From NCBI GenBank assembly GCA_934155645.1, contig CAKPHC010000007.1:9475-73474 (forward strand): a DNA stretch of 64,000 nt, read 5' to 3'. Shown one piece after another: positions 1-64,000 of this stretch. Numbering within the stretch: the first letter of the stretch is position 1; the number at the start of each line of letters is the position of its first letter. The position numbers and the translations under genes were made by a program. Source of the stretch: an uncultured Bacilli bacterium (lineage in GTDB: Bacteria; Bacillota_I; Bacilli_A; RF39; UBA660). The notes under the pieces are model-generated. The model was not told the origin of the DNA and did not search any database. It saw only the letters and a list, made by a program, of their open reading frames with translations.

Positions 1-226
1 CACCTGTTGCTTTATCAATAGCTTTTTGAATATTATCTTTAGGCATATTGTTACTTCTTGCTTTTTCTAGTACCGCGCGAAGAGCTGGATTATGTTCAGG
101 ATTACCATCTGTACCTCTTGCTGCTACATAAATCTCTTTAGCAATTTTTTGAAAAACTTTTCCTCTTTGTTGGTCTAATTCACCTTTTTTTCTATGAATA
201 GTCGCCCACTTTGAATGTCCACTCAT
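1..226 (-). CDS. YebC/PmpR-family transcriptional regulator, partial (N-terminal part only, continues beyond window start)
   Basis: Reverse-complement translation from the ATG at 224-226 gives [32 protein letters not shown]..., the hallmark N-terminus of the YebC/TACO1 family. The ORF runs off the window edge. Confidence 0.75.
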
Positions 227-236
227 AAATTCACTC

Positions 237-947
237 CTAACTTAAAAATTGTATTATTATTGGGGATAAAATTAGTAATAGTATTAATGGTATAAAGAAT
301 ATTACTGATATTACTGATACCTTTAATGGAATCTTACTAATTTTTGCTTTAGCATTTAATATTTGTTTATCCCTTATATAATCTATTTGATTATACATGG
401 TATCTATAATACTATTACCAAAGATATTTGATTGTGAAATATTTAAGATAATATTATTAATAGTATCTGATGGTATTCTTAGTTTTAAATTTTCTAATGC
501 TTCATTAAGACTTTTACCATATTTTACTTCTCTTAGTGCTTGCCTGAATTCATAAGATAATTCAGAATCAATACTGTTAGAAGTTATTTCTAATGCTGTT
601 TTTAAATTACGCCCAGTCTCTAATGATAATGTTAAAACTTCGAAAAAATACATTGCATCATTATCTAATTTTTCACTTCTTGCAGCAACTTTTTTATCTA
701 TTACTATTTTAGGTAAAACATTAAAATAAATAATTGATATTAAAGGTGCGGTAATATATCCCAATTTAGATATATATAATATCATAAAAAATATTAATAT
801 GGTAGTTAAAAATCTAATATTTAAGAAAATTACTGCATTATATGTATCTTTATACCCTAATAAATCTATTTTCTTTTGATATTTATTGATTGTTTCGGTA
901 CTGTATATTTTATATGCTAAGTTAAGATTTTTACTATTTCTTTTCAT
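237..947 (-). CDS. tadC: Tad/Flp pilus assembly membrane protein TadC-like (T2SS-F domain)
   Basis: 236 aa polytopic membrane protein with a GspF-like cytoplasmic domain. Last gene of the tadZ-tadA-tadB-tadC order and overlaps tadB by the ATGA start/stop. Confidence 0.7.
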
Positions 948-1963
948 TACATCATCACCTTAACTTTCATTACTCGTTTGATTACTATTATGTATAGGAT
1001 ATAGATAAGTATTATTATGAACAATATCATTATACCTATAGGATTAGTAAATAATGGGGTAAAATAATTAGGATTTAGAATAAATATTCCTAAGAAAAGT
1101 AATACTGGAATAAATACTAGTATTTGGAATATTGCTTTCGCTGATGCGGTTAATGCGCCTAGTTCTTCTTGTAGTTTTTTTCTAGTAAATGAATTACGCT
1201 CTACTGAAGCAAAAACTTGAACTATGTTACCACCTGTTTTATTTAAAACATTTAATGATGTAGTTATATATCTTGCTTCTTTCGTATCTATTCTTTTAGT
1301 AAATCTTTCGAATACAGTTTCCATATTCAATCCAAAAGATAAGTCGATGTACATTTTTTTAAATTCTTCACTGATAGGTCCATCTAATTCATTAGATACC
1401 ATATATATTGCTTGCATAATACTAAGACCAGATTTAAAGGAGTTGTTCATAATAATGATTGCCTTTAACATATCTTTCTCTATTTGTCTTTTGCGCATTT
1501 TTGTTTTAGATATTAATAATAAATCCGGAATATAGAACCCAATTAAGAAAGTTGTTACTAGTTGTAAAGATGTAATGTTTTTATATTGAAATATATTGGA
1601 TATAATAATTAGAATCATCATAGCAAATCCTGCTAATACTTTGGTTGAAATATAGTCCATTGCATCTTCTCTAATAATCTTAGTGTTATCACAATATTTT
1701 TCATATTTTTTGCTATAATCGTTAAAGATTTTCAGTTTATATAAGAGTTTAGATACTCTTTTTTTAATTCTATTATAAATTTTATGCACTTTATCAAATA
1801 AAGATAATTCTTCGTCTTTAATAACGTTTACAGCATATTTACTAAATCTTTTTTCTAATCTAGTTGCTCTATTTAATCTAATTAACCATAATACTACACC
1901 AAATAGTATTATAATCATTGTTATTTGTAGAATAAATAAATTCATATTGTAACCATTTGGCAT
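947..1963 (-). CDS. tadB: Tad/Flp pilus assembly membrane protein TadB-like (T2SS-F domain)
   Basis: 338 aa with an N-terminal TM helix, a central soluble domain and C-terminal TM helices typical of the T2SSF family. Lies between tadA and tadC. Confidence 0.7.
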   Translation of the reverse strand: MPNGYNMNLFILQITMIIILFGVVLWLIRLNRATRLEKRFSKYAVNVIKDEELSLFDKVHKIYNRIKKRVSKLLYKLKIFNDYSKKYEKYCDNTKIIREDAMDYISTKVLAGFAMMILIIISNIFQYKNITSLQLVTTFLIGFYIPDLLLISKTKMRKRQIEKDMLKAIIIMNNSFKSGLSIMQAIYMVSNELDGPISEEFKKMYIDLSFGLNMETVFERFTKRIDTKEARYITTSLNVLNKTGGNIVQVFASVERNSFTRKKLQEELGALTASAKAIFQILVFIPVLLFLGIFILNPNYFTPLFTNPIGIMILFIIILIYILYIIVIKRVMKVKVMM

Positions 1964-1974
1964 AATATTTCCTC

Positions 1975-3360
1975 CTAATCTTTTTTCTTTTTAGATTTTT
2001 GTTCTTTTTCTATAGCTTGGAAGATGTCATCTACTGAATGAACTCCCCTACTTACAATTTTCTTATATACACTTGGAATATAATTATAAAGAATAAATTC
2101 ACCATTTACTTCGCCTTTATCCGTTAATCCGTTTTGTTGGAAAGCAAAGATATCTTTTAAAATGATATTTTCACCATCAAATCCAGTTATTTCTGAGATT
2201 GATGTTACTTTACGGCGACCATCGCTCAATCTTTCGATATTTACTACTATATCTAAGGCTTTTTCAATATATTCACGTACTGCTTTTAAAGGAATATCTA
2301 TTCCACTCATTAAAATCATTGTTTCTAATCGATTTAGAGCATCGCTTGCAGAATTAGCATGTAGTGTAGTAAGTGAACCATCATGACCTGTGTTCATAGC
2401 TTGTAACATATCAAATGCTTCTTCACCACGAACTTCTCCTACTATAATACGGTCTGGTCTCATACGTAATGAGTTTCTTACAAGGTCTCTTATTGTTACT
2501 TCACCTTCACGTTCATAGTTAACATTTCTTGTTTCTAGTGAAATTACGTGAGTTTGTTTTAATCTTAATTCTACAGCATCTTCTATTGTTATAATACGTT
2601 CATCAGGATTAATAAAATTTGATAAAACATTTAATAGTGTTGTCTTACCAGAACCAGTTCCACCACACACTACCATGTTTAATTTAGCTTCAACACATGC
2701 ATCTAGAAATCTAGCCATATATGGAGTTAATGTACCATTACCAATTAAAGCTTCAATATTACTCATACTCTCTTTGAATTTACGAATTGTCATAACTGGA
2801 CCTTTAACTGATAAAGGTGGAATAATTGCATTGATTCTTGAACCATCTGGTAGGTGTGAGTCAACCATTGGATTAGTTGAATCTATAGTTCTACCTAGTG
2901 GTTGAACAATTCTTTGAATAGTTCTAATTATATGGTCATTATTGATAAATGAAACAGAATCATCTCTAATTAATTGACCATCTACTTCTATATATATTTC
3001 ATTTGGTCCGTTTACCATTATTTCAGTAACGTTTTTATCTTCCAATAATTCGGTAATTGGTCCATATCCATTAATTTCGTTTTCTATTAAGTTGAAGATG
3101 TGATTTCTTTCTACATTTGTTAAGTCATATCCTTCAGTAATTCTATCTATTTCTTCATTAATATATTGAGTTAAAACTTTTTCATCAGGTATTTGGTTAT
3201 CTATTAATTCTTGAATTATTGTATTTCTAAAGCGGTCAAGTAAATCTTTATCTTTAAAAATATCATAATCGTTAGTTATTTCTTTGCTATATTCTTTTTC
3301 GTTTTCATTTTTTTCTATTTCAAATTCTTCTAGCCAACTATTTTTCTTCATTTGCTTCAT
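1975..3360 (-). CDS. tadA: CpaF/TadA-type secretion ATPase (VirB11-like)
   Basis: 461 aa with Walker [14 protein letters not shown] and Walker B/Asp box motifs. Has the [10 protein letters not shown] and [14 protein letters not shown] motifs characteristic of the CpaF/TadA family. Confidence 0.85.
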
Positions 3361-4132
3361 CCCCTTTATAATCTTTTAATAGATTAAGTACAAAATTAGA
3401 AAGTTTAGCTGCCTCTTTAGCATTGTCTTTTAATACTTTTTCACATGCTTCTAGAAGGTTGCCATTTACAACGTATTTATCTAATCCCCTAATATAAAAT
3501 CTTTTTGGTATTGTATAGTTTATTTTGCTTTTTATAATACTTTCAATATCATAACTAGAATAGTAACCACGACCTTCATTAATTGCACTATTTAGTACTA
3601 GGACTAGGTTATCTACGTCCATATTTTTACATATTGAAATAAAGTTTTTAGTATTTTTTATATCAAATGAATCGTTTGTGAAAATATCTAAAATTACTTT
3701 GGAACACTCAAAAGCAACCATGTTTGTAACGCTTAGAATATGATTAGTATCTATTAGAATAACATCATATTTGTGAGAAAAACTTCTTAAAATTACTTCT
3801 AGATATTTACGGTCTATTTTAGATGCTTGTCTAGGATCTTTTGGAGAAGTAATTATATCAATGTATTCATCATATTTAATAACATAGTTTTCTTTAGAAT
3901 CTCCTTTGTAACGGTTGTTTGCAACATCATCACATAGATTGTATATACTTCCTTTAACATCAAGATTTAACGCAAAGGCAATATCGCCATTATATAAGTC
4001 TAAATCCATTATTAATACTCTTTTTTGAGCCTTTTTTAGAATAGCAGCAAGTTGTAAAACAGTTAAAGTTTTACCAACTCCACCTTTCATGGAAGTTACT
4101 GTTATTATTTTCCCTTTTTTTATTTTTGGCAT
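3338..4132 (-). CDS. ParA/MinD-type ATPase, TadZ/CpaE-like pilus localisation protein
   Basis: 264 aa with deviant Walker A SMKGGVGKT. Sits immediately upstream of tadA and overlaps it, as in tad loci. Confidence 0.7.
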   Translation of the reverse strand: MPKIKKGKIITVTSMKGGVGKTLTVLQLAAILKKAQKRVLIMDLDLYNGDIAFALNLDVKGSIYNLCDDVANNRYKGDSKENYVIKYDEYIDIITSPKDPRQASKIDRKYLEVILRSFSHKYDVILIDTNHILSVTNMVAFECSKVILDIFTNDSFDIKNTKNFISICKNMDVDNLVLVLNSAINEGRGYYSSYDIESIIKSKINYTIPKRFYIRGLDKYVVNGNLLEACEKVLKDNAKEAAKLSNFVLNLLKDYKGDEANEEK

Positions 4133-4147
4133 ATTTTCACATCCTCA

Positions 4148-4513
4148 TTATTGATATATTGGATTATCGTTATTTATTTTAAATGTTCTTTTAGAAGTAA
4201 TTGTATAGTTATTTCTACCAGTTACATTTCCAAAATAACTTGAAACTTCTTTTTTTAAGTTAATTTGTACTTCTTCAGCACTTACTAATATAAATTCCAC
4301 TTCAATGTCTTTATCATTTTTATTTATATAATCTTTTATTTCATCAACACTCATATTTCTTATTGCAGCATCTTTTATTACTAAATCATTTATTTGATTT
4401 AATTTATTTTTGTTATATGCAAGATAAGTGTTATCAATTATGTATACAGCACCTAGTAATAAAATTGGAATTATTAGAACAAATAAGATTAATACTTGAC
4501 CTTTATTATTCAT
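4148..4513 (-). CDS. TadE-like pseudopilin
   Basis: 121 aa. Short basic leader MNNKGQ followed by a hydrophobic helix VLILFVLIIPILLLGAVYIID, resembling the TadE N-terminal domain. Overlaps the next TadE-like gene. Confidence 0.5.
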   Translation of the reverse strand: MNNKGQVLILFVLIIPILLLGAVYIIDNTYLAYNKNKLNQINDLVIKDAAIRNMSVDEIKDYINKNDKDIEVEFILVSAEEVQINLKKEVSSYFGNVTGRNNYTITSKRTFKINNDNPIYQ

Positions 4514-4859
4514 ACTTAATCACCCTACTAGTGGATACTTTATATGGTGATGATAATATCAAGTTAAGTCCAGGTGTAATTATATCTATTTTTCTTGATA
4601 AAGTCACTGTCATGTATCCGTTTTCAGCATTACTTAGTGTTACTTCAATATTAGTTTTAGTATTTTGATTTACAGTTTTATTAATAGCATCGTAATCAAT
4701 TGAATCTCTATCAATGTCATTTATATAGCCTAAAGCTGTTTCTAATTCGTTTTTATTTACAAATATTCTACCAAAATCTATTACTGCAAATAAAAGCATA
4801 ATAAGAACTGGTAAAACTAAAATGAATTCAACTAATGCTTGACCTTTTTTATTGTTCAC
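4506..4859 (-). CDS. TadE-like pseudopilin with G/XXXXEF prepilin-peptidase motif
   Basis: 117 aa. MNNKKGQALVEFILVLPVLIMLLFAVIDFGRIF matches the TadE/TadF N-terminal domain and the Flp-type cleavage motif (G, four residues, E, F). Confidence 0.65.
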   Translation of the reverse strand: MNNKKGQALVEFILVLPVLIMLLFAVIDFGRIFVNKNELETALGYINDIDRDSIDYDAINKTVNQNTKTNIEVTLSNAENGYMTVTLSRKIDIITPGLNLILSSPYKVSTSRVIKYE

Positions 4860-4938
4860 TCTACCACCCCTATTATAGATTAATTATAGCACAGCACAAA
4901 AAAAAATAAAACTATAAAGTCTTATTTTTTTAATTCTA

Positions 4939-5517
4939 TTATGCTCCTGCTTGTGCATTGAAGAATTGTTGATAGTTAGCAGTAACTACAATGTTTTTAG
5001 TTAATTCATCAGGTTGTTCACCAGTTGTATCATCATAAGTAGCAACTAGTGTAATAGTTTCTCTACCTGTTGAAGCCGCTAATTTTGCTCTGTTAGTTAA
5101 ATCATCATCTGGAGATGGTGTTAATGTAAATGTAATTGGAGCTTCTCCTGTTTCAACTGCTGTGATTGATTTTAATACAGCATCTAGAGTTCCAGTGTTT
5201 TTAACTCCAATTGTACATGTTACTTGGTCTCCAGGTGTTTCTAATGAAACAGCTAATGTTGCAGTTGTACCAGATATTGCAATACCACTTCCATCTGAAC
5301 ATTTAGAAACAGTAGTATCTTGATCAAATTCTACCTTCCAAGTTGAACCAATTGTAGTAGTACCGTTTATTGTTAAGTTAGTTGTAAATGCAGCAAATGC
5401 TACAGCCATAACAATAACAACTGTACATAACATAACAATTAATATGCCTTTGTCCTTCATAATATCCTCCTTTATTATTACAAAATTATTGTAACATATT
5501 TTAGTAGTGTAATACAA
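4939..5517 (-). CDS. Secreted TasA/camelysin-like protein, paralog 1 of 5
   Basis: 192 aa. Signal peptide ending AFA|AF, then conserved LTINGTTTIGSTWKV and the (L/F)xxPGDxxxCxxxxxNxG(S/T)LDAxL motif, comparable to the B. subtilis TasA LKPGDKLTKDFQFENNGSLAIK segment. AGGAGG RBS. Confidence 0.6.
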   Translation of the reverse strand: MYYTTKICYNNFVIIKEDIMKDKGILIVMLCTVVIVMAVAFAAFTTNLTINGTTTIGSTWKVEFDQDTTVSKCSDGSGIAISGTTATLAVSLETPGDQVTCTIGVKNTGTLDAVLKSITAVETGEAPITFTLTPSPDDDLTNRAKLAASTGRETITLVATYDDTTGEQPDELTKNIVVTANYQQFFNAQAGA

Positions 5518-5539
5518 TATTTTTTGTAAAAAAAAGATA

Positions 5540-5575
5540 TAGGAAACTATATCTTTAATCCAAATTATTAGTTAA
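5540..5575 (-). terminator. Rho-independent terminator of paralog 2
   Basis: On the minus strand: AAAGATATAG-TTTC-CTATATCTTT stem-loop followed by TTTTTT. Confidence 0.6.
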
Positions 5576-5579
5576 AATC

Positions 5580-6149
5580 TTAACCTAATTTTTGTTCATA
5601 ACCGATAGTTACAGTTACAGTTTTTGTTTTAGTAGCTTCTGTTGCTGAACCAGTAGCATCAGCATCATAAGCAGCGTCAATTTTGTAAGTTTGAGTTTTA
5701 CCAGCTGCTAATGTATCACCTGTAGCTATGCCTGATAAGTTGTATTTAATTAAGTCAGCAGCTGTTACATCAAGTGAATTATCATCAGCAGTAACAGTTT
5801 TAGAAGCTCCTGAACCATCTTTTACAACTGTATCAATGCTTTTAACTTTAGCATCTAATGAACCAGTGTTAGAAATAGTTACATCACAGTGTCCTGTGTC
5901 TCCTGGTTGATTGAAAGTGAAGTCGAATTGAGCAGTTGTTGCTGTAAAGCTTTTAGTAACTGCTGCTGCTTGTCCACCTTCTACTGCAGTTGCATTGCAA
6001 TCGATTGCAGTAATAGCAACGTTCCATGTAGAACTGATTGTTGCTGTACCATTAATTGTTAATGTTGTTTGGAATGCTGCATAAGCTACTGCCATAACGC
6101 AAACTACTGCACATAGCATTCCGATTATAAGATTTTTGCTATCTTTCAT
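5580..6149 (-). CDS. Secreted TasA/camelysin-like protein, paralog 2
   Basis: 189 aa. MKDSKNLIIGMLCAVVCVMAVAYA|AFQTTLTINGTATISSTWNV ... FTFNQPGDTGHCDVTISNTGSLDAKVK. Has its own rho-independent terminator. Confidence 0.6.
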   Translation of the reverse strand: MKDSKNLIIGMLCAVVCVMAVAYAAFQTTLTINGTATISSTWNVAITAIDCNATAVEGGQAAAVTKSFTATTAQFDFTFNQPGDTGHCDVTISNTGSLDAKVKSIDTVVKDGSGASKTVTADDNSLDVTAADLIKYNLSGIATGDTLAAGKTQTYKIDAAYDADATGSATEATKTKTVTVTIGYEQKLG

Positions 6150-6185
6150 TTCTAATTTCCTCCCTTGTGTTTATCACACTATAAT

Positions 6186-6731
6186 TTATTTAATTTTTTG
6201 AGTAGCAACTGATGTGATTGATAATTTTGCTGTTTTAGCTGCTGCTGCTGGATCTTCAGTTATAGTACTCTTATATGTTCCTTGAACAGTGATTTCATGA
6301 GTAGCATTTTTACCAGCGTTTGCTAATAACTCTGTAGTTCCATTATTAGTAGCTCCTGTAACAACAAAGTCAATTGCATCTGTTCCATCAGCTCCAGTAA
6401 TTGTATGAGTTAATAATACGTCTACAGTACCACAGTTTTCATATACTACTTGGCAAGTAGCTGTGTCTCCAGGTTGAGTGAATCCCATAGTGATTGTAGC
6501 ATCTAATGCATTACCAGCAACTGATGCTTCAGCAGTAACTGAACCAGCAGCTCCACCTGAAACTGGTGTTTTAGTTGGGCAAGTTGCCTCCTTAATTCTT
6601 ACACACCATTCTGATGCGATTGTTGATGTACCATTAATTGTTAATGTTGTTGCGAATGCAGCGTAAGCTACAGCCATAACACAAACAACTGCACATAACA
6701 TACCAATTACTAAATTCTTACTATCCTTCAT
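6186..6731 (-). CDS. Secreted TasA/camelysin-like protein, paralog 3
   Basis: 181 aa with the same N-terminal module. Contains FTQPGDTATCQVVYENCGTVDVLL. Confidence 0.6.
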   Translation of the reverse strand: MKDSKNLVIGMLCAVVCVMAVAYAAFATTLTINGTSTIASEWCVRIKEATCPTKTPVSGGAAGSVTAEASVAGNALDATITMGFTQPGDTATCQVVYENCGTVDVLLTHTITGADGTDAIDFVVTGATNNGTTELLANAGKNATHEITVQGTYKSTITEDPAAAAKTAKLSITSVATQKIK

Positions 6732-6825
6732 TTTGTTTTTCTCCTTCCTTATCTTATAGATTGATTATAGCAAACATTATTTTAAAAGACAATACTTAAA
6801 ATATAAATTTGCATTTTTTTACACA

Positions 6826-6862
6826 AAATTTTCACAAAAAAACACGACCACTGTAAAGTCAT
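6826..6862 (-). terminator. Rho-independent terminator of paralog 4
   Basis: On the minus strand: AAACATGAC ... GTCGTGTTT stem with one G-U pair, followed by a T-run. Confidence 0.45.
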
Positions 6863-6874
6863 GTTTTTAAACAT

Positions 6875-7405
6875 TTAATTAAAGTTTTGAGTATAATTAG
6901 CAGTTACTTTTAATTCCTTAGTTTTATCGCTATCAAGAGGTTGTGATGTAATACTACTATCATATTTACCAGTTACAACTGCTGTATGTGTACCAGTTGT
7001 TTTTGATAAAACAGCGTTTTCAGTAAGACCTGTTACAGAAAGTCTTATTGGTCCTTCTTCATCTATTCCAGTTATTATTAATTCACTTAATTTTGCATCT
7101 ATATTTCCACAGTTTTCAAATATAATTGTACATACTGCTTGGTCTCCTGGTTGGGTAAACTCCATAGAAACTGTCGCTGTATTATTTGACACTTTACTAG
7201 CAGTAGCAGTAACTGATTCAGCACTTCCTCCGCTTACTGGAGTTGTAACACAAGTAGGATTATCTTTAATTCTTACACACCAATCTGATGTGATTGTTGC
7301 TGTACCGTTTATCTTTAAATTTGTTGCAAATGCTGCATAACCTACAGCCATGATTGCTATTAATGCACACAACAATCCAACTAGTAAACCTTTTTTATCT
7401 TTCAT
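6875..7405 (-). CDS. Secreted TasA/camelysin-like protein, paralog 4
   Basis: 176 aa with the same N-terminal module. Contains FTQPGDQAVCTIIFENCGNIDAKL. Own terminator downstream. Confidence 0.6.
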   Translation of the reverse strand: MKDKKGLLVGLLCALIAIMAVGYAAFATNLKINGTATITSDWCVRIKDNPTCVTTPVSGGSAESVTATASKVSNNTATVSMEFTQPGDQAVCTIIFENCGNIDAKLSELIITGIDEEGPIRLSVTGLTENAVLSKTTGTHTAVVTGKYDSSITSQPLDSDKTKELKVTANYTQNFN

Positions 7406-7443
7406 AATATACCCTCCTATTTTCTAAATTGATTATATCAAAA

Positions 7444-8616
7444 CTAACTGGCTATATCAACACCAAAACTCGTTTTATCATAATATTTAATCTGATTTTT
7501 ACTATGAACTATTTTAAATAACTCGTTATCTCTTAACATATAGTTTTCAATAACTGTTTTATCAAATAAGTTTTTTTCAATTCCTGCAATATTATATTGA
7601 GCTAGTCTATTACTGATTTTTCCAAACATAATATCACATTCTATTTCCATAGTATCATGTAACTTGTTATAAAAATTTTTAGGTTTTGTTTTAAATATTC
7701 TTTCTATTTCTCGAATCTCATTACAACCATTTCGTTCATTATACTGTGACAATAAGTAATCAAACTCAAAACTATTAGGAGCAGTCAATATTTTTAATAT
7801 TCCCTCTTCTTTTATATTGCTTTTCTGTTTTAAGAACTTGTCCAGTGTTATACCAAAAAAGTTATAATTAATTCTTCTTGCTAAGTTATTACGATATTGG
7901 TCTTTAGATATCGTATCAGATGATGGGTCAAATATATATAATCCCTCAATATCATTTTCTTTATCTTTTAGATGCGCTAAAGTAACATAGTTTATTTCAT
8001 TATCAACATTTACTTTTACTAATATTGCTGGTACATTGTTCATATTTAACAATTCTTTAAACAACAAATTGTATCCATAACTATTGGCTTTACCTTCACT
8101 TATTATTTCAGGTAATCTTCCATATTTATTTTTTCCATCATAGTCAAATAATTTAACTCTATCATACATTTTTAATACTTCATTAAAATTATTCTCACTA
8201 TCTTTTAAACATCTAGACTCATTAAACCACTCTTTTATCTTTCGATATTTTGCCATAGTAGTTATAGAACATCTATTTTCGTCTTTAGAATAAGCAATAT
8301 TCCAAGTATCAATGTTTAAGAAACTCATATTTGATAAAATCATATCATCATTTTCATCTATCTTTTTTAAAATGTATTTTTCAATTTTTGCATCATCAAT
8401 AGTTGGCAATCCTTCTAGTAGTAATTTTACTTTTTCGATACTCGCAATATCAATATCATCTTTAAAATATATTTGGGATAGATTAATTGGTGATGCTAGT
8501 AAGTTTATTAAATCACTTAGTTCAGAATCAGATAAAGGGTGGTCAAAAGATAAGTTGGATAATAACTTAGTTTTATTTTCTATATTTAAATCCATTAACT
8601 TAACCATTTCAACCAT
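7444..8616 (-). CDS. Hypothetical cytoplasmic protein (390 aa), first gene of the TasA-like/Tad cluster
   Basis: Long ORF with coding-like composition and no TM or signal peptide. I do not recognise a family. Confidence 0.4.
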   Translation of the reverse strand: MVEMVKLMDLNIENKTKLLSNLSFDHPLSDSELSDLINLLASPINLSQIYFKDDIDIASIEKVKLLLEGLPTIDDAKIEKYILKKIDENDDMILSNMSFLNIDTWNIAYSKDENRCSITTMAKYRKIKEWFNESRCLKDSENNFNEVLKMYDRVKLFDYDGKNKYGRLPEIISEGKANSYGYNLLFKELLNMNNVPAILVKVNVDNEINYVTLAHLKDKENDIEGLYIFDPSSDTISKDQYRNNLARRINYNFFGITLDKFLKQKSNIKEEGILKILTAPNSFEFDYLLSQYNERNGCNEIREIERIFKTKPKNFYNKLHDTMEIECDIMFGKISNRLAQYNIAGIEKNLFDKTVIENYMLRDNELFKIVHSKNQIKYYDKTSFGVDIAS

Positions 8617-8632
8617 CCCTTTATTTAATTAT

Positions 8633-9820
8633 TTATTTCTTTAAACCTTTCAACCCTTTTAGACCTTTACTTCCAGAAAATCCTTGTAAAATATTAGTAC
8701 TAAATGAGTGAACTTTATTTATTCTCTTTTTATAGTTTTTAATAGCAACATTTATCATTTCATCTAATAATTCTGAATAATTCTTATCAATAGGTTCCCA
8801 TAAATAGAACGCTAATGAACCAGGTATTGAATTAATCTCATTTACATATACTTTTTTCTTTTTCTTATCTATTAAGAAGTCTATTCTTACTACTCCAGAA
8901 CAGTTTAATGTTCTAAATACTTCTAAGGCATTAGATTGTACTTCTTCTTTTAATTTATCATCTATATCAGCTGGTATCTTTCTTGATGCAGAAGCCATAC
9001 CTTTACTTGCTCCACCTGTTTTTTTGCTAGAGCCAATATATTTGTCTTCGTATGTTAATAATTCGTTACCAGTCATTACTTGTTCAATAACACTGTATTG
9101 CATATGTTCATAGTTTCCTAAAACACTTATATTAACTTCTACTAAATTATCAACTACTTCTTCAACGATTACTTTATTATCGTAAGTAATAGCGTCTTCG
9201 ATAGCTCTTTGTAATTCATCACGATTGTGTGCTTTATTAATACCTACACTACTACCTAAAGTTGCTGGCTTAACCATTACTGGGTATTTTAATTTTTCAA
9301 TCATCTTTATAATTTTGTCATTGTCATCTAAGTATTCACTATCGAAAAACCATACAAAATCTGTTGTTGGTATGTTTGCTGATTGATAAATTTGCTTTTG
9401 GAAAATTTTATCTTGAGCTATAGCAGCAGAAGATACATCGCTTCCTACGAAAGGTATACCTATACTTTTTAAGTATCCTTGTAATACACCATCTTCAACG
9501 TTAGTTCCATGTACTATTGGGAAAGCCATATCAATTTCTTCTACTGTTCTTTTGAAGAAACCTTTAGATTGTAATACGAATTTCCCTTTTTTATGATATA
9601 GAACTACATTTTTACTATATCTTTTTAGAAGATCTAAGTCTTGATATACTTCAATATCTTTTAAAGATTTTCCAGTATACCACTCACCTTCCTTAGTAAT
9701 ATAGATTGGTATTACTTCATATTTTTCACTATCCATTTTATTCATTGCTTGGATAGCCGAAATAATACTAACCTCATGTTCAACTGATTCTCCACCAAAA
9801 ATAACACCTAATTTAATCAT
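8633..9820 (-). CDS. ddl: D-alanine--D-alanine ligase
   Basis: ATP-grasp protein with N-terminal GGxSxEHxVS and a C-terminal GLKGLKGLKK tail. Sits directly upstream of murF, the classical ddl-murF arrangement. Confidence 0.85.
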   Translation of the reverse strand: MIKLGVIFGGESVEHEVSIISAIQAMNKMDSEKYEVIPIYITKEGEWYTGKSLKDIEVYQDLDLLKRYSKNVVLYHKKGKFVLQSKGFFKRTVEEIDMAFPIVHGTNVEDGVLQGYLKSIGIPFVGSDVSSAAIAQDKIFQKQIYQSANIPTTDFVWFFDSEYLDDNDKIIKMIEKLKYPVMVKPATLGSSVGINKAHNRDELQRAIEDAITYDNKVIVEEVVDNLVEVNISVLGNYEHMQYSVIEQVMTGNELLTYEDKYIGSSKKTGGASKGMASASRKIPADIDDKLKEEVQSNALEVFRTLNCSGVVRIDFLIDKKKKKVYVNEINSIPGSLAFYLWEPIDKNYSELLDEMINVAIKNYKKRINKVHSFSTNILQGFSGSKGLKGLKGLKK

Positions 9821-9831
9821 ATATATTCCTC

Positions 9832-11433
9832 CTACTTCTCTGTATACGTGTCAGGTAAATCATTTTCAAATAATGCATATAAGTCTTTTCTACTTTTTAA
9901 TTCATTTAAAATAGTATATGCTTCTCTAACATCATTTGAAATATAAATATTTTTTTCTTTGAAACCTTTTTCTTTTAATCCTTCAAGAATTGGTTCTGTT
10001 CTTTTAGCACCAATTAGGATAACTTTATCGGCTACTTCCGATATTTGTTCACCAAATATTTTGTTTAGTTCTCTTTCTTCAGAACCTAATTCAACCATAC
10101 CTGGAGTTATTACTACTTTATCTCCATCCATCATAGCAAGTACATCTAATGCACTTTTAGCACCAACTGGATTAGAGTTGTATGCGTCATCTATTTGATA
10201 GAAGTTACCTAATTTTTTTAATTCTAATCGATGCTCTATAGGACGTACTTTTTTAACACCTAATTGTAAATCTTTAATACTAACACCAAATTCACGTCCT
10301 AGTGCTAGCGCTGATAAAATGTTATAAACGTTATGTTTTCCTAATAATTTAGTTTCAAATTTATAACTTTTAGAATCATTTTTAAATGTTACATCAAAAA
10401 TAGTTCCTTCACCACTACACTTGATATTAGTAGCTGATACATCAACATCTTTGTTATCAATACCTATCCACAATATTTTGCAGTTGTTTTTTATTTTATA
10501 GCTCTTTTGCATTTTATCATCAGCATTTAATACCCCTATTCCATCACTAGGTAAATACTCAATTAATTCCATTTTACCTTTTTGAATATTCTCTTCACTT
10601 CCAAAAGTTTCTAAATGGGCTTTACCAATTGATGTAATAATTCCATATTTAGGATTTACAAGGCAACATAATCTGTGAATTTCACCAGGAACATATGCTC
10701 CCATCTCTGCTATAAAAATATCATCAAATTTACTTAATTTATTATTAATTGTAATCATAAGTCCATTAAAAGTATTTAGACTTTTTGGAGTTGGTAAGGC
10801 ATTATATTTTACATTTAAAATATCGGCTAAAATATTTTTACAACTTGTTTTACCATAACTACCTGTTATACCAACTATCTTTAATGATGGCATACTCTTT
10901 AATTTTTCTTTTGCAAGTCTTTCATAATGATGATATACCATCCTCTCTATTGGATGATTAATTATTAAAGCTAGGAATACTACATAGAAATTTAGACTAG
11001 CCATAATAGTTAAAATTAATAAACAAATAGCTGCGTATTGATTAGCAAATATAGCTGTTAATATTGGTATAAGATATAAAATATTAGTTGTTATTGCTAA
11101 TCTTTTTATTCTCTTAGTAGCAACAAGTGGTTTCTTATTTTGGTCTTTCTTTTTTTGTTCTTGAAATTTAAAGTAAGATACTAAATATACAAACATTAAT
11201 ACTACTAAGAAGAAATTAATTAGTGATTCATTTTTGGTAAACATAATAAGTATTGCAAATACTATTCCATATAAATCAATATTTTTAAGTATTAATTTTT
11301 TATTTTTCCATACCCATTTAAGATATCGATTATTTTCGTTATATATATTTTGTTGTAACATATGATAAGAACGCATACTTACATCAATAACATACATAAT
11401 AATCAAAAAATATAAGATATAATACAAAACCAT
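9832..11433 (-). CDS. murF: Mur ligase (MurF-like, UDP-MurNAc-pentapeptide synthetase) with an unusual N-terminal polytopic membrane domain
   Basis: GITGSYGKTS P-loop at about residue 190, with Mur ligase middle and C-terminal domains. The first ~150 aa are 4-5 predicted TM helices instead of the usual N-terminal substrate-binding domain. Adjacent to ddl. Confidence 0.6.
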   Translation of the reverse strand: MVLYYILYFLIIMYVIDVSMRSYHMLQQNIYNENNRYLKWVWKNKKLILKNIDLYGIVFAILIMFTKNESLINFFLVVLMFVYLVSYFKFQEQKKKDQNKKPLVATKRIKRLAITTNILYLIPILTAIFANQYAAICLLILTIMASLNFYVVFLALIINHPIERMVYHHYERLAKEKLKSMPSLKIVGITGSYGKTSCKNILADILNVKYNALPTPKSLNTFNGLMITINNKLSKFDDIFIAEMGAYVPGEIHRLCCLVNPKYGIITSIGKAHLETFGSEENIQKGKMELIEYLPSDGIGVLNADDKMQKSYKIKNNCKILWIGIDNKDVDVSATNIKCSGEGTIFDVTFKNDSKSYKFETKLLGKHNVYNILSALALGREFGVSIKDLQLGVKKVRPIEHRLELKKLGNFYQIDDAYNSNPVGAKSALDVLAMMDGDKVVITPGMVELGSEERELNKIFGEQISEVADKVILIGAKRTEPILEGLKEKGFKEKNIYISNDVREAYTILNELKSRKDLYALFENDLPDTYTEK

Positions 11434-11443
11434 AAATTACCTC

Positions 11444-12238
11444 CTATAAAAAGTTTTTTAAAATATTAGTAACGTGATTTAAGTTTTCTAAATATGCATA
11501 ATGTGTTGAATTAGGTAAAATTATTAATCCCGCATCTTCAATAAGTTTTTCTATTTCTTTAGCTTCATCTACGCTTACTGCTGTATCATTTTCTCCCCAA
11601 ATCAGAAGTGTTGGACATTTAATCTTTTTACAGCACTCACTTAAATCAGCATTAACTGTGTTAACTAGTATTTTTCTCATCATTGGGCTAGCACTTTTAT
11701 AATCACTTGAACCAATGTGTTTTTTAGCAAATTCTTCTAATTTATTTATACCAGGAACTTTCTTCATAAATTTAAGTACTTTTACTTTTAGTGATGGATT
11801 ACTCCTTTTAGCAAAACAAGGACTACCAAAAAGTACTAACTTATCGACTTCATATTTTGATGCATAAATAATAGATATTCTTCCACCAAAGGAGTGACCT
11901 ATTAAAGTTGGATTCTTAATCTTTAATCTAGTAACAAATTCTCTTAGAATTTCACAATAATCGTATACTGTTAATTCTTCGGTTGGTTCACTACTTTTAC
12001 CGAATCCAGGCAAATCAAGAATTGTTATTCTATGATTTTTTTGTAGTTTATCTCCAAGAGGTTGCATCATTTCAATATTCTGCCCCCAACCATGAAGTAG
12101 GATTATATCACTACCCTCACCATATTGTATGTAATTTATATCAATTGATTTAATGTTTATTCTCATATTTACACCCATTATCATTATATCACACATTGAA
12201 AATATTACAAAAAAAATAAGAAAAAAAGTAGTTTTCAC
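11444..12238 (-). CDS. Alpha/beta-fold hydrolase
   Basis: HGWGQN and GHSFGG nucleophile elbow. True start probably at the internal Met (MRINIKS...). Confidence 0.7.
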   Translation of the reverse strand: MKTTFFLIFFVIFSMCDIMIMGVNMRINIKSIDINYIQYGEGSDIILLHGWGQNIEMMQPLGDKLQKNHRITILDLPGFGKSSEPTEELTVYDYCEILREFVTRLKIKNPTLIGHSFGGRISIIYASKYEVDKLVLFGSPCFAKRSNPSLKVKVLKFMKKVPGINKLEEFAKKHIGSSDYKSASPMMRKILVNTVNADLSECCKKIKCPTLLIWGENDTAVSVDEAKEIEKLIEDAGLIILPNSTHYAYLENLNHVTNILKNFL

Positions 12239-12242
12239 TACT

Positions 12243-13253
12243 TTAAATTAAAGAACGTCTTGTATATATTTCAACATTTTTATCAGCGTATACTGTTACT
12301 TTAGCTTTTTCTACTACTTTAACAAAACCTAGACCGTTTACTACAATATCCTCATGATATAAGACATCCATCTCATTTGGAAACAAGTCTTTTAATTTGT
12401 TTTGTCTATACATATTATATCTTTGAACTTTTATATCATTGGACATAAATACTGTAAAACTGTTTCTTTCCCCTTCAACATAATCTATTCTAACAAAGTC
12501 ACCAATTACTAAGCATTGACCTTTTTTTATTTGATATGTTTTAGGTTTAATTTCTTTTTTAGGATTTATCTTTTTTAATAGACTAGGTTCTACATAATTA
12601 ACTATGTTACCTCTATCAATTAAACCTGGAGTATCTATTAAAACTAAGTCATCATTTAATTTGATTGATATTTTATTTAATGTTGTAGAAGGAAGTGGTG
12701 ATATTGTTAATTCACACTCATTTTCTGAATAGTTTTTCATTAATTTATTTATAAGAGTAGATTTCCCTACGTTAGTATGTCCTACTACATATACATTTTT
12801 ACTAGTTTTATATTTTTTTATCATAAGTAATAAGTTGTCAATATTGTAGTTTTTATTTGGACTTACAACTACTACATCTTGGTAATCTAAATCAAGATTC
12901 TTAAAGTATTCTATTAGTTTTTCATCTTTTACACTTTTAGGTAGAACATCTCTTTTACTTAGAACTAGTAATACTTTATTACTTATATAATTTCTTATAT
13001 ATTTTAAATCTCTATCTAAGTTAAGTAAGTCAACAATATATAAAACTAAATCATTAGTTTTTCCAACGCTTTGTAGAATTTTAATGTAATCTTCATTAGA
13101 TTTAGTAACTATTTGATATTCACCATAGTTTTTCATCCTGAAGCATCTAGCGCATATATCATTTTCAATACTTGCTGTATATCCTTCCATAGTCATGTTT
13201 TCATCTTGTAAAAGAACGCCACAACCAATACAATATTTTTTCTCTTTACTCAT
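12243..13253 (-). CDS. yqeH: Ribosome biogenesis GTPase YqeH
   Basis: N-terminal CxGCG...C zinc ribbon plus a circularly permuted GTPase (GHTNVGKSTLIN). Overlaps yqeG. Confidence 0.8.
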   Translation of the reverse strand: MSKEKKYCIGCGVLLQDENMTMEGYTASIENDICARCFRMKNYGEYQIVTKSNEDYIKILQSVGKTNDLVLYIVDLLNLDRDLKYIRNYISNKVLLVLSKRDVLPKSVKDEKLIEYFKNLDLDYQDVVVVSPNKNYNIDNLLLMIKKYKTSKNVYVVGHTNVGKSTLINKLMKNYSENECELTISPLPSTTLNKISIKLNDDLVLIDTPGLIDRGNIVNYVEPSLLKKINPKKEIKPKTYQIKKGQCLVIGDFVRIDYVEGERNSFTVFMSNDIKVQRYNMYRQNKLKDLFPNEMDVLYHEDIVVNGLGFVKVVEKAKVTVYADKNVEIYTRRSLI

Positions 13254-13770
13254 AATAAATTCCTCTTTCTAAAAATCCTTTAGCTGCTAACTTCTTAAAA
13301 ATCAAGTTTTCTATTACTCTGTTTAATTTAGTTATTTTTAAATCATTATTATTTAGTGGTTCAACTAATATAGTTTTAATACCATAATTATTCCCACCTA
13401 ATACATCTGTTAATAATTGGTCACCTATTATACACATCTCTTTTTTATTATAACCATACTTCTTACTTACTTTTTTAAAACACCTAGAAGTGGGTTTCAT
13501 AGAGAAACTAATAAAGGCAATATCAATTATACTACAAACATTACTAATTTTCCTCTTAAAATTATTAGAAATTGCAATTATTTGAAAATCTTTCTTTAAT
13601 TTTTCTATTAATTCTCTTCTTTCTTCAGACAATTTATAGCCTGGTAACTCTAAAAGAGTATTATCAAGGTCAAATAATAAGCATTTGGTTCCTTGTTCTT
13701 TTAGTTTTTTATAATTGATATCTAATACACTCTTTTTATAAATTATAGGAACAAATCTTTGTACTTTCAT
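13246..13770 (-). CDS. yqeG: YqeG-family HAD phosphatase
   Basis: FDLDNTL HAD motif I and conserved yqeG-yqeH synteny. Confidence 0.75.
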   Translation of the reverse strand: MKVQRFVPIIYKKSVLDINYKKLKEQGTKCLLFDLDNTLLELPGYKLSEERRELIEKLKKDFQIIAISNNFKRKISNVCSIIDIAFISFSMKPTSRCFKKVSKKYGYNKKEMCIIGDQLLTDVLGGNNYGIKTILVEPLNNNDLKITKLNRVIENLIFKKLAAKGFLERGIYYE

Positions 13771-13808
13771 AAATCCCCCTATAAAAGCAAAGAATAAACT
13801 AAGACAGC

Positions 13809-15359
13809 TTATTCTTCATTAACATTGTTAATCTTATCTAATTCATCATCACTTATAACTTTAGTTTTTTCTATTTCATTTTTAATTTGTTCTTCTTTTA
13901 CTTCTTCTACTTTTTCAGTTTTTTGTGATGCTTTTTTCTTGTTATTTTCAAGAATTTTTTTTCTTTTAAATATTTGAATAACAATTAATATAACTAGTAC
14001 TAAAGTAATAAATAGTTCTAATACTAAATAGAAGCTTACTCTTTTATCTTTAACTATTGTGATTGTATAAGTAGTAGTATCGCTATCATCGCCTTCTTCT
14101 AATCCGATTGGTGATACTTTTATTTCGTATTTATCTCCTACTTTTAAATCAATTTTAGTATTATCATCAACTTTAACACCATTATAGTAAATTGTATATG
14201 TTACAGCTTTATCTCCTGATACAGTAACAATACTCATATCAAGGCCTTTTTTAAATTTCTTATTGAAAGTTACTTCATAAACCATAGTGTTTTTATCAAA
14301 GTCAAGTTTGTATCCTTTGATATATAAGGTTTTAATCTTAGTATCTACTGCTTTATCAGTATTGTCAAATGTTATAGTGTATTTCTTTTCTTCACCATTT
14401 TCTGAAGTAACAGTAATAATTACAACGTTTTCTCCAACAATTATTTGTTCTGGTATTTCTACTTTTACGGTTGCTTTAGAATCAACTGCTACAGCATCTA
14501 CTTCTAATTTTTTTAATTTATAAGTCTTAATTGTATAATCTGTTTTATTTTTAGATAATTCTAATTTTATTTTACCTGAATTAATTAATACTTCTTTTAA
14601 ATTATTATTAGTATTTCTATTATCTTCACGAGTAACTAGTATTTTATATACTTGAATATCGCCAGCTTCACTTTTTACTTTAATTAAGAATTCATTTTCA
14701 CCATACTTAACATCTACTTCTCTTGAACCAAAACCGTCTACAAATGTTGCATTAGCGTTGTTAGGAGTTGCTTTTAATTCGATTTTATCAGTATCAGATG
14801 ATACTTCCATTTCGTATTCATAAACATCACTTTTAAATTCAGCAACAGTTACACCATCTACTTTTAAATCTTTTAGTGAGTTATCAGTAGACTTTATAGC
14901 AAGTGAAACTTTATGAGAAGCACTTTCTGATACAGCAACTAAATTCTTACTATTATTCTCATCTAAAGTAGTAATTTTGATATTTTTTAATGTAATTATT
15001 GTAGTTTGCTTTGGAACATTATTCTTAACTTTAAAAGTTACAGTAGCAATAGTAGAAGTTCCACTTATACCGTCTTTATAGGTAAAAGTTAGATTGTTAG
15101 ATGAGTTATTGCCGTTCCATGATTTAGCAGTAACTCCTTTTAAATCTAAAATTTCTTTATCATATGATAATTCTGCTTCATATTTAATTGCTTTTTCTTC
15201 ATCAGGAGAAGTAATTTTAATATCATATGCTACAGTATCACCTGGACGAGCATATATAACTCCTGTTAATTCAGTTGTTGGTGCAGCAAGAACAGTTATT
15301 GGTAATAATAATGCTCCTACTATCAGTAAAAATAACCCCTTAATCTTTTTCATAAACAC
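13809..15359 (-). CDS. Cell-surface protein with cohesin/cadherin-like beta-sandwich domains and a C-terminal TM anchor
   Basis: Signal peptide, repeated beta-rich modules (LKDLKVDGVTV...YEYEMEV), then a C-terminal hydrophobic helix and charged tail. Confidence 0.55.
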   Translation of the reverse strand: MFMKKIKGLFLLIVGALLLPITVLAAPTTELTGVIYARPGDTVAYDIKITSPDEEKAIKYEAELSYDKEILDLKGVTAKSWNGNNSSNNLTFTYKDGISGTSTIATVTFKVKNNVPKQTTIITLKNIKITTLDENNSKNLVAVSESASHKVSLAIKSTDNSLKDLKVDGVTVAEFKSDVYEYEMEVSSDTDKIELKATPNNANATFVDGFGSREVDVKYGENEFLIKVKSEAGDIQVYKILVTREDNRNTNNNLKEVLINSGKIKLELSKNKTDYTIKTYKLKKLEVDAVAVDSKATVKVEIPEQIIVGENVVIITVTSENGEEKKYTITFDNTDKAVDTKIKTLYIKGYKLDFDKNTMVYEVTFNKKFKKGLDMSIVTVSGDKAVTYTIYYNGVKVDDNTKIDLKVGDKYEIKVSPIGLEEGDDSDTTTYTITIVKDKRVSFYLVLELFITLVLVILIVIQIFKRKKILENNKKKASQKTEKVEEVKEEQIKNEIEKTKVISDDELDKINNVNEE

Positions 15360-15367
15360 ACACTCCT

Positions 15368-16804
15368 TTAATTATTTACCCTGTGTTTTACCATTGGTGT
15401 ATCCATATCTATTGCTGCAAATTGATATCCATTTGCTATTCCATAATCTATTATATCATTTAATGCCTCTACTGTCTTGTCATTATTTTGAAAATCATGC
15501 ATCAAAACTACATTTGTTTGATTATGGCTTAAATGATTAACGACATTATTATAAACATCTTCCTTACTTTTAGCACTTCCAGCATCACCGCAATCAACGT
15601 TCCAATCGAAATAATGATATCCTTTAGTTATTACTTCTTTAGTTAACGTTTTCATAATTCCATGAGAATAGTTTTTACTTATAGTGTTAGAACCACCCCC
15701 TGGAAAACGAATTATTGTAGGTTTTACTCCTGTTATACCTTGAACTTTTTTACTTATCGCATCTAAGTCATTAAAGTATTTATCAACAGAAGTATATATT
15801 ATGTCATAACGATGTGTATAAGAGTGAAGCGCTACAGTATGACCTTCATTATATTCTCTTTTAATCAAATCATTTAAATCATCTGAGTGATTAATAACAA
15901 AGAAAGTTGCTTTAACATTTTTCTTTTTCAAAATATCTAATATTTTACTTGTTACATTACTAGGTCCATCATCAAAAGTTAAATAAATCATACTATTCTT
16001 ATATATTCCATTAGAATTAGCTGTATGTCTTACATAAACAACTCTTGAAGTTGATGCGATATTACCTTTAGTATCTTTAACACTATAATTTATCTTATAA
16101 CTACCTATTTCATTAGTATTCACTTCTTCAGTTACTTCTGTTTTAGAAGTTACATCTCCATCACAGTTATCACTTGCAGTATAACCTGGCTCTATATACT
16201 TACCACCTTTTTCGATATATAAAACTTTATCTCCTTTTAAAGTTATTTCAGGTTTAACATCATCTATTCTTTTTAATGTTCTAGTAACAACTGTTTTATT
16301 ACCGCTAGAATCACTTACTGTATATGTTATCTTTTTATTAGTTTCTTCTATTTTCACTTTAGAAGTTATGTCTCCATCATAATTATCAATAGCTTTATAT
16401 CCTTGTTCTTTATATTTTTTACCAGGACATGCAGATACTTCATTTCCACCTTCTAAGGTTATTTCAGGTTTTATATCATCTATTACTTTAACAATTCTTT
16501 CAGCTTCAGTACTAAAAAGACCTTTCTTTACAGTATATGATATTTTATATGTTCCTATTTTTTGTGAATTAACTTTTCCATTTATTTTAACTTCATCAGT
16601 AACATCTTTTCCTTGATAAGTAGCTTTTACTCCATTGTCACTATATTTTTCATTTAATTTAATAGTAACTACTCTTTTACCTAATAATTCAACATTAGGT
16701 GTAAAAAATATAAAACATACTGATACTATAGCAAGTATTAAGAGTAAAGAGACAAGCAATATTACAAGATTTCTTTCTTTAACTTTTCGTCTTTTTTTTA
16801 ACAC
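15368..16804 (-). CDS. Polysaccharide deacetylase (NodB/CE4) with N-terminal TM and Ig-like domains
   Basis: TFDDGP and HSYTH motifs of CE4 deacetylases in the C-terminal half. Two Ig-like repeats ending ...KPEITL(E/K)G. Confidence 0.75.
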   Translation of the reverse strand: MLKKRRKVKERNLVILLVSLLLILAIVSVCFIFFTPNVELLGKRVVTIKLNEKYSDNGVKATYQGKDVTDEVKINGKVNSQKIGTYKISYTVKKGLFSTEAERIVKVIDDIKPEITLEGGNEVSACPGKKYKEQGYKAIDNYDGDITSKVKIEETNKKITYTVSDSSGNKTVVTRTLKRIDDVKPEITLKGDKVLYIEKGGKYIEPGYTASDNCDGDVTSKTEVTEEVNTNEIGSYKINYSVKDTKGNIASTSRVVYVRHTANSNGIYKNSMIYLTFDDGPSNVTSKILDILKKKNVKATFFVINHSDDLNDLIKREYNEGHTVALHSYTHRYDIIYTSVDKYFNDLDAISKKVQGITGVKPTIIRFPGGGSNTISKNYSHGIMKTLTKEVITKGYHYFDWNVDCGDAGSAKSKEDVYNNVVNHLSHNQTNVVLMHDFQNNDKTVEALNDIIDYGIANGYQFAAIDMDTPMVKHRVNN

Positions 16805-16896
16805 TTTTTATCACCGTTTTCCTATTTTATATACCTATATTATAGAGTTAAAGAATATAAATGTCAAAAAAAAGATAGTAAAAACTATCTTACAGG

Positions 16897-17589
16897 TTAC
16901 ATTTTCTTATTTTTCATAAATTCTCTTAATATTTTAGTAAGAGCGCGTTTTTCAATACGTGATACATAACTTCTCGAAATTTTTAAATCTTTAGCAATTT
17001 CTTTTTGAGTTTGTTCACTAGTATTATTAAGTCCATATCTTTTTATTAGTATTTCTTTTTCTCTTTTATTTAGTACTTTTATATAATCTTTTAGTAACTC
17101 AATATTATCTTTGGTTTGAATTTCTTCAGCAAAATCTGGTTTGGGCATTTTTAAGACATCTAAGATAGTAATTTCGTTACCTTCTTTATCAAAACCGATT
17201 GATTCATTAATTGATATATTTTTGTTGTTTTTATTATTACTTCTAAAGTACATTAGTATTTCATTTTCAATACATCTAGCACAATAAGTTGTTATTCTAG
17301 TACCATGGCGATTAGAGTATGAATCTACTCCTTTTATTAGTCCAATTGTACCTATACTTATTAAGTCATCTTGGTCTACATTTTTATAGTCAAATTTCTT
17401 TACGATGTGTGCGACTAATCTAAGATTATGTTCTATTAGCTTGTTTCTAGCATCTTTATCTCCTAATTTAGCAAGTTCTATATATTTATCCTCTTCTTCT
17501 TTTGTTAATGGGTCTGGGAAAATATTATTAGAATAGGACGCTGTAAAAAACATTAAACTTTTAATTAGTTCTAATAATGACAACCACAT
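16897..17589 (-). CDS. sigK: Sporulation sigma factor SigK (pro-sigma-K), uninterrupted
   Basis: NKLIEHNLRLVAHIVKKF, DLISIGTIGLIKG and YCARCIENEILM closely match the B. subtilis SigK regions. There is an N-terminal pro-sequence and no skin-like insertion. Confidence 0.9.
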   Translation of the reverse strand: MWLSLLELIKSLMFFTASYSNNIFPDPLTKEEEDKYIELAKLGDKDARNKLIEHNLRLVAHIVKKFDYKNVDQDDLISIGTIGLIKGVDSYSNRHGTRITTYCARCIENEILMYFRSNNKNNKNISINESIGFDKEGNEITILDVLKMPKPDFAEEIQTKDNIELLKDYIKVLNKREKEILIKRYGLNNTSEQTQKEIAKDLKISRSYVSRIEKRALTKILREFMKNKKM

Positions 17590-17628
17590 ATACTTCCTCC
17601 TAATAAAGTATATGTTTAGTTTTATAAT

Positions 17629-18909
17629 TTATTTTTCACTATTTAATAACCAGTCGATAACATTGATTTTAGTTATTCCGTCGTAATCAGCATCTAAGTC
17701 CATATCTAAAGTTAATAAATATTTTGGATAATGGTCTCCTGTTTTTTGTAATGATTTCAATTCTCTTTCAAGAACTTTTTCATCTCTTACTGATAATGCA
17801 ACTTGGTAATATCTTAATCCGTCTCTATTTTCAGCTACAAAGTCTACTTCTAAGTCATCTACTTTACCAACATATACTTTGTATCCTCGTCTTAGTAATT
17901 CTAAATACACTATATTTTCTAATACATGCCCCATATCACTATCAGCTTTTTTACCTAAAAGATAACTTCTAAGTCCTGTATCAACCGCATAGTATTTATA
18001 ATCTCTTACTAGAAGATTTTTACCTTTAACATCAAATCTTTCAGCTTTATATATCAAGAAACTTTCTAAAAATGATGTTAGGTAATTTTCTACAGTATGA
18101 TTACTTGTAGACATACCTTTACTTGTTAAAGTATCACTTATTTTTTTAGTGGATACTGGGCTTCCAATACTATCAAAAATAAATTTTAAAATATTTTCTA
18201 ACAGCATTTTATCGGTTATATTATTTCTTGCCATTATATCTTTATAAACAATAGTAGAAAATATTCCGTCTAGGTATTTGTCAACACCATCGGCATTAGT
18301 TTTTAATATATTTATATTTCCAGGCATACCACCATTTCTCATATATTCTAAGAATAATTTTTGGTAATTATCACTATCAAAAGCAGTGACATATTCTTTA
18401 AATGATAGTGGTAACATTTTTATTTCTATATATCTACCTGAAAGTAAAGTCGCAAGTTCACCAGATAATAAATATGCATTAGAACCAGTAATATATACAT
18501 CGACATTTTTCTTTATATATAAACTATCAACAGCTTTCTGAAAATTAGGAACGTTTTGAACTTCATCTAAAAAAACATAATATTGTTTATCAGAATCTAT
18601 TTTAGCATTTATATAATCATAAAGTTCTTTATATCCAGTAAATTCATAATCAACATCTTCTAAATTTATATGAATTATTTGGTCATCACTTATATTATCT
18701 TTTTTTAGATAATTTATGAATAATTCAAATAAAGTGGATTTTCCACATCTTCTTATTCCTGTGATTACTTTGATTAAATCTTTATCTCTCCATTTTTTTA
18801 ATTCTTCTAAATATTCAGGTCTTTCTATCATATCAATCACCTCTAGATAATTATATATCAGCTTTAACTCTAAGTCAAGTTTTGGAAATATTTTTCCAAA
18901 ACTTGACAA
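17629..18909 (-). CDS. AAA+ ATPase of the DUF4143/AAA_14 family
   Basis: Walker A GIRRCGKST and Walker B VFLDEVQ, with a C-terminal DUF4143-like region. Confidence 0.7.
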   Translation of the reverse strand: MSSFGKIFPKLDLELKLIYNYLEVIDMIERPEYLEELKKWRDKDLIKVITGIRRCGKSTLFELFINYLKKDNISDDQIIHINLEDVDYEFTGYKELYDYINAKIDSDKQYYVFLDEVQNVPNFQKAVDSLYIKKNVDVYITGSNAYLLSGELATLLSGRYIEIKMLPLSFKEYVTAFDSDNYQKLFLEYMRNGGMPGNINILKTNADGVDKYLDGIFSTIVYKDIMARNNITDKMLLENILKFIFDSIGSPVSTKKISDTLTSKGMSTSNHTVENYLTSFLESFLIYKAERFDVKGKNLLVRDYKYYAVDTGLRSYLLGKKADSDMGHVLENIVYLELLRRGYKVYVGKVDDLEVDFVAENRDGLRYYQVALSVRDEKVLERELKSLQKTGDHYPKYLLTLDMDLDADYDGITKINVIDWLLNSEK

Positions 18910-18911
18910 AA

Positions 18912-20333
18912 TCAGATACTTTTGGAAATACTATTGAAATAGTTTTCTACTACATCATAATCGCAATATTTAATATATTTATCTTCAACAGCCATATAAT
19001 TATCTCTACCTTTTCCTGCTATTAAGATAATATCTCCACTTCTAGCATGGTCTAATGCAAAGTTTATAGCTTCTTCTCTATCTATTATTACCTCATAACA
19101 ACCCTTATTATCTTTTATCATTTCATTTATTATTTCTTGGGGATTTTCATATCTAGGGTCATCAGTAGTAAAAATAACTAAATCAGAATTATCTAAAACT
19201 ACTTTTCCCATTTTATTACGTTTTTCTTTTTCTCTACCTCCAGCACTTCCAGTTATTGTAATAATTCTATTCTTTTTTATTTTGTTTAAATATTTAAGAA
19301 TTGATAATAAACCATTAGGAGTATGGGCATAATCAAGTACTATTTTATAAGGAGTATTAAAATCTAAAAACTCACATCTACCCTTAGGAATTGTTATGTT
19401 TTCTATACGAGGTAGAATATCTTCTATAGTAAAATCAAGAGACAACATACAAAGTATTGCTGCCATTAAGTTATAAACATTAAATTCACCTATTAAAGGA
19501 CTTGTTATATTATAAATATTATTTTTATAAGAAAAACTTATCTCCGTACTATTCTCTTTTTCAGTTATTTCTTTAATACATAAATCAGCATTTATATTTT
19601 TTCCATAAGTAATTTTATTTTTAGTAATATTAGAAAAATCATTATAATGTTCATCATCAATGTTAAGAATAGCTATTCCAGTATCTTTTATTTTTTTAAA
19701 TAAAAGCTTCTTACTATTAATATAATTTTCCATACTTTTATGAACATTTAAATGGTCTTCTGTAATATTAGTTAATATTCCTATATCAAAAAGAAATGAA
19801 TCTAATCTTCCATGTAAAAGACTTTCACTAGAAGTCTCCATTGCAACATATTTTAAGTCTTCTTTGTTAAACAAATATAAATACTTATATATAATGTGAC
19901 ACTCAGGAGTTGTATTTGATATTTTATCATTAATTTTTTTACCCATTACTCCATTAGTACCTATATAACCACATAAATCTTTACCTAATAAATCTCTTAT
20001 TATAGTAGCAGTTGTTGTTTTACCGTCGGTCCCAGTAATACCTATTAGTTTAAGTTTAGTATCAGGATAATCATAAAACTTTCTAGATAAGGTTGCTAAC
20101 TCTTTATTAGGATTAGATACTTTTATAAATGGTACTTTGTAATTACCAGTTTTTTTAACTATTAAAAAAGATGCACCATTAGATACTGCTTCATCAATAA
20201 AATCATGACGGTCACAACTAATTCCTTTAGTGCATACAAATAAATCTCCAGGATTAACTTCTTTAGAGTTAATCTTAATATCTTTTATTAAAGTATTGTA
20301 TTTACAATCATAAAGTTCATTTATTTTTTTCAT
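18912..20333 (-). CDS. murE: UDP-N-acetylmuramoyl-L-alanyl-D-glutamate ligase for the third amino acid
   Basis: GITGTDGKTTTA P-loop, Mur ligase domains and a DDPR-type motif near the C-terminus. Confidence 0.85.
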   Translation of the reverse strand: MKKINELYDCKYNTLIKDIKINSKEVNPGDLFVCTKGISCDRHDFIDEAVSNGASFLIVKKTGNYKVPFIKVSNPNKELATLSRKFYDYPDTKLKLIGITGTDGKTTTATIIRDLLGKDLCGYIGTNGVMGKKINDKISNTTPECHIIYKYLYLFNKEDLKYVAMETSSESLLHGRLDSFLFDIGILTNITEDHLNVHKSMENYINSKKLLFKKIKDTGIAILNIDDEHYNDFSNITKNKITYGKNINADLCIKEITEKENSTEISFSYKNNIYNITSPLIGEFNVYNLMAAILCMLSLDFTIEDILPRIENITIPKGRCEFLDFNTPYKIVLDYAHTPNGLLSILKYLNKIKKNRIITITGSAGGREKEKRNKMGKVVLDNSDLVIFTTDDPRYENPQEIINEMIKDNKGCYEVIIDREEAINFALDHARSGDIILIAGKGRDNYMAVEDKYIKYCDYDVVENYFNSISKSI

Positions 20334-20627
20334 TATATCACCACTATATTATAAGTAATTAACCTATAGAGGTGATTTATAGTTAATTATAATTGTAAAC
20401 AAAATCTTTTAATTCTTCACTAATCATTACTCTATATTTAGTTCTTTTATCTTATTCATTAGAAAAAATTATAAAAAAAACAAACGCCCTTTCGATAATA
20501 TTTACCTACTAACACGCTTGTTCTCAGTTACTTCTATTTAGCATTACTGCTAGGAAAATACTTGTTTCTTCAAGAATCGTTTTACCATAACTTACGTTAT
20601 AAATTCATCCACAATCTGAAGAAATTC

Positions 20628-20740
20628 CAGAGGCGCACACCCAACTCGTTGTCCACGTTGTCGTTGTTCACGTTACCATTGTCGTTCACGTTCCACACGT
20701 TAGCGTTAGAGTCAGAGTTGTCGGGCCTATTGTAGCATTT
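20628..20740 (-). repeat. Candidate DGR template repeat (TR)
   Basis: GC-rich, AAC-codon-rich intergenic near-copy of the 3' end of the 547-aa gene. Translates on the minus strand as SDSNANVWNVNDNGNVNNDNVDNELGVRL. Confidence 0.6.
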
Positions 20741-20782
20741 CCCTATATATATAAATTTTATATATACCATAGTTTTGGAAGG

Positions 20783-20808
20783 CCAGTTGCAAAGGGTTTT
20801 GCAACTGG
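20783..20808. other. Perfect 11-bp inverted repeat (CCAGTTGCAAA-GGGT-TTTGCAACTGG) between VR and TR
   Basis: Read directly from the sequence. Lies just 3' of the target gene stop and has no T-run, so it is not a classic terminator. Confidence 0.5.
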
Positions 20809-20833
20809 ATTTATTAGATTTTAGATAAATGTT

Positions 20834-22477
20834 TTAGTTAACTTTTATAACGTACGGATTATTAAGAGTTCCATCACCACTTGTAATTTCTGCAGTAGAT
20901 TTCAGATTGATGGTCGGGCGCACGCCATTCCTGATGTCCACGTAGTCGATGTCCACGCGACCCCCGGCCACGTTCCACACGATAGCGTCAGAGGCAGAGC
21001 GGTAGGGCGACATTGTCCAGGAAGGACTTCCATTTACTAGATAATAACTTTTATTCTCTATACCATATACTCCACCCGCATATGCTACTTCATCTGCTGT
21101 TATTAACCCTATTGGATATGTTAATGCTTTATTACCTTTTGTTGAAGTTGCTGTTGTATATAAATCATTACTTTGTGGACATTTAAATTGTGGTGTTTTA
21201 TTTAAATAAAGTCTATAATCAGCACCATAAATAGTAAGACCATCAACGCCATCACCACCACTTCTATCTCCACAAAATCCTATATCTACTAAATATGATG
21301 AATAAGTACTTAAATTTGCACTATACCATGTATCTATTGTTGTTTTTATTGCACTTGAATTGGTATTTTTATGAGTTTCAGCATATGTCGATGCACCTGT
21401 TGTTCCATACATATACCCTACATATGTAGCATCATTAGAGTTAGTATTAAACGCACTATTACCTATTGAATCTTGTTTGATTAATCTTATACTTCCATCT
21501 TCATTTATTCTTACTATTCGCCACAAAATTTCTTTTTTTCCCCATGTAGCGTATTCATTTGTATATGTTGTGCCTTCAAATTGAGAACACTTTTCACCAT
21601 TTACATCTCCTGAAATAATTGCACCTACACCATTTCTAGCAAGACAAACCTTTGATTCCTTACATTGACTCTCATTTGTCGTTGGATATTCACCTGCACC
21701 ATTAACATAGACAACCTCATTTCCATTATAAGTACATACATTTACTTTTCCAAATGATACATAGTTATTCTCCACTGCTCCTCTAAAGTAATATGTTGTT
21801 TTATTATCTTCGGTATTTGTACTTGTATAATATAGTCCTTTTCCATTTGTATCACTACTTATTTGTGAAAAATCTATATTTGTATCAGGCTGTGCTGTAT
21901 TATCTTTTAATATTGCTGCTGATAATCTTGTTGTTTTTATTATAGGGTTTTCTGGTGTCACGGTTTCGCTCATATCTTGTACATAATTAATATCAATGGT
22001 TAAAGTATTATCTGTTAAGGCTGGTTGAGTTGTTACATTAGAATCATAACTAATTGTTACGTTAAATGTAGAGGTTTGAGATTTTGCTAATTTGTCTCCT
22101 TTTTTTATTCCAGTTATTTCAAATTTAATAGCATCGCTTCCAGTTTCACTTGCTGTTATATCATTTATTATTGCATCTAATGTTCCTTGATTTGCTACTG
22201 TTATTTTGTAAACTATCTTATCCCCTGGACTTATTAAGTCAACATCAAAAGTAGCACTTGTACCTTCTGCTGTTGGAGCACTTGTTATTGTTACTCCACT
22301 TGTTTTAGATACTTCCTCAATTTTTGTAAATACTACTTTCCAAGTTGATGTAATATTTGCTGTACCATTAATAGTTAGATTCGTTGCAAAAGCTGCATAT
22401 CCTATTGCCATTACACATATTAAACAGCACATTGTTATCATAATTATTTTCTTACTCTTCATATACTTTTCTTCCAT
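20834..22477 (-). CDS. Secreted TasA-like N-domain protein with C-terminal DUF1566/Lcl-like domain; candidate DGR target (paralog 5)
   Basis: N-terminal MKSKKIIMITMCCLICVMAIGYA|AFATNLTINGTANITSTWKV plus LISPGDKIVYKITVANQGTLDAII, as in the four cluster paralogs. C-terminus has YPIGLITADEVAYAGG ... SWTMSPYRSASDAIVWNVAGGRVDIDYVDIRNGVRP, typical of DUF1566-type DGR variable domains. An alternative start at the second Met (22462) is possible. Confidence 0.7.
   Translation of the reverse strand: MEEKYMKSKKIIMITMCCLICVMAIGYAAFATNLTINGTANITSTWKVVFTKIEEVSKTSGVTITSAPTAEGTSATFDVDLISPGDKIVYKITVANQGTLDAIINDITASETGSDAIKFEITGIKKGDKLAKSQTSTFNVTISYDSNVTTQPALTDNTLTIDINYVQDMSETVTPENPIIKTTRLSAAILKDNTAQPDTNIDFSQISSDTNGKGLYYTSTNTEDNKTTYYFRGAVENNYVSFGKVNVCTYNGNEVVYVNGAGEYPTTNESQCKESKVCLARNGVGAIISGDVNGEKCSQFEGTTYTNEYATWGKKEILWRIVRINEDGSIRLIKQDSIGNSAFNTNSNDATYVGYMYGTTGASTYAETHKNTNSSAIKTTIDTWYSANLSTYSSYLVDIGFCGDRSGGDGVDGLTIYGADYRLYLNKTPQFKCPQSNDLYTTATSTKGNKALTYPIGLITADEVAYAGGVYGIENKSYYLVNGSPSWTMSPYRSASDAIVWNVAGGRVDIDYVDIRNGVRPTINLKSTAEITSGDGTLNNPYVIKVN
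20881..21010 (-). other. Candidate DGR variable repeat (VR) at the 3' end of the CDS
   Basis: About 58% GC in a ~27% GC genome. Aligns to the downstream TR with differences almost only at TR adenines. Confidence 0.6.
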
Positions 22478-22509
22478 TTCCTTCTCCGTATTTTATTTTA
22501 TCTATACTC

Positions 22510-22539
22510 ATTATACCCCCCCCCCTAGGAGTTTTGCAA
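22510..22539 (-). promoter_or_regulatory. Sigma-A-type promoter of the DGR-target gene with a G10 (plus-strand C10) homopolymer in the spacer
   Basis: On the minus strand: TTGCAA (22534-22539), then the 18-nt spacer aactcctaGGGGGGGGGG, then TATAAT (22510-22515). The RBS GGAGAAGGA and ATG lie about 25 nt downstream. Confidence 0.6.
22516..22525. repeat. C10 homopolymeric tract
   Basis: The only long G/C homopolymer in the window. It sits inside the promoter spacer. Confidence 0.9.
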
Positions 22540-22630
22540 GCATAAATTTTTTTCACTATTATATATAACCCATTATAATCTATAATTATGGAGAATTTTG
22601 TTGGTAAATTTTGCCATAAAAAAAACAATA

Positions 22631-23488
22631 TCAATTGATATTGCCTTTGCTTAAAAACTTTTTCATAGCTTTGTAATAGACTATTTCAATAATTCCTATT
22701 ACTAGAGTAATTACTCCTGCTTTACTAAAGATAACTGAAATATCTTTAGCAATGAAATCTGTAAATGCTTGTGGATAATTAGTAATTGTTATCATATTAC
22801 CAAGGGCATATCCTAGTGCGGTAAATATAGCTCCTGATATTGCAGTTGGTATTCCTATCCATATAGCAAATTTATAGGTTGACCAATTTATAAGAGCGAT
22901 TATTACAATTATTACTATTAGTATTACTAGGGTAACTATTTTAATTGTATCACTAAAGATAGTCCTTATTACTTTGATGTTGTTTAGTGCTTCAGTAGTC
23001 ATATTGTCTTCAATATCAATATTAGCAATTGCTTCTTTTGCTACTTTATCTACTTCATTTAGAATACCTTCTTTTTGTTCTTTACTTAGAGTGTATCCCA
23101 TTTCATTAGCAACGATATCTAAGTTTTTTTCTACAATATTGACTATTTCAGTGCTTGTTATTTTTTTTATTTCATTACCATATAAAATATTTTCTACTAC
23201 ACTTCCTGAATATTCTCCTAGTAATTCTTTAAATTCTTTTGAATTAACTACTCCATCGATTATTCCTCTATCAATATTATTATCATCTGCGATAGAATAT
23301 AAAGAATCTGATAAGTCATCTCCTAGCATTTCATTAATATTTGAGTATTCTACTAGTTCTTTTACATTTTCTTTAGTAAGTACTTTAGTTGATATTGTTA
23401 ATACTAAGTAAAGTACTATTCCTAGAAATAAGGTTATTGATAAAATGAAACTTAATACTTTTGATATAATATTCCATACTTTTTTCAT
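22631..23488 (-). CDS. Membrane protein, unknown function
   Basis: 285 aa with N- and C-terminal TM segments flanking a hydrophilic domain. Confidence 0.5.
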   Translation of the reverse strand: MKKVWNIISKVLSFILSITLFLGIVLYLVLTISTKVLTKENVKELVEYSNINEMLGDDLSDSLYSIADDNNIDRGIIDGVVNSKEFKELLGEYSGSVVENILYGNEIKKITSTEIVNIVEKNLDIVANEMGYTLSKEQKEGILNEVDKVAKEAIANIDIEDNMTTEALNNIKVIRTIFSDTIKIVTLVILIVIIVIIALINWSTYKFAIWIGIPTAISGAIFTALGYALGNMITITNYPQAFTDFIAKDISVIFSKAGVITLVIGIIEIVYYKAMKKFLSKGNIN

Positions 23489-24084
23489 TACTTTTCACCT
23501 CTATTTTTTATAATTAATTCTTTTACTTTTTCCATTAATTCATTATTTGCTGTTGTTAAATCATCTGTTTTAATTTTATATGGTTCTCCAAAACATATAG
23601 TTATACTGTTTTTCTTAAATAATTTATATTTACCAGTTATGGAGAAAGGTACTATAGTACTGTTGGTTTTAGTTGCCATAGAAACAGCTCCATATTTAAA
23701 TGGCATAATTATATCTTTAGTTTTATTAAATGTTCCTTCTGGAAATATTCCAATTAATTCATCTTTGTTTAAAACTTCTATAGCTTTTTCTAAAGCATTA
23801 TGGTCTTTAGTCCTTCTATTTACAGGAATACACGCCATGGCTTTAAAGAAATATTTACCTAGTCCTTTAAACAATTCATCTTTAGCAAGAAAGTGAATTG
23901 TTCTTTTAGTAGTACAAAATAATAATGGTATATCCATAATATTAGTATGATTACCACATATTACTACTCTTCCTTTTTTAGGAATATTTTCTTTACCTAG
24001 AATTCTTGGCCTATAAAATATTAGAAATAAATATTTAGTAATTGGTCTTAATATTCGATATAAAATATTATGTTCTTTTTTCAT
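23488..24084 (-). CDS. plsC: 1-acyl-sn-glycerol-3-phosphate acyltransferase
   Basis: NHxxxxD acyltransferase motif (CGNHTNIMDIPLL) and the FPEGT motif. Confidence 0.8.
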   Translation of the reverse strand: MKKEHNILYRILRPITKYLFLIFYRPRILGKENIPKKGRVVICGNHTNIMDIPLLFCTTKRTIHFLAKDELFKGLGKYFFKAMACIPVNRRTKDHNALEKAIEVLNKDELIGIFPEGTFNKTKDIIMPFKYGAVSMATKTNSTIVPFSITGKYKLFKKNSITICFGEPYKIKTDDLTTANNELMEKVKELIIKNRGEK

Positions 24085-24117
24085 ATTCAGTCTCCTAATA
24101 ATAATATAATAACACTT

Positions 24118-24146
24118 AAATGTTCAAAAAAAAAGACCTTGCGGTC
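24118..24146 (-). terminator. Rho-independent terminator
   Basis: On the minus strand: AAGACC-GCAA-GGTCTT stem followed by T9. Downstream of the 668-aa surface protein gene. Confidence 0.65.
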
Positions 24147-26153
24147 TTAATTCCAATTATAGCTATATTCTACAACTGTTTCATTACCTTTTAGGTCTTT
24201 TATTGTAACGCTTCCTTGTTGTTCTTCAGTTGGTTCTGCTACACCTCTATTAATTATTTTTGTAAGAGTTGTTTTATCTTCTGATAATGCCCAACCTTCA
24301 ACTGCTTGGATTTCTTCATCTGCAATTACTGTAATAATTACTGAAGTTTTATCATCATTTTCATCTTTTAAGTAAGTAATAGATGCATTTGCAACTGGTG
24401 CAGTTTTATCAATTGAATCGATAATGATTGTTGCTGCATAATGTTTAGATTCAGTTAAGAATTCAACTAGTTCGTATTCTACATTTTCACTATAGTTTTT
24501 GTAGTATACAAATTTGTTTTCATCTGATAATGTTTCATCTAATGCCCAACCTTCCGGAATATCTTTTACTTCTTCTAGAGTTGTTACATATGCAGTTACT
24601 TCTTGAGTTACAGCATCTTGTTTATATTCTACAAATAATTCATCTAATTCAATGTCAATATTTATTTCAATTATACCTGTGTTGTTATCACTGTCAGTAT
24701 AAGATACTTCATATTTACCATTTGTACTATATATTTTTTCATATTTATATAGTTCGTTTTCTATTATTTCTTTCCAACCTTCTTCATCAAGAGTTAATTG
24801 TTTTAATGAAGTAATTGTTGCTTTTACTTTATTTGCTACTAGGTTTTCTAGTGTTAGGCTTGGATTATAAGTAACTTTATTTCCAATATAATTTAAATCT
24901 ATTGTTACATTAACTTTATTACCTGCAAGGTCTGATACTTGTAATTCTTCATAAGTATTACTTGTATATTCTCTAGTTAGAGTTAATCCATCTTCTGATA
25001 ATGTCCATCCTTGTAGTTCTTGTAATTTTTCATTAGAAGTAATAGTAACTGTTACTTTTTCAACTAATTCTGTTCCATCAGCAGAATATTCTACATTTAT
25101 TATTGGTGCTGTTCTATCGATTGTGAAAGTAACTATTGTTTTATTTCCTGCTTTATCTGTTGCAGTAATAACATAAATTCCTTCTTCTGATAAAACTGTT
25201 TCATCATTAACGAAACTTATTTCTTCACCATTTCGTGTTACAACTATTGTATCTAAGTTAACATCTTCGATTAGAACTGTATCACCATCTGGGTAATATT
25301 CTCCATCTCTTGGTCCATTTATTACGGGAGCAGTCTTATCAATAGTAAATGTTACTTGAATTGCTTTAGCTTCTTCACTATCTTCTACCACTATTAATGT
25401 ATAAGTTCCTTCTTCTGTAATAGCTTCTCCATTATATTCTTGTCCATTTAATAACATTGTATATGGTCCAAATTCAATAATTTCTGGTGTTACATCAGTA
25501 TTGAAGTATTGTCCATCAACAATATTATTAATTACTGGTTCTTTAGTATCTACTATTTTAATTTTAACTTCTTTAGACTCTACTCTACCATCACTAAATG
25601 TAAATGTATAAGTAATAGTAAATTCTCCTAAAGTTTCAGTAAAGAATTCATCTACTTCTGCTATTTCGTTCATATATTCAAATACGATTTTTTTAGTTGC
25701 AGTTATTTTATTACCATTATCATCTGTAGTTGCATCTGGTAAGTTGAATTCACTACCTAATTCTACTTCACTAGGTAAGTCTTTTAAATCTGACCAGATA
25801 TCCACTTCTTCTTTTACTGGTGTTACACTCGGTGTTGTTGGATTATTATTTACTGGTGGTTTTACTTCTTCTTCTTCTGTTGGTTTCTTATCATCATCTG
25901 GTTTTACAACAGGTTCTTCATTTTTCTTATCATCGTCTTTTGGTTTATTATCTAAACTTCTTACGTATGCAAAACCTCCAATTAAGATAGCTAATATTAA
26001 TATGATAATAAGTATTTTTTTCTTATCGTCAGAATCTTCATAATCACTATCTTTTATTATGTCTTGTTCTTTGACTATTTTTGTCTTCTTATTTTTTTCT
26101 TTCTCCATAGTATTTCCCCCTCTACTATACATACTGTAATTTAATTCTAGCAA
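24147..26153 (-). CDS. Surface protein with Pro/Thr-rich linker and repeated Ig-like domains
   Basis: Signal-anchor, a PTTPSVTP linker and three or more repeats starting DKTAPVINGPRDGEYY / DRTAPIINVEYS / TKEPVINNIVDGQYF. Likely true start at MEKEKNKK (GAGGGGG RBS). Confidence 0.6.
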   Translation of the reverse strand: MLELNYSMYSRGGNTMEKEKNKKTKIVKEQDIIKDSDYEDSDDKKKILIIILILAILIGGFAYVRSLDNKPKDDDKKNEEPVVKPDDDKKPTEEEEVKPPVNNNPTTPSVTPVKEEVDIWSDLKDLPSEVELGSEFNLPDATTDDNGNKITATKKIVFEYMNEIAEVDEFFTETLGEFTITYTFTFSDGRVESKEVKIKIVDTKEPVINNIVDGQYFNTDVTPEIIEFGPYTMLLNGQEYNGEAITEEGTYTLIVVEDSEEAKAIQVTFTIDKTAPVINGPRDGEYYPDGDTVLIEDVNLDTIVVTRNGEEISFVNDETVLSEEGIYVITATDKAGNKTIVTFTIDRTAPIINVEYSADGTELVEKVTVTITSNEKLQELQGWTLSEDGLTLTREYTSNTYEELQVSDLAGNKVNVTIDLNYIGNKVTYNPSLTLENLVANKVKATITSLKQLTLDEEGWKEIIENELYKYEKIYSTNGKYEVSYTDSDNNTGIIEINIDIELDELFVEYKQDAVTQEVTAYVTTLEEVKDIPEGWALDETLSDENKFVYYKNYSENVEYELVEFLTESKHYAATIIIDSIDKTAPVANASITYLKDENDDKTSVIITVIADEEIQAVEGWALSEDKTTLTKIINRGVAEPTEEQQGSVTIKDLKGNETVVEYSYNWN

Positions 26154-26206
26154 AGGTCTTAATTTAAAGTCAATATTCTTTACATAAAGTTTACAAAAAA
26201 TAGTAG

Positions 26207-26968
26207 TTATTGTCGAAAATACTTAGATAATTCTTCTTTTTCACTCCTAGTTTTATTTTTATCAAATATGACGTGTTTGTAATCTCTTGACATATTGCCA
26301 ATACTCTTAATAACCTTTATTTTGGGGAATTTATAATCTTTTATATATCTTTCAAGTAAGAATTTATTAAAGTAAAACTTCTCTTTTTTTAACTCATCTG
26401 TCAATTTACAAAATACTAGGATTATAACCATGAATAAACTTAAGGATAAATCCATTTCTTTTTTAAAAATAATTATAATAATACTAAGTATTACTAAGTA
26501 AGATATTCCTATAGTCATTTTAAAACTCTTTCTAAAAGATAGAAAATAATTCAAAACTATATTAAGAAGTTTTCCTCCATCTAATGGATATATAGGTAAT
26601 AGATTAAAAAATAAAATAGATAAATGATAACTCTTAAATAATTCTAAATTATTGTTTTCTAGAAAAAAAGTCATGATAAAAAAATATATAATTTGAATAA
26701 TAGGTCCTGCTAACATAATTAACAGTTCCTCTTTTTTAGGTTTATTTAAATCGTCATTAAATTTAGTGTATCCCCCATATGGATAGAAATATATTTTATC
26801 TACGTTCCATCCTAACAACTTGGCCATAGAATAATGTCCTAATTCATGAATAAAAATTATACTTGAAAAGAATATTACGTTTTTAAATAGTCCTGATGCT
26901 AAGGAAATAATAATGATACCTAAGTATAATGGATGAATATAACTTATTTTAAATATAGTCTTTATAAT
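26207..26968 (-). CDS. spoIVFB: SpoIVFB-like site-2 (M50) metalloprotease; HELGH motif lies upstream of the annotated ATG and there is no canonical start codon
   Basis: The C-terminal motif NLLPIYPLDGGKLL is in the listed ORF. Extending the frame upstream gives ...KISYIHPLYLGIIISLASG...IIFIHELGHYS, matching the B. subtilis SpoIVFB N-terminus, up to a stop at 26969-26971. Only ATT/ATA codons are available as starts, and the 5' end overlaps spoIVFA. Confidence 0.55.
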   Translation of the reverse strand: MIKTIFKISYIHPLYLGIIIISLASGLFKNVIFFSSIIFIHELGHYSMAKLLGWNVDKIYFYPYGGYTKFNDDLNKPKKEELLIMLAGPIIQIIYFFIMTFFLENNNLELFKSYHLSILFFNLLPIYPLDGGKLLNIVLNYFLSFRKSFKMTIGISYLVILSIIIIIFKKEMDLSLSLFMVIILVFCKLTDELKKEKFYFNKFLLERYIKDYKFPKIKVIKSIGNMSRDYKHVIFDKNKTRSEKEELSKYFRQ

Positions 26969-27554
26969 CTAGATATTTCCCTTCTTTTTGAAATACTAAG
27001 TAAAGTTTATCATCTATAGTTTCCCCTAATAAAGCACCTTTACTAACATAATCATATATTTTTATATCACCAATTGATACATTTCCATACCATACATCTA
27101 TTCCATTAATTTGTTGTACTATAATAGTATTACCATAGTTTTCTTTATTACCAATGAATACTACTATACCACTTTCAATAATAGGTACTAAATAATTATT
27201 ATTAACACTTAATTTAACTCCATCTTTGTATAAACTAGCTTCATTATATTTTAATTTCTCATTAAATACTTTCTCATCAGTAGGTGCTATATTATCAAAA
27301 GGTAATATATTTCCAAAATACTTTTTATATAAGTTATTGATATAAGCAAAAGAAAATTGGTCTTCATAAACAACCTTACCTATTTTATCTTTTAGTTTTG
27401 GATTTATTTTTATTACTATTAATAAACTAACGAATATAATTAGACATATTAATATTTTAGTTATCATTTTATAAAGAAATTTATGATTATTTGTACTTTC
27501 TTTAATATTCTTTTTCTTATTGTAAAATTTACTTAATTCTTCCACTATTATCAC
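26949..27554 (-). CDS. spoIVFA: SpoIVFA-like membrane protein with degenerate M23/LytM domain
   Basis: N-terminal TM and a C-terminal LytM-like GNTIIVQQINGIDVWYGNV segment. Upstream partner of spoIVFB as in Bacillus. Confidence 0.5.
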   Translation of the reverse strand: MIIVEELSKFYNKKKNIKESTNNHKFLYKMITKILICLIIFVSLLIVIKINPKLKDKIGKVVYEDQFSFAYINNLYKKYFGNILPFDNIAPTDEKVFNEKLKYNEASLYKDGVKLSVNNNYLVPIIESGIVVFIGNKENYGNTIIVQQINGIDVWYGNVSIGDIKIYDYVSKGALLGETIDDKLYLVFQKEGKYLDYKDYI

Positions 27555-27571
27555 CCATTATAAGGTATTAT

Positions 27572-28045
27572 CTAATAGTTAAATTTAGAACTTTTTTTAG
27601 TTATCTTATATAAAATTAATCCATATACTATGTTTAATAGTAATGAGTGTGTAAATTTATATAAGTAATTATTAAAGATAAAGTTATTGCTTAGTATTGA
27701 TAATATTAGAAAATATATTCCATCAAAGATAGTCATTACTATTAGTATTTCTAAAATTATGATGAAAAGATTATCTTCCAATATTTTTTTCATTAGTTTT
27801 ATACTTATCATTACACAAAAGAATAATATAAAAGATAATAATATATTACTCATGTATAGACTTCCATAAATAATAGATACCTCTAAATATAATTTTATAA
27901 AGTCTTTGTCATTATATAAGAATATTAAACATATTACTGTACACATTGGAGTAAAGTAAGTAAGATTATTTATATTATATAAAGTAATGTTAGGAATTAA
28001 TCCATCTAATAAAAGTGATATTAGTAATATTATTATCTTTTTCAT
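27572..28045 (-). CDS. mreD: Rod shape-determining protein MreD (putative)
   Basis: 157 aa polytopic membrane protein immediately downstream of and overlapping mreC. Confidence 0.5.
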   Translation of the reverse strand: MKKIIILLISLLLDGLIPNITLYNINNLTYFTPMCTVICLIFLYNDKDFIKLYLEVSIIYGSLYMSNILLSFILFFCVMISIKLMKKILEDNLFIIILEILIVMTIFDGIYFLILSILSNNFIFNNYLYKFTHSLLLNIVYGLILYKITKKSSKFNY

Positions 28046-28782
28046 TTAGATTTCCTTATTAAGACTGATACAAATCTAATATCATCTAAATTGCTTGTTC
28101 TTGTTATATAGGCTTTCTTACTTAGTCCAAATTTATCACTTTCTATTTTTGATACTTTTCCTATTGTAATACCTGATGGATATATATCACTTAATCCACT
28201 AGTGGTTACTATATCTCCAATGTTAAAAACATAATTATTATCTATTCCACTAATTATTAAATTATTATTATCATCTTGTTCTAAAATCTTATTGATACTG
28301 TTATTGTTACTCCAAAGTTTTACTGATATTTTATTATTACTTAAGTTACTAGTAATTAATTTTACTACTGAAGTAGTTAATCCTGGTTTTTCTATTCTTC
28401 CTACTAATCCATAACCATCTATTACTGCCATACCTTCTTTTAGATTATCTTTTGTTCCTTTATTAATAGTAATTTCGCTATTCCAATATGAGGTATTTCT
28501 ATTTATTACAGTCGCATTAACTATATCGAATTCTGTTAAGGTGTTATCTATTTTTAATACTTCTTTCATATCTTTTAGTTCTTGTTCTAATTCATTTTCT
28601 CTTTTAGAGAATACTATTTTTTCATTATTACTAGGTATGGCATGAATGGGAAAATAAAATATATCTTTAAGTATATAGGAAAAGTTCCAATTATATTTAA
28701 TAGAAAAAAATAGCATTATAAAAGATAATAATGCGGTTAAAATAATCATAATTATTCTTCGTTTAATTGCTAGTTTTTTCAT
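28042..28782 (-). CDS. mreC: Rod shape-determining protein MreC
   Basis: N-terminal TM, coiled coil, then beta-rich domain (GDIVTTSGLSDIYPSGITIGKV). Confidence 0.75.
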   Translation of the reverse strand: MKKLAIKRRIIMIILTALLSFIMLFFSIKYNWNFSYILKDIFYFPIHAIPSNNEKIVFSKRENELEQELKDMKEVLKIDNTLTEFDIVNATVINRNTSYWNSEITINKGTKDNLKEGMAVIDGYGLVGRIEKPGLTTSVVKLITSNLSNNKISVKLWSNNNSINKILEQDDNNNLIISGIDNNYVFNIGDIVTTSGLSDIYPSGITIGKVSKIESDKFGLSKKAYITRTSNLDDIRFVSVLIRKSK

Positions 28783-28790
28783 TAATCCTC

Positions 28791-29471
28791 CTAAATTATG
28801 CCATGGTCATTAAAACTGTAATAATCTTCATCCCCCATTATTATGTGGTCAAGAATAGGAATATTTTGGATTCTTCCTACTTCTACTAATGCTTTAGTAA
28901 ATACAATATCATCTTTAGATGGCGTTACATCTCCACTTGGATGATTATGCATACATATAATCCCTGTTGCTGATGATAAATATGCATATTTAAATACTTC
29001 CCTTGGATGTACTACACTTCGATTTACTGTTCCCATAAATAATAGTTTCCTTTCAATAAACTCATTTTTATTATTTAAATAAATGCAGTAGAAATATTCT
29101 TGTTTTTTATCAAGAAAGAGATTTTTATTATTTAAGTAAATATCTCTAGGATTGTTGTATTTTATTTTACTTGTTCTTTTCTCAATATTTATTCTTTTTC
29201 CTAATTCAATTGTTGCTAGAAGTTCTATTGCTTTTACTTTTCCTATTCCTTTTACTTCTAATAATTTATTTATTGTCATTTCTTTTAAATCAGTTATATT
29301 GTCAACTAAATTTAAGATATCTAGTGCTAGTAGTTTTACCGACTTGTTTTTTGTTCCTGTTTTTAAGATAATTGCTAATAATTCTTCATTTGATAAAGCA
29401 TTTACTCCTTGACTAAGCAATCTTTCTCTAGGACGTTCTTCTTCTTTTATGTCTTTTATAAGATAATTCAT
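28791..29471 (-). CDS. radC: RadC-like JAB/MPN domain protein
   Basis: HhH N-terminus and JAMM motif HNHPSG. radC precedes the mre genes as in Bacillus. Confidence 0.8.
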   Translation of the reverse strand: MNYLIKDIKEEERPRERLLSQGVNALSNEELLAIILKTGTKNKSVKLLALDILNLVDNITDLKEMTINKLLEVKGIGKVKAIELLATIELGKRINIEKRTSKIKYNNPRDIYLNNKNLFLDKKQEYFYCIYLNNKNEFIERKLLFMGTVNRSVVHPREVFKYAYLSSATGIICMHNHPSGDVTPSKDDIVFTKALVEVGRIQNIPILDHIIMGDEDYYSFNDHGII

Positions 29472-29514
29472 ATAATCCCCCCAATTATATTATTATCTTT
29501 ATCTTTTGAATTTC

Positions 29515-29964
29515 CTAATCTTCTAGGACGATTTCTTCATAACTTGATAGAATTACATCATTAATCGACATTATGTCTTCATTACTTGTTGCAGTATCTA
29601 ATAGAATATCAAATTGCTCTAAATTACTTATAAATTCTATATTATTAATTACACTTTTTTTGATAGTTACATCAATATTTTGTTCATGAAAGACATTAGC
29701 TACTTTTTTAGCATTATCTTTTTTGGTACTCATCCCTACATATACATAGTATTTTTTATTATTTTCAATTACTGTATAGTTTTCAATGTTAGTAATATGT
29801 TTTTGCATTTCTTCCTTGGAATCATATACACCTAATTGTAATAGATATGAATTGTATTTATTGTCTAGGTGTTGTTCTTTTTCATATTGTTTGTAAAAGG
29901 CGTTTCCTAGAATAAGTCCTGATAAGATAGCTAGAATTGTTAGAATTAAAAACTTTTTATTCAT
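29515..29964 (-). CDS. SPOR-domain membrane protein
   Basis: Signal-anchor plus LQLGVYDSKEEMQKH...YYVYVGM, which is SPOR-like. Confidence 0.5.
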   Translation of the reverse strand: MNKKFLILTILAILSGLILGNAFYKQYEKEQHLDNKYNSYLLQLGVYDSKEEMQKHITNIENYTVIENNKKYYVYVGMSTKKDNAKKVANVFHEQNIDVTIKKSVINNIEFISNLEQFDILLDTATSNEDIMSINDVILSSYEEIVLED

Positions 29965-30053
29965 ATATTATCACCACTATTATGATACAAAAAATGATAA
30001 TCGAAATGTGTCGAATAAAAAGGCAAAAGAAAAAAGTTCTTACGAACTTTTAA

Positions 30054-31502
30054 TTAATATTGTTTTCCAAAGTAAATTTTAGTAACAGCTTTATCGCCAC
30101 AGCAAACGCAAGGTCCATCTGGCGCTTCATCATCAATTATACAACGTGATTTGATTCCTAATTCTTCTTTGATTTTATCTTCGCAGGCTTGGTTACCACA
30201 CCAATTAACTTTGATAAATCCATTTTTATTAGTTGCAATATCTTTCATTTCTTCATAATTATTTGCTGTATAAATCATACTGTTACGTCTTGATAATGCT
30301 TTATCATACATATCTTTTTGAATTGTCACTAGTAATTCTTGTACTTTAGGTAGTACTTCAGTAGTATTAACTTGGATTTTTTCTAAAGTATCACGTCTTA
30401 CAAGTGTTACTACATTAGTTTCTAAATCTCTTTTACCTATTTCTATTCTTATTGGGTATCCTTTTACCTCAGCTTCTGCAAATCTAAATCCTGGTGTTTT
30501 ATCAGTATTATCTACTTTAACAGTTATATCGTTTTCTTTTAATTGATTTGTAATATTGTTAGTTAATTCTTCTATTCTAGAATCATTTCCGATAGGTATA
30601 ACAATTACTTGAGTTGGTGCGATATTAGGAGGTAATACTAGTCCTCTATCATCACCATGAGTCATTATTATGGCTCCTATCATCCTAGTAGAGCATCCCC
30701 ATGATGTTTGATATGGTGTTTCTAGTTTATTTTCTTTGTTTAAGAATTGAATATTAAATGCTTTAGCAAAATGGTTTCCAAAGTAATGACTTGTACCATT
30801 TTGTAGTGCTACTCCATTATACATCATCGCTTCAAGTGAGTATGTTTCTTCAGCACCTGCAAATTTTTCTTTATCAGTTTTTCTACCTACTATTACTGGA
30901 AGTGCTAGATAGTTTCTTTGAAAATTTTCATATACTCCTAGCATTTTTAGTGTTTCTTCTTTAGCCTCTTTGCTAGTTGCATGCATTGTATGACCTTCTT
31001 GCCATAGTATTTCTCTACTTCTTAAGAAAGGTCTAGTTTCTTTTTCCCATCTAACAATAGTGCACCATTGGTTATAAAGTTTAGGTAAATCACGATAAGA
31101 TTTAATTATTTTACTATAATGTTCACAAAATAAAACTTCACTAGTCGGTCTAACACACATTTTTTCATCTAGTTTTGCACTTCCGCCTTGAGTAACCCAT
31201 GCTACTTCTGGAGCAAAACCTTCTACGTGCTCTTTTTCAATATTTAATAGACTTTCTGGTATAAACATAGGCATTTGTACATTTTCATGTCCTGTATCTT
31301 TAAACATTTTGTCTAATACTTTTTGGATGTTCTCCCATATAGCATATCCGTATGGACGAATAATCATACTTCCTTTAACTGATGAGTAATCTACTAAATC
31401 AGCTTTTTTGCATACATCTGTATACCATTTTCCAAAGTCTTCATCACGACCAGTTATTTCTTTTACTTGTTTGTCATTCATAATAAATCTTCCCTTCAAC
31501 AT
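30054..31502 (-). CDS. proS: Proline--tRNA ligase (archaeal/eukaryotic-like short type)
   Basis: Class II aaRS motifs and a C-terminal zinc-binding CxxC...CxxC. Probable start at MNDKQVKE. Confidence 0.85.
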   Translation of the reverse strand: MLKGRFIMNDKQVKEITGRDEDFGKWYTDVCKKADLVDYSSVKGSMIIRPYGYAIWENIQKVLDKMFKDTGHENVQMPMFIPESLLNIEKEHVEGFAPEVAWVTQGGSAKLDEKMCVRPTSEVLFCEHYSKIIKSYRDLPKLYNQWCTIVRWEKETRPFLRSREILWQEGHTMHATSKEAKEETLKMLGVYENFQRNYLALPVIVGRKTDKEKFAGAEETYSLEAMMYNGVALQNGTSHYFGNHFAKAFNIQFLNKENKLETPYQTSWGCSTRMIGAIIMTHGDDRGLVLPPNIAPTQVIVIPIGNDSRIEELTNNITNQLKENDITVKVDNTDKTPGFRFAEAEVKGYPIRIEIGKRDLETNVVTLVRRDTLEKIQVNTTEVLPKVQELLVTIQKDMYDKALSRRNSMIYTANNYEEMKDIATNKNGFIKVNWCGNQACEDKIKEELGIKSRCIIDDEAPDGPCVCCGDKAVTKIYFGKQY

Positions 31503-31518
31503 ATTTCTTTTTTATTAT

Positions 31519-31546
31519 AAGGCATTTCTTGTTAAAAAAAAAGACT
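31519..31546 (-). terminator. Bidirectional-looking rho-independent terminator
   Basis: AAAAAAAAGACTTTTTAGTCTTTATT: an A-run, a 6-bp stem and a T-run. Confidence 0.55.
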
Positions 31547-31558
31547 TTTTAGTCTTTA

Positions 31559-31738
31559 TTAGTTAGCATTATTAGTTGCATTTCTTTTTTCTGCTTTTTT
31601 CTTATCACGACATGCTTTACATCTTTTTGGTTCATTAGTAAAACCTTTTTCAGCATAGAATTCTTGATCTCTTGCAGTAAAAGTAAATTCAGTACCACAA
31701 TCTACACATTTGATTGTTTTATCTTTATACTCAGCCAT
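31559..31738 (-). CDS. Small zinc-ribbon protein (59 aa; not in the ORF track because it is under 60 aa)
   Basis: Translation: MAEYKDKTIKCVDCGTEFTFTARDQEFYAEKGFTNEPKRCKACRDKKKAEKRNATNNAN. Perfect RBS AAGGAGGG 8 nt upstream and the terminator downstream. Confidence 0.7.
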   Translation of the reverse strand: MAEYKDKTIKCVDCGTEFTFTARDQEFYAEKGFTNEPKRCKACRDKKKAEKRNATNNAN

Positions 31739-31879
31739 CTTTTTTTCCCTCCTTAATTTAAATATTGGAACGTTCTAGAGACATTATTTTATCTTTTTTT
31801 AAATTAAGAGAGAATAATAGTCAAAATACAAGTTCAGTGAACTTCTTCACTTAGTTAAGTGTAGCACACTACTATAAAT

Positions 31880-32140
31880 TATGCAAGGAGTTTAACATTA
31901 ATTACAAAGAAGTATTTTTTGTAGAAGAAAAGAACTTTTATTGTAAAAGTCCTTTGCCTCATTTCTATAATTTTGCTACTATCTACTTTACTAGTATTGG
32001 TAATAGGAAAATAGACCCCTTTCATTTCTGATTAAGTGTCACCCTATATGAGACGACATTCAACGTAGCAAAGCTGAATGTTCCCTTTGTGTAAGCAAAG
32101 ACGATTGCTTACACATCAATAATAACATTGCCTATTTATA
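31880..32140 (+). repeat. Small-peptide cassette copy A (degenerate; peptide frame has no start codon)
   Basis: The frame ...KKRTFIVKVLCLISIILLLSTLLVLVIGK* is preceded by an in-frame TAG. It has the conserved terminator hairpin GACATTCAACG...CTGAATGTTCC plus a U-run, the second hairpin TGTAAGCAA/TTGCTTACA and the AATAACAT box. Confidence 0.55.
32055..32090 (+). terminator. Rho-independent terminator of cassette A
   Basis: Stem ACATTCA / TGAATGT followed by CCCTTTGTG. Confidence 0.5.
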
Positions 32141-32189
32141 TTGTCAAAATGAATTTAATAATTTTTATTAAAAAAATGTACTTGTTCGA

Positions 32190-32219
32190 TTGTTTTTATA
32201 AACACATCTATTATATAAT
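32190..32219 (+). promoter_or_regulatory. Promoter of cassette B
   Basis: TTGTTT, 18 nt, TATAAT. Conserved in position and sequence with cassette C. Confidence 0.5.
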
Positions 32220-32284
32220 TCTTTTTAGGAACATTTGGTTGTTGAGTGTCGTCCTCCAATCTTGATAAAGAAAGGAGGGATACA

Positions 32285-32377
32285 ATGAAGAAAAGAACTT
32301 TTATAATAAAAGTCCTTTGTCTTATTGCTATCATTTTATTACTCCTTACCTTATTGGTAATAGCAATAAAAATATAG
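32285..32377 (+). CDS. 30-aa hydrophobic peptide MKKRTFIIKVLCLIAIILLLLTLLVIAIKI (type I toxin-like)
   Basis: RBS AAAGGAGGG 5 nt upstream, a single TM helix after a KKR N-terminus, and a stem-loop immediately after the stop. Confidence 0.55.
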   Translation: MKKRTFIIKVLCLIAIILLLLTLLVIAIKI

Positions 32378-32417
32378 ACACTCTGTATTTGTAGAGTGTC
32401 TCCCCATCATAGAGGAT

Positions 32418-32456
32418 GACATTCAACGTGACAAAACTGAATGTTCCTCTTTTTTA
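32418..32456 (+). terminator. Rho-independent terminator of cassette B
   Basis: GACATTCAACG-loop-TGAATGTTC followed by TCTTTTTT. Confidence 0.6.
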
Positions 32457-32517
32457 TTATATGTAAGATTTCTTACTTACATACTAATAATAACATAAAT
32501 AATTATTCATGTCAAAA

Positions 32518-33723
32518 CTAGAAATTAAACATTATCCACTCTGGTTTTAATATTAGAAGGATTCCTATTATAAGCATAATTAATCCTCCAATTAAGTGAG
32601 TATATTTTGTATATTTAGTAGTTACTCCTGTTACCTTTAAAGTAAACATCGCTACATTGAATACAATTAAATCATCTAACATAAAGAAGAATATATAAAT
32701 TAATATATAAAGACTAGACATTTCCGTACTTACTTCATTAAGTGCTAAAATGTTAGTAAATAATACTGGTAGTCCTGCTGAACACGCTAGTTCTACAACA
32801 TTAACAGATACTGCTAATGCAATAACTCCTAAGCTTGCTAATAAAAGACTTTTTTCATGAGTAAATTTCTTTATTCTTTCAAATATTTTCTTTCTCTTTT
32901 TATCATCAACTACTTGGCAACCAGCATCTTTTTTTCTTTCTTTTAAATAACTTCTTATATTTATTAAGGCTCCTACTAAAGCTACAACGGCAATTACTAT
33001 TTGAATCCATCTTATCTCTGTTACTCGCATAACGAAGTTAAGCCATGCAACCATAAATAGTAAATAAACAGCGGCTGAAGTTGCTATAAATAATGAACCT
33101 AAATACCACATTTTCTTTTTATCTTTCATTCCTAATAACATACTTATTAAGAATATTAATACCCACATAGCACAAGGATTAAAGCCATCAACCAATCCTA
33201 TAACAACGGCGATTAATGGTAAACTAACTTTTTTAGGATCTACTTTTCCTAGTACCGGTAAGTCAACATGATTATCTACTTTAACATCACTTTGAGCTAT
33301 ATACTCTTCGGCATTTTCCTCAGTTATTTCACCTAATTCAATACCACCTACAATATCAATATAGCCACCTTTTCTATAAGACTTAATAATGTTTTCAATT
33401 TCTAATTTTGTTGAATTATTAAATCCTACACGATATTTGCTACCTATTACTGTATATGGTACATATGGAGTTTCTCCATTTATTAGTTTTTGTACTTTAT
33501 CTAATAATGCACTATTTTCTTTATTTTGAGTAACTTCATATAAATGAACTCTTATAGATTTATCACTTTTTTCAAGTTCAGATAAATACTCTTTTTCTTC
33601 TTTGCAGTGAGGACATGTAATTGAATAAAATAAATGAATATCAATAACTTCTTCCTCTGCTTTTACTCCTATTGGTAATAATAGAAATAAAAACATAAAA
33701 AATAATAATAATTTCTTTTTCAT
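32518..33723 (-). CDS. Thioredoxin-fold (CPHC) domain fused to a CcdA/DsbD-type thiol-disulfide transporter
   Basis: Signal peptide, thioredoxin-like CPHC motif, then a polytopic CcdA-like membrane domain. Confidence 0.65.
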   Translation of the reverse strand: MKKKLLLFFMFLFLLLPIGVKAEEEVIDIHLFYSITCPHCKEEKEYLSELEKSDKSIRVHLYEVTQNKENSALLDKVQKLINGETPYVPYTVIGSKYRVGFNNSTKLEIENIIKSYRKGGYIDIVGGIELGEITEENAEEYIAQSDVKVDNHVDLPVLGKVDPKKVSLPLIAVVIGLVDGFNPCAMWVLIFLISMLLGMKDKKKMWYLGSLFIATSAAVYLLFMVAWLNFVMRVTEIRWIQIVIAVVALVGALINIRSYLKERKKDAGCQVVDDKKRKKIFERIKKFTHEKSLLLASLGVIALAVSVNVVELACSAGLPVLFTNILALNEVSTEMSSLYILIYIFFFMLDDLIVFNVAMFTLKVTGVTTKYTKYTHLIGGLIMLIIGILLILKPEWIMFNF

Positions 33724-33731
33724 TGTGACAC

Positions 33732-33992
33732 CTACTTATATTTGTTTATTACTTCTTCTATTTCTTTTACTGTTTTCTCACCATTTAATCTATCTACTTC
33801 TATATCATCTTTATAAAAAATTGCTACTGGAAGTAAAGTGCCTGGATTATATGTTTTTACTATATCTTCATCCATATCATAATCATAATTAATTATTTCG
33901 ATATCTGAATGCTCTTCTTCTATTTTTTTCCATACTTTGTGCATTGATAGGCACCCACCACACCACATAGCATTAATTCTTATTATTTTCAT
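33732..33992 (-). CDS. Thioredoxin-like protein
   Basis: 86 aa with WCGGC active site. Confidence 0.6.
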   Translation of the reverse strand: MKIIRINAMWCGGCLSMHKVWKKIEEEHSDIEIINYDYDMDEDIVKTYNPGTLLPVAIFYKDDIEVDRLNGEKTVKEIEEVINKYK

Positions 33993-35131
33993 TATTTACT
34001 CCTTAACATTAATCTATCTACGGTATCAACAAATACTTTTAAGAACGTATCTATTTCTTCTTCTTTAGTAACATATGAAATACTGATACGAATACTTGTT
34101 TCTGCTAGTGCTTTACTGCCAGTTAATGAGTATACAGCTTTAGAATAGCTATTACTACTAGCACATGCAGTTTGAGTTGATATATATATTTCTTTTTCTT
34201 CTAAAGCATGAAGCATAGTTTCTGGTTTTACTTCTAAAACACTTAAATTTAATATATATGGTAAACATTTATCATTGCTATTGATATGAATAGTTGAATA
34301 TTTACCTAATTCATTTCTTAATTTATTATTAAGCTTTTCTACATATTTATAATTGTCTTCTATATTTTGATATGCTAGACGCATTGCTTTAGATAATGAT
34401 GCGATTAGCGCTACAGCTGGAGTACCACTTCTATATATAGTAGTACTTTTTCCACCATGGATTAGTGGTATTAAGTTAATCTTTTCTTTCTTTATAAGAC
34501 CACCAATTCCTTTTATACCAAATATTTTATGAGCTGAGAAACTTGCTAAATCAATATTTTCTAAATTTACTTTTTTCTTACCAATTATCTGGGTTAAATC
34601 AGAGTGAAAGAAACATTTTGGATAGTCTTTTAATATTTCACCAATTTCTTCAATTGGTTCAATTATTCCTATTTCACTATTTACTGCTGTTATAGAAACT
34701 AAAATAGTATCATCTCTTAATAGTTTTTTTAAATCATCTAAATCAACAACACCATTTTCATCTGTTTTTACAAAATCTACTTCAAATCCTAGAGTCTGTA
34801 AATAACTAAGTGGTCCATATATTGATGAGTGTTCAAAATTAGTAGTTATTATATGTTTACCTCTATTTTGATATTGTAAGCATATACCTTTTATAACTGT
34901 ATTGTTTGATTCACTTGCACCACTTGTATAAATAATCTCTTTTGGTTTTACTCCTAAGATATCGGCAATCTGTTTAGTAGCTGCATCTATTAAATCAGCT
35001 GATTTTCTTCCTAAAGTATGAAGTGAATTAGGATTCCCAATAAATTCTTTAGATACTTTTACAAATGTATCTAGTACTTCACCATTAGTTGGAGTTGTAG
35101 CTGAATAGTCTAAATATATCATTAATATCAC
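33992..35131 (-). CDS. Cysteine desulfurase-family class V aminotransferase (NifS/IscS-like)
   Basis: PLP-lysine region SFSAHKIFGIKGIGGL and SGASESNN. Confidence 0.75.
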   Translation of the reverse strand: MILMIYLDYSATTPTNGEVLDTFVKVSKEFIGNPNSLHTLGRKSADLIDAATKQIADILGVKPKEIIYTSGASESNNTVIKGICLQYQNRGKHIITTNFEHSSIYGPLSYLQTLGFEVDFVKTDENGVVDLDDLKKLLRDDTILVSITAVNSEIGIIEPIEEIGEILKDYPKCFFHSDLTQIIGKKKVNLENIDLASFSAHKIFGIKGIGGLIKKEKINLIPLIHGGKSTTIYRSGTPAVALIASLSKAMRLAYQNIEDNYKYVEKLNNKLRNELGKYSTIHINSNDKCLPYILNLSVLEVKPETMLHALEEKEIYISTQTACASSNSYSKAVYSLTGSKALAETSIRISISYVTKEEEIDTFLKVFVDTVDRLMLRSK

Positions 35132-35180
35132 CTCTTAAAATTATATCAAAAAAAAAGAGTAATGACTACCCTTTTACATT

Positions 35181-35807
35181 TTATTGACGTAATTTATATA
35201 TCTGATATTGAAAATCATCACTTGACGTAATATAACTACCACTTACTAAAATATCAGCACCTTTTAATTTTTTTGATACTTCATCATTTATTCCACCATC
35301 AACGCTTATTAAAATCTTTTTATTTTTTTCATCTAATAGTTTGCGTAATTTCTTTACTTTTGATATGGTATCTTCAATAAATGCTTGTCCACCTTTACCT
35401 GGATTAACAGACATAACAAGTATTAAATCAATTCTATCTAAGTATGGAATTAATGCTTCAATATCTGTTTCTGGTTTTATTGCAAGGCCTTTTCTTATTC
35501 CATAAGCTTCGATTAAATCAAGAGATTTATCAATGTTTTTTGTTTCAACATGAATTGTTATAAATTCCGTATTAAGTGATGCATAATTATCTATAAATTT
35601 AAGAGGTTTTTTTACCATTAAGTGTACATCTAATCTTTTATTAGTATAAGCAGATATATCTTTTATCTTTTTAAATGGAAGTGACTTATTTCTTACAAAG
35701 TGTCCATCCATAACATCAACATGAATAAAATCAGCATTTGTAATATTTAATTTTCTTAAATCTTCTTTAAAGTTTTTGCTAGATAAATACGAAACTGATA
35801 TTTTCAT
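35181..35807 (-). CDS. rpe: Ribulose-phosphate 3-epimerase
   Basis: HVDVMDGHFV and MSVNPGKGGQ motifs. Confidence 0.85.
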   Translation of the reverse strand: MKISVSYLSSKNFKEDLRKLNITNADFIHVDVMDGHFVRNKSLPFKKIKDISAYTNKRLDVHLMVKKPLKFIDNYASLNTEFITIHVETKNIDKSLDLIEAYGIRKGLAIKPETDIEALIPYLDRIDLILVMSVNPGKGGQAFIEDTISKVKKLRKLLDEKNKKILISVDGGINDEVSKKLKGADILVSGSYITSSDDFQYQIYKLRQ

Positions 35808-35811
35808 TTTA

Positions 35812-36639
35812 TCACCTACTACTTATAAATTTTTTATAATCTTCATATCTTGATTCTAAGATATTACCTTTTTCTACTTCTTTCTTTATTCTACACTCTT
35901 TTTCTGTTAAATGCATACAGTCCTTAAATGGACAAGGATAGTTTTTAAATTCTATAAAACAGTTTCTGATATCCTCTTTTGTCATTTTGCTAAATTCAAT
36001 AGCAGAAAAACCTGGGGTGTCTACTATTTTACCTCCATAAAGTTCTAGTAATTGAACAAATCTAGTTGTATGTTTGCCTCTTCCTAAAGCTTTAGATATT
36101 TCTCCTGTTTCTAAGTTTAGTTTTTTATCTAATTTATTGATTAAAGTACTTTTACCTGCTCCACTTTGACCAGTAAATACAGTTGTTTTACCTTTAAATA
36201 GTCTTTTTATACGGAATAGATTAGTATTATATAAAACTTTGTATCCTAATTTCTTATAGTATTTAACATATTTTTTTATATCTTTTTTCTCTTCTTTAGT
36301 TAATAAATCATTTTTAGTTAAGCAGATAATCGGTTTAATTTTATTAAATTCCATTACTACTAGTAATTTATCTAATAGATTAGGAGAAAAAAGAGGGTCT
36401 TTTAGACTTGTTACTATTAGACCCTGGTCTATATTACTTACTAATGGTCGTTCTAATTCATTATGTCTTGGTAATATTTCTAATATATAGTTGTTTTCTT
36501 TATCAAATTTAACAAAGTCACCAACCATTGGACTTATATTATCATTTCTAAATTTACCTCTACTGTGGCACTCATAGATTTTACCATTACTATTTACAGT
36601 GTATAAGTTACTAATTATTTTTATTATTTGTCCTTCCAT
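35812..36639 (-). CDS. rsgA: Ribosome small-subunit biogenesis GTPase RsgA (YjeQ)
   Basis: VFTGQSGAGKSTLIN and a C-terminal zinc finger (C..C..H..C). Confidence 0.85.
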   Translation of the reverse strand: MEGQIIKIISNLYTVNSNGKIYECHSRGKFRNDNISPMVGDFVKFDKENNYILEILPRHNELERPLVSNIDQGLIVTSLKDPLFSPNLLDKLLVVMEFNKIKPIICLTKNDLLTKEEKKDIKKYVKYYKKLGYKVLYNTNLFRIKRLFKGKTTVFTGQSGAGKSTLINKLDKKLNLETGEISKALGRGKHTTRFVQLLELYGGKIVDTPGFSAIEFSKMTKEDIRNCFIEFKNYPCPFKDCMHLTEKECRIKKEVEKGNILESRYEDYKKFISSR

Positions 36640-36654
36640 TAGTCCCCCTTATAA

Positions 36655-38427
36655 TTAGTTATTATCATCACTAGGTTTGCCATTATCACTAGGATTAATT
36701 TCTGGCGGTAATGTTATTTCTTTTGCTACTACTATTTTTAATGTTGCACCAGATACTACTTTACCAGTTCTAGATTGACTTATTATTTTTCCAGCTGGAT
36801 ATTGACTTGTTTCTTCATATTGAATATTTAGTTTAATGTTATTTTTAGTACAGAATTCTTCAATATCACTAACAGACCACTCTTCATTAACGAAATCTGG
36901 ATATTCTTCGTATACATCTGGAATATATAGTATGATTTCATCACCTTTTTTAAGTTCAGTACCCGCTTTTACACTTTGGTCAATTATAGCTTGTGGGTCT
37001 GTGTCATCAGTTAAAGTTACTGACTTTTTCTCAATTCTTACTTTTAATCCATGAACATTTTCAAGTAATGTTTGAATTTGAATATAGTTTTGTGTTGTAT
37101 AATCTTCTACTACATAAGTTTCAGTACCAATTGATTCATGTAATGTAACTGTACTTCCCTTTTTAATACTTCTTCCTATACCCGGGTCAGTTCTTGTAAC
37201 TTCTCCAACATCATATTTATCACTAGCTTCTTTTACAGTTTCTACATTTACTTTGAAACCTTTTTCTTGTAATATTTCTTCAGCATCCGCTACTAATAGT
37301 CCTGCAACATCTGGTATTTTTATATTTGGAACTTTTGTCAAGGCAGGAATTATAAATATGATTAAGGCCATTGCTATTAAAATAATTAGGAAAATTCCCG
37401 AAAGAATCCATATTACAGCATTGAATTTTTTCTCACCTTTAGTTGGAACTTCTTGGATAAAGTCTCCAGTGTCTTCTATTTCTTCTTCTTTATCTTTAGT
37501 TTTTTCTTTTTTCTCTTTTTTGATAGCAGGTATTACTCTTGTATCGTCAAGTTCATGTTCAGGATAAGGATAAACATAACGTTCTTGATTCATTACATCT
37601 GGATCTAATGCGCGTTTTAAATCATTATGCATTTCTTTAACATCGTTATATCTATTCTTAGGATTTTTTGCTGTTGCTTTTAATATTATATTTTCAATAC
37701 TTTGTGGCACACTTGGATTTTGTCTTCTAACACTAGGAAGAGGTTCTTTCATGTGTTTTAGGGCGATTTCTACAGCATTATCGCCTTTAAATGGTAATGT
37801 TCCTGTTAGTAATTCATAAAACAAAATTCCCATTGAGTATATATCGCATTTGATAGTTGAACCTTTACCTGTTGCTTGTTCTGGTGGTAAGTAATGAACA
37901 CTACCCATAACTGAATTAGTTTGTGTTAATTGGGTTGAATTTAGTGCCATAGCTATTCCAAAGTCAGTTATTTTTATCTTGCCATCATCTTGAATCATTA
38001 TATTTTGAGGTTTTAAATCTCTATGAATAATATAACTATCATGAGCATGTGCTATACCGTCAGTAAGTTGTAACATAATATCTACTGCTTCACTAACAGT
38101 TAAACGGCCATTTGCTCTTTTCTTTAGGTATTGTTTTAATGTCTTACCTTCTACATATTCCATTACTATATAATAATTTCCATTATCTTCACCAACATCA
38201 TACATCTCTACAATATTAGGGTGTGATAATGAAGAAGCTGATAAGGCCTCACGTTGAAAACGACGAATAAATTTTTCATCATTTGCTAAATCGCCTCTTA
38301 ATATTTTTATAGCAACACGTCTATCTAAAATAACATCTCTTGCTAGATAAACATTCGCCATACCACCTTCACCGATACTTTTAATTATTTCGTATCTATC
38401 ATTAATTTTTTGCCCCTTTGTTATCAA
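36655..38427 (-). CDS. prkC: Ser/Thr protein kinase with PASTA domains (PrkC-like)
   Basis: Hanks kinase motifs HRDLKPQN and DFG, a TM helix and three PASTA repeats. Confidence 0.85.
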   Translation of the reverse strand: MITKGQKINDRYEIIKSIGEGGMANVYLARDVILDRRVAIKILRGDLANDEKFIRRFQREALSASSLSHPNIVEMYDVGEDNGNYYIVMEYVEGKTLKQYLKKRANGRLTVSEAVDIMLQLTDGIAHAHDSYIIHRDLKPQNIMIQDDGKIKITDFGIAMALNSTQLTQTNSVMGSVHYLPPEQATGKGSTIKCDIYSMGILFYELLTGTLPFKGDNAVEIALKHMKEPLPSVRRQNPSVPQSIENIILKATAKNPKNRYNDVKEMHNDLKRALDPDVMNQERYVYPYPEHELDDTRVIPAIKKEKKEKTKDKEEEIEDTGDFIQEVPTKGEKKFNAVIWILSGIFLIILIAMALIIFIIPALTKVPNIKIPDVAGLLVADAEEILQEKGFKVNVETVKEASDKYDVGEVTRTDPGIGRSIKKGSTVTLHESIGTETYVVEDYTTQNYIQIQTLLENVHGLKVRIEKKSVTLTDDTDPQAIIDQSVKAGTELKKGDEIILYIPDVYEEYPDFVNEEWSVSDIEEFCTKNNIKLNIQYEETSQYPAGKIISQSRTGKVVSGATLKIVVAKEITLPPEINPSDNGKPSDDNN

Positions 38428-38429
38428 TA

Positions 38430-39170
38430 TTATTCACCACTTTCCTCTAGACTTAAGTAAGCTACTGATATATTGTCCGTTCCCCCTCGGTTATTACTTT
38501 TTCTAATTAATTTAATTACTTTATCTTCTATATCTAAATCACTTAATAATACTTTTTCTATTTGTTCTTGGTCTAACATATTTGTTAATCCATCACTACA
38601 TAGTAAAATTGACGAAATATCTAAATCACAATCAAATACATCTATGTCAATTGGGTCATTTGCTCCTAAAGCTTTCATTAAGACATTTTTCTTTGGATGG
38701 TCTTTTGCTTCTTCTTCAGTTAGTTCTCCTGCTTTTAATAGTAAATTTACTAAAGTATGGTCATATGTAACTTTATGTAAGTGACTATCTTTAATAACAA
38801 AACCAGAAGAATCTCCTATGTTACCAAATAAAATATAGTTTTTGGTTACTATGGCTACTACTAGAGTTGAACCCATACCACGTGATTCTGGATGGTCTTT
38901 TACATAACTAAATATTAATTCATTAATATCTAATACACTATCACGTAACCAGTTGACTGCTTTTACTTTTTCCATATTAGAAAATGTTTCATTAAAGCTT
39001 TTCCCTAAATAACTAATAGCGATGCTTGAAGCAACTTCACCGGCTGAGTGTCCACCCATACCATCAGCTACAGCCATTAAATAATCTCCATCTTTATTTT
39101 TAACTATAATAACGCTGTCTTCATTATGAGTTCTTACTTTACCAGCATCAGTTAAATAAAACGATTTCAT
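38430..39170 (-). CDS. prpC: PP2C-family Ser/Thr phosphatase (PrpC/Stp)
   Basis: MGGHSAGEVAS and DGLTNM motifs. Confidence 0.85.
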   Translation of the reverse strand: MKSFYLTDAGKVRTHNEDSVIIVKNKDGDYLMAVADGMGGHSAGEVASSIAISYLGKSFNETFSNMEKVKAVNWLRDSVLDINELIFSYVKDHPESRGMGSTLVVAIVTKNYILFGNIGDSSGFVIKDSHLHKVTYDHTLVNLLLKAGELTEEEAKDHPKKNVLMKALGANDPIDIDVFDCDLDISSILLCSDGLTNMLDQEQIEKVLLSDLDIEDKVIKLIRKSNNRGGTDNISVAYLSLEESGE

Positions 39171-40204
39171 AAATCCTCCTTCTTAGATCTAAGTTGTCCA
39201 CATGCAGCACTTATTTTACTGCCAAATTCTCTTCTTATTGTAACCCCTATATTTCTTTTCTTTATTATATCATAAAATTCCAAAATAGTATCTTTTTTAC
39301 TTCTTTTAAATTCAATGTTATTAGTTTCATTATAGGGAATTAAATTGACATAACAATTCATTCCTTTTAGTAGTTCACATAGATTAATTGCATCTTCTTT
39401 AGTATCGTTTACACCTTTTAACATTATATATTCAAAAGTTACTCTCCTGTTGGTCTTAGCAATATACTTCTTTACAGCATCTATTAATACTTCAATTGGA
39501 TAGGCTTTGTTAATTGGCATTATTAAATTTCTTTTTTCATTAGTAGGTGCATGAAGTGATATAGCTAAGTTAACTTGATATGGAAGAGATGCAAATTCTT
39601 GTATTTTAGGTACAAGTCCACAAGTTGATACAGTTATGTGACGAGAGCCTATTTGTAGTCCTTTTGCATGATTAACTATTTCGATAAACTTTACAATATT
39701 ATCGTAGTTATCAAAAGGTTCACCTATTCCCATTATAACAATGTGACTAATTCTATCATTTATTTCTTTTTCTATTTGTAATACTTGTAAAACCATTTCA
39801 CTGGCTTCTAGATTTCGTACTTTTTTTAATCTACCACTTTCACAGAATTTACAACCCATGTTACATCCTACTTGGCTAGATATGCATAAGCTTTTTCCAT
39901 AATCATGCATCATTAATACTGCTTCAATTAGGTTGCCATCTTTAAGTTCAAATAAATATTTATTTACTTCAACATCTTTCTCGGTTTTTTTAATAGTTAA
40001 TTCATCAATACAAAAATCTTCTTTTAGTTTTTCTATAACTTCTTTCTTCAGATTACTCATATCATCAAAGCTAGTAACTCTTTTTTTGTATAACCATTCG
40101 TATACTTGAGAGGCTTTGAATTTTTTTTCGTTTATTGATACAAAATATTCTTCTAAGTCATTGAAACTCTTATTATATATACTTTCCATTATATTCACAT
40201 CCAA
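39167..40204 (-). CDS. rlmN: 23S rRNA/tRNA m2A methyltransferase RlmN (radical SAM)
   Basis: CxxxCxxC radical SAM cluster (CNMGCKFC) and conserved rlmN-prpC-prkC synteny. Confidence 0.85.
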   Translation of the reverse strand: MDVNIMESIYNKSFNDLEEYFVSINEKKFKASQVYEWLYKKRVTSFDDMSNLKKEVIEKLKEDFCIDELTIKKTEKDVEVNKYLFELKDGNLIEAVLMMHDYGKSLCISSQVGCNMGCKFCESGRLKKVRNLEASEMVLQVLQIEKEINDRISHIVIMGIGEPFDNYDNIVKFIEIVNHAKGLQIGSRHITVSTCGLVPKIQEFASLPYQVNLAISLHAPTNEKRNLIMPINKAYPIEVLIDAVKKYIAKTNRRVTFEYIMLKGVNDTKEDAINLCELLKGMNCYVNLIPYNETNNIEFKRSKKDTILEFYDIIKKRNIGVTIRREFGSKISAACGQLRSKKEDL

Positions 40205-40274
40205 GAAAATTATATCATAGCGTAAAAAAAATATATATGAATTTTACACATATACATTTTTTTTACAACGTTTT

Positions 40275-42107
40275 TTACAATTTTTTCCCTTTATAGAATA
40301 TTCTAGTGGCATTTAATACCGTTATTACGGTTACACCAATATCTGCGAATACTGCCATAATGATTGATGATAAGCCAAATGCTCCTAGAGCTAGAACTAC
40401 AAATTTGATTATTAGAGCAAAAATAATATTTTCCCAAACTATTTTGTTTGTGTAATTGCTGATTTTAATGGCTTTAGTTATATTTAATAGGTTATCGTTC
40501 ATTACTACAATATCACTTGCTTCAATTGCGGCATCACTTCCGATACTACCCATTGATATTCCAAGGTCAGAGTTTAATAACACAATAGCGTCATTAATTC
40601 CATCACCAACAAAGCATACTTTACTATCACATCTTAATTCATTAACTACATCTTTCTTATCAATTGGTTTTAATCCAGATTTATACTGACTAATATTAAG
40701 AGTATTACAAACGTCTTTAACGATTGATTCATTATCTCCAGATAAAACAACTATATTATTTTTATTTAAATCTTTCATTTGTTTAAAGAATTCTTTTGCT
40801 TCCGCTTTAATAACATCACCAATTATAATATTTCCTATATATTTATTGTTTTTTACTACATATACGATAGAACCAACATCATTACACTCTTCTACTTTAA
40901 CTTTATTCTTTTTTAAATAATTGTAGTTACCAATTAAGACATCATCATTATCAATTTTTACTTTAATACCACCGTCTTGTTCTTTAAAATCAGTTATCTT
41001 TTTATTATCAATTTTTTTATTGTAATAAGTTTTAATAGAGTTTGCAATTGGATGATTAGAATGATATTCACTATATGCTGCTAGTTTAATTAATTCTTCT
41101 TTAGTTCCTTCTTTAACATTTATCTTTTTAACTTCAAAGTTTCCTTCGGTAATAGTACCTGTCTTATCAAAAACAAAAGTATCTATTTTTGCTAGTTGTT
41201 CTAAGTCACTACTACTTTTAATTAAAACTCCATGACGTGACGCTAGACCTATTCCACAGAAGTATCCTAAAGGTACTGATAATATTAAGGCACATGGACA
41301 TGATGCCACTAAAAAGATTAGTGCTCGATAAAGCCAAGTATTTAATTCTCCATTAAAGAATATTACTGGAACCAAGAAGATTAAAAGTGATGATATTACT
41401 ACAAATGGTGTATATTTACTAGCAAATTTATTAATAAATTTTTGAGTTCTAGATTTTTTTACATCTGACTCTTCGATAACTTTTAATATTCTTGAAGCGG
41501 TTGACTCTTTAAATAAAGTTGTAACTTTTACTTCTATAATTCCATTTAAATTTATATAACCGGAATAAACTTCTTTATCTTTTGATACATCTCTTGGAAT
41601 AGACTCTCCTGTAATACTAGAAGTATCAACACTACTGTTTCCTTTTACAACTATTCCATCTATTGGTACTCTTTCTCCTGGTCTTACTATTATGGTGTCA
41701 CCAATATTTAAATTTTCTGGTTTTATTACTTCTTCTTTACCATCTTTTAATATTGTTGCTTTGTCACTTCTTAAATCAACTAAGTTTTTAATTGAATCTT
41801 TTGATTTATCTATTCCTAAGTCATTAATATATTCACCTATCTCATAGAAAAGCATAACAGCAACACCTTCTTTATATTCTTTAATAAAGAAAGCACCTAT
41901 TGTTGCTAGAGTCATTAAAAAATTTTCTTCGAAAATTTCACCTTTTTTAAAGTTTTCGATAACTCTTATAAATGTTTCATATCCAATTATGATATATGTA
42001 ATTATTAATACTATTAAAGATAGTTTTTCATCTAGAAAGAAACTAATTATATATAGTATTAAGCTGATAATTATGCGAATTAAATCTTTATTAATAAATT
42101 TAAGCAT
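40275..42107 (-). CDS. cadA: Heavy-metal (Cd/Zn-type) P1B-type ATPase without N-terminal HMA domain
   Basis: CPC motif (SCPCAL), DKTGT phosphorylation site and GDGIND. Starts directly with TM helices. Overlaps the cadC-like gene. Confidence 0.8.
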   Translation of the reverse strand: MLKFINKDLIRIIISLILYIISFFLDEKLSLIVLIITYIIIGYETFIRVIENFKKGEIFEENFLMTLATIGAFFIKEYKEGVAVMLFYEIGEYINDLGIDKSKDSIKNLVDLRSDKATILKDGKEEVIKPENLNIGDTIIVRPGERVPIDGIVVKGNSSVDTSSITGESIPRDVSKDKEVYSGYINLNGIIEVKVTTLFKESTASRILKVIEESDVKKSRTQKFINKFASKYTPFVVISSLLIFLVPVIFFNGELNTWLYRALIFLVASCPCALILSVPLGYFCGIGLASRHGVLIKSSSDLEQLAKIDTFVFDKTGTITEGNFEVKKINVKEGTKEELIKLAAYSEYHSNHPIANSIKTYYNKKIDNKKITDFKEQDGGIKVKIDNDDVLIGNYNYLKKNKVKVEECNDVGSIVYVVKNNKYIGNIIIGDVIKAEAKEFFKQMKDLNKNNIVVLSGDNESIVKDVCNTLNISQYKSGLKPIDKKDVVNELRCDSKVCFVGDGINDAIVLLNSDLGISMGSIGSDAAIEASDIVVMNDNLLNITKAIKISNYTNKIVWENIIFALIIKFVVLALGAFGLSSIIMAVFADIGVTVITVLNATRIFYKGKKL

Positions 42108-42465
42108 TTTTCTCCTCCATTATATGTTCTATTCCAATATTTAGTATTACTTCTACGTGACTATCACCTAATGAGTAATACACTTCTTTTCCTTCTTTTC
42201 TAGTTTTAACCAAATCCATATCTCTTAATACTTTTAATTGATGACTTATTGCTGAATGAGTCATATTAAGTAAATTGGATATATCGCATACACAAAGTTC
42301 CTTGTTTAAAAGTGATAAAAGTATCCTTACTCTTGTATCATCTCCAAAAACTTTGAATAATAAAGATAATTTTGAAGAATAGTAATTATCTATCATGTTT
42401 TCTCTTACAAATTCAATGTTATCATTATGAATTTTTTCTTCTTGGCACTCTACTTGATTTTCCAT
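42100..42465 (-). CDS. cadC: ArsR/SmtB-family metalloregulator (CadC-like)
   Basis: HTH with metal-site Cys in CVCDIS and HQLKVL. Precedes cadA. Confidence 0.75.
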   Translation of the reverse strand: MENQVECQEEKIHNDNIEFVRENMIDNYYSSKLSLLFKVFGDDTRVRILLSLLNKELCVCDISNLLNMTHSAISHQLKVLRDMDLVKTRKEGKEVYYSLGDSHVEVILNIGIEHIMEEKNA

Positions 42466-42484
42466 GTATCCTCCTCATATGAAT

Positions 42485-42504
42485 AACTGTTCATATATTA
42501 TATT
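42485..42504. promoter_or_regulatory. Candidate CadC/ArsR operator (ATATGAA-N6-TTCATAT)
   Basis: Imperfect palindrome with TGAA...TTCA half sites about 20 nt upstream of the cadC start. Confidence 0.45.
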
Positions 42505-42579
42505 ATACGCTATCAATAAAAAAATACAATACCAAAAAGATATTGTATTATTAAATATTTCCTATTTACGTAAATATTG

Positions 42580-42912
42580 TTAGAAAGGATTAGCCATTAT
42601 CTTAATAACTAAATCCATATTATCATCATGAGCCATAATGTTTCGCTTTATTGCACCACATTTATTACATTTATAAACGATTTTATATTTTCCCTTTTTA
42701 GCATTTTCTACTCCTATTGGTTCTAGAATACCATGACAAGGCGATAATCTGTCACCTGGGTTAATATCTAAGTGCTTTGATGATAAGCAATAAGGACAAT
42801 GGTCCCTTGCTGTATAACCTAATGGTTCTATTTTTTTACCACATACTTCACATAAAAAACTTTCGTCAATCATTTTAAATCTTTTCTGTTGTTCCATAAT
42901 TACTAACTCCAT
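42580..42912 (-). CDS. RNHCP-domain zinc-ribbon protein
   Basis: RDHCPYCLSSKH and CNKCG motifs. Confidence 0.6.
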   Translation of the reverse strand: MELVIMEQQKRFKMIDESFLCEVCGKKIEPLGYTARDHCPYCLSSKHLDINPGDRLSPCHGILEPIGVENAKKGKYKIVYKCNKCGAIKRNIMAHDDNMDLVIKIMANPF

Positions 42913-42989
42913 AATTCATACTTCTAGTATATAACATATTTTCTTCTCTTCCAACAGTTTTTAAATAGAAAAAAAAGACTTATAGTCTT

Positions 42990-43202
42990 CTACATTTCAA
43001 TGTGACACATTGGTTTTATACATTCATTAACTGTTCGATATTGTACATAAGCAAGTTCTAAATCAACGCATTCATTTTTCAGATACTTTTTTCTTCCAAC
43101 AGCGTAATAAGATGCATCTGGTCTTAATAAATTTTCATGTGTTGAAAAATGCACTATATTAACTTTATTTGCCGTATTTGTGAAAATATTTGAATTGTTC
43201 AT
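42990..43202 (-). CDS. Small hypothetical protein (70 aa from MNNSN)
   Basis: Strong RBS GGAGGTAATA before the second Met and a rho-independent terminator downstream. No recognisable family. Confidence 0.45.
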   Translation of the reverse strand: MNNSNIFTNTANKVNIVHFSTHENLLRPDASYYAVGRKKYLKNECVDLELAYVQYRTVNECIKPMCHIEM

Positions 43203-43309
43203 TATTACCTCCACTTTCTATTATTACAAGTTCCTCTTCCTTGCTTCTATATATTAACAAATAAAGTCGATGATTGTATCTTTTTGTGCTAAAGTGTCTG
43301 TTTTTTTAC

Positions 43310-44587
43310 TTAAATGGAAATAATTATGTCTTGAACAAAGAAATTTTGAAATATTTTAGTCTCTAATTGATATATATCTTTATTCTTTGTTATATTTCTT
43401 ATTATTTCCTTCTTTATATTTTCTTCGGTTGTGGAATATTTAATTTTATTGAGTTGTTTAGGTATCGGTTCATCATCAAAGCTATTGGCAACTGTAATAT
43501 GAATTTTTCCGTTTTCTTCATACATTTGAATACTTACCATTTTTTCTTTGTTATTCTTAGATGACTCAATGGCACTGTCTAGTAAGATTCCCATTATTGT
43601 ATATAAGTCATTAACATCTTCTTTTGATAATTCTTTCATTCTTGCGACCGATGGACTCACTAAAATTTCAGGAGTAATTCCGGCGGTTTTCATTTCGGTC
43701 ATCTTTAAATTAATGAATCCTTTCATCCCTAAAATAGGAATATTATTAAATTCTTTTAGCCACTCAGAAGTAATACTTTCTTTTTCATTAACTAGTTTGT
43801 CGACGTACTGGCTAGCTTCTTTTTTATTCTTACTAAGGAGTTTTTTTATAGTTATTAAGTTGTTTTCCCTTTCTCTTAGAGTACGATGGTATTCTTCCAT
43901 TAAAGTTCCATTTGATTTAGCATAGCTAGATATTTCAACATACATTTTTGAAATCATATCCATTTTATTTTCCTTATCGATAATGGCTCCAGTAATTATA
44001 GTTATTAATACTATGATAACAATATCATATAATAGATTAAAATCACGTTTCATGTATGGCATTCTTATTAAGAACACAGATATTAAAGAGAAATAAATTA
44101 ATGTAAATATAACAAAACTATGGCAAGGTTCATTGTTAACTTTTTTAATAACTTTATTCATTATTCTTTGCATTAATATAAAGATTTCTAATGCGATAAT
44201 GGCAGAACAAACATTAGAATTAAATTTTTCTATTGGCAACAAGTTTGTAGCATATATAACACTCGGATGAAATAATCCAAATGCAATTAATACAATTTCT
44301 ACTAACATACGAATTACGTATATAAACAGTGATACTAATAATGTTTTGGCTAACTTTTGTTTAAAAATAATTTTTTGAAACACAACTACTGACATATAAT
44401 AGAAAAATATAGTAAATAGTGGTGTAAAATTATAAATATTTATTACAAAAGATGTAACATATATTACAAACGCTATTATTATATCGCTGTGATTTAATTT
44501 CTGCTTTGGATAAATGATTTTGCTTTTTAGAAATATAGTTAAAGCAAAAATAGTACCATTAATTATACTTAAAATAAACTGCTGCAT
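43310..44587 (-). CDS. Membrane sensor histidine kinase, AgrC/ComD-like (HPK10)
   Basis: Six or more N-terminal TM helices plus a C-terminal GHKL ATPase domain. Paired with the LytTR regulator. Confidence 0.65.
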   Translation of the reverse strand: MQQFILSIINGTIFALTIFLKSKIIYPKQKLNHSDIIIAFVIYVTSFVINIYNFTPLFTIFFYYMSVVVFQKIIFKQKLAKTLLVSLFIYVIRMLVEIVLIAFGLFHPSVIYATNLLPIEKFNSNVCSAIIALEIFILMQRIMNKVIKKVNNEPCHSFVIFTLIYFSLISVFLIRMPYMKRDFNLLYDIVIIVLITIITGAIIDKENKMDMISKMYVEISSYAKSNGTLMEEYHRTLRERENNLITIKKLLSKNKKEASQYVDKLVNEKESITSEWLKEFNNIPILGMKGFINLKMTEMKTAGITPEILVSPSVARMKELSKEDVNDLYTIMGILLDSAIESSKNNKEKMVSIQMYEENGKIHITVANSFDDEPIPKQLNKIKYSTTEENIKKEIIRNITKNKDIYQLETKIFQNFFVQDIIISI

Positions 44588-44594
44588 GATAAAC

Positions 44595-45320
44595 CTATAA
44601 CCTTTCTTTTAATTCTCTTTTTTTATTTCTAGCAATTAAATCTATTTGTTTATTTGGGAAAAAAATAATATTATTTGCTAAGTCAACACTTGATACATTA
44701 CTTAAGTTAACAATGCAACTTCTATGTGTCTTCATGAATCGTTGGTCATTTGATAACGTTTCTTCTAAATGTTGAATTGTATCTCTTGTAAAGTATTCTC
44801 CATCGTTAGTAACAATCTTACAGTTGTTATTATTTAGGCTTTTTTCAATATACAAAATTTGATTGTATGGTATTTGATATAGTTCGCCATTTAGTGTAAA
44901 AGTTATAGATTTTTGTTTAGTAAAAATACCTACAGCTACCCCCAATGTTTCTCTTAATTCTTTTTCTATATCAGAGTATTTTGATATAAAATCTAACATC
45001 AATAATTTACTTGTATATCCAATATTACTGTATTGTTCATGACTGGTAATAACTATTATTTGACTACTCCAATCACCATTATTTCGTATTTGTCTTGCCA
45101 AATCTAGACCTGATTTACCTGGAACCTCTACATCTAATAGATATATTTTGTTACCATCAATGTTATTTAGTTTCTTCTCTGCCTCTTGGTCATATTTATC
45201 TATTTCTATAATTTTGAAATTATTGTTATTAGCACCAATTAGTTTTAAAATTATTTTTTTGTATCTTTCACGCATTTCTTTGCCATCTTCATATAACACA
45301 AAATTAATCATTATGTACAC
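44595..45320 (-). CDS. LytTR-family response regulator (AgrA-like)
   Basis: Receiver domain (LLDVEVPGKSGLDLA) plus a C-terminal LytTR DNA-binding domain. Confidence 0.7.
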   Translation of the reverse strand: MYIMINFVLYEDGKEMRERYKKIILKLIGANNNNFKIIEIDKYDQEAEKKLNNIDGNKIYLLDVEVPGKSGLDLARQIRNNGDWSSQIIVITSHEQYSNIGYTSKLLMLDFISKYSDIEKELRETLGVAVGIFTKQKSITFTLNGELYQIPYNQILYIEKSLNNNNCKIVTNDGEYFTRDTIQHLEETLSNDQRFMKTHRSCIVNLSNVSSVDLANNIIFFPNKQIDLIARNKKRELKERL

Positions 45321-45451
45321 CTTCGCTTTTCAAAAAAGATTGTATCATAGCATTTTTAAAAAATATGAAAACGTGGCTCAAATGTTAATATTTGGCTGGC
45401 AAATGTATTTTTTGACGAAAAAAAGCACTTTTTGTGCATTTAAGCACAACT

Positions 45452-45480
45452 TTTCAACCAAAAAAAGAACGGCTCACGCT
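45452..45480 (-). terminator. Rho-independent terminator
   Basis: On the minus strand: AAGAACAGCGTGAGCCGTTCTT hairpin followed by TTTTTTT. Confidence 0.5.
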
Positions 45481-45484
45481 GTTC

Positions 45485-45949
45485 TTATTCACAAGTACAT
45501 TTTTTACCTTCGTGGCAACCGCATGTACACTCTTCATCGCAATTTTCTTCTTTATTATCATTGCAACCACAAGTGCATTCGCTTCCGCATTGGCAATTGT
45601 CATCACATGTGCATTCCTTTCCTTCATGACAACCACAAGTGCAGTTTTCATCACATTTTTTATCTTTTTCCATTTCCATAATTTCACCTCCAATTATTTT
45701 TTCTATGTATTTGCTTATTCTTGCAAAATTTTCTTTTTCTAGTTGATATACTACTTTGTTTCCTTTTTTAATTGGCATAACTAATCTAGCATCTGTTAAA
45801 GCTTTCATATGATGCGACAATGTTGGCTGAGTTACGTTCAAATTTTCCAGAATATTGCAACCGCAGACATTGTGTTTTGATAATATTTCTATTATCTTTA
45901 ACCTATTCTCATCAGCTAAAATTTTAAATAATTCAGATAAATTTGTCAT
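45485..45949 (-). CDS. ArsR/SmtB-family regulator fused to a C-terminal Cys-rich metallothionein-like repeat tail
   Basis: N-terminal HTH (LADENRLKIIEIL ... TLSHHMKAL). C-terminal about 60 aa made of three repeats of CTCGC(H/N)(E/D)GK(E/K)CTC containing 20 Cys. Confidence 0.7.
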   Translation of the reverse strand: MTNLSELFKILADENRLKIIEILSKHNVCGCNILENLNVTQPTLSHHMKALTDARLVMPIKKGNKVVYQLEKENFARISKYIEKIIGGEIMEMEKDKKCDENCTCGCHEGKECTCDDNCQCGSECTCGCNDNKEENCDEECTCGCHEGKKCTCE

Positions 45950-45972
45950 AGTTATCCTCTAATCTATATAGA

Positions 45973-45992
45973 TGAACATCTATATACTTATA
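45973..45992. promoter_or_regulatory. Candidate ArsR-type operator: perfect 9-2-9 palindrome ATATAGATG-AA-CATCTATAT
   Basis: Located about 25 nt upstream of the ArsR-metallothionein gene start. Confidence 0.5.
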
Positions 45993-46025
45993 TATTAATA
46001 CTTTTAAGTTTAAAATTCAAGATAT

Positions 46026-46056
46026 AACTAAAAAAAGTTTCTAAATTATAGAAACT
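46026..46056 (-). terminator. Rho-independent terminator
   Basis: AGTTTCTA-loop-TAGAAACT followed by TTTTTTT on the minus strand. Confidence 0.55.
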
Positions 46057-46728
46057 TTACAAAATTTTCTTTTTAACTTTTTGAATTACTTCATCTTTTA
46101 AATGGCTTTTATTCAAGTAATTTGGATGATATGTCCATATTACTCCTTTGTTACTATCTATTAATACTGGATTTTGAACAGTTGGACGATTATCTACTAA
46201 ATCTGAACTAAGATTTTTTAAGACTTCATTTGTTATTGTCAAATAAGGCTTTTTAGGTCCATTTACAAATATTGTATATTCTGGTTTAAAATAATCATGT
46301 AAATAAATTAAATATTTAATACTTATATCTTCTAGTTCTTGAGTCATTTTAGGATTACCGATACTAGTTCTTTTACTAGAGATAATAGTGTTATTCCAAA
46401 TAACATTTTTAGATAACTCTTCTCTTGATATTTCCAAGCAATCTCTAATAAATCTCCAAAAGTCCTTGTTATTAGCGCATCTTTGGGCTAAGAAGTCAAA
46501 GTATTCTTGTTCAACTTTCTCTACATCAGGCATATAATTAATATTTTCATGATTCAACCAGCAATTTGTTTCTTGACCAATATATAAGATTTTTCTATTT
46601 AGTCCATTTATATAATTATCATCTGATGATACTAATAATGGAATTGCCAAATCTTGTGCTTGTATAAAATTATAGCAACGCTTTAACACATATTTATTAC
46701 GCTCTCTTAATTCACTCACAAAACCCAT
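46057..46728 (-). CDS. Hypothetical protein (223 aa)
   Basis: Long ORF with a terminator downstream and no recognisable motif. Confidence 0.4.
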   Translation of the reverse strand: MGFVSELRERNKYVLKRCYNFIQAQDLAIPLLVSSDDNYINGLNRKILYIGQETNCWLNHENINYMPDVEKVEQEYFDFLAQRCANNKDFWRFIRDCLEISREELSKNVIWNNTIISSKRTSIGNPKMTQELEDISIKYLIYLHDYFKPEYTIFVNGPKKPYLTITNEVLKNLSSDLVDNRPTVQNPVLIDSNKGVIWTYHPNYLNKSHLKDEVIQKVKKKIL

Positions 46729-46799
46729 CCCCTTTGAGTTCTGTTATTATACCACAAATGGCTAAAAAAAGCAAAAAAGCCTTTTTCAGGCTTTTATAA

Positions 46800-47687
46800 C
46801 TATTTAGTTCTCCTTTTAATGATATCATCACTTTCTAGCTCGCCAATCAATAGACTTGATTTAGGATTATGATTTTTAAAGTTATTTTTTATCTGTTTTT
46901 CATCATAATTAGCATAACAATATTTACAAAAATGCATACACGAATTATATGCTCCGATATCTACCATTTGAACACAATTACATTTTTTCTCTTTTCTTGC
47001 TGTCCAATTTTTATAAGTTTTACCAGTTAATTTGTATGCTAACTCGTGTGATAGGCACTCTCCTTTAGTAAAACCATATTCCACTAAATTTCTATCTTCA
47101 AAACATGTTTGAACTGTCATATTATGAAGTTTTGCTATTCTACTAAAATTTTCTCCTATTATTTTGTAATCTTCTTCATTAAATTCTCTATAATTTAAAA
47201 CTTTTCTATTATTCCTAACGTTTTTATAATCATCAATAAAAGATACTATTATAGTGTTTACATAGCCATCTAATAAAGAACACAACTTATCAAAGGCTTT
47301 AATATGATAATCAACATTATATTTATTGCTTAGAAATATTGGGTCATATCTTATACATAAATTTTCTTTTCCTATGATATTAGATAATTTTTTAACAGCA
47401 TCTATTATTTCTCTTTTAGATGGTACGTAAGGTTCTATATCTTTATTGTAAGGAGTTACAGTTACATGGAATAGTATTGGTTTATTTATCTTGTTTATTT
47501 TATCTAAAATAGGAATAGGATTTTTTGTACAAAATAGAATTAAATCAACATCTTCAAAATATATTCTGCTAACTAATTTAGGATTAAAAGGGTTTCTTAC
47601 ATCAGCAAAGCCTTCTTCTAATCTATTCATAAACCAATTAGAGTAAAAAGCAATTATATCCGTTCTACCACTTACGTTTAATATCAT
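46800..47687 (-). CDS. Conserved hypothetical protein with Cys-rich C-terminus (DUF1848-like?)
   Basis: Likely start MILNVSGRTD with RBS GAAGGTGA. C-terminal CNC...C..C..C cluster. Confidence 0.45.
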   Translation of the reverse strand: MILNVSGRTDIIAFYSNWFMNRLEEGFADVRNPFNPKLVSRIYFEDVDLILFCTKNPIPILDKINKINKPILFHVTVTPYNKDIEPYVPSKREIIDAVKKLSNIIGKENLCIRYDPIFLSNKYNVDYHIKAFDKLCSLLDGYVNTIIVSFIDDYKNVRNNRKVLNYREFNEEDYKIIGENFSRIAKLHNMTVQTCFEDRNLVEYGFTKGECLSHELAYKLTGKTYKNWTARKEKKCNCVQMVDIGAYNSCMHFCKYCYANYDEKQIKNNFKNHNPKSSLLIGELESDDIIKRRTK

Positions 47688-47740
47688 GATATCACCTTCA
47701 TTTTCTTTTATTTTGATTATTAAAATTTTAATATAAATCA

Positions 47741-47769
47741 TTGTTTTTAAAACAAATGTTTGATATAAT
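47741..47769 (+). promoter_or_regulatory. Promoter of cassette C (extended -10)
   Basis: TTGTTT, 17 nt, then TGaTATAAT. Confidence 0.55.
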
Positions 47770-47832
47770 CTTTTTTAGGAACGTTTGATAAGTTGGGTGG
47801 AGCCGAACTTCAAAAAGAAGGGAGGCGATATT

Positions 47833-47916
47833 ATGAATAAGAAGGACTTTTTAATTCTATCTCTAGTAATAATTATCTTCCTTTTATTATTATTACTATT
47901 TGTAGTATTAATATAA
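47833..47916 (+). CDS. 27-aa hydrophobic peptide MNKKDFLILSLVIIIFLLLLLLFVVLI (type I toxin-like)
   Basis: RBS GAAGGGAGG upstream. A perfect 10-bp hairpin (AATCACCTAA...TTAGGTGATT) follows the stop. Confidence 0.55.
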   Translation: MNKKDFLILSLVIIIFLLLLLLFVVLI

Positions 47917-48082
47917 AAGAAAAATCACCTAACTCAGCAATGATTTAGGTGATTACCCAATTAATAAGGTAACACTCAACACTGCAATATCGAATGTTCC
48001 TCTTTTTATTTTATGCAAACTTTCTTGCTAGATACATAATAACATAAAAACGACTTTTTTACAAGTCGTTTTAAAATCAATT

Positions 48083-48168
48083 TGGTGCCTGAAGTGGGAC
48101 TTGAACCCACACAGTATTGCTACCATCGGATTTTGAGTCCGACGCGTCTACCATTCCACCATTCAGGC
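48083..48168 (-). tRNA. tRNA-Leu (anticodon CAA), CCA encoded
   Basis: The reverse complement folds as a class II tRNA: GCCTGAATGGTGGAATGGTAGACGCGTCGGACTCAAAATCCGATGGTAGCAATACTGTGTGGGTTCAAGTCCCACTTCAGGCACCA, with anticodon loop CTCAAAA. Confidence 0.85.
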
Positions 48169-48193
48169 AAGTACGAATATTATTATACAATAA

Positions 48194-48772
48194 TTAATTC
48201 GCATCGTCAATTTCTTCTTTATACTTTGAATCATATAAATCAACAGAATCAGTAGTAGCTTCTTCTACAATATTATCGAATTTTGGTAATTCATCCTTAG
48301 ACGATAATCCAAAATAATCTAAAAACTCACTAGTAGTTTGATATAGTATTGGCCTACCTGGTAATTCGCTTCTTCCTACTTCTTTAACTAGTCCTTTAGC
48401 AACTAGTTTTTTTATCATTTCTCTACTACTTACTCCTCTTATCTCATCAACCATTAAACGTGTAATTGGTTCATTATAAGCAATAATTGCTAGAGTTTCT
48501 AATGCCGACTGAGATAAAACATTAGTCTCTGGATTTTCAATTAGTTTTTGATAATATTCCTTATGCTCCTTCTTAGTAGTAAGTTTAAATGTATTACCTA
48601 GAAAATTAATTCTGATTCCCCTATCATCTTTTTCATATTTTTCTTTTAATGACATTATTAATTCTTTTGCTTCATCATCATTTAGTGACATTATATCTTT
48701 TATTTGTTGCATTGTTAATCCATCATCACCTACTACAAATAAAAGTCCTTCTAAAACTGCTTCTAAATTCAT
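48194..48772 (-). CDS. scpB: Segregation and condensation protein B
   Basis: Winged-helix ScpB signature and scpA-scpB synteny. Confidence 0.85.
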   Translation of the reverse strand: MNLEAVLEGLLFVVGDDGLTMQQIKDIMSLNDDEAKELIMSLKEKYEKDDRGIRINFLGNTFKLTTKKEHKEYYQKLIENPETNVLSQSALETLAIIAYNEPITRLMVDEIRGVSSREMIKKLVAKGLVKEVGRSELPGRPILYQTTSEFLDYFGLSSKDELPKFDNIVEEATTDSVDLYDSKYKEEIDDAN

Positions 48773-49486
48773 CTATATCCCCTCACACATAATTTCACCA
48801 AAGTTTGATTCTTGTACAATAATTAATTCATTTTGTCTTGCCATCTCTAAAATAGCTAGAAACGTTACTACTACATATTCTTTGGTTAATACATCAAATA
48901 ATTCTAAGAAATTAAATTTATGTTTTTTCTTTAAAATATTTCTTATGGATTTTCTTCTATCCTCTACTGACATTTCTTTTTTTGTAACTTTTGTAGATAA
49001 AGGTTCGTTTTCTTTTTGCCTTTCTAAAAACTTTTGAAAAGCCTTAATTAAGTCATCTAAAGTTACATCTGTATTACTAATCACTTCTACTTCTGGTAGA
49101 TATTCTTTAATATTTTCTGGTGACTTAGTATATACTTTGTGTCGTTCTTCTTCTAATTCTTTAAACTCTTTAGTTAAATCTTTATATCTTTGATATTCAA
49201 TAAGTCTATTTACCAATTGTTCTTGTGGGTCTTCTTCTTGTTCTTCATCTTCATCATGTCTTGGTAAGAGCATCCTTGATTTCATTTCAATAAGTTCTGC
49301 AGCCATCACTAAGTAACTGCTTGCAATATCTAAATTCATTTCTTCCATTTTATTTATATATTCTAAATACTGGTCTGTAATTACTTCTATTTTTAAATCA
49401 AAAATATCCATTTTTGACTCTTTTATTAGATGTAATAATAAGTCTAATGGACCTTCAAACTCATTGATTTTAATTTCTATATTCAT
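48773..49486 (-). CDS. scpA: Segregation and condensation protein A
   Basis: N-terminal FEGPLDLLLHLI motif. Confidence 0.85.
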   Translation of the reverse strand: MNIEIKINEFEGPLDLLLHLIKESKMDIFDLKIEVITDQYLEYINKMEEMNLDIASSYLVMAAELIEMKSRMLLPRHDEDEEQEEDPQEQLVNRLIEYQRYKDLTKEFKELEEERHKVYTKSPENIKEYLPEVEVISNTDVTLDDLIKAFQKFLERQKENEPLSTKVTKKEMSVEDRRKSIRNILKKKHKFNFLELFDVLTKEYVVVTFLAILEMARQNELIIVQESNFGEIMCEGI

Positions 49487-49561
49487 CTTACCACTTCCAA
49501 TTGTTAATACAATTATAACACAACTTGCTTTTAGGCAAAAGAAAAAAGTTCTTACGAACTC

Positions 49562-49912
49562 TTAATTTTTAGGCCTACAGAATAATGAGAATACAAAAGT
49601 AAAGATAATTGCTGCTGTTATTCCGGATGCAGTTAAATCAAACATTCCCATTAGTATTCCAATAATGCCATACTCACTTGCTTTAGCTAATGCTCCATGG
49701 ATTAGGGAGTGTCCGAAACTAGTAATTGGTACCATTGCTCCTCCACCAACGCACATAATAATTTTATCATAAATGTTAAAAGTATCTAAGGCGGCCCCTA
49801 TAACTACAAATAAACTTGTAATGTGACCTGCAGTTAATTTGGTGTTATCAAGTATTATTTGCCCAGCCATAGATACTAATCCCGCAAAGAGAAATGAATA
49901 AACGTAAATCAT
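49562..49912 (-). CDS. spoVAEB: Stage V sporulation protein AE (SpoVAEB)
   Basis: 116 aa membrane protein downstream of spoVAD. Confidence 0.7.
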   Translation of the reverse strand: MIYVYSFLFAGLVSMAGQIILDNTKLTAGHITSLFVVIGAALDTFNIYDKIIMCVGGGAMVPITSFGHSLIHGALAKASEYGIIGILMGMFDLTASGITAAIIFTFVFSLFCRPKN

Positions 49913-50904
49913 CTTATCGCCTCCAAACTAATTGCATGTGCAATTGAATTTATATGTTCATGTTGATATACAAATGTTGGAGAAAATAATGCTCCAGTTG
50001 CTACAAATAAAACTCTATCAAGTTCCCCTTTTTCCATTTTAGGTAATATTTTTGAATAATTTACTAAAGCACTACAGACTGGACCTGAGCCACCTGCCAT
50101 TACTTCTTCTTGTTTAGATAAATCATAAAGCATTGTTCCAGCATCATCATAATTATTACTAATATCCATGCCATACTCACTGTGCATATAATCAATTAGA
50201 ATTTCTTTTCCATATACTCCTAGGTCTCCTGTAATAATTAGGTCATAATAATTTGGTTCTCTTTTTAATGCTTTTAAATGTTCATATATTGTGTTGCCTG
50301 CTGCTACTGCCATAACTGCTCCCATATTAAACGGGTCTGTTTGACCCATATCAGCTACTCTTCCTATTGTGGAAGATTCAATTTTAATTTTTCCTTTTTC
50401 ATTAGTTAGATAAATACTTGCTCCACCTGTCGAAGTAAAAGTTGCTGTTTTAGGTTTTGGAGCACCATACTCAGTAGGATTTCTAAATTGTTTTTCGCTA
50501 GACATATTATGAGACGAAGTTGCTGCTATACAATTTTTTACTTTACCTCCATCAATTAAACTAGAACCTAATATTATTCCTTCAGCACTAGATGCGCAAG
50601 CACTATATATTCCAAAGAAAGGTATGTCAAACTTTAAAGCAGCATAACTTGATGATGTTACTTGATTTAATAAATCTCCAGATATTAATACATCTATATT
50701 TTTCTTATCTTTATTTACTTTTTTTAACAAGATATCAATACTGTCAGTAAGCAATCTAACTTCTGCTTGTTCCCATGTTTCTTCGCCATTATATAAATTG
50801 GAATAACATTTATCAAAACCCTTTGATAATGGTCCATCTTTTTCGTATGGTCCAGTTACTGTTGAATATCCTCCAACGTATACATTGTTATATTCGTATG
50901 TCAT
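49909..50904 (-). CDS. spoVAD: Stage V sporulation protein AD
   Basis: Thiolase-like fold and the MTYEYNNVYVGGYSTVTGPYE N-terminus typical of SpoVAD. Confidence 0.8.
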   Translation of the reverse strand: MTYEYNNVYVGGYSTVTGPYEKDGPLSKGFDKCYSNLYNGEETWEQAEVRLLTDSIDILLKKVNKDKKNIDVLISGDLLNQVTSSSYAALKFDIPFFGIYSACASSAEGIILGSSLIDGGKVKNCIAATSSHNMSSEKQFRNPTEYGAPKPKTATFTSTGGASIYLTNEKGKIKIESSTIGRVADMGQTDPFNMGAVMAVAAGNTIYEHLKALKREPNYYDLIITGDLGVYGKEILIDYMHSEYGMDISNNYDDAGTMLYDLSKQEEVMAGGSGPVCSALVNYSKILPKMEKGELDRVLFVATGALFSPTFVYQHEHINSIAHAISLEAIR

Positions 50905-50905
50905 G

Positions 50906-51358
50906 TTATAGTCCTCCTAACAATAAATATCTTAGTGTTCCAAAAATCCATGCTGCTACTATTCCATATAGTATTACTGAACCTGCAAGTTTGAAGATAT
51001 TCATACCAAGTCCATATATTGGTCCTTCTTTGCGGTATTCTATTCCAGCACTTGTCATTGAATGAGCAAAACCTGTAATAGGTATTATTAATCCACATCT
51101 TGCAAATGTTACCCATTTATCAAAAAAGCCTAAGGCTGTAAATAGTGATGCTATAAATACTAACGTAACAATCATAAAAACTGAAGCATCTTTGGTAGAT
51201 ATCTCTAACCATGTTGAATAAAAATCAATTAATCCTTGCCCAATTATTCCTACTAATCCACCTACTAAAAAACTTATAAAGGCATTTTGTACCCTATTTT
51301 CTTTTGGTTTATGTCTATCAACAATTTTTTGGTATTCTTTCTTTTCCATTTTTATCAC
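50906..51358 (-). CDS. spoVAC: Stage V sporulation protein AC
   Basis: 150 aa membrane protein with the conserved SpoVAC N-terminus. Confidence 0.75.
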   Translation of the reverse strand: MIKMEKKEYQKIVDRHKPKENRVQNAFISFLVGGLVGIIGQGLIDFYSTWLEISTKDASVFMIVTLVFIASLFTALGFFDKWVTFARCGLIIPITGFAHSMTSAGIEYRKEGPIYGLGMNIFKLAGSVILYGIVAAWIFGTLRYLLLGGL

Positions 51359-51403
51359 CTATCAATATTTTCTCTAATATTGATATTTTTATACAAAAAA
51401 ATA

Positions 51404-52054
51404 CTAACTTGCTAATTTAGTTCTTAGCTTTGTTAGTATTTTAGTTTCATTTCTAGATACTTGAACTTGACTCATCCCTAGAATTTCAGATGTTTCTTGT
51501 TGACTTTTGTCATCATAATACCTAGCTTTTATTAATTTCTTTTCTTCTTCTGATAGTTTTGATATTTCTTCTCTTAAATCTAAGATGTTGTCATCATAAC
51601 CTTTTTCATTGTAACTTATTGAATCATATAAAGTCATTTCTTTACCATCATCATTTAATTCATAATCTAAGCTTTTTACATATTCACTAGCAATTGATGC
51701 TTCATTTATTTTTTCTAATGGTATTTCCAAGAAAAGTGATAATTCTTCATCCGTTGGAGTCCTCATCATTTTTTGTGCTAAAACTTCTCTTGCCTTAGTA
51801 ATAGAATTGTTTAAAGAAATCAAATCTTTACTTATTTTTATTACATTATTCTCTCTTATATATTTAAGTATTTCTCCTTTTATATACAAATATACATATG
51901 AAGATAAGTTATTACTTCCCTTACTTGCATCATAATTTTCCATAGCTTTCATGCAACCAATTCTTCCTTGTTGGCACAAATCTTCAAAATCATTACCAAA
52001 ACTATACTTGTGTGCAATACTGTAAATCATTTTTTCATAATCTTGTCCGTTCAT
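51404..52054 (-). CDS. sigF: SigF/SigB-group sigma factor, N-terminally short (216 aa)
   Basis: Region 4 ETSEILGMSQVQVSRNETKIL closely matches SigF. About 40 residues of region 1.2/2.1 appear to be missing relative to SigF. Confidence 0.65.
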   Translation of the reverse strand: MNGQDYEKMIYSIAHKYSFGNDFEDLCQQGRIGCMKAMENYDASKGSNNLSSYVYLYIKGEILKYIRENNVIKISKDLISLNNSITKAREVLAQKMMRTPTDEELSLFLEIPLEKINEASIASEYVKSLDYELNDDGKEMTLYDSISYNEKGYDDNILDLREEISKLSEEEKKLIKARYYDDKSQQETSEILGMSQVQVSRNETKILTKLRTKLAS

Positions 52055-52063
52055 ATTATCTCC

Positions 52064-52402
52064 TTAAATATTAATTATATTAAATGCACTAATTTCTCTT
52101 TCTGATAAATATATTTTATTTAATTCTCCTTGTTTTATATTAAGCTTTAGTGGACTATAATAACCACATATTAATAATCTTCCATCTTTTCCAATTAGCA
52201 TTTTATAACGCTCAACCATATTATTTAATTCATTGTTATTTATAATAGTAGTTTTTTCTAAGTTTATTAATAAATACTTAATACCAGCTTTCCTTATAGT
52301 ATCATCAATTATTTTTAATTTAGATGCTGTACTTTTATTTAATTCTCCTATCAATCTTACAAATAGTATTCCTCTTTTAAATTCAAATTCTATTTTAAGC
52401 AT
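52064..52402 (-). CDS. spoIIAA: SpoIIAA-like STAS-domain protein (anti-anti-sigma) lacking the phosphorylatable Ser
   Basis: ILFVRLIGELNKSTASKL aligns with the SpoIIAA N-terminus. The DSSG phosphosite is replaced by NNNE. Confidence 0.55.
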   Translation of the reverse strand: MLKIEFEFKRGILFVRLIGELNKSTASKLKIIDDTIRKAGIKYLLINLEKTTIINNNELNNMVERYKMLIGKDGRLLICGYYSPLKLNIKQGELNKIYLSEREISAFNIINI

Positions 52403-52467
52403 ATTATCTCCTCGCTATTAAATATAGTTTATATTTGTTTTATTTTATACCAATTCGACAAAACTAT

Positions 52468-53310
52468 TTATTTTTTTCGTACGACAAAAATCGACATTAG
52501 AATTAAAAAGATTACATAAAAGGCACAAGTACTATAATAAAACCATGTTATATCACTCTTACAATAAATTATTTTTGGTAAAGTAATTGGTTCTATTTTT
52601 AAAGGAGTTTCTACTATTTTAATTGTCTCTTCAGGATAATATTCACTAATATATTTGTTTTCTGTATAATTATTTGTAATGTTATTTACTGGCTCAGTAA
52701 CAATCGGTTCTTTAACATCATTTTTAGAAATATTTACAACTAAAGATACCTTTCTTTCTATATCAGAAGCCGATATTACTAATTCATATATATCATTTTT
52801 CTTTAAATCATATTCTCCTTTTATTTTTATTTCATCTTTCTTAAAATTAGTGTTCATATAACTATAAATGTCAAAGTCATAATCGTTGACAATTATTACT
52901 TCTGGTATTATTAAATACTCAGCCTTTTCAATTAAAACCTTCTTAGACATAACTGTACCTTGATAGATAAAATCTATTGAAGATTCACAATGATTCATTG
53001 TATCTAAATCATAATATAGTATTACATCTATTTCTTCTAGTGGAATATTAGTATATAAATAACTTTTGGGGTCAACATCTTTAGAATATACAACAAATTC
53101 ATCAGGAATTTCTATAAATCTTCTATACCTATATTTATATCTTAAGAAGCCAAATTCATAGTCTTTTTCTACTTCCACATCATAGCTTTCTTCTATTTCA
53201 AAGTCAGCATATTCGTATTCACTTTCATTAAAATAATAAACTTCTCCTTTTACTTCTTGCGGTATTATGAACATTAGAAAAAGAAAAGCAAATAAAAATA
53301 TTTTCTTCAT
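52468..53310 (-). CDS. Hypothetical secreted protein with C-terminal TM anchor
   Basis: Signal peptide, acidic Tyr/Glu-rich body and a C-terminal hydrophobic helix. Confidence 0.45.
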   Translation of the reverse strand: MKKIFLFAFLFLMFIIPQEVKGEVYYFNESEYEYADFEIEESYDVEVEKDYEFGFLRYKYRYRRFIEIPDEFVVYSKDVDPKSYLYTNIPLEEIDVILYYDLDTMNHCESSIDFIYQGTVMSKKVLIEKAEYLIIPEVIIVNDYDFDIYSYMNTNFKKDEIKIKGEYDLKKNDIYELVISASDIERKVSLVVNISKNDVKEPIVTEPVNNITNNYTENKYISEYYPEETIKIVETPLKIEPITLPKIIYCKSDITWFYYSTCAFYVIFLILMSIFVVRKK

Positions 53311-53393
53311 AAAATCACCTCAATAATATATAAAACATTTATGAAGTGTTTTCCTAAAAAAAAGAAAAAGATTTTTTCTTTTTCGATATAATA

Positions 53394-53693
53394 TTATTTT
53401 AAATTGCTGTAGTAAATAATTTCTTTGCCTAGCTTTTTCGCATACTCTATTTCAGAGTTTGTACTATCGCCAATATAATCATTAACATTTACTACTAAGA
53501 TAGCATCTGCTAATTCTATTCTTTTTAAGTGTTCATTTTTCAAGTTATTTAATTGTTCATCTGTTCTTTGATAGTTTTCCAACACAGGATAAATTGGTGT
53601 AAGAACACAATTTCCTTCTAACGCCATCTTTTCAGCAATTGTCATCATTTCCTTTTGAAATTTTAAACTTCCACATAAAGTAATTATTTTCAT
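53394..53693 (-). CDS. Small conserved hypothetical protein (possibly nucleoside 2-deoxyribosyltransferase-like fold)
   Basis: 99 aa with the pattern CGSLKF...ADAILVVNVNDYIGDST.EIEYA. Confidence 0.3.
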   Translation of the reverse strand: MKIITLCGSLKFQKEMMTIAEKMALEGNCVLTPIYPVLENYQRTDEQLNNLKNEHLKRIELADAILVVNVNDYIGDSTNSEIEYAKKLGKEIIYYSNLK

Positions 53694-53694
53694 T

Positions 53695-54177
53695 TTATAA
53701 CCTCTTTACATCAATCAACATTCGTGAGTGATACCCATCTTTTTTATAAAATTCAACAGCATTTTTGTTATATGCGAAAACATCTAAAAAAACATATTCA
53801 CAATTAATTGATTTAAAATAGTTTTCCATTTTCTTCATTAATTGTTTTCCAATTCCTTTACCTCTAGCTTCTTTAGAAATAATTAATTCTGATATTTCAC
53901 CACTTTTTGGACACTTGTAATCTAAATAATCATACTCATCATAAGTTCTAACATATCCCATAATTAATCCGATTGCTTTTTCGTTTTCAACTACTAAATA
54001 ACATTTACCATTATTATTTTTGACTTTTTCTAAATCTAAAACAGCCATTTTATCTCTATATTCTGGATGAAGTCTATCTAAGCTATCTTCATCTATACTG
54101 ATAATATATTCTTCTAATTCTACTAATAAATCTTTAATATCTCCTAAATACTTATCTTCATATTCAATTATTTGCAT
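53695..54177 (-). CDS. GNAT-family N-acetyltransferase
   Basis: Acetyl-CoA binding motif ARGKGIGKQLM. Confidence 0.75.
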   Translation of the reverse strand: MQIIEYEDKYLGDIKDLLVELEEYIISIDEDSLDRLHPEYRDKMAVLDLEKVKNNNGKCYLVVENEKAIGLIMGYVRTYDEYDYLDYKCPKSGEISELIISKEARGKGIGKQLMKKMENYFKSINCEYVFLDVFAYNKNAVEFYKKDGYHSRMLIDVKRL

Positions 54178-54277
54178 TAATAATTACTCCTTTTAAACCA
54201 ATTTCTTATTAATGTATTATATCATGGTTTTGAAAATAAAAAAAACACCTAGAATTGTTATTCTAAGTGTTCCTTTT

Positions 54278-55426
54278 TTAAATCATATTTCCTAGTAGTA
54301 TGTCTTTTAATGTTACTAGTATTGTTTTAAAGTATCCTAGTTTTTTTACATCTTCGTTTACAATTAAATCAACTTTTTTTATTGTTTTATTATTATCTTT
54401 AACTAATACTTTACCTATTACATCACCTTTTTTAAGAGGTAATTTTATTTCTTCTAGTTTAACATCTAAATCATATTTTTTACTTATCTCAGATTTTTTC
54501 TTTAATACTACTATATCTTCTTTAGGTGATAAACTAACCTTATTTTTAGTACCTTTATCTATTTTTATTTCTTGAATAATATCACTTTTATTCTTTACCA
54601 CATCTACTTTATATAAATTAAATCCATAATCCAGTAATTCTGAAGTCTCTTGATTCCTTACTTTTCCTGATACTTCCCCTAATACGATTGCAACTAAACG
54701 CATACCATCTCTTTTGGCAGTAACAGCCATACAATATCCAGCATTGTCAGTAAATCCTGTTTTTAAGCCATCGGCACCTTCATAGAATCTTACTAATTTA
54801 TTAGTATTAACAACCCAGTATTTATTAGGAGTATCTTGTCTTATATAATCTTCATATACTTTGGAAAATTCTAATATTTGTTCATGTTTTAATAATTCCT
54901 TAGCAATTAATCCCATATCGTATGCACTTGAATAATGATTTTCTTCATCTAGACCAGTTGGATTAACAAAATGAGTGTTTTTTAATCCTAGTTCTTTAAC
55001 TTTGTCGTTCATCTGTTTTACAAATGCATCTTCAGTTCCTGCTATTCGTTCTGCCATTGCTACTGTTGCATCATTAGCACTTGCCATAGTAATACCTTTC
55101 ATTAAATCTCTTACAGTCATTTCTTCACCTGGTTGTAACCATATTTGGGAACCGCCCATACCTGCGGCATTACTACTTACTTTTATTTTTTCATCCCAAG
55201 TTAAGGTCCCTTTTTCGATGTTTTCTAGAATTATAATTTGTGCAACCATTTTAGTCATAGAAGCAACTGATACTTTTTCATTTTTGTTTTTTTCATATAA
55301 TATTTCACCAGTACTAGCTTCTATTAATAATCCATTTTTAGCATTTGGTAATAACTCTTCCGCTTTAGTACTTAATGGAAATAAAAGAATCGTCATTAAT
55401 AATATAATAAATAATTTCTTTAACAT
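54278..55426 (-). CDS. dacF: D-alanyl-D-alanine carboxypeptidase (PBP5/DacF-type serine peptidase S11)
   Basis: Signal peptide, SMTKM (SxxK), SAN and KTG motifs, and a C-terminal beta domain. Confidence 0.8.
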   Translation of the reverse strand: MLKKLFIILLMTILLFPLSTKAEELLPNAKNGLLIEASTGEILYEKNKNEKVSVASMTKMVAQIIILENIEKGTLTWDEKIKVSSNAAGMGGSQIWLQPGEEMTVRDLMKGITMASANDATVAMAERIAGTEDAFVKQMNDKVKELGLKNTHFVNPTGLDEENHYSSAYDMGLIAKELLKHEQILEFSKVYEDYIRQDTPNKYWVVNTNKLVRFYEGADGLKTGFTDNAGYCMAVTAKRDGMRLVAIVLGEVSGKVRNQETSELLDYGFNLYKVDVVKNKSDIIQEIKIDKGTKNKVSLSPKEDIVVLKKKSEISKKYDLDVKLEEIKLPLKKGDVIGKVLVKDNNKTIKKVDLIVNEDVKKLGYFKTILVTLKDILLGNMI

Positions 55427-55565
55427 TATTTCACCTCTATTAAATTATTATGTAATACATCTGACTTATATTTCTATTTTATTTTTGTCTTATTTTGTAA
55501 TATAAACAGTAATCGGTTGACATATAATTTAGTAACCATATAATTATTTTTACGGAGGTTATCTA

Positions 55566-56423
55566 ATGACAAAGAAAATTACTATAGCAGTAGTAATAGC
55601 AGTTCTTGTAGGTAGTATCCTTATTAGTACTAAAGTTTTTTCTAAAAGTAAAAGTGGAAATTCTAAAGGTGAAGAAATAACTTTAAAAGAAAAATATAAA
55701 TTACTTGGCAACATCAATAAAAAAATTAATTATTTTAATGACGATTACATAGATAGGTATTTGGAATATAAAAAAAAGAATAAAGATTTATCGAATTTTG
55801 ATATTGTTTTAAGGGTTAATATTGGTCTTGATCAGGAATTTTATACTAATTTTAAAAAAGCTTTAAATATAGATACAACCTATGTATTAGTTAACAAGTA
55901 TTATAATTTAGATAGCGATTATGTTCCAAAAAATTTGGAAGTTATTGACTCTAAATATTCAGTTCCCGGTAAAAAGTTAGTAAATGTTGCTAGAATATCA
56001 TTTGAACATCTTGCTAAAAAAGCCGAAAGTGAAGGATATAGCATTAGAGCAGCATCAACATATAGAAGTTATTCTTATCAATCAAACTTATATGATAATT
56101 ATGTAAAACAAGATGGTGTTAGTAATGCTGATAAGTATTCAGCAAGACCTGGATTTTCTGAGCATCAAACAGGATTAGCAGTTGATGTTGATAATGGTAA
56201 AAGTAGTTTTAATAACTTTGAAAACACTAAAGAGTATAAATGGTTACTTGATAACGCTTATAAATATGGTTTTATTTTAAGATACCCCAAAGGCAAAGAA
56301 GATATAACTGGTTATATGTATGAAGCATGGCATTATCGTTATGTAGGTGTTGAGATAGCAGCTTTAATTCATGAGAATAATATGACATACGAAGAATATT
56401 ATTTTAAATATATTGCAAAGTAA
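55566..56423 (+). CDS. VanY-like zinc D-Ala-D-Ala carboxypeptidase (peptidase M15B); the only plus-strand gene
   Basis: N-terminal TM helix, SEHQTGLAVDV and WHYRYVG motifs. RBS GGAGG. Confidence 0.75.
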   Translation: MTKKITIAVVIAVLVGSILISTKVFSKSKSGNSKGEEITLKEKYKLLGNINKKINYFNDDYIDRYLEYKKKNKDLSNFDIVLRVNIGLDQEFYTNFKKALNIDTTYVLVNKYYNLDSDYVPKNLEVIDSKYSVPGKKLVNVARISFEHLAKKAESEGYSIRAASTYRSYSYQSNLYDNYVKQDGVSNADKYSARPGFSEHQTGLAVDVDNGKSSFNNFENTKEYKWLLDNAYKYGFILRYPKGKEDITGYMYEAWHYRYVGVEIAALIHENNMTYEEYYFKYIAK

Positions 56424-56436
56424 AAAGAAGCGATTA

Positions 56437-57663
56437 CTAATCTATAGTAAAAGCTTCTTTTATATTAAACTCTTCTTCTTTTTTATTTACATGTAATGTA
56501 CAAAGTACATCTCCTATATCTACTTTGTCCCCTACTTTTTTATGAAGAACAATTCCAACTGTGTGGTCTATTTCATCGTCTTTAGTTATTCTTCCTGCTC
56601 CTAATAGCATTGATACTTCTCCTACTATTTTAGCGTCTATTCCTGTAATTGTTCCTTTTTTATCACTTTTAATTTTTATCATTTTATTACTAATTGTTAG
56701 CTTAGATAAATCACCATGTTGATATTCAACAAATTCAATGAATTTATTATACGCCTTTCCTGTTTTAATAGAATCTAATACTTCTTCTTTTGCTTTTTCT
56801 AAGCTTATATCTTTACCCATACTAACCATATTGCTAGATAGTTCAATACACAATTCACCGAAGTCATTAGAAATATTACCTTTTAACGTATCAATAGCTT
56901 CTAGTACTTCAACACTGTTTCCTATACATCTACCTAATGGTGTATTCATTTCTGTAATAATAACTCTTGTTTCTTTATTAAAACCTTTACCTATTTTAAT
57001 CAATATCTCTTTTAATTTGTTAGCATCTTCTAAAGTATGAATTAATGCTCCAGTACCTAATTTTAAATCTATTAATATCTTATCAGCACCACTAGCTATT
57101 TTTTTACTCATTATAGACGATGCGATTAAAGGATAAGATTCAACTGTTCCAGTAACATCTCTTAAGGCATATATTTTTTTATCTAATGGTGCTAAATCCT
57201 TAGTTTGACTAGATATAACCATTCCTACTTGTTTTATTTCATTCATAAATTCATCTGTTTCAAGGGAAGTAACAAATCCTGGAATACTTTCTAATTTATC
57301 AATAGTACCACCGGTATAACCTAGTCCTCTTCCAGACATCTTGGCTACTTTTACTCCACAACTAGCAACGATTGGTGCGATTACTAAAGTAGTTTTATCT
57401 CCTACTCCTCCGGTTGAATGCTTATCTACTTTTACTCCTTCAATATCACTTAAATCTAATATTTCACCACTATCTATAAATATTTTTGTTAAATTAATTA
57501 TTTCTTCATCTTGCATTCCATTAATACATATTGCCATTAAAAGAGCGGACATTTGATAGTTTGTGATTTCATCATTTAAGTATCCCATGAAACTGTATTC
57601 TAATTCTTCATAACTTAGAGACTTTCCAACTCTTTTTTTATTAATAATATCAATTATATTCAT
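56437..57663 (-). CDS. pdp: Pyrimidine-nucleoside (thymidine) phosphorylase
   Basis: KHSTGGVGDK phosphate-binding motif. Glycosyltransferase family 3 fold. Confidence 0.85.
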   Translation of the reverse strand: MNIIDIINKKRVGKSLSYEELEYSFMGYLNDEITNYQMSALLMAICINGMQDEEIINLTKIFIDSGEILDLSDIEGVKVDKHSTGGVGDKTTLVIAPIVASCGVKVAKMSGRGLGYTGGTIDKLESIPGFVTSLETDEFMNEIKQVGMVISSQTKDLAPLDKKIYALRDVTGTVESYPLIASSIMSKKIASGADKILIDLKLGTGALIHTLEDANKLKEILIKIGKGFNKETRVIITEMNTPLGRCIGNSVEVLEAIDTLKGNISNDFGELCIELSSNMVSMGKDISLEKAKEEVLDSIKTGKAYNKFIEFVEYQHGDLSKLTISNKMIKIKSDKKGTITGIDAKIVGEVSMLLGAGRITKDDEIDHTVGIVLHKKVGDKVDIGDVLCTLHVNKKEEEFNIKEAFTID

Positions 57664-58322
57664 ACATTACCTTCTTTCTTATTAAAGTTTAATTTATTTA
57701 CTTGTCTTTCTCTTGCTATAGCTAAAGCATCTTCTTCTACATCTCTAGTAATTACTGAACCTGCTCCTATTAAACAATTTTTATTTAAAACAAGTGGCGC
57801 TACTAGAACAGTATTTGCTCCAATATAACTATTGTCACATATAACAGTTTTATTTTTTACTTTATCTTTACCATTTAGATTAGCAGTTATTGTACCACCG
57901 CCAATATTAACATTATTTCCTATAGTAGCATCACCTAAATATGATAGATGTTTTGCTTTGACATTTTCGTTTAAAGTACTATTCTTAATCTCTACAAAGT
58001 TTCCAATTACAACGTTATCCTTAATAATTGCATTTCCTCTTAATCTAGCATAAGGTCCTATATTGTTGTTATTACCTATTGTTGAGTTTTCAATATAAGA
58101 ATTAATTATCACGTTATTAGTTCCTATATTACTATTTATAATGATAGACCCCATATCAATTGTATTGTTTTCACCTATTATGGTGTTTCCTCTTATAGCT
58201 GTGTTAGGATATATTATAGTTCCTTTTTTTATTACTACTTCTTCATCAATATAAGTATTATTAATATCTATTATATTAACGCCGTTTTCTATTAGTTTTT
58301 TACAAATATCTTTATAATTCAT
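57660..58322 (-). CDS. Left-handed beta-helix acetyltransferase equivalent to the C-terminal domain of GlmU only
   Basis: VEIKNSTLNENVKAKHLSYLGDATIGNNVNIGGGTITANLNGKDKVKNKTVI aligns with the GlmU acetyltransferase domain. There is no uridyltransferase domain. Confidence 0.6.
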   Translation of the reverse strand: MNYKDICKKLIENGVNIIDINNTYIDEEVVIKKGTIIYPNTAIRGNTIIGENNTIDMGSIIINSNIGTNNVIINSYIENSTIGNNNNIGPYARLRGNAIIKDNVVIGNFVEIKNSTLNENVKAKHLSYLGDATIGNNVNIGGGTITANLNGKDKVKNKTVICDNSYIGANTVLVAPLVLNKNCLIGAGSVITRDVEEDALAIARERQVNKLNFNKKEGNV

Positions 58323-58370
58323 ATTATCACCATATTAAGTATATCAAAAAAAAGATACCTTTAGTATCTT

Positions 58371-58751
58371 TTATCTTAATTTTTTATTTATTAATTCTAT
58401 TGTTCTTTTAGGGTCGTTTATTAACTTGTTATATAAATCTTCATTATTTGTTTTTCTTAATTCATTAATTATTGCTATTTCTTCTTTAGAAATTCCATAT
58501 TTGTCATTTTCTTCTGATATAGCAAATGTGTCATTACCAACAAAATAATCTAATCCTACATTAAATATGTTTGATAAATCTATTAATGTGTCTAGTGATG
58601 GAATTCTCGTTCCTTTTTCATAACAACAAACACTTACTTTGGTTACATTTAGTCTTTTACCTAATTCTAGTTGTGTCATATTATTAGCTTTACGTAGATC
58701 TTTAATTCTTTGTCCAATAACAGTCATACCATCACTCCCAAGTACCATCAT
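58371..58751 (-). CDS. XRE-family HTH transcriptional regulator
   Basis: N-terminal MTQLELGKRLNVTKVSVCCYEKG helix-turn-helix. Confidence 0.7.
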   Translation of the reverse strand: MMVLGSDGMTVIGQRIKDLRKANNMTQLELGKRLNVTKVSVCCYEKGTRIPSLDTLIDLSNIFNVGLDYFVGNDTFAISEENDKYGISKEEIAIINELRKTNNEDLYNKLINDPKRTIELINKKLR

Positions 58752-58848
58752 TATAATTAATTACTACTTAAGTTTGGCCGAAGTTAACTAAATAGTAACT
58801 TTTAATAGTGTGTACTAAATTTGTTAGATGATACTAAAAAGAAGCAGA

Positions 58849-59193
58849 TTATTCTGCCTCCTTCTTTGAACTGTTATTACTTGATAGAAATGTAGTTCTT
58901 TCTGCTATAACATCTAAGCAATATTTTTTTGTTCCATCTTCTTTTTCGATTGTTCTACTCTGAATTCTACCTTTTATACCTACTATATCACCTTTATGAC
59001 AATATTTTGCAGTAGAACGCGCTACACTATCCCACATAATGCAATCAACGAAATCTGTTTCATATTCACCGTTTATGTTTTTAAAACTTCTAGGTACTGC
59101 TAAAGTAATATAAGAATAATCCTTATTGTTATCCGACTTGTTAACTATCGGATCTTTTGTTAATCTTCCAACTAAAACCACCTGATTTAACAT
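58849..59193 (-). CDS. ssb: Single-stranded DNA-binding protein (short, no acidic tail)
   Basis: OB-fold: MLNQVVLVGRLTKDP...FVDCIMWDSVA. RBS AGGAGG before MLNQ. Confidence 0.75.
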   Translation of the reverse strand: MLNQVVLVGRLTKDPIVNKSDNNKDYSYITLAVPRSFKNINGEYETDFVDCIMWDSVARSTAKYCHKGDIVGIKGRIQSRTIEKEDGTKKYCLDVIAERTTFLSSNNSSKKEAE

Positions 59194-59357
59194 GCTCTTA
59201 CCTCCTTTCAAATGTAATGTATCATAATAGATTTAACTACTCAAATTGCTAAAATTAGGTTTTGATAAGCAAATAAAAAAAGAATATTAACTTTTGCAAT
59301 TACACAAAAATTGATATTCCAAAATAAAATAGTAATAATGTCTTAAAACTAATAAAT

Positions 59358-60665
59358 TTATAAATTTTGTTTTAATAATTGATTTAATTCTACTGCATAT
59401 TCCATTGGCAATTCTTCTCTAAATTTTTCAATAAATCCTAGAACAATTAATTCAATCGCTTTTTCTTTTTCAATACCTCTTGTTGCAAAATAGAATAGTT
59501 TGTCATCACTAATTTTAGATACTGTTGCCTCATGTTCTAAGTTACTTGATGAGTTAGAACATATATTAGTAGGAAAAGTATCACTTTTTGATAATTCATC
59601 TAATATAAGAGTATCACACTTAACTATTGCTTCACTATTTAAAGCAGTCTTCTTAATATCTACTTTACCTCTATAACTAGCATTACCACCACTTCTTGCT
59701 ATACTCTTAGAAATAATGGTACTTTTAGTATTTTTACCCAAATGAATCATTCTAGCACCACTATCTTGTTGTTGATTATTAGTTGCAACACTTATAGTAA
59801 TGCATGTTCCTTGTGAATAATCACCTTTTAAGATACAAGCAGGATATTTCATAGTAACTTTAGAACCAATATTGCCATCAATCCATTCCATGGTACCATT
59901 TTCTTCTACTAAAGCTCGTTTAGTAACTAAGTTCAAAACATTATGAGCCCAGTTTTGAATAGTACTGTAACGACATTTACTATTTTTCCCAACGTATATT
60001 TCTACTACGGCGGCATGAAGAGATGAATCACTATAATTTGGTGCGGTACAACCTTCTATATAATGAAGTTCACTATTATCATCTACAATAATTAAAGTTC
60101 TTTCGAATTGGCCCATACTTCTAGAATTAATTCTAAAATAACTATGTAGTGGTCTATCTAACTTTGTGTTTTTAGGTATATATATAAAACTGCCTCCACT
60201 AAAGACTGCACTATTTAAAGCAGCAAATTTGTTTTCATCATTTTTTACAATAGTTGAGAAATATTTCTTTACTAAATCAGGGTATTTCTTCATTGCATCT
60301 TCAATTGATGTAAATATTACGTTCTTTTTTTCTAGTTCCTCTATCATGTTATGATAGATTACTTCACTTTCATATTGAACACCTATACCATCAACTTTTT
60401 TTTCACTATCAATAACACCTAGATTACTAAATTCACATTTAATATTAGAATTTACTTTATCCCAACTATTTTCTAGTTTTTCGTCTGTTTTTTTATAATA
60501 AATTATTTTATCAAAATCAATATCATACTTTGGTCCAAAAGAAGGCATACCTAAATTGCAGAACTTTTTATAACTATCAAGTCGGTAGTTTAATATCCAT
60601 TCATCTTCTTGTTTTACCTTAGATATTTCTTTTACTTTTGCTTCGTCTATTCCTACAATCTCCAT
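59358..60665 (-). CDS. sufB: Fe-S cluster assembly protein SufB
   Basis: SufB/SufD family beta-helix. Last gene of the suf cluster. Confidence 0.8.
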   Translation of the reverse strand: MEIVGIDEAKVKEISKVKQEDEWILNYRLDSYKKFCNLGMPSFGPKYDIDFDKIIYYKKTDEKLENSWDKVNSNIKCEFSNLGVIDSEKKVDGIGVQYESEVIYHNMIEELEKKNVIFTSIEDAMKKYPDLVKKYFSTIVKNDENKFAALNSAVFSGGSFIYIPKNTKLDRPLHSYFRINSRSMGQFERTLIIVDDNSELHYIEGCTAPNYSDSSLHAAVVEIYVGKNSKCRYSTIQNWAHNVLNLVTKRALVEENGTMEWIDGNIGSKVTMKYPACILKGDYSQGTCITISVATNNQQQDSGARMIHLGKNTKSTIISKSIARSGGNASYRGKVDIKKTALNSEAIVKCDTLILDELSKSDTFPTNICSNSSSNLEHEATVSKISDDKLFYFATRGIEKEKAIELIVLGFIEKFREELPMEYAVELNQLLKQNL

Positions 60666-60679
60666 ATTGCCCTCCTTTA

Positions 60680-61048
60680 TTATTTGTTTTTTTGAAGTAC
60701 TTTTGCTTTATCTTTTTTTATGTATTCTTCACCAAAGAATCCTGAATTTCTAATAATTCTTTCAATATCATAATCACTATATTTTTTACTGTCAGAAAGT
60801 CTAATCACATTATCTTGAACAGCATAAACATTTCCAATTTTAATATCACTACGATATGCATTTAAGCTACCATCTTTATCTCTTCCTATAAAATCATATT
60901 GTTGTCCACTGCGGTAGTCATAAACTGCATTATCTACTATAACTCCTATAGCATATTTAATATGAACCCATGCATCAGTACCATCACGTACTCCTAAATA
61001 CTCTCTTACTGATAATCCAACTATTTCTTTTACTCCCTGATATTTCAT
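60680..61048 (-). CDS. Hypothetical protein (122 aa) inserted between sufU and sufB
   Basis: No recognisable motif. Interrupts the sufS-sufU-sufB order that is otherwise conserved. Confidence 0.4.
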   Translation of the reverse strand: MKYQGVKEIVGLSVREYLGVRDGTDAWVHIKYAIGVIVDNAVYDYRSGQQYDFIGRDKDGSLNAYRSDIKIGNVYAVQDNVIRLSDSKKYSDYDIERIIRNSGFFGEEYIKKDKAKVLQKNK

Positions 61049-61057
61049 ATAACCCTC

Positions 61058-61483
61058 CTAGTTATTTATTTCATCTATAATACGTTTTATTGATTCAAAA
61101 GGTAATGTTGCGCATTTCTTTCTACTAGGTTGTTTAGAGATAGTATCATATACGATTAAATCTCCTAATACTGCTTTATCGTATTCCTCTTCGTTAATCA
61201 TTTTTTCATAATTATCGATGATATTTTTAACTTCAGCAACTGTTTTTCCAATCAAAGTTCTTATCATAATAGATGTAGCTGAAGTAGATATAGCACATGC
61301 TTCTCCATCAAATCTTATGTCTATAAATACACCATTTTCTAGTTTGGCCATTACGTCAATGTTATCTACACAAGATGAATTTCTTGTATTAACTTTAATA
61401 TATCCACTACTATCAGTTAATCCTCTATTAACGGGATTTTGATAATTATCTAGAATAATATCTCTTTTTAGTTTTTCGTCCAT
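61058..61483 (-). CDS. sufU: SufU/IscU-like Fe-S scaffold (sulfur acceptor)
   Basis: Conserved Cys in CVDNIDV and GEACAIS. Confidence 0.8.
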   Translation of the reverse strand: MDEKLKRDIILDNYQNPVNRGLTDSSGYIKVNTRNSSCVDNIDVMAKLENGVFIDIRFDGEACAISTSATSIMIRTLIGKTVAEVKNIIDNYEKMINEEEYDKAVLGDLIVYDTISKQPSRKKCATLPFESIKRIIDEINN

Positions 61484-61497
61484 TATTACACCTCTTT

Positions 61498-62694
61498 TTA
61501 TAAAATAATATTAAATATATCTTTTTGTTTTTTTAATGCATCTACTAGTAAGTCAATTTCTTCTTTGGTATTGTATAAATAAAAACTAGCTCTACATGTA
61601 TTAGTTACATTTATTTCATCTTTCACTATTTTAGCGCAATGATTCCCAGCTCTTACACATATATTAAAATGATTTAAGAATACTGCTGTATCTTGACTAA
61701 ATATTTTATCAAGGTTAAATATAACAATACCTGATTTAGAATATTTGTTATAAATTTTAATATTAGGTACTTCTTCCAATCTTTTTACTGCATACTCTTT
61801 TAATTCAAGTTCATGCTTATGTATATTTTCTAGTCCTATTGTTTCTAGATATTCTATTGCTTTTCCCATTCCTAAGACACCAGCAATATTTTGAGTTCCC
61901 GCTTCTAATCTTTCCGGAAGCATTTTGTACTCTAATTGACCATCACTCTCAAAGAAAGAATTCATTCCGCCACCATATTCTAGAGGGATTAATTTATTTA
62001 AAAGTTCGTATTTACCATATAAAACTCCTACTCCAGTTGGTCCTAGCATCTTATGAGCAGAAAAGCCTAGGAAAGAGATATTATCTTCAACAACATTAAT
62101 TGGAATATGTCCTATACTTTGAGCAGCATCTACTACAAATACAATGTTTTTTTCTTTACAAATTTGCCCTATTTCTTTTATTGGTCTAATATCACCTATT
62201 GCATTAGTTACATGAGCAATTGAAATAACTTTAGTATTACTAGTTATTACGTTGTTTAAGTTTTCAATAGTTAATTCATGATTACTATTCAGTGGAATAT
62301 ATTTAACTATAACTCCTTTTCTTTTAGATAATTCAAGCCAAGGAAGTACATTAGAAGCATGTTCACTTTTAGTAATTAATACTTCATCGCCAGTTTTTAA
62401 ATAATTATCCATAAATCCAAATACGATGGTATTTAATGATTCAGTAGTTCCTTTAGTAAAAATTATTTCATCTCTATTAGACGCTTTAATAAAATTTTTG
62501 ACTTTATCTCGTACTCCTTCGTATTTGTTATCTACTATTTGACTTATATTATAGTCACCTCTATGAGCATTAGAGGTATATTTTGTATAGTAATCAATTA
62601 CTTCATCAACTACACATTTAGGTTTTAATGTGGTTGCACCATTGTCAAAGTAAATGATATTGTCATTTAACATTTCAAAATCATTTCTATTCAC
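61498..62694 (-). CDS. sufS: Cysteine desulfurase SufS
   Basis: PLP-lysine FSAHKMLGPTG and class V aminotransferase fold. Confidence 0.85.
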   Translation of the reverse strand: MNRNDFEMLNDNIIYFDNGATTLKPKCVVDEVIDYYTKYTSNAHRGDYNISQIVDNKYEGVRDKVKNFIKASNRDEIIFTKGTTESLNTIVFGFMDNYLKTGDEVLITKSEHASNVLPWLELSKRKGVIVKYIPLNSNHELTIENLNNVITSNTKVISIAHVTNAIGDIRPIKEIGQICKEKNIVFVVDAAQSIGHIPINVVEDNISFLGFSAHKMLGPTGVGVLYGKYELLNKLIPLEYGGGMNSFFESDGQLEYKMLPERLEAGTQNIAGVLGMGKAIEYLETIGLENIHKHELELKEYAVKRLEEVPNIKIYNKYSKSGIVIFNLDKIFSQDTAVFLNHFNICVRAGNHCAKIVKDEINVTNTCRASFYLYNTKEEIDLLVDALKKQKDIFNIIL

Positions 62695-62705
62695 TTTGTC
62701 ACCTC

Positions 62706-63431
62706 CTATATATAATTTTTGATGAACGCATTTACTTTGTCCTTTTCATCATTAGTTAATTCCATTTTTTCTAGTAAAAATCCTAACATTAATAATTCTT
62801 TTATTTCATCAAGCATTATTCCCCTAGTTTGTAAATAGAATATAATGTCTTTATTAAAGTTACCAATATACGCTGAATGAGTTGCAGTTATTAAATTATT
62901 ATCCACAAGTAGATTTGGTTTTATTTCGTTTTTTCCACTACCTAAGTTAATAATTCGGTTATCTTGACTTGTATTACAGTCATTGCTATCATTTAAAACC
63001 TTAGCGTCTATATCAAAGACGAAATCAGCATCTTTCATGTTTATAGCATGATTTGATATAGAACTAATAGTATTTGAAGCATTATGATTAATTCTTTCAT
63101 AATAATTATTATTTACATCATTAATAATACTACTGTTGTAAATTATATTGGCATCTTTACCATTTAAGTTAATATTAATATTATCACTTGTATTATAAGA
63201 TATTTTATTTATTATAACTTTACTATTATCTTTTAGATTATATATAATTTCATTTTTAGTATTGTTACCAAATTCTAATACATATAAACACATATTATCC
63301 ATTACATCTATATGTACAAAACCTGATTCATCTTTTAAATTAATTAAAAGTGCTGTATCTTCAGTTATTATTAAATCACTTAATTCATCTACATTATCTA
63401 TTATTAGTTTATTCATTATTAACAGAACCAC
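62706..63431 (-). CDS. sufD: SufD-like protein (short form)
   Basis: C-terminal SufB/D-family helix region. Lies between sufC and sufS. Confidence 0.6.
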   Translation of the reverse strand: MVLLIMNKLIIDNVDELSDLIITEDTALLINLKDESGFVHIDVMDNMCLYVLEFGNNTKNEIIYNLKDNSKVIINKISYNTSDNININLNGKDANIIYNSSIINDVNNNYYERINHNASNTISSISNHAINMKDADFVFDIDAKVLNDSNDCNTSQDNRIINLGSGKNEIKPNLLVDNNLITATHSAYIGNFNKDIIFYLQTRGIMLDEIKELLMLGFLLEKMELTNDEKDKVNAFIKNYI

Positions 63432-64000
63432 CTATATTATTTATCTTGATATAACCATTTTTTTCTATTTCAAGTGCTAATTCGTAGTTACCTGTCGCTA
63501 CTATATTTCCATGATTTAGGACATGAACATACTTAGGTTTTATATATTCTAATATTCTTGGATAATGAGTAATTATTAAAACTGAAGTATTAGGATTTTC
63601 ATTTAAGTAAGCATTTATATTATCACAAACTATTTTTAGGCTATCTACATCAAGTCCAGAGTCTAGTTCGTCTAGTATTAAGAATTTAGGCTTTAGTAGT
63701 TTCATTTGTAAAATTTCGTTCTTTTTTCTCTCTCCACCTGAAGCGCCACTATTTATAGACCTATGTAACATATCGTTACTCATTTTTAAATCTTCTACTC
63801 CTTTATCTAATTGTTTGATAAATTCGTATAATCCAATTGGAGTTTCATTTTTCGCATTTATAGCCGTTCTTAAAAATTCACTATTAGATACACCTTCAAT
63901 ACTAAGTGGACTTTGAAATGATAAAAATAATCCTTTTCTTGCTCTTTCATCTGGACTCATATTATTGATTATTTCACCATTAAAAGAAATAGTTCCATCT
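63409..64000 (-). CDS. sufC: SufC ABC ATPase, partial (N-terminus beyond window end)
   Basis: ABC signature ASGGERKK and Walker B FLILDELDSGLD. The frame is open to the window edge. Confidence 0.8.
   Translation of the reverse strand, partial: DGTISFNGEIINNMSPDERARKGLFLSFQSPLSIEGVSNSEFLRTAINAKNETPIGLYEFIKQLDKGVEDLKMSNDMLHRSINSGASGGERKKNEILQMKLLKPKFLILDELDSGLDVDSLKIVCDNINAYLNENPNTSVLIITHYPRILEYIKPKYVHVLNHGNIVATGNYELALEIEKNGYIKINNIGGSVNNE

Follow-up and report, generated by a model that had tools for sequence, protein, structure and literature searches.

The arsR-MT locus raises the question of whether a metal sensor and a metal sponge can be encoded as one protein, and of what such a protein would sense and control. 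The ArsR/SmtB sensors are the classic example of how metal sites evolve while the scaffold stays constant, and SmtB/SmtA-like pairs of regulator and metallothionein are a textbook sequestration circuit. In the gene described here, the two parts appear in a single reading frame.

The arsR-MT protein

The gene occupies 45485..45949 on the minus strand of the window (the whole 64-kb stretch of DNA that was analysed), with its stop codon at 45485-45487, and encodes the 154 amino acids given in a preliminary description of this DNA. The N-terminus matches PF01022 (HTH_5) over aa 13-57 (E=1.2e-11, 44.7 bits, cutoff 22) and NF033788 (80.1 bits, cutoff 55), both above cutoff, which bears out the ArsR helix-turn-helix proposed earlier. 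NF007528 scored 51 bits, under its 97-bit cutoff. A total of nineteen cysteines were counted instead of the twenty first reported, two of them in helix alpha3 (C29 and C31) and seventeen in the tail. The evidence bears out an ArsR/SmtB repressor that continues in frame into a Cys-rich tail of metallothionein-like character.

DNA binding and dimerisation are assigned to a winged-helix domain (aa 1-85; 45695..45949, minus strand), which contains the alpha3 pair C29-x-C31, here C29-G-C31, and the recognition helix TQPTLSHHMK. Its AF2 model has a pLDDT of 90-96 over aa 11-80, with helices at 4-11, 14-25, 30-36, 43-53 and 72-85, the last being the predicted C-terminal dimerisation helix, and a beta wing at 57-70. 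The best Foldseek matches were SrnR, CzrA, SmtB, CadC and ArsR, with only about 76-93 columns aligned to ArsR/SmtB structures; PDB entries 1smt/1r1t and the SqrR and BigR folds were also matched. Among 88 relatives, C29 is present in all and C31 in 87, and the stretch QPTLSHH of the recognition helix is invariant in the aligned relatives. Position 25, that of the third alpha3 ligand, is a lysine in arsR-MT; 47 of the 88 relatives have cysteine there, and every fusion has K, D or N. In the R773 ArsR, two cysteines are enough for induction. The alpha5 zinc ligand set D-x-H...H-x-x-E/H is absent from the protein, the alpha5 region (YQLEKENFARISKYIEKII) being without histidine. The missing alpha5 His/Asp/Glu site, together with a sensor half and an operator of the ars type (As(III)/Sb(III)), speaks against the Zn, Cd or Cu specificity that had been proposed.

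Compared with the ArsR proteins of pI258 (S. aureus) and pSX267 (S. xylosus), the winged helix is 47% identical over aa 4-80, the helix QPTLSHHMK is identical and the alpha3 C-x-C pair is shared, with autorepression expected in both. On the other hand, their third alpha3 cysteine (SCGE...) is replaced by lysine in arsR-MT, their short C-terminal CxC...C corresponds to a 56-aa tail with 17 cysteines, and arsB, acr3 and arsC are found neither downstream of arsR-MT nor in the window.

A linker (aa 86-98, IIGGEIMEMEKDK K; 45656..45694, minus strand) joins the two halves; it differs in length between homologs and is predicted to be disordered (AF2 pLDDT <50 at aa 90-98). The metallothionein-like tail (aa 99-154; 45488..45655, minus strand) carries its 17 cysteines in CxC and CxCxC motifs. 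It is 56-57 aa long with 30% cysteine, is built exclusively from C, E, G, K, D, N, T, H, Q and S, without aromatic or aliphatic residues, and is strongly acidic (15 Asp and Glu versus 5 Lys), with an AF2 pLDDT of 47-57. Metallothioneins are in general short, have about 15-30% cysteine in CxC/CxxC motifs, and lack aromatic residues and a stable apo-fold, and the tail agrees with this description. Its core motif is C-x-C-G-C-x-E-G-K-x-C-T-C. The three repeats described earlier are present in part: CTCGC occurs three times and copies 1 and 3 continue into HEGK(E/K)CTC, but copy 2 continues into NDNKEENC.

None of the Pfam and NCBIfam families matched the tail. The SmtA-type resemblance seen at first was rejected, as neither PF02069 (SmtA/BmtA) nor NCBIfam gave a match even at E<=10, the tail has no aromatic residues, and the PDB returned only an insignificant snail metallothionein. 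The weak similarities found, to the Diptera metallothionein family PF02067 (E=0.039, below the gathering score) and to the snail Cd-metallothionein 6qk5 (E=0.36), are not significant. The tail shares with these eukaryotic metallothioneins a high cysteine content, CxC/CxCxxxC spacing, the lack of aromatics and a predicted disordered apo-state, whereas the bacterial module is strongly acidic and has a motif of its own, CxCGCxEGKxCTC.

Five synonymous changes and one nonsynonymous change separate the tail from that of homolog L001 (dN/dS ~0.03), and all 17 cysteines are kept in homolog L005, eight of them with the other cysteine codon. By these comparisons the tail is under strong purifying selection. 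An identical copy of the protein was found on 19 independent contigs (NCBI, ENA, Logan) which, with the selection on the tail, excludes the frameshift that the preliminary description had named as a possible refutation; frameshift and mis-assembly are likewise at odds with the 11 clusters that share the architecture. The overlapping antisense and alternative-frame ORFs mentioned there are present, at 45148-45681 (+), 45434-45742 (+) and 45454-45693 (-), but their attribution to repetitive DNA did not hold, the coding DNA being only weakly repetitive. TRF detected no tandem repeat in it and the repeat units are 62-78% identical, and a DNA tandem repeat or recent duplication was rejected as the origin of the repeats. 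We infer that the antisense ORFs arise from the stop-poor Cys/Glu/Lys/Gly codon composition and not from repetition.

The operator and the transcription unit

A putative operator, the perfect 10-2-10 palindrome TATATAGATG-AA-CATCTATATA, is located at 45965-45986, where it begins 5 nt past the -10 box, precedes the ribosome-binding site of arsR-MT and stops 15 nt before the ATG. The palindrome had been noticed before as a perfect repeat upstream of the gene, but as a 9-2-9 repeat at 45973-45992; the 20-nt string in question is at 45966-45985. Even with three mismatches allowed, the palindrome occurs only once in the window, where 0.02 occurrences are expected by chance, and a second copy was found neither in the window nor in the 10-16 kb around any homolog. 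A role as an RNA hairpin or attenuator was rejected (fold -6.7 kcal/mol, z=-1.1).

The palindrome is kept in all the fusion clusters and occupies the same place upstream of homologs L005, L004, L008, L067 and L070 (45-68% identity). In L004 and L067, a paired change from GATG/CATC to GACG/CGTC preserves the symmetry. A genome scan, whose matched loci did not include the window's own species, found an ArsR gene abutting the palindrome in at least ten of 17 loci. The same was observed for 15 of 31 loci in a metagenome scan, with ACR3, ArsC, ArsD or ArsA next in 11 of these 15, and there the sole match at 27% GC was the fusion gene itself. The linkage to ArsR was seen across phyla, and the palindrome is common to arsR-acr3-arsC, arsRBC and arsRDA(-acr3) operons of many bacteria. 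Genes beside the palindrome loci were confirmed as ACR3 (TIGR00832, 437 bits), ArsC (TIGR02691, 216 bits) and ArsP. Operator variants are present in both of the nearest annotated relatives, S. xylosus arsRBC and C. tyrobutyricum arsR-arsD-arsA-acr3; that of S. xylosus (TATATAGATGTTAATCTATTAA) is of the same type as TATATAGATGTTCATCTATATA in the window, and lies just upstream of the ribosome-binding site as well. As Rosenstein (1994) is cited in PMC3598800, ArsR binds a dyad inside the pSX267 ars promoter. The occurrence of the same palindrome before ars operons places the DNA-binding half of arsR-MT in the Firmicute clade of As(III)-sensing ArsRs. The earlier view of the palindrome as an ArsR operator is upheld by its conservation upstream of fusion homologs that are no more than 48-63% identical, by the paired arm changes and by its position before ArsR genes in other genomes.

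Read from the sequence, a sigma-70-type promoter is placed at 45992..46020 on the minus strand, with TTGAAT (46020-46015), a 17-nt spacer and TAATAT (45997-45992), and a ribosome-binding site AGAGGA at 45955..45960 on the same strand. The promoter is positionally homologous to a canonical TTGACA-17-TATAAT in L004, L008, L067 and L070; it is weak by consensus and we call it putative because its score is below the promoter-scan threshold. A terminator-like hairpin followed by a U7 run lies after the stop codon (45458..45486, minus strand; RNA fold -8.4 kcal/mol), for which a strict scan made no call. Another hairpin with a T-run ends the upstream gene (46057-46728); it is located at 46030..46058 on the minus strand and consists of a 10-bp inverted repeat (AAAGTTTCTA/TAGAAACTTT) followed by TTTTTT. 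With such elements on both sides, arsR-MT is predicted to be its own monocistronic transcription unit.

Genes for ACR3, ArsB, ArsC, ArsA, ArsD and ArsP were not found in the 64-kb window, nor adjoining any fusion homolog, and no conserved partner gene was observed across the five contexts of fusion genes. In the P0310/P0311 sub-clade, a gene for a VanZ/RDD membrane protein lies 40 nt downstream and may be co-transcribed with the fusion, so the fusion is not a single-gene unit everywhere. One copy of the fusion has tet(M/W/O/S), conjugation genes and a transposase as neighbours. The window holds a second ArsR, of the CadC/CzrA-like type, which together with a Cd/Zn P1B-type ATPase forms a syntenic locus about 3 kb from arsR-MT; this ArsR has the alpha5 zinc motif and a different operator, TGAACA-N2-TATTCA. 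A plasmid origin of the arsR-MT locus was rejected, as megablast gave no match and tblastn found only plasmid ArsRs without a tail, none of the 680 records covering >=80% of the query. The hosts are probably strict anaerobes, judging from the spoVA and sigma-factor context and the 27% GC.

The fusion family and the free-standing module

The fusion of ArsR and tail was found in 11 protein clusters among more than 4,000 related ArsRs, and is thus not the common annotated family that the preliminary description had considered as a refutation. On the HTH domain alone, the fusion clade is monophyletic. Eighty ordinary relatives have 0-5 C-terminal cysteines, frequently arranged as CxC-x5-CxC, while the fusions have 11-22. 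As the tail has the CxC-x5-CxC spacing of this short motif, amplification or capture is probable: the tail is probably either an amplified native sensory or auxiliary site, or a captured module related to the free-standing one.

The free-standing module was observed in over 100 small stand-alone proteins that lack annotation; the module was also found fused to GrpE, to DUF1292 and to a ferredoxin. The acidic tail and the presence of the module on the housekeeping proteins GrpE and ferredoxin are compatible with arsenic but equally with a general role (Zn/Cu/Fe or redox). A regulator-metallothionein pairing for the free-standing module was rejected, since neither of the two loci examined has an ArsR neighbour or the operator. 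A HMMER search with the tail alone against 1.84 billion representatives gave only three matches at E<=0.001, a scarcity that we attribute to composition-bias correction; the members of the module were found by a k-mer and profile search, which was more informative. The literature searched contained neither a natural ArsR-metallothionein fusion nor its peptide motifs, and a bacterial 'Trx-MT chimera' (PMC13578184) was rejected as a precedent because it looks like an expression-vector fusion. The ArsR-metallothionein fusion is rare and apparently undescribed.

A possible sense-and-sequester module and its alternatives

Our favoured reading, which we hold tentatively and at a little less than an even chance, is that arsR-MT is a self-repressed, negatively autoregulated single-gene module for sensing and sequestering a metal or metalloid, with sensor and sponge plausibly combined in one polypeptide. 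The dimeric ArsR/SmtB repressor, which would descend from the Firmicute As(III)/Sb(III)-sensing clade (pI258/pSX267 type), would recognise the operator of the clade, TATATAGATG-N2-CATCTATATA, as the comparison of operators suggests. Because this operator lies downstream of the -10 box and ahead of the ribosome-binding site in its own monocistronic unit, arsR-MT is expected to be autorepressing. The Cys29-x-Cys31 pair in alpha3 is presumed to bind a thiophilic metal or metalloid, and a tail cysteine possibly completes this site because the usual third cysteine is missing. Binding would free the dimer from the DNA, and the newly made protein would add 17 thiolates per monomer through its disordered metallothionein-like tail. 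The tail could then chelate the inducer until its free level drops and apo-protein returns to the operator. It is the descent of the protein that suggests As(III)/Sb(III) as the most likely inducer; Cd, Cu(I), Zn or Bi are possible.

Against this reading stand the absence of the third alpha3 cysteine from all fusions, the lack of any ars gene in the 64-kb window, the acidic tail and the housekeeping contexts of the module, the possible co-transcription in the P0310/P0311 sub-clade and the weak consensus of the promoter.

Known systems share parts of this logic. In the cyanobacterial pairs SmtB-SmtA, BxmR-BmtA and AzuR-NmtA, a repressor controls a Cys-rich sequestering polypeptide through a 12-2-12-type inverted repeat, perfect or imperfect (PMC8790569). 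Both these pairs and arsR-MT follow the order of sensing and then expressing a sponge, whereas arsR-MT has both functions in one gene and one polypeptide. In addition, its sensor is without the alpha5 Zn site of SmtB, its tail is not homologous to SmtA/BmtA, having no match to PF02069, and its operator is of the ars type and not TGAACA-N2-TGTTCA. In engineered arsenic capture, ArsR and metallothioneins (e.g. Fucus MT), expressed under As-responsive control, chelate As(III) inside the cell (PMC12871311); the sense-and-sequester logic is the same, but that design is synthetic and of several parts, whereas arsR-MT is a natural single gene with a putative ligand.

Instead of detoxifying, the tail may tune the repressor as a sensory antenna or buffer, adjusting its threshold, cooperativity or selectivity, for instance through being filled first or through passing metal on to the alpha3 site. 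The physiologically relevant targets would then be located elsewhere in the genome, such as an ars operon under the same operator. We consider this rather unlikely, although several features agree with it. As a rule, a repressor is present in too few copies to sequester metal in bulk; autoregulation, however, would boost the copy number upon induction. Ordinary relatives already have a C-terminal CxC or CxC-x5-CxC, and tail cysteines may complete the alpha3 site that lacks its third cysteine in all fusions, but 17-22 cysteines are far beyond the need of a sensory site. ArsR-family sensors with C-terminal cysteine sites do exist. In AfArsR of Acidithiobacillus ferrooxidans (PDB 6j05), a fold match to arsR-MT (TMt 0.71), the three cysteines in the flexible C-terminal extension are the only As(III) site; arsR-MT, on the other hand, keeps the alpha3 CxC pair and has an extension of 17 cysteines in repeated motifs. 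Same-operator targets were not observed in the window or within 10-16 kb of any homolog, and one copy travels on a mobile element in the manner of a resistance gene.

A sensor and sponge of the metallothionein type for Zn, Cd or Cu(I) was the proposal of the preliminary description and in our judgement is unlikely; the ArsR half would then have been retuned away from arsenic. The 30% cysteine of the tail, its histidine and many acidic residues, and the occurrence of the module in stand-alone proteins and in GrpE and ferredoxin fusions, which suggests a general metal role, are in its favour. The similarities to PF02067 and 6qk5 also point this way but are under significance, the zinc site DxH...HxxE of alpha5 is missing, and the operator and nearest relatives are of the ars type. 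As for the syntenic Cd/Zn P1B ATPase about 3 kb away, it has its own CadC/CzrA-like repressor with the operator TGAACA-N2-TATTCA.

Still less probable is a sensor of thiol-redox or sulfur stress, in which oxidation or persulfidation of cysteines inactivates the repressor as in the ArsR-family proteins BigR and SqrR. It would suit hosts that are probably strict anaerobes, the fold matches to SqrR and BigR and the fusion of the module to the chaperone cofactor GrpE and to ferredoxin, but the NCBIfam similarities are weak (BigR 37 bits versus a cutoff of 155, TsoR 50 versus 115), Cys29 and Cys31, in alignments judged by eye, coincide with the alpha3 CxC of the metal/As(III) site, and no redox enzyme is consistently linked to arsR-MT. 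We regard an artefact as highly improbable, whether a tail that is really a separate ORF joined by mis-assembly or frameshift, or a palindrome that is an RNA hairpin or an AT-rich repeat arisen by chance. AT palindromes do arise more easily by chance in a genome of 27% GC, and an operator that is transcribed could fold as RNA. However, the ORF is identical on 19 contigs and its architecture common to 11 homologous clusters, selection acts on the tail, and the palindrome is hardly expected by chance, ArsR-linked across phyla and only weakly folded as RNA.

Returning to the sense-and-sequester module, a wider reading is possible that we hold still more tentatively: the CxCGCxEGKxCTC module may represent an undescribed metallothionein family of anaerobic Firmicutes with free, secreted and fused forms, in which the ArsR fusion would be a natural and mobile single-gene sensor-chelator, which by buffering its inducer would provide tolerance to As(III)/Sb(III) or soft metals without an efflux pump. 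A natural protein uniting sensor and sponge would amount to a minimal autoregulated circuit whose sensor titrates the very ligand it detects, useful for studies of feedback and thresholds. It would also be a ready part for the biosensing and bioremediation of arsenic or heavy metals, where engineers now combine separate ArsR and metallothionein parts. In addition, it would give an entry point to an unannotated Cys-rich module that is apparently widespread among gut and anaerobic Firmicutes, and would show how a sensory tail of two to four cysteines could grow into a metallothionein-like domain.

The fusion protein and its maintenance

The fusion gene (45485-45949, minus strand) is an uninterrupted ORF of 154 codons, and the exact protein was found on nineteen contigs in NCBI, ENA and Logan assemblies, the longest being 557 kb. 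Residues 13-57 match PF01022 (ArsR HTH, E=1.2e-11) and the whole N-terminal half matches the NCBIfam model 'metalloregulator ArsR/SmtB' with 80 bits against a cutoff of 55. In the AlphaFold2 model, built with 88 relatives, the winged helix (residues 1-85) is confident (pLDDT 90-96), with the five helices usual for the fold and a beta wing, and the linker and tail (residues 86-154) are of low confidence (pLDDT 47-57). Foldseek against the PDB returned only ArsR/SmtB-family structures (SrnR, CzrA, SmtB, CadC and ArsR), in alignments of about 76-93 columns that cover the N-terminal domain only. Such comparison shows a repressor of the ArsR family, predicted to be dimeric.

The tail (residues 99-154) contains seventeen cysteines in 56 residues, the others being E, G, K, D, N, T, H, Q and S only. 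The remaining cysteines, C29 and C31, lie in helix alpha3, which brings the whole protein to nineteen and not the twenty of the preliminary description; its architecture of an ArsR repressor and a Cys-rich tail in one polypeptide was right. CTCGC occurs three times as it had described, but the continuation HEGK(E/K)CTC is found in copies 1 and 3 only.

Compared with a 97%-identical allele (L001), the tail shows five synonymous and one nonsynonymous differences. All seventeen tail cysteines are kept in a 63%-identical homolog (L005), eight of them with the other Cys codon, and pS is 0.96 (synonymous sites saturated) and pN 0.16. These substitution patterns and the nineteen contigs rule out that the tail is a separate ORF joined through a frameshift, an alternative that had been raised for this gene. 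TRF found no tandem repeat in the coding DNA and the best direct repeats are only 62-78% identical, hence the repeats are old and maintained at the protein level.

Operator and sensor half

A perfect inverted repeat, TATATAGATG-AA-CATCTATATA, occupies 45965-45986. It had been recognised as perfect, but as a 9-2-9 palindrome; the geometry is 10-2-10, and the 20-nt core (45966-45985) lies 7 nt from where it had been placed. The palindrome is single in the window even with three mismatches allowed (0.02 matches expected from shuffles). The minus-strand order is TTGAAT, 17 nt, TAATAT, 5 nt, palindrome, 4 nt, AGAGGA, 5 nt and ATG. We infer that TTGAAT-17-TAATAT is the promoter; a promoter scan tool made no call for this gene, and a canonical TTGACA-17-TATAAT stands at the equivalent place in homologous loci. 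Because the repressor's cognate operator extends over the beginning of the gene's own transcription unit, negative autoregulation is expected. It also looks monocistronic, since a hairpin with a T-run closes the upstream gene (46030-46058) and a second hairpin (-8.4 kcal/mol, then U7) follows its own stop codon.

The operator element lies directly upstream of the start codon in five fusion lineages. It reads TATATAGAT-GATT-ATCTATATA at L005 and TATATAGACG-AG-CGTCTATATA at L004 and L067, a paired change in both arms that keeps the symmetry, whereas L008 carries one mismatch and L070/L071 have the same element at the same position. An extra, weaker copy is found inside the -35/-10 spacer at L008, L067 and L070.

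Scanning one genome per species for TATATAGAYG-NN-CRTCTATATA gave 17 loci in very different phyla, and an ArsR-family gene abuts the palindrome in at least ten of them, with neighbours for ACR3 arsenite efflux (TIGR00832, 437 bits), an ArsP permease or a thioredoxin-type arsenate reductase (TIGR02691, 216 bits). Of 31 loci from a metagenome scan, fifteen have the start of an ArsR gene 8-16 nt from the palindrome, and in eleven of these ACR3, ArsC, ArsD or ArsA comes next. About half of the exact matches in both scans have no detectable ArsR neighbour (L013, L019, L022, L038 and L044 among them), some at 50-60% GC and one on an archaeal contig; these may be fortuitous or may serve as operators for regulators that are more distant.

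The best annotated plasmid relatives are two ars-operon repressors, from S. xylosus arsRBC (47% identical, own upstream sequence TATATAGATGTTAATCTATTAA) and C. tyrobutyricum arsR-arsD-arsA-acr3 (53%, TATATAGATAGCTATCTATATA). For the ArsR of pSX267, binding to a dyad in the ars promoter was shown by Rosenstein et al. (1994, as cited in PMC3598800). Neither the recognition helix QPTLSHH nor the alpha3 C-x-C pair varies among these proteins. Sequence comparison therefore places the DNA-binding half and operator within the Firmicute ArsR clade that senses As(III)/Sb(III) and not with the SmtB/CzrA zinc sensors, whose alpha5 His/Asp/Glu site is absent from the fusion protein in the alignment. A preference for Zn, Cd or Cu, as suggested previously, is on these grounds probably wrong, and descent points to As(III)/Sb(III) as the likeliest ligand.

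Frequency of the fusion and origin of the tail

A first search of 5.8 billion clusters (k-mer and HMMER, with the fusion protein) found eight clusters carrying both parts, and their profile added three (P0310, P0311 and P0312), a total of eleven. Profile scores drop sharply thereafter, from at least 166 bits in fusions to at most 129 bits in ordinary ArsRs, and more than 4,000 tail-less ArsRs passed E<=1e-10, which speaks against a common, annotated family. In a neighbour-joining tree of the HTH domain only, the eight fusions known before P0310-P0312 were found form an exclusive clade; this favours one origin with later divergence to identities of about 50%. One cluster, P0314, looks like a tail-less sister of the fusion P0008. 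The fusion is a rare, monophyletic variant of a very well-known regulator family, apparently undescribed.

The tail matches no Pfam or NCBIfam family. Its only similarities, both weak, are to Diptera MT (E=0.039, under the gathering score) and snail Cd-MT (E=0.36), and the SmtA-type likeness was not borne out, there being no match to the bacterial SmtA family. Of the 88 relatives, the 80 ordinary ArsRs have 0-5 C-terminal cysteines and the fusions have 11-22. A good number of the ordinary ones end in CxC-x5-CxC (e.g. DCICKDKSKCECK), the spacing of the tail's CGCHEGKECTC, so the tail may have arisen by amplification from a thiolate site native to the C-terminus. An equally possible origin is the capture of a mobile module, since the module is also free-standing and in other architectures.

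With the tail profile, more than 100 clusters of small unannotated proteins (33-64 aa) were retrieved in which the module stands alone (e.g. MSKKKKCNCSENCTCGCQEGKECTCDGKCTCGCQEGKECTCDKNKKETK). Neither Pfam nor NCBIfam has a model for this family, whose motif is CxCGCxEGKxCTC (P0121, P0129, P0132, P0147, P0172 and others; loci L026-L032). The module also occurs with N-terminal signal peptides (P0119, P0145 and P0164), these forms being presumably secreted or surface proteins, fused N-terminally to GrpE, as an insertion within DUF1292 proteins and at the C-terminus of a ferredoxin (P0112, P0115, P0116, P0118, P0179 at L035; P0124, P0154, P0202, P0211; P0175). Two free-standing genes inspected lie in housekeeping contexts, beside a tRNA-editing domain and deaminase or beside BofA, with no ArsR or operator near either. 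None of the tail's peptide motifs was found in the searchable literature. In a claimed natural thioredoxin-metallothionein chimera, TrxA of Runella (PMC13578184), the Trx part is 96% identical to the TrxA of enterobacteria and the MT part 98% identical to SmtA of Synechococcus. An expression-vector fusion that had contaminated an assembly would be expected to look like this, and the protein should be checked before it is taken as a natural precedent.

Genomic context and proposed role

No ars genes were found within the 64-kb window. A second, CadC/CzrA-like ArsR (42100-42465, minus strand), which carries both a CVC motif and the alpha5 site DxH...H..E, lies about 3 kb downstream of the fusion gene, has its own classic 12-2-12 operator (42477-42496, ATATGAACAGTTATTCATAT) and is followed by a Cd/Zn-type P1B ATPase (40275-42107, minus strand). 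The two form a canonical metal-resistance pair (40275-42496), and with this separate operator the divalent-metal efflux of the window has its own sensor of another DNA specificity.

Neighbours of the fusion gene differ by lineage, its own operator being the only constant partner. In the lineage of the window they are a 223-aa protein directly upstream (46057-46728, minus strand) and a LytTR response regulator (44595-45320, minus strand) with a GHKL histidine kinase that has a multi-pass membrane N-terminus (43310-44587, minus strand). The 223-aa protein matches nothing in Pfam or NCBIfam; its pairing with the fusion gene is syntenic at L005, and the protein is widespread within the same group of MAGs, with 20 members in its cluster. 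The two-component system resembles an Agr-type system, and two lineages show this arrangement in synteny with the fusion gene. In related loci the kinase is followed by a 70-aa ORF and an RNHCP-domain protein, to which 42580-42912 corresponds by position and size only. The surroundings of the P0006 fusion gene at L004 (1-8903) resemble a mobile element and include a tet(M/W/O/S) ribosomal-protection gene (1227 bits), a PadR regulator, an IS3 transposase and a VirB4/TraG-type conjugation ATPase; at L008 the neighbour of the fusion gene is a rubredoxin-flavoprotein. The P0310/P0311 sub-clade (L067 6890-8632; L070 1620-3337) has two operator copies in the promoter, and a VanZ and RDD membrane protein starts 40 nt downstream of the fusion stop codon; with only a weak hairpin between, the two may be co-transcribed.

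We propose that a thiophilic ligand would bind C29/C31 and release the repressor, a tail cysteine perhaps standing in for the missing third ligand. The induced protein would then supply seventeen extra thiolates per monomer and chelate the ligand until repression resumes; at three cysteines per As, about five or six As could be held per chain. In the main alternative explanation, the tail would adjust sensing instead of detoxifying, and the real targets would lie elsewhere in the genome. Given that the tail is acidic and contains His, and that the module is broadly distributed, the ligand may instead be Cd, Zn or Cu(I), or the role a redox one. The preliminary observation was largely right, with counts and coordinates corrected here; its subject is a rare, apparently undescribed ArsR variant joined to an unannotated Cys-rich module.

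Follow-up and report, generated by a model that had tools for sequence, protein, structure and literature searches.

A two-gene STAS–sigma factor locus at the position of the spoIIA operon in uncultured gut Bacilli

In a 64-kb stretch of DNA from an uncultured member of the Bacilli (the whole of which we call the window), a gene for a STAS-domain protein and a gene for a SigF-like sigma factor lie between a dacF-like gene and spoVAC-spoVAD-spoVAE, the usual place of spoIIAA-spoIIAB-sigF. The locus has no spoIIAB gene. The STAS protein retains the SpoIIAA fold, without the conserved phosphorylatable residue at position 58, and the sigma factor is nearest to SigF and starts ∼24–35 residues late. 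We consider it probable that this locus is an orthologue of the spoIIA operon which has long been fixed, in a derived two-gene STAS-σF′ form, in a large clade of gut Bacilli that are uncultured and AT-rich.

Layout of the locus

The dacF-like, STAS, sigma and spoVA genes are all on the minus strand. The dacF-like gene (54278..55426), which encodes a D-Ala-D-Ala carboxypeptidase (Pfam Peptidase_S11, 260 bits, plus PBP5_C), marks the upstream border of the ancestral dacF-spoIIA-spoVA synteny block. The same gene precedes the STAS or SpoIIAA gene in the related loci L001 and L007 and in the canonical outgroup locus L016. The STAS gene (52064..52402; 112 aa) is the positional orthologue of the SpoIIAA gene and the first of its operon, and its placement between dacF and the sigF-spoVA interval agrees with the synteny of L016. 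Next are a 9-nt intergenic spacer (52055..52063, within taaGGAGataatATG), at the spot where spoIIAB would be, and the gene for the SigF-like group-3 sigma factor (51404..52054; 216 aa). These coordinates agree exactly with the initial annotation, which had reported two genes 9 nt apart.

Downstream lie spoVAC (50906..51358; Pfam SpoVAC_SpoVAEB, 110.6 bits; TIGR02838, 156.9 bits), spoVAD (49909..50904; NF006160, 408.9 bits, above the cutoff of 402; dN/dS 0.05) and a spoVAE gene of the spoVAEB type (49562..49912; TIGR02839, 124.5 bits; dN/dS 0.03). The ATG at 51349, preceded by AGGTGA, is probably the true start of spoVAC; relatives begin MEKKEYQK. The two-gene locus occupies the ancestral dacF-(spoIIA)-spoVACDE-scpAB position. 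Elsewhere in the window there is an intact sigK gene, scoring above its equivalog cutoff, and a spoIVFA/spoIVFB-like M23/M50 pair.

The spacer between the STAS and sigma genes contains a Shine-Dalgarno sequence, AAGGAG, and spacers of 9–13 nt with the same Shine-Dalgarno sequence are present in seven related loci (L001, L002, L003, L004, L007, L013 and L014). The two ORFs share one reading frame in the window, which raised the idea of a STAS-sigma fusion made by stop-codon readthrough. Because the shared frame is absent from L001 and L003, we took it to be chance and rejected the idea.

The STAS protein, the short sigma factor and the missing kinase

The STAS protein scores 22.8 bits against the Pfam STAS model (cutoff 22.6), which places it within the STAS fold. 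Its top NCBIfam model is that of SpoIIAA (TIGR02886), with a score of 45.7 bits, below the equivalog cutoff of 114.75; the SpoIIAA of L016 scores 127.6 bits, above the cutoff. In phmmer searches, residues 2–97 aligned to SpoIIAA of G. stearothermophilus (1TH8_B, E 4.5e-10) and of B. subtilis (1.8e-08). Alignment across the phospho-loop is gapless, with FMDSSGLGVI of SpoIIAA matched to IINNNELNNM of the window protein. NNNE stands in place of DSSG, as the initial annotation had noticed, and hence the position of the phospho-serine, Ser58, is Asn. An AF2 model of the protein (pLDDT 85) has as its best PDB fold matches, by Foldseek, the SpoIIAA chains 1THN_B and 1TH8_B (TM 0.80). Among clade members, the residue at position 58 is N, D, H, P, K, E, L or M; Ser or Thr occurs in just two (P0153 and P0161). 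The GEL(N/D) loop and the STAS core are conserved. In the subclade of the window, the loop around position 58 is hypervariable, and so no particular binding surface is indicated. Canonical SpoIIAA is encoded immediately upstream of SpoIIAB; here, the gene that directly follows, after 9 nt, is that of the sigma factor.

To locate spoIIAB, we ran tblastn with two SpoIIAB queries; at E<0.1, neither the window nor ∼190 kb of related loci gave a match, the canonical outgroup excepted. The window encodes just one GHKL protein (425 aa; 43310–44587), a membrane protein similar to the histidine kinase AgrC, with a LytTR regulator beside it. These results bear out the earlier claim that no GHKL anti-sigma kinase gene lies nearby. 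The only PP2C protein in the window is a Stp1-type phosphatase adjoining PrkC (259 bits). A degraded spoIIAB remnant between the STAS and sigma genes was also considered and discarded, as the gap is just 9 nt and tblastn was negative. When the outgroup SpoIIAB was searched against 5.8 billion proteins, with 120 matches listed, it was 55–68% identical to its counterparts in Bacillus or Peptostreptococcaceae. Given this high conservation, any retained copy should be easily found.

Regions 2, 3 and 4 of the sigma factor were all found with Pfam, and the GMSQVQVSRNETKIL motif on which the initial annotation based its SigF-like call is present. Region 4.2 contains SQVQVSR, as in SigF. Among NCBIfam models, the score was 161.1 bits for SigB/F/G (TIGR02980; cutoff 234.35) and 142 for SigF (TIGR02885; cutoff 321.45), and the families ranked SigF (142) over SigG (106–111) over SigB (99.9 bits), with every family cutoff missed. 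The blastp scores against SigF, SigG and SigB of B. subtilis were 120, 102 and 99.8 bits, respectively. We extended this comparison to 104 representatives of the short sigma factors, and the best B. subtilis score was to SigF for 99; the other five scored marginally better against SigB or SigG. Of the three B. subtilis reference sequences, that of SigF agrees with the 1L0O alignment.

The start of the sigma factor falls inside region 2.1. Residue 8 corresponds to residue 39 in the 1L0O σF chain (243 residues) and to residue 43 in SigF of B. subtilis; in the different NCBIfam models, the match begins at profile position 12/227, 22/231 or 43/252. In the AF2 model, the first helix comprises residues 3–17. 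The protein lacks the full group-3 architecture: the region 1.2-like N-terminal helix is absent and region 2.1 is incomplete. A deficit of about 40 residues had been claimed; the N-terminal shortness is real, but that figure is too high, as ∼35 residues are missing relative to B. subtilis SigF and ∼24 relative to the nearest canonical relative, P0257. Four codons 5′ of the sigma ATG lies an in-frame TAA, the stop codon of the STAS gene, so no longer ORF is possible and a non-ATG start further upstream is excluded. With Asn at position 58 and this TAA in place, two of the findings that would have undone the initial annotation, a serine in the phospho-loop and a full-length sigma factor from an upstream non-ATG start, were looked for and did not appear.

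Short length is a property of the family. It is kept in all full-length matches among the 120 best homologues of the sigma factor, and ∼100 of the best 150 clusters (50% identity) measure 213–226 aa. More distant SigF-like sigma factors that are also short occur without a STAS gene and outside of sporulation contexts, P0224 beside rlmN and P0267 in a defence island. P0291 is a sigma factor of 233 aa.

One could suppose that the partner switch is intact but dispersed, with a SpoIIAB/RsbW-type anti-sigma factor, and perhaps SpoIIE, encoded elsewhere, and with the STAS protein acting as a non-phosphorylatable antagonist regulated by its abundance. Our data comprise 64 kb of this genome plus at most ∼20 kb surrounding each relative, which leaves room for such genes or for a second full-length sigF; STAS proteins with unlinked or non-canonical partners are known, for example PA3347, which binds the anti-sigma factor FlgM (PMC8256260); and the conservation of the GEL(N/D) loop and STAS core would fit. 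Against it, no GHKL anti-sigma gene was found in the window or the ∼190 kb of related loci. In B. subtilis, SpoIIAA with the non-phosphorylatable substitution S58A holds SpoIIAB permanently, and such a kinase would therefore be pointless. Moreover, the sigma factor has lost its N-terminus, including part of region 2.1, which, in work by Decatur and Losick in 1996, was reportedly one of three regions contacted by SpoIIAB. Finally, SpoIIAB is highly conserved and easily detected, yet a 2024 KO survey of high-quality genomes found spoIIAB, together with spoIIE, to be reduced or absent in the uncultured order RF39 (Microb Genom, PMC10868615); the window presumably belongs to this order. On balance, we regard a dispersed switch as unlikely.

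It is also conceivable that a paralogous STAS-sigma module, such as a SigB-like stress module, sits beside spoVA by chance and that the true spoIIA operon is elsewhere. The failure of both proteins to reach any family-specific NCBIfam cutoff and the five representatives that lean marginally to SigB or SigG could be read this way. However, the flanks are identical to the ones around the outgroup's canonical operon, with dacF on the upstream side and spoVACDE downstream; the sigma factor is matched best by SigF, among models and B. subtilis sequences alike; the STAS protein is nearest to SpoIIAA by both sequence and fold; and a TGTCGAA box at about −58/−60 (see below) is common to the canonical locus. 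These data make a chance neighbor very improbable, and they favor orthology with spoIIA.

Spread, selection and control signals

The arrangement STAS–short sigma–spoVAC(DE), with no HATPase gene, was seen in ten independently assembled loci, namely the window and nine others from human, rabbit and other metagenomes. Identity among the ten falls as low as 36% for the sigma factor and ∼28–33% for the STAS protein. The outgroup L016 has the order dacF-SpoIIAA(DSSG)-SpoIIAB-SigF-spoVACDE, with a SpoIIAB that scores 183 bits (above the cutoff) and a SigF of 240 aa. The three derived traits (no spoIIAB, no phospho-site, short sigma factor) occur together in every spoVA-linked member examined, and all three ancestral traits occur in L016.

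In view of such breadth of conservation, we rejected a recent deletion or a misassembly. Collapse or deletion of the region in this one assembly, as an artefact of assembly or sequencing, has nothing in its favor beyond the general possibility. The identical sigma protein is found in a cluster of 23 member sequences, and the arrangement is seen again in assemblies from different hosts that were made independently (NCBI, ENA, JGI and Logan). We assign this explanation a negligible probability.

Comparison of the window with L001 gave dN/dS values of 0.22 for the STAS gene and 0.13 for the sigma gene, against 0.03–0.05 for spoVAC, spoVAD and spoVAE. Both genes are under purifying selection, and they evolve 3–6 times faster than their neighbors, a difference that could reflect relaxed constraint. 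No disrupted copy was found among ∼170 homologues. Sigma distances correlate with SpoVA distances (0.90–0.94); the STAS and sigma genes share their tree with the spoVA genes, indicative of vertical inheritance. A mirror-tree comparison of the STAS and sigma proteins gave a partial r of 0.11, with no signal of specific co-evolution between the two.

Upstream of the STAS gene, a control region (52454..52496, minus strand) contains three heptamers resembling Spo0A boxes: TGTCGAT (52490–52496), TGTCGTA (52480–52486) and TGTCGAA (52454–52460), at −94, −84 and −58 from the STAS ATG, respectively. The −58 heptamer, or a variant with one mismatch, occurs at a nearly equal distance in L001, L002, L003, L004, L007, L013 and L014 and at the canonical SpoIIAA locus of L016. 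TGTCGAA is not enriched across the window (4 sites versus 2.7 expected), and the weight of this box therefore comes only from the conservation of its position. From their sequence, we regard the TGTCGAA heptamers as putative Spo0A-bound sites.

Ahead of spoVAC lies a motif resembling a forespore-type promoter (51366..51394, minus strand), made up of GTATA (51390–51394), a 15-nt spacer and GAGAAAATA (51366–51374). The corresponding motifs in L002, L003 and L007 are GTATA-N15 followed by GGGAAAATA, GGGAAACTA and GGGACAATA; in L001 the spacer is 16 nt (GTATA-N16-GGAACAATA). L014 and the canonical L016 have at this place a σG-type −10 element instead, CATAATA/CATACTA, with N17-18. These calls use the σF and σG promoter consensus sequences reported by Helmann and Moran. 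A search for an intrinsic terminator between the sigma gene and spoVAC found none.

These patterns bear on whether the two genes are remnants of a sporulation pathway in the course of being lost, the clade being sporeless and the STAS and sigma genes drifting or co-opted for another regulon. Their faster evolution relative to the neighboring genes, the distant short SigF-like sigma factors in non-sporulation contexts (P0224, P0267) and the repeated loss of sporulation in related orders (PMC10868615) are compatible with this idea. In addition, one classifier, SpoMAG, scores RF39 as non-sporulating, with MAGs of that order given a 0% sporulation probability (PMC12536801), but SpoMAG itself depends on genes such as spoIIAB. 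Pulling the other way are the clear purifying selection on both genes (dN/dS 0.13–0.22), the lack of disruption among the ∼170 homologues, the still stronger constraint on spoVAC, spoVAD and spoVAE, the intact sigK and spoIVFA/spoIVFB-like pair in the window, and the conservation of the Spo0A-box-like and forespore-type promoter-like motifs. We judge decay of the pathway to be improbable, slightly more so than a dispersed switch. Of the two outcomes proposed in the initial annotation, a deletion that left a sporulation-defective lineage is unsupported as a recent defect, given the ten loci, the dN/dS values and the conserved spoVA genes and Spo0A-box-like motifs. The other, a rewired forespore partner-switch, is favored by the conservation across ten loci, the purifying selection and the conserved upstream motifs.

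Possible mechanism and relation to known systems

How might a derived spoIIA operon of this kind have arisen, and how might it work? Comparison with the canonical outgroup L016 suggests, as the most economical and most likely origin, one ancient deletion of ∼0.5 kb, which took out spoIIAB along with the first ∼24 codons of sigF and later became fixed. Conservation of the TGTCGAA boxes suggests that Spo0A would still turn on the operon at the onset of sporulation. The short sigma factor would still drive forespore-type promoters, such as the putative one before spoVAC, and its activity would be controlled without the phosphorylation-based SpoIIE/SpoIIAA∼P/SpoIIAB partner switch. We propose, with low confidence, that the STAS protein acts without phosphorylation and binds either the truncated sigma factor or some partner other than a kinase. 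With similarly low confidence, compartment specificity might have its source outside SpoIIE, such as an unstable inhibitor coupled with transient genetic asymmetry, by analogy with the case of B. subtilis SpoIIAB. The larger proposition is that a clade of gut Bacilli, possibly of order level, forms endospores without the SpoIIE/SpoIIAA∼P/SpoIIAB switch, otherwise considered universal for σF activation, and that a non-phosphorylatable STAS protein directly controls a truncated σF, as an anti-sigma factor or chaperone, the antagonist having taken the place of the anti-sigma factor. We offer this as a tentative idea, more likely wrong than right. To our knowledge, no member of the clade has been cultured, and hence its sporulation has never been observed.

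The locus resembles canonical spoIIA of B. subtilis and the Clostridia, which works with the SpoIIE phosphatase, in its dacF-spoVA position, the SpoIIAA fold (TM 0.80), sigma regions 2–4 nearest to SigF, and Spo0A-box-like motifs upstream. It differs in having no SpoIIAB gene, no Ser58/DSSG loop and a sigma factor without its first 24–35 residues, and its proteins score far under the equivalog cutoffs (45.7 versus 114.75; 142 versus 321). The absence of spoIIAB and spoIIE reported for RF39 (PMC10868615) is probably the same phenomenon, as it likewise concerns small AT-rich genomes of gut Bacilli with many sporulation genes and no spoIIAB. That study was a survey of KO presence and absence, and did not include the retained non-phosphorylatable STAS protein, the truncated sigma factor, the structure of the locus or the promoter motifs. 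Neither this STAS protein nor the truncated sigma factor appears to have been described so far.

Other systems share single features with the locus. RsbV-RsbW-SigB also pairs an antagonist of the STAS type with a group-3 sigma factor of the SigB/F/G subfamily, but its operation depends on the RsbW kinase and on PP2C phosphatases that act at a conserved serine, and the window locus has neither the kinase gene nor the serine. The STAS-only proteins SypA of V. fischeri, PA3347 of P. aeruginosa (with FlgM) and RbaV of R. capsulatus have an output partner that is not a GHKL anti-sigma factor, or is not known (PMC8256260), and thus provide a precedent for a change of partner. Unlike the window protein, all of them have a conserved phosphorylatable serine and a cognate kinase/phosphatase, and none acts in the sporulation cascade. 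Compact sigma factors, such as FliA/σ28 and ECF group 4, function with little or no region 1.2. The protein described here is a shortened group-3 sigma factor rather than an ECF factor, with a full σ3 domain and SigF-type regions 2 and 4. A group-3 sigma factor can, then, drop its region 1.2-like helix and yet stay under purifying selection.

Textbooks place the activation of σF by SpoIIE, SpoIIAA and SpoIIAB at the start of cell-type-specific gene expression during endospore formation. In comparative work, spoIIAB is taken to be universal among spore-formers (Galperin 2022 preprint; SpoMAG 2025, PMC12536801). In this clade, the textbook σF switch would have to work differently. If a large and abundant gut clade keeps σF′, sigK, spoVA and a Spo0A-type promoter in the absence of the kinase, the phospho-site and probably SpoIIE, then forespore-specific activation would be achievable by other means. 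Such organisms would constitute a natural minimal system in which to ask what compartment-specific sigma activity requires. Gene-content classifiers based on spoIIAB would systematically call them non-sporulating, which would affect inferences about the transmission of uncultured gut bacteria.

A two-gene locus at the spoIIA position

The window is uniformly AT-rich (GC 21–32% throughout), with nearly all genes on the minus strand. On that strand, the gene for a dacF-like D-Ala-D-Ala carboxypeptidase (54278–55426) is followed by genes for a GNAT acetyltransferase, a 99-aa protein and a 280-aa membrane protein, then by those for a STAS protein of 112 aa (52064–52402) and a sigma factor of 216 aa (51404–52054), and then by spoVAC (50906–51358), spoVAD (49909–50904), spoVAE (49562–49912) and scpA and scpB. 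For spoVAC, the GTG listed as start is probably not the true one; in relatives the protein starts at ATG 51349 (MEKKEYQK), after an AGGTGA Shine-Dalgarno. Between the stop codon of the STAS gene and the ATG of the sigma gene lie 9 nt that include AAGGAG, and the pair sits where Bacillus has spoIIAA-spoIIAB-sigF, an established gene order. ORFs, alignments and tblastn bear out the anatomy of a spoIIA-like locus described in the initial annotation. The STAS stop and sigma start share a reading frame (TAA GGA GAT AAT ATG; 52052–52066, minus strand), such that readthrough would fuse the proteins. This is probably chance, because the frames differ in two loci of relatives (L001 and L003).

Other features of the window were also recorded. 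Four tandem paralogous secreted proteins of ~180 aa and one of 547 aa (4939–7405 and 20834–22477, minus strand) share the N-terminus MKDxKxL..G.LCA....MAV.YAAF.T.LTINGT and adjoin Tad/CpaF-type pilus genes (237–4132). A gene-poor stretch of ~0.8 kb (31740–32517) carries a repeated element reading RQRTFIIKVLFF in three small ORFs, and gave a weak sub-threshold Rfam match to the Mycoplasma sRNA MCS4 (28 bits versus a gathering score of 56). An ArsR-type regulator (45485–45949, minus strand) has a metallothionein-like C-terminal tail rich in CxC/CxxC repeats, and lies near a P-type ATPase (40275–42107) and a second ArsR-like gene (42100–42465).

The STAS protein barely reaches the Pfam STAS cutoff, and its top NCBIfam model, SpoIIAA, scores 45.7 bits versus a cutoff of 114.75. 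An AF2 model based on 49 homologues (pLDDT 85) has SpoIIAA chains as its best PDB matches, with a TM score of 0.80. In phmmer, 96 residues align to the SpoIIAA chains of 1TH8 and 1AUZ, with FMDSSGLGVILGRYK of SpoIIAA opposite IINNNELNNMVERYK of the window protein. Because this loop aligns without a gap, Asn is placed at the phospho-acceptor Ser58, in agreement with the earlier claim that the phospho-serine is lacking; Asp57 and Gly60 are lost too. We found 51 STAS homologues, the full-length ones being 102–124 aa. Across the clade of uncultured gut Bacilli with this arrangement, position 58 is N, D, H, P, K, E, L or M, with Ser/Thr in only two members, and D-x-x-G is kept in deep branches (DKYG, DEKG, DERG, DLKG, DMTG) and lost in the window's subclade. 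Since position 58 is not conserved as Ser/Thr, no phosphorylation cycle can operate through the canonical site.

Searches by tblastn with the outgroup and B. subtilis SpoIIAB proteins gave no match at E<0.1 in the window or any clade locus, which upholds the absence of a nearby anti-sigma kinase gene. The sole GHKL protein in the window is an AgrC-like histidine kinase membrane protein with a LytTR regulator, ~7 kb away. An unlinked SpoIIAB, encoded elsewhere in the genome, is unlikely: the protein is easily detected (55–68% identity across classes), a kinase would be useless without its substrate serine, and a 2024 survey of gene presence found spoIIAB and spoIIE reduced or absent in order RF39 (PMC10868615). 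Provided that the window belongs to RF39, which is likely for DNA of an AT-rich, uncultured gut member of Bacilli without spoIIAB, that survey independently supports, at the genome-wide level, that kinase and phosphatase are both absent. It is the nearest prior knowledge, and our finding was partly anticipated by it.

The short sigma factor

Sigma regions 2, 3 and 4 are all present in the 216-aa protein. The top specific model is SigF (142 bits), followed by SigG (106–111) and SigB (99.9), with all cutoffs missed. Its residue 8 aligns with position 39 of the sigma-F chain in 1L0O and with position 43 of SigF from B. subtilis. The protein has no region 1.2-like helix and lacks the initial turns of region 2.1; in its AF2 model the first sigma-2 helix comprises residues 3–17 and is followed by normal sigma-2, sigma-3 and sigma-4 domains. 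The ORF cannot be longer, because the TAA of the STAS gene lies in frame four codons upstream of the ATG, and this rules out a full-length product from an upstream non-ATG start. The late start noted initially therefore stands, while its size, put at ~40 residues, becomes ~35 relative to B. subtilis SigF and ~24 relative to the nearest canonical relative (alignment A2).

There are 663 detectable sigma homologues, and the full-length ones in the top 120, at identities of 51% or more, are 212–225 aa, except one of 243 aa. In an exhaustive search with 50%-identity clusters, ~100 of the best 150 representatives were 213–226 aa, and 99 of 104 short representatives were more like SigF of B. subtilis than like SigG or SigB. 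Two over-long representatives, P0200 (698 aa, with an unrelated 485-aa N-terminal part) and P0231 (365 aa, with a duplicated internal segment), look like gene-call or assembly chimeras, and neither is a STAS-sigma fusion. Two distant short SigF-like proteins have no STAS gene: P0224 (locus L010, 42% identical) sits upstream of rlmN, and P0267 (loci L011/L012, 35%) lies in a defence island, with HamA/DEAD-helicase genes upstream and KAP NTPase and MmeI genes downstream. These contexts indicate that the short sigma family has non-sporulation members.

Distribution, selection and control signals

Gene order was viewed in nine further loci (L001, L002, L003, L004, L007, L013, L014, L017 and L018) from independent assemblies (Hadza human gut, rabbit, JGI and ENA metagenomes, and one NCBI MAG). 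In all nine the STAS gene is followed after 4–13 nt by a short sigma gene and next by spoVAC (as well as spoVAD and spoVAE on contigs that reach far enough), and no HATPase gene was found in any of them, even where the STAS protein is only 28–35% identical to the window's. Given this recurrence, there is virtually no chance of an assembly artefact. The best-scoring long-form sigma relative (P0257; 240 aa, 42% identical) comes from an outgroup locus, L016, with the order dacF-SpoIIAA(FMDSSG)-SpoIIAB-SigF-spoVAC-spoVAD-spoVAE. Its SpoIIAA and SpoIIAB both exceed equivalog cutoffs, and the closest relative of this SpoIIAB among the matches listed is from a MAG labelled "Tenericutes bacterium". 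L016 has dacF and spoVA flanks as in the window, but keeps SpoIIAB, the FMDSSG loop and a 240-aa SigF; the ancestral state is still seen in this outgroup with matching flanks. Such synteny contradicts the very improbable idea that the pair is a paralogous module. Within the loci examined the three derived traits are perfectly associated, and the two-gene arrangement is a trait of the clade rather than a lesion.

Between the window and L001 (dS 0.8–1.2), dN/dS is 0.22 for STAS and 0.13 for sigma, compared to 0.03–0.05 for spoVAC/D/E and scpA and 0.13 for dacF. Both genes are under purifying selection, weaker than that on their neighbours. Pairwise sigma distances follow SpoVA distances (r = 0.90–0.94), indicating vertical descent; a mirror-tree test of STAS and sigma gave no signal. 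Three Spo0A-box-like heptamers lie upstream of the STAS gene, and the one at –58 (TGTCGAA, 52454–52460) recurs at almost the same spacing in every clade locus as well as in the canonical outgroup. TGTCGAA is not enriched over the window as a whole, and hence the argument is one of positional conservation.

No terminator-like hairpin was found between the sigma gene and spoVAC. Promoter consensus sequences are GCATR-15-GGHRARHTX for sigma-F and GHATR-18-CATXHTA for sigma-G. In the window, GTATA-N15-GAGAAAATA precedes spoVAC (51366–51394, minus strand), and close relatives (L001, L002, L003, L007) keep GTATA-N15/16-GG..A.A.TA. L014 and the outgroup L016 have instead a CATAATA/CATACTA –10 element at N17–18. 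The motif, sigma-F-like in the window's subclade and sigma-G-like in L014/L016, is a lead, hinting that spoVA may have shifted between two forespore sigma regulons.

Within 16897–18909 (minus strand), sigK is intact and uninterrupted and passes the SigK equivalog cutoff, and a gene for a 426-aa AAA_14/DUF4143 ATPase lies directly upstream of it. That gene, present also in L019, is a variable insertion, since it is missing in L020. An M23 peptidase and a weak M50 protease (26207–27554, minus strand) follow radC-mreC-mreD, the spoIVFA/spoIVFB position, with no NCBIfam match at E<1e-5. Together with the selection and control motifs, sigK and this pair look like a working, if reduced, sporulation programme. 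Decay of the pathway would fit the faster evolution of the STAS-sigma pair and the short SigF-like sigmas in non-sporulation contexts, but is quite unlikely given the selection data and conserved regulatory motifs, which also count against the sporulation-defective lineage proposed initially.

A probably rewired switch

The canonical trio occurs in Turicibacter (PMC13492147). In SpoMAG, spoIIAB is one of nine genes shared by all predicted spore-formers, and RF39 MAGs score 0% (PMC12536801). Our literature search found the retained serine-less STAS protein and truncated sigma described nowhere.

These data show that the spoIIA position is occupied by a conserved operon of two genes, STAS-sigmaF', on which selection acts. 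We infer with fair confidence that it is expressed from the predicted Spo0A-type promoter and that the sigma factor drives forespore-type promoters. Region 2.1 of SigF is reportedly, from work of Decatur and Losick in 1996, one of three genetically defined SpoIIAB contact regions, and loss of the sigma N-terminus together with SpoIIAB is thus at least coherent. Because the STAS gene has been retained in tight coupling with that for sigma, and is under selection, the STAS protein must still do something; the simplest proposals, both tentative, are that it might bind sigma directly or a non-kinase partner. Compartment specificity could conceivably come from an unstable inhibitor and transient genetic asymmetry, a combination that reportedly plays a part in B. 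subtilis (Dworkin and Losick, 2001). Recurrence across the clade and purifying selection support the earlier proposal that this lineage has rewired the switch.
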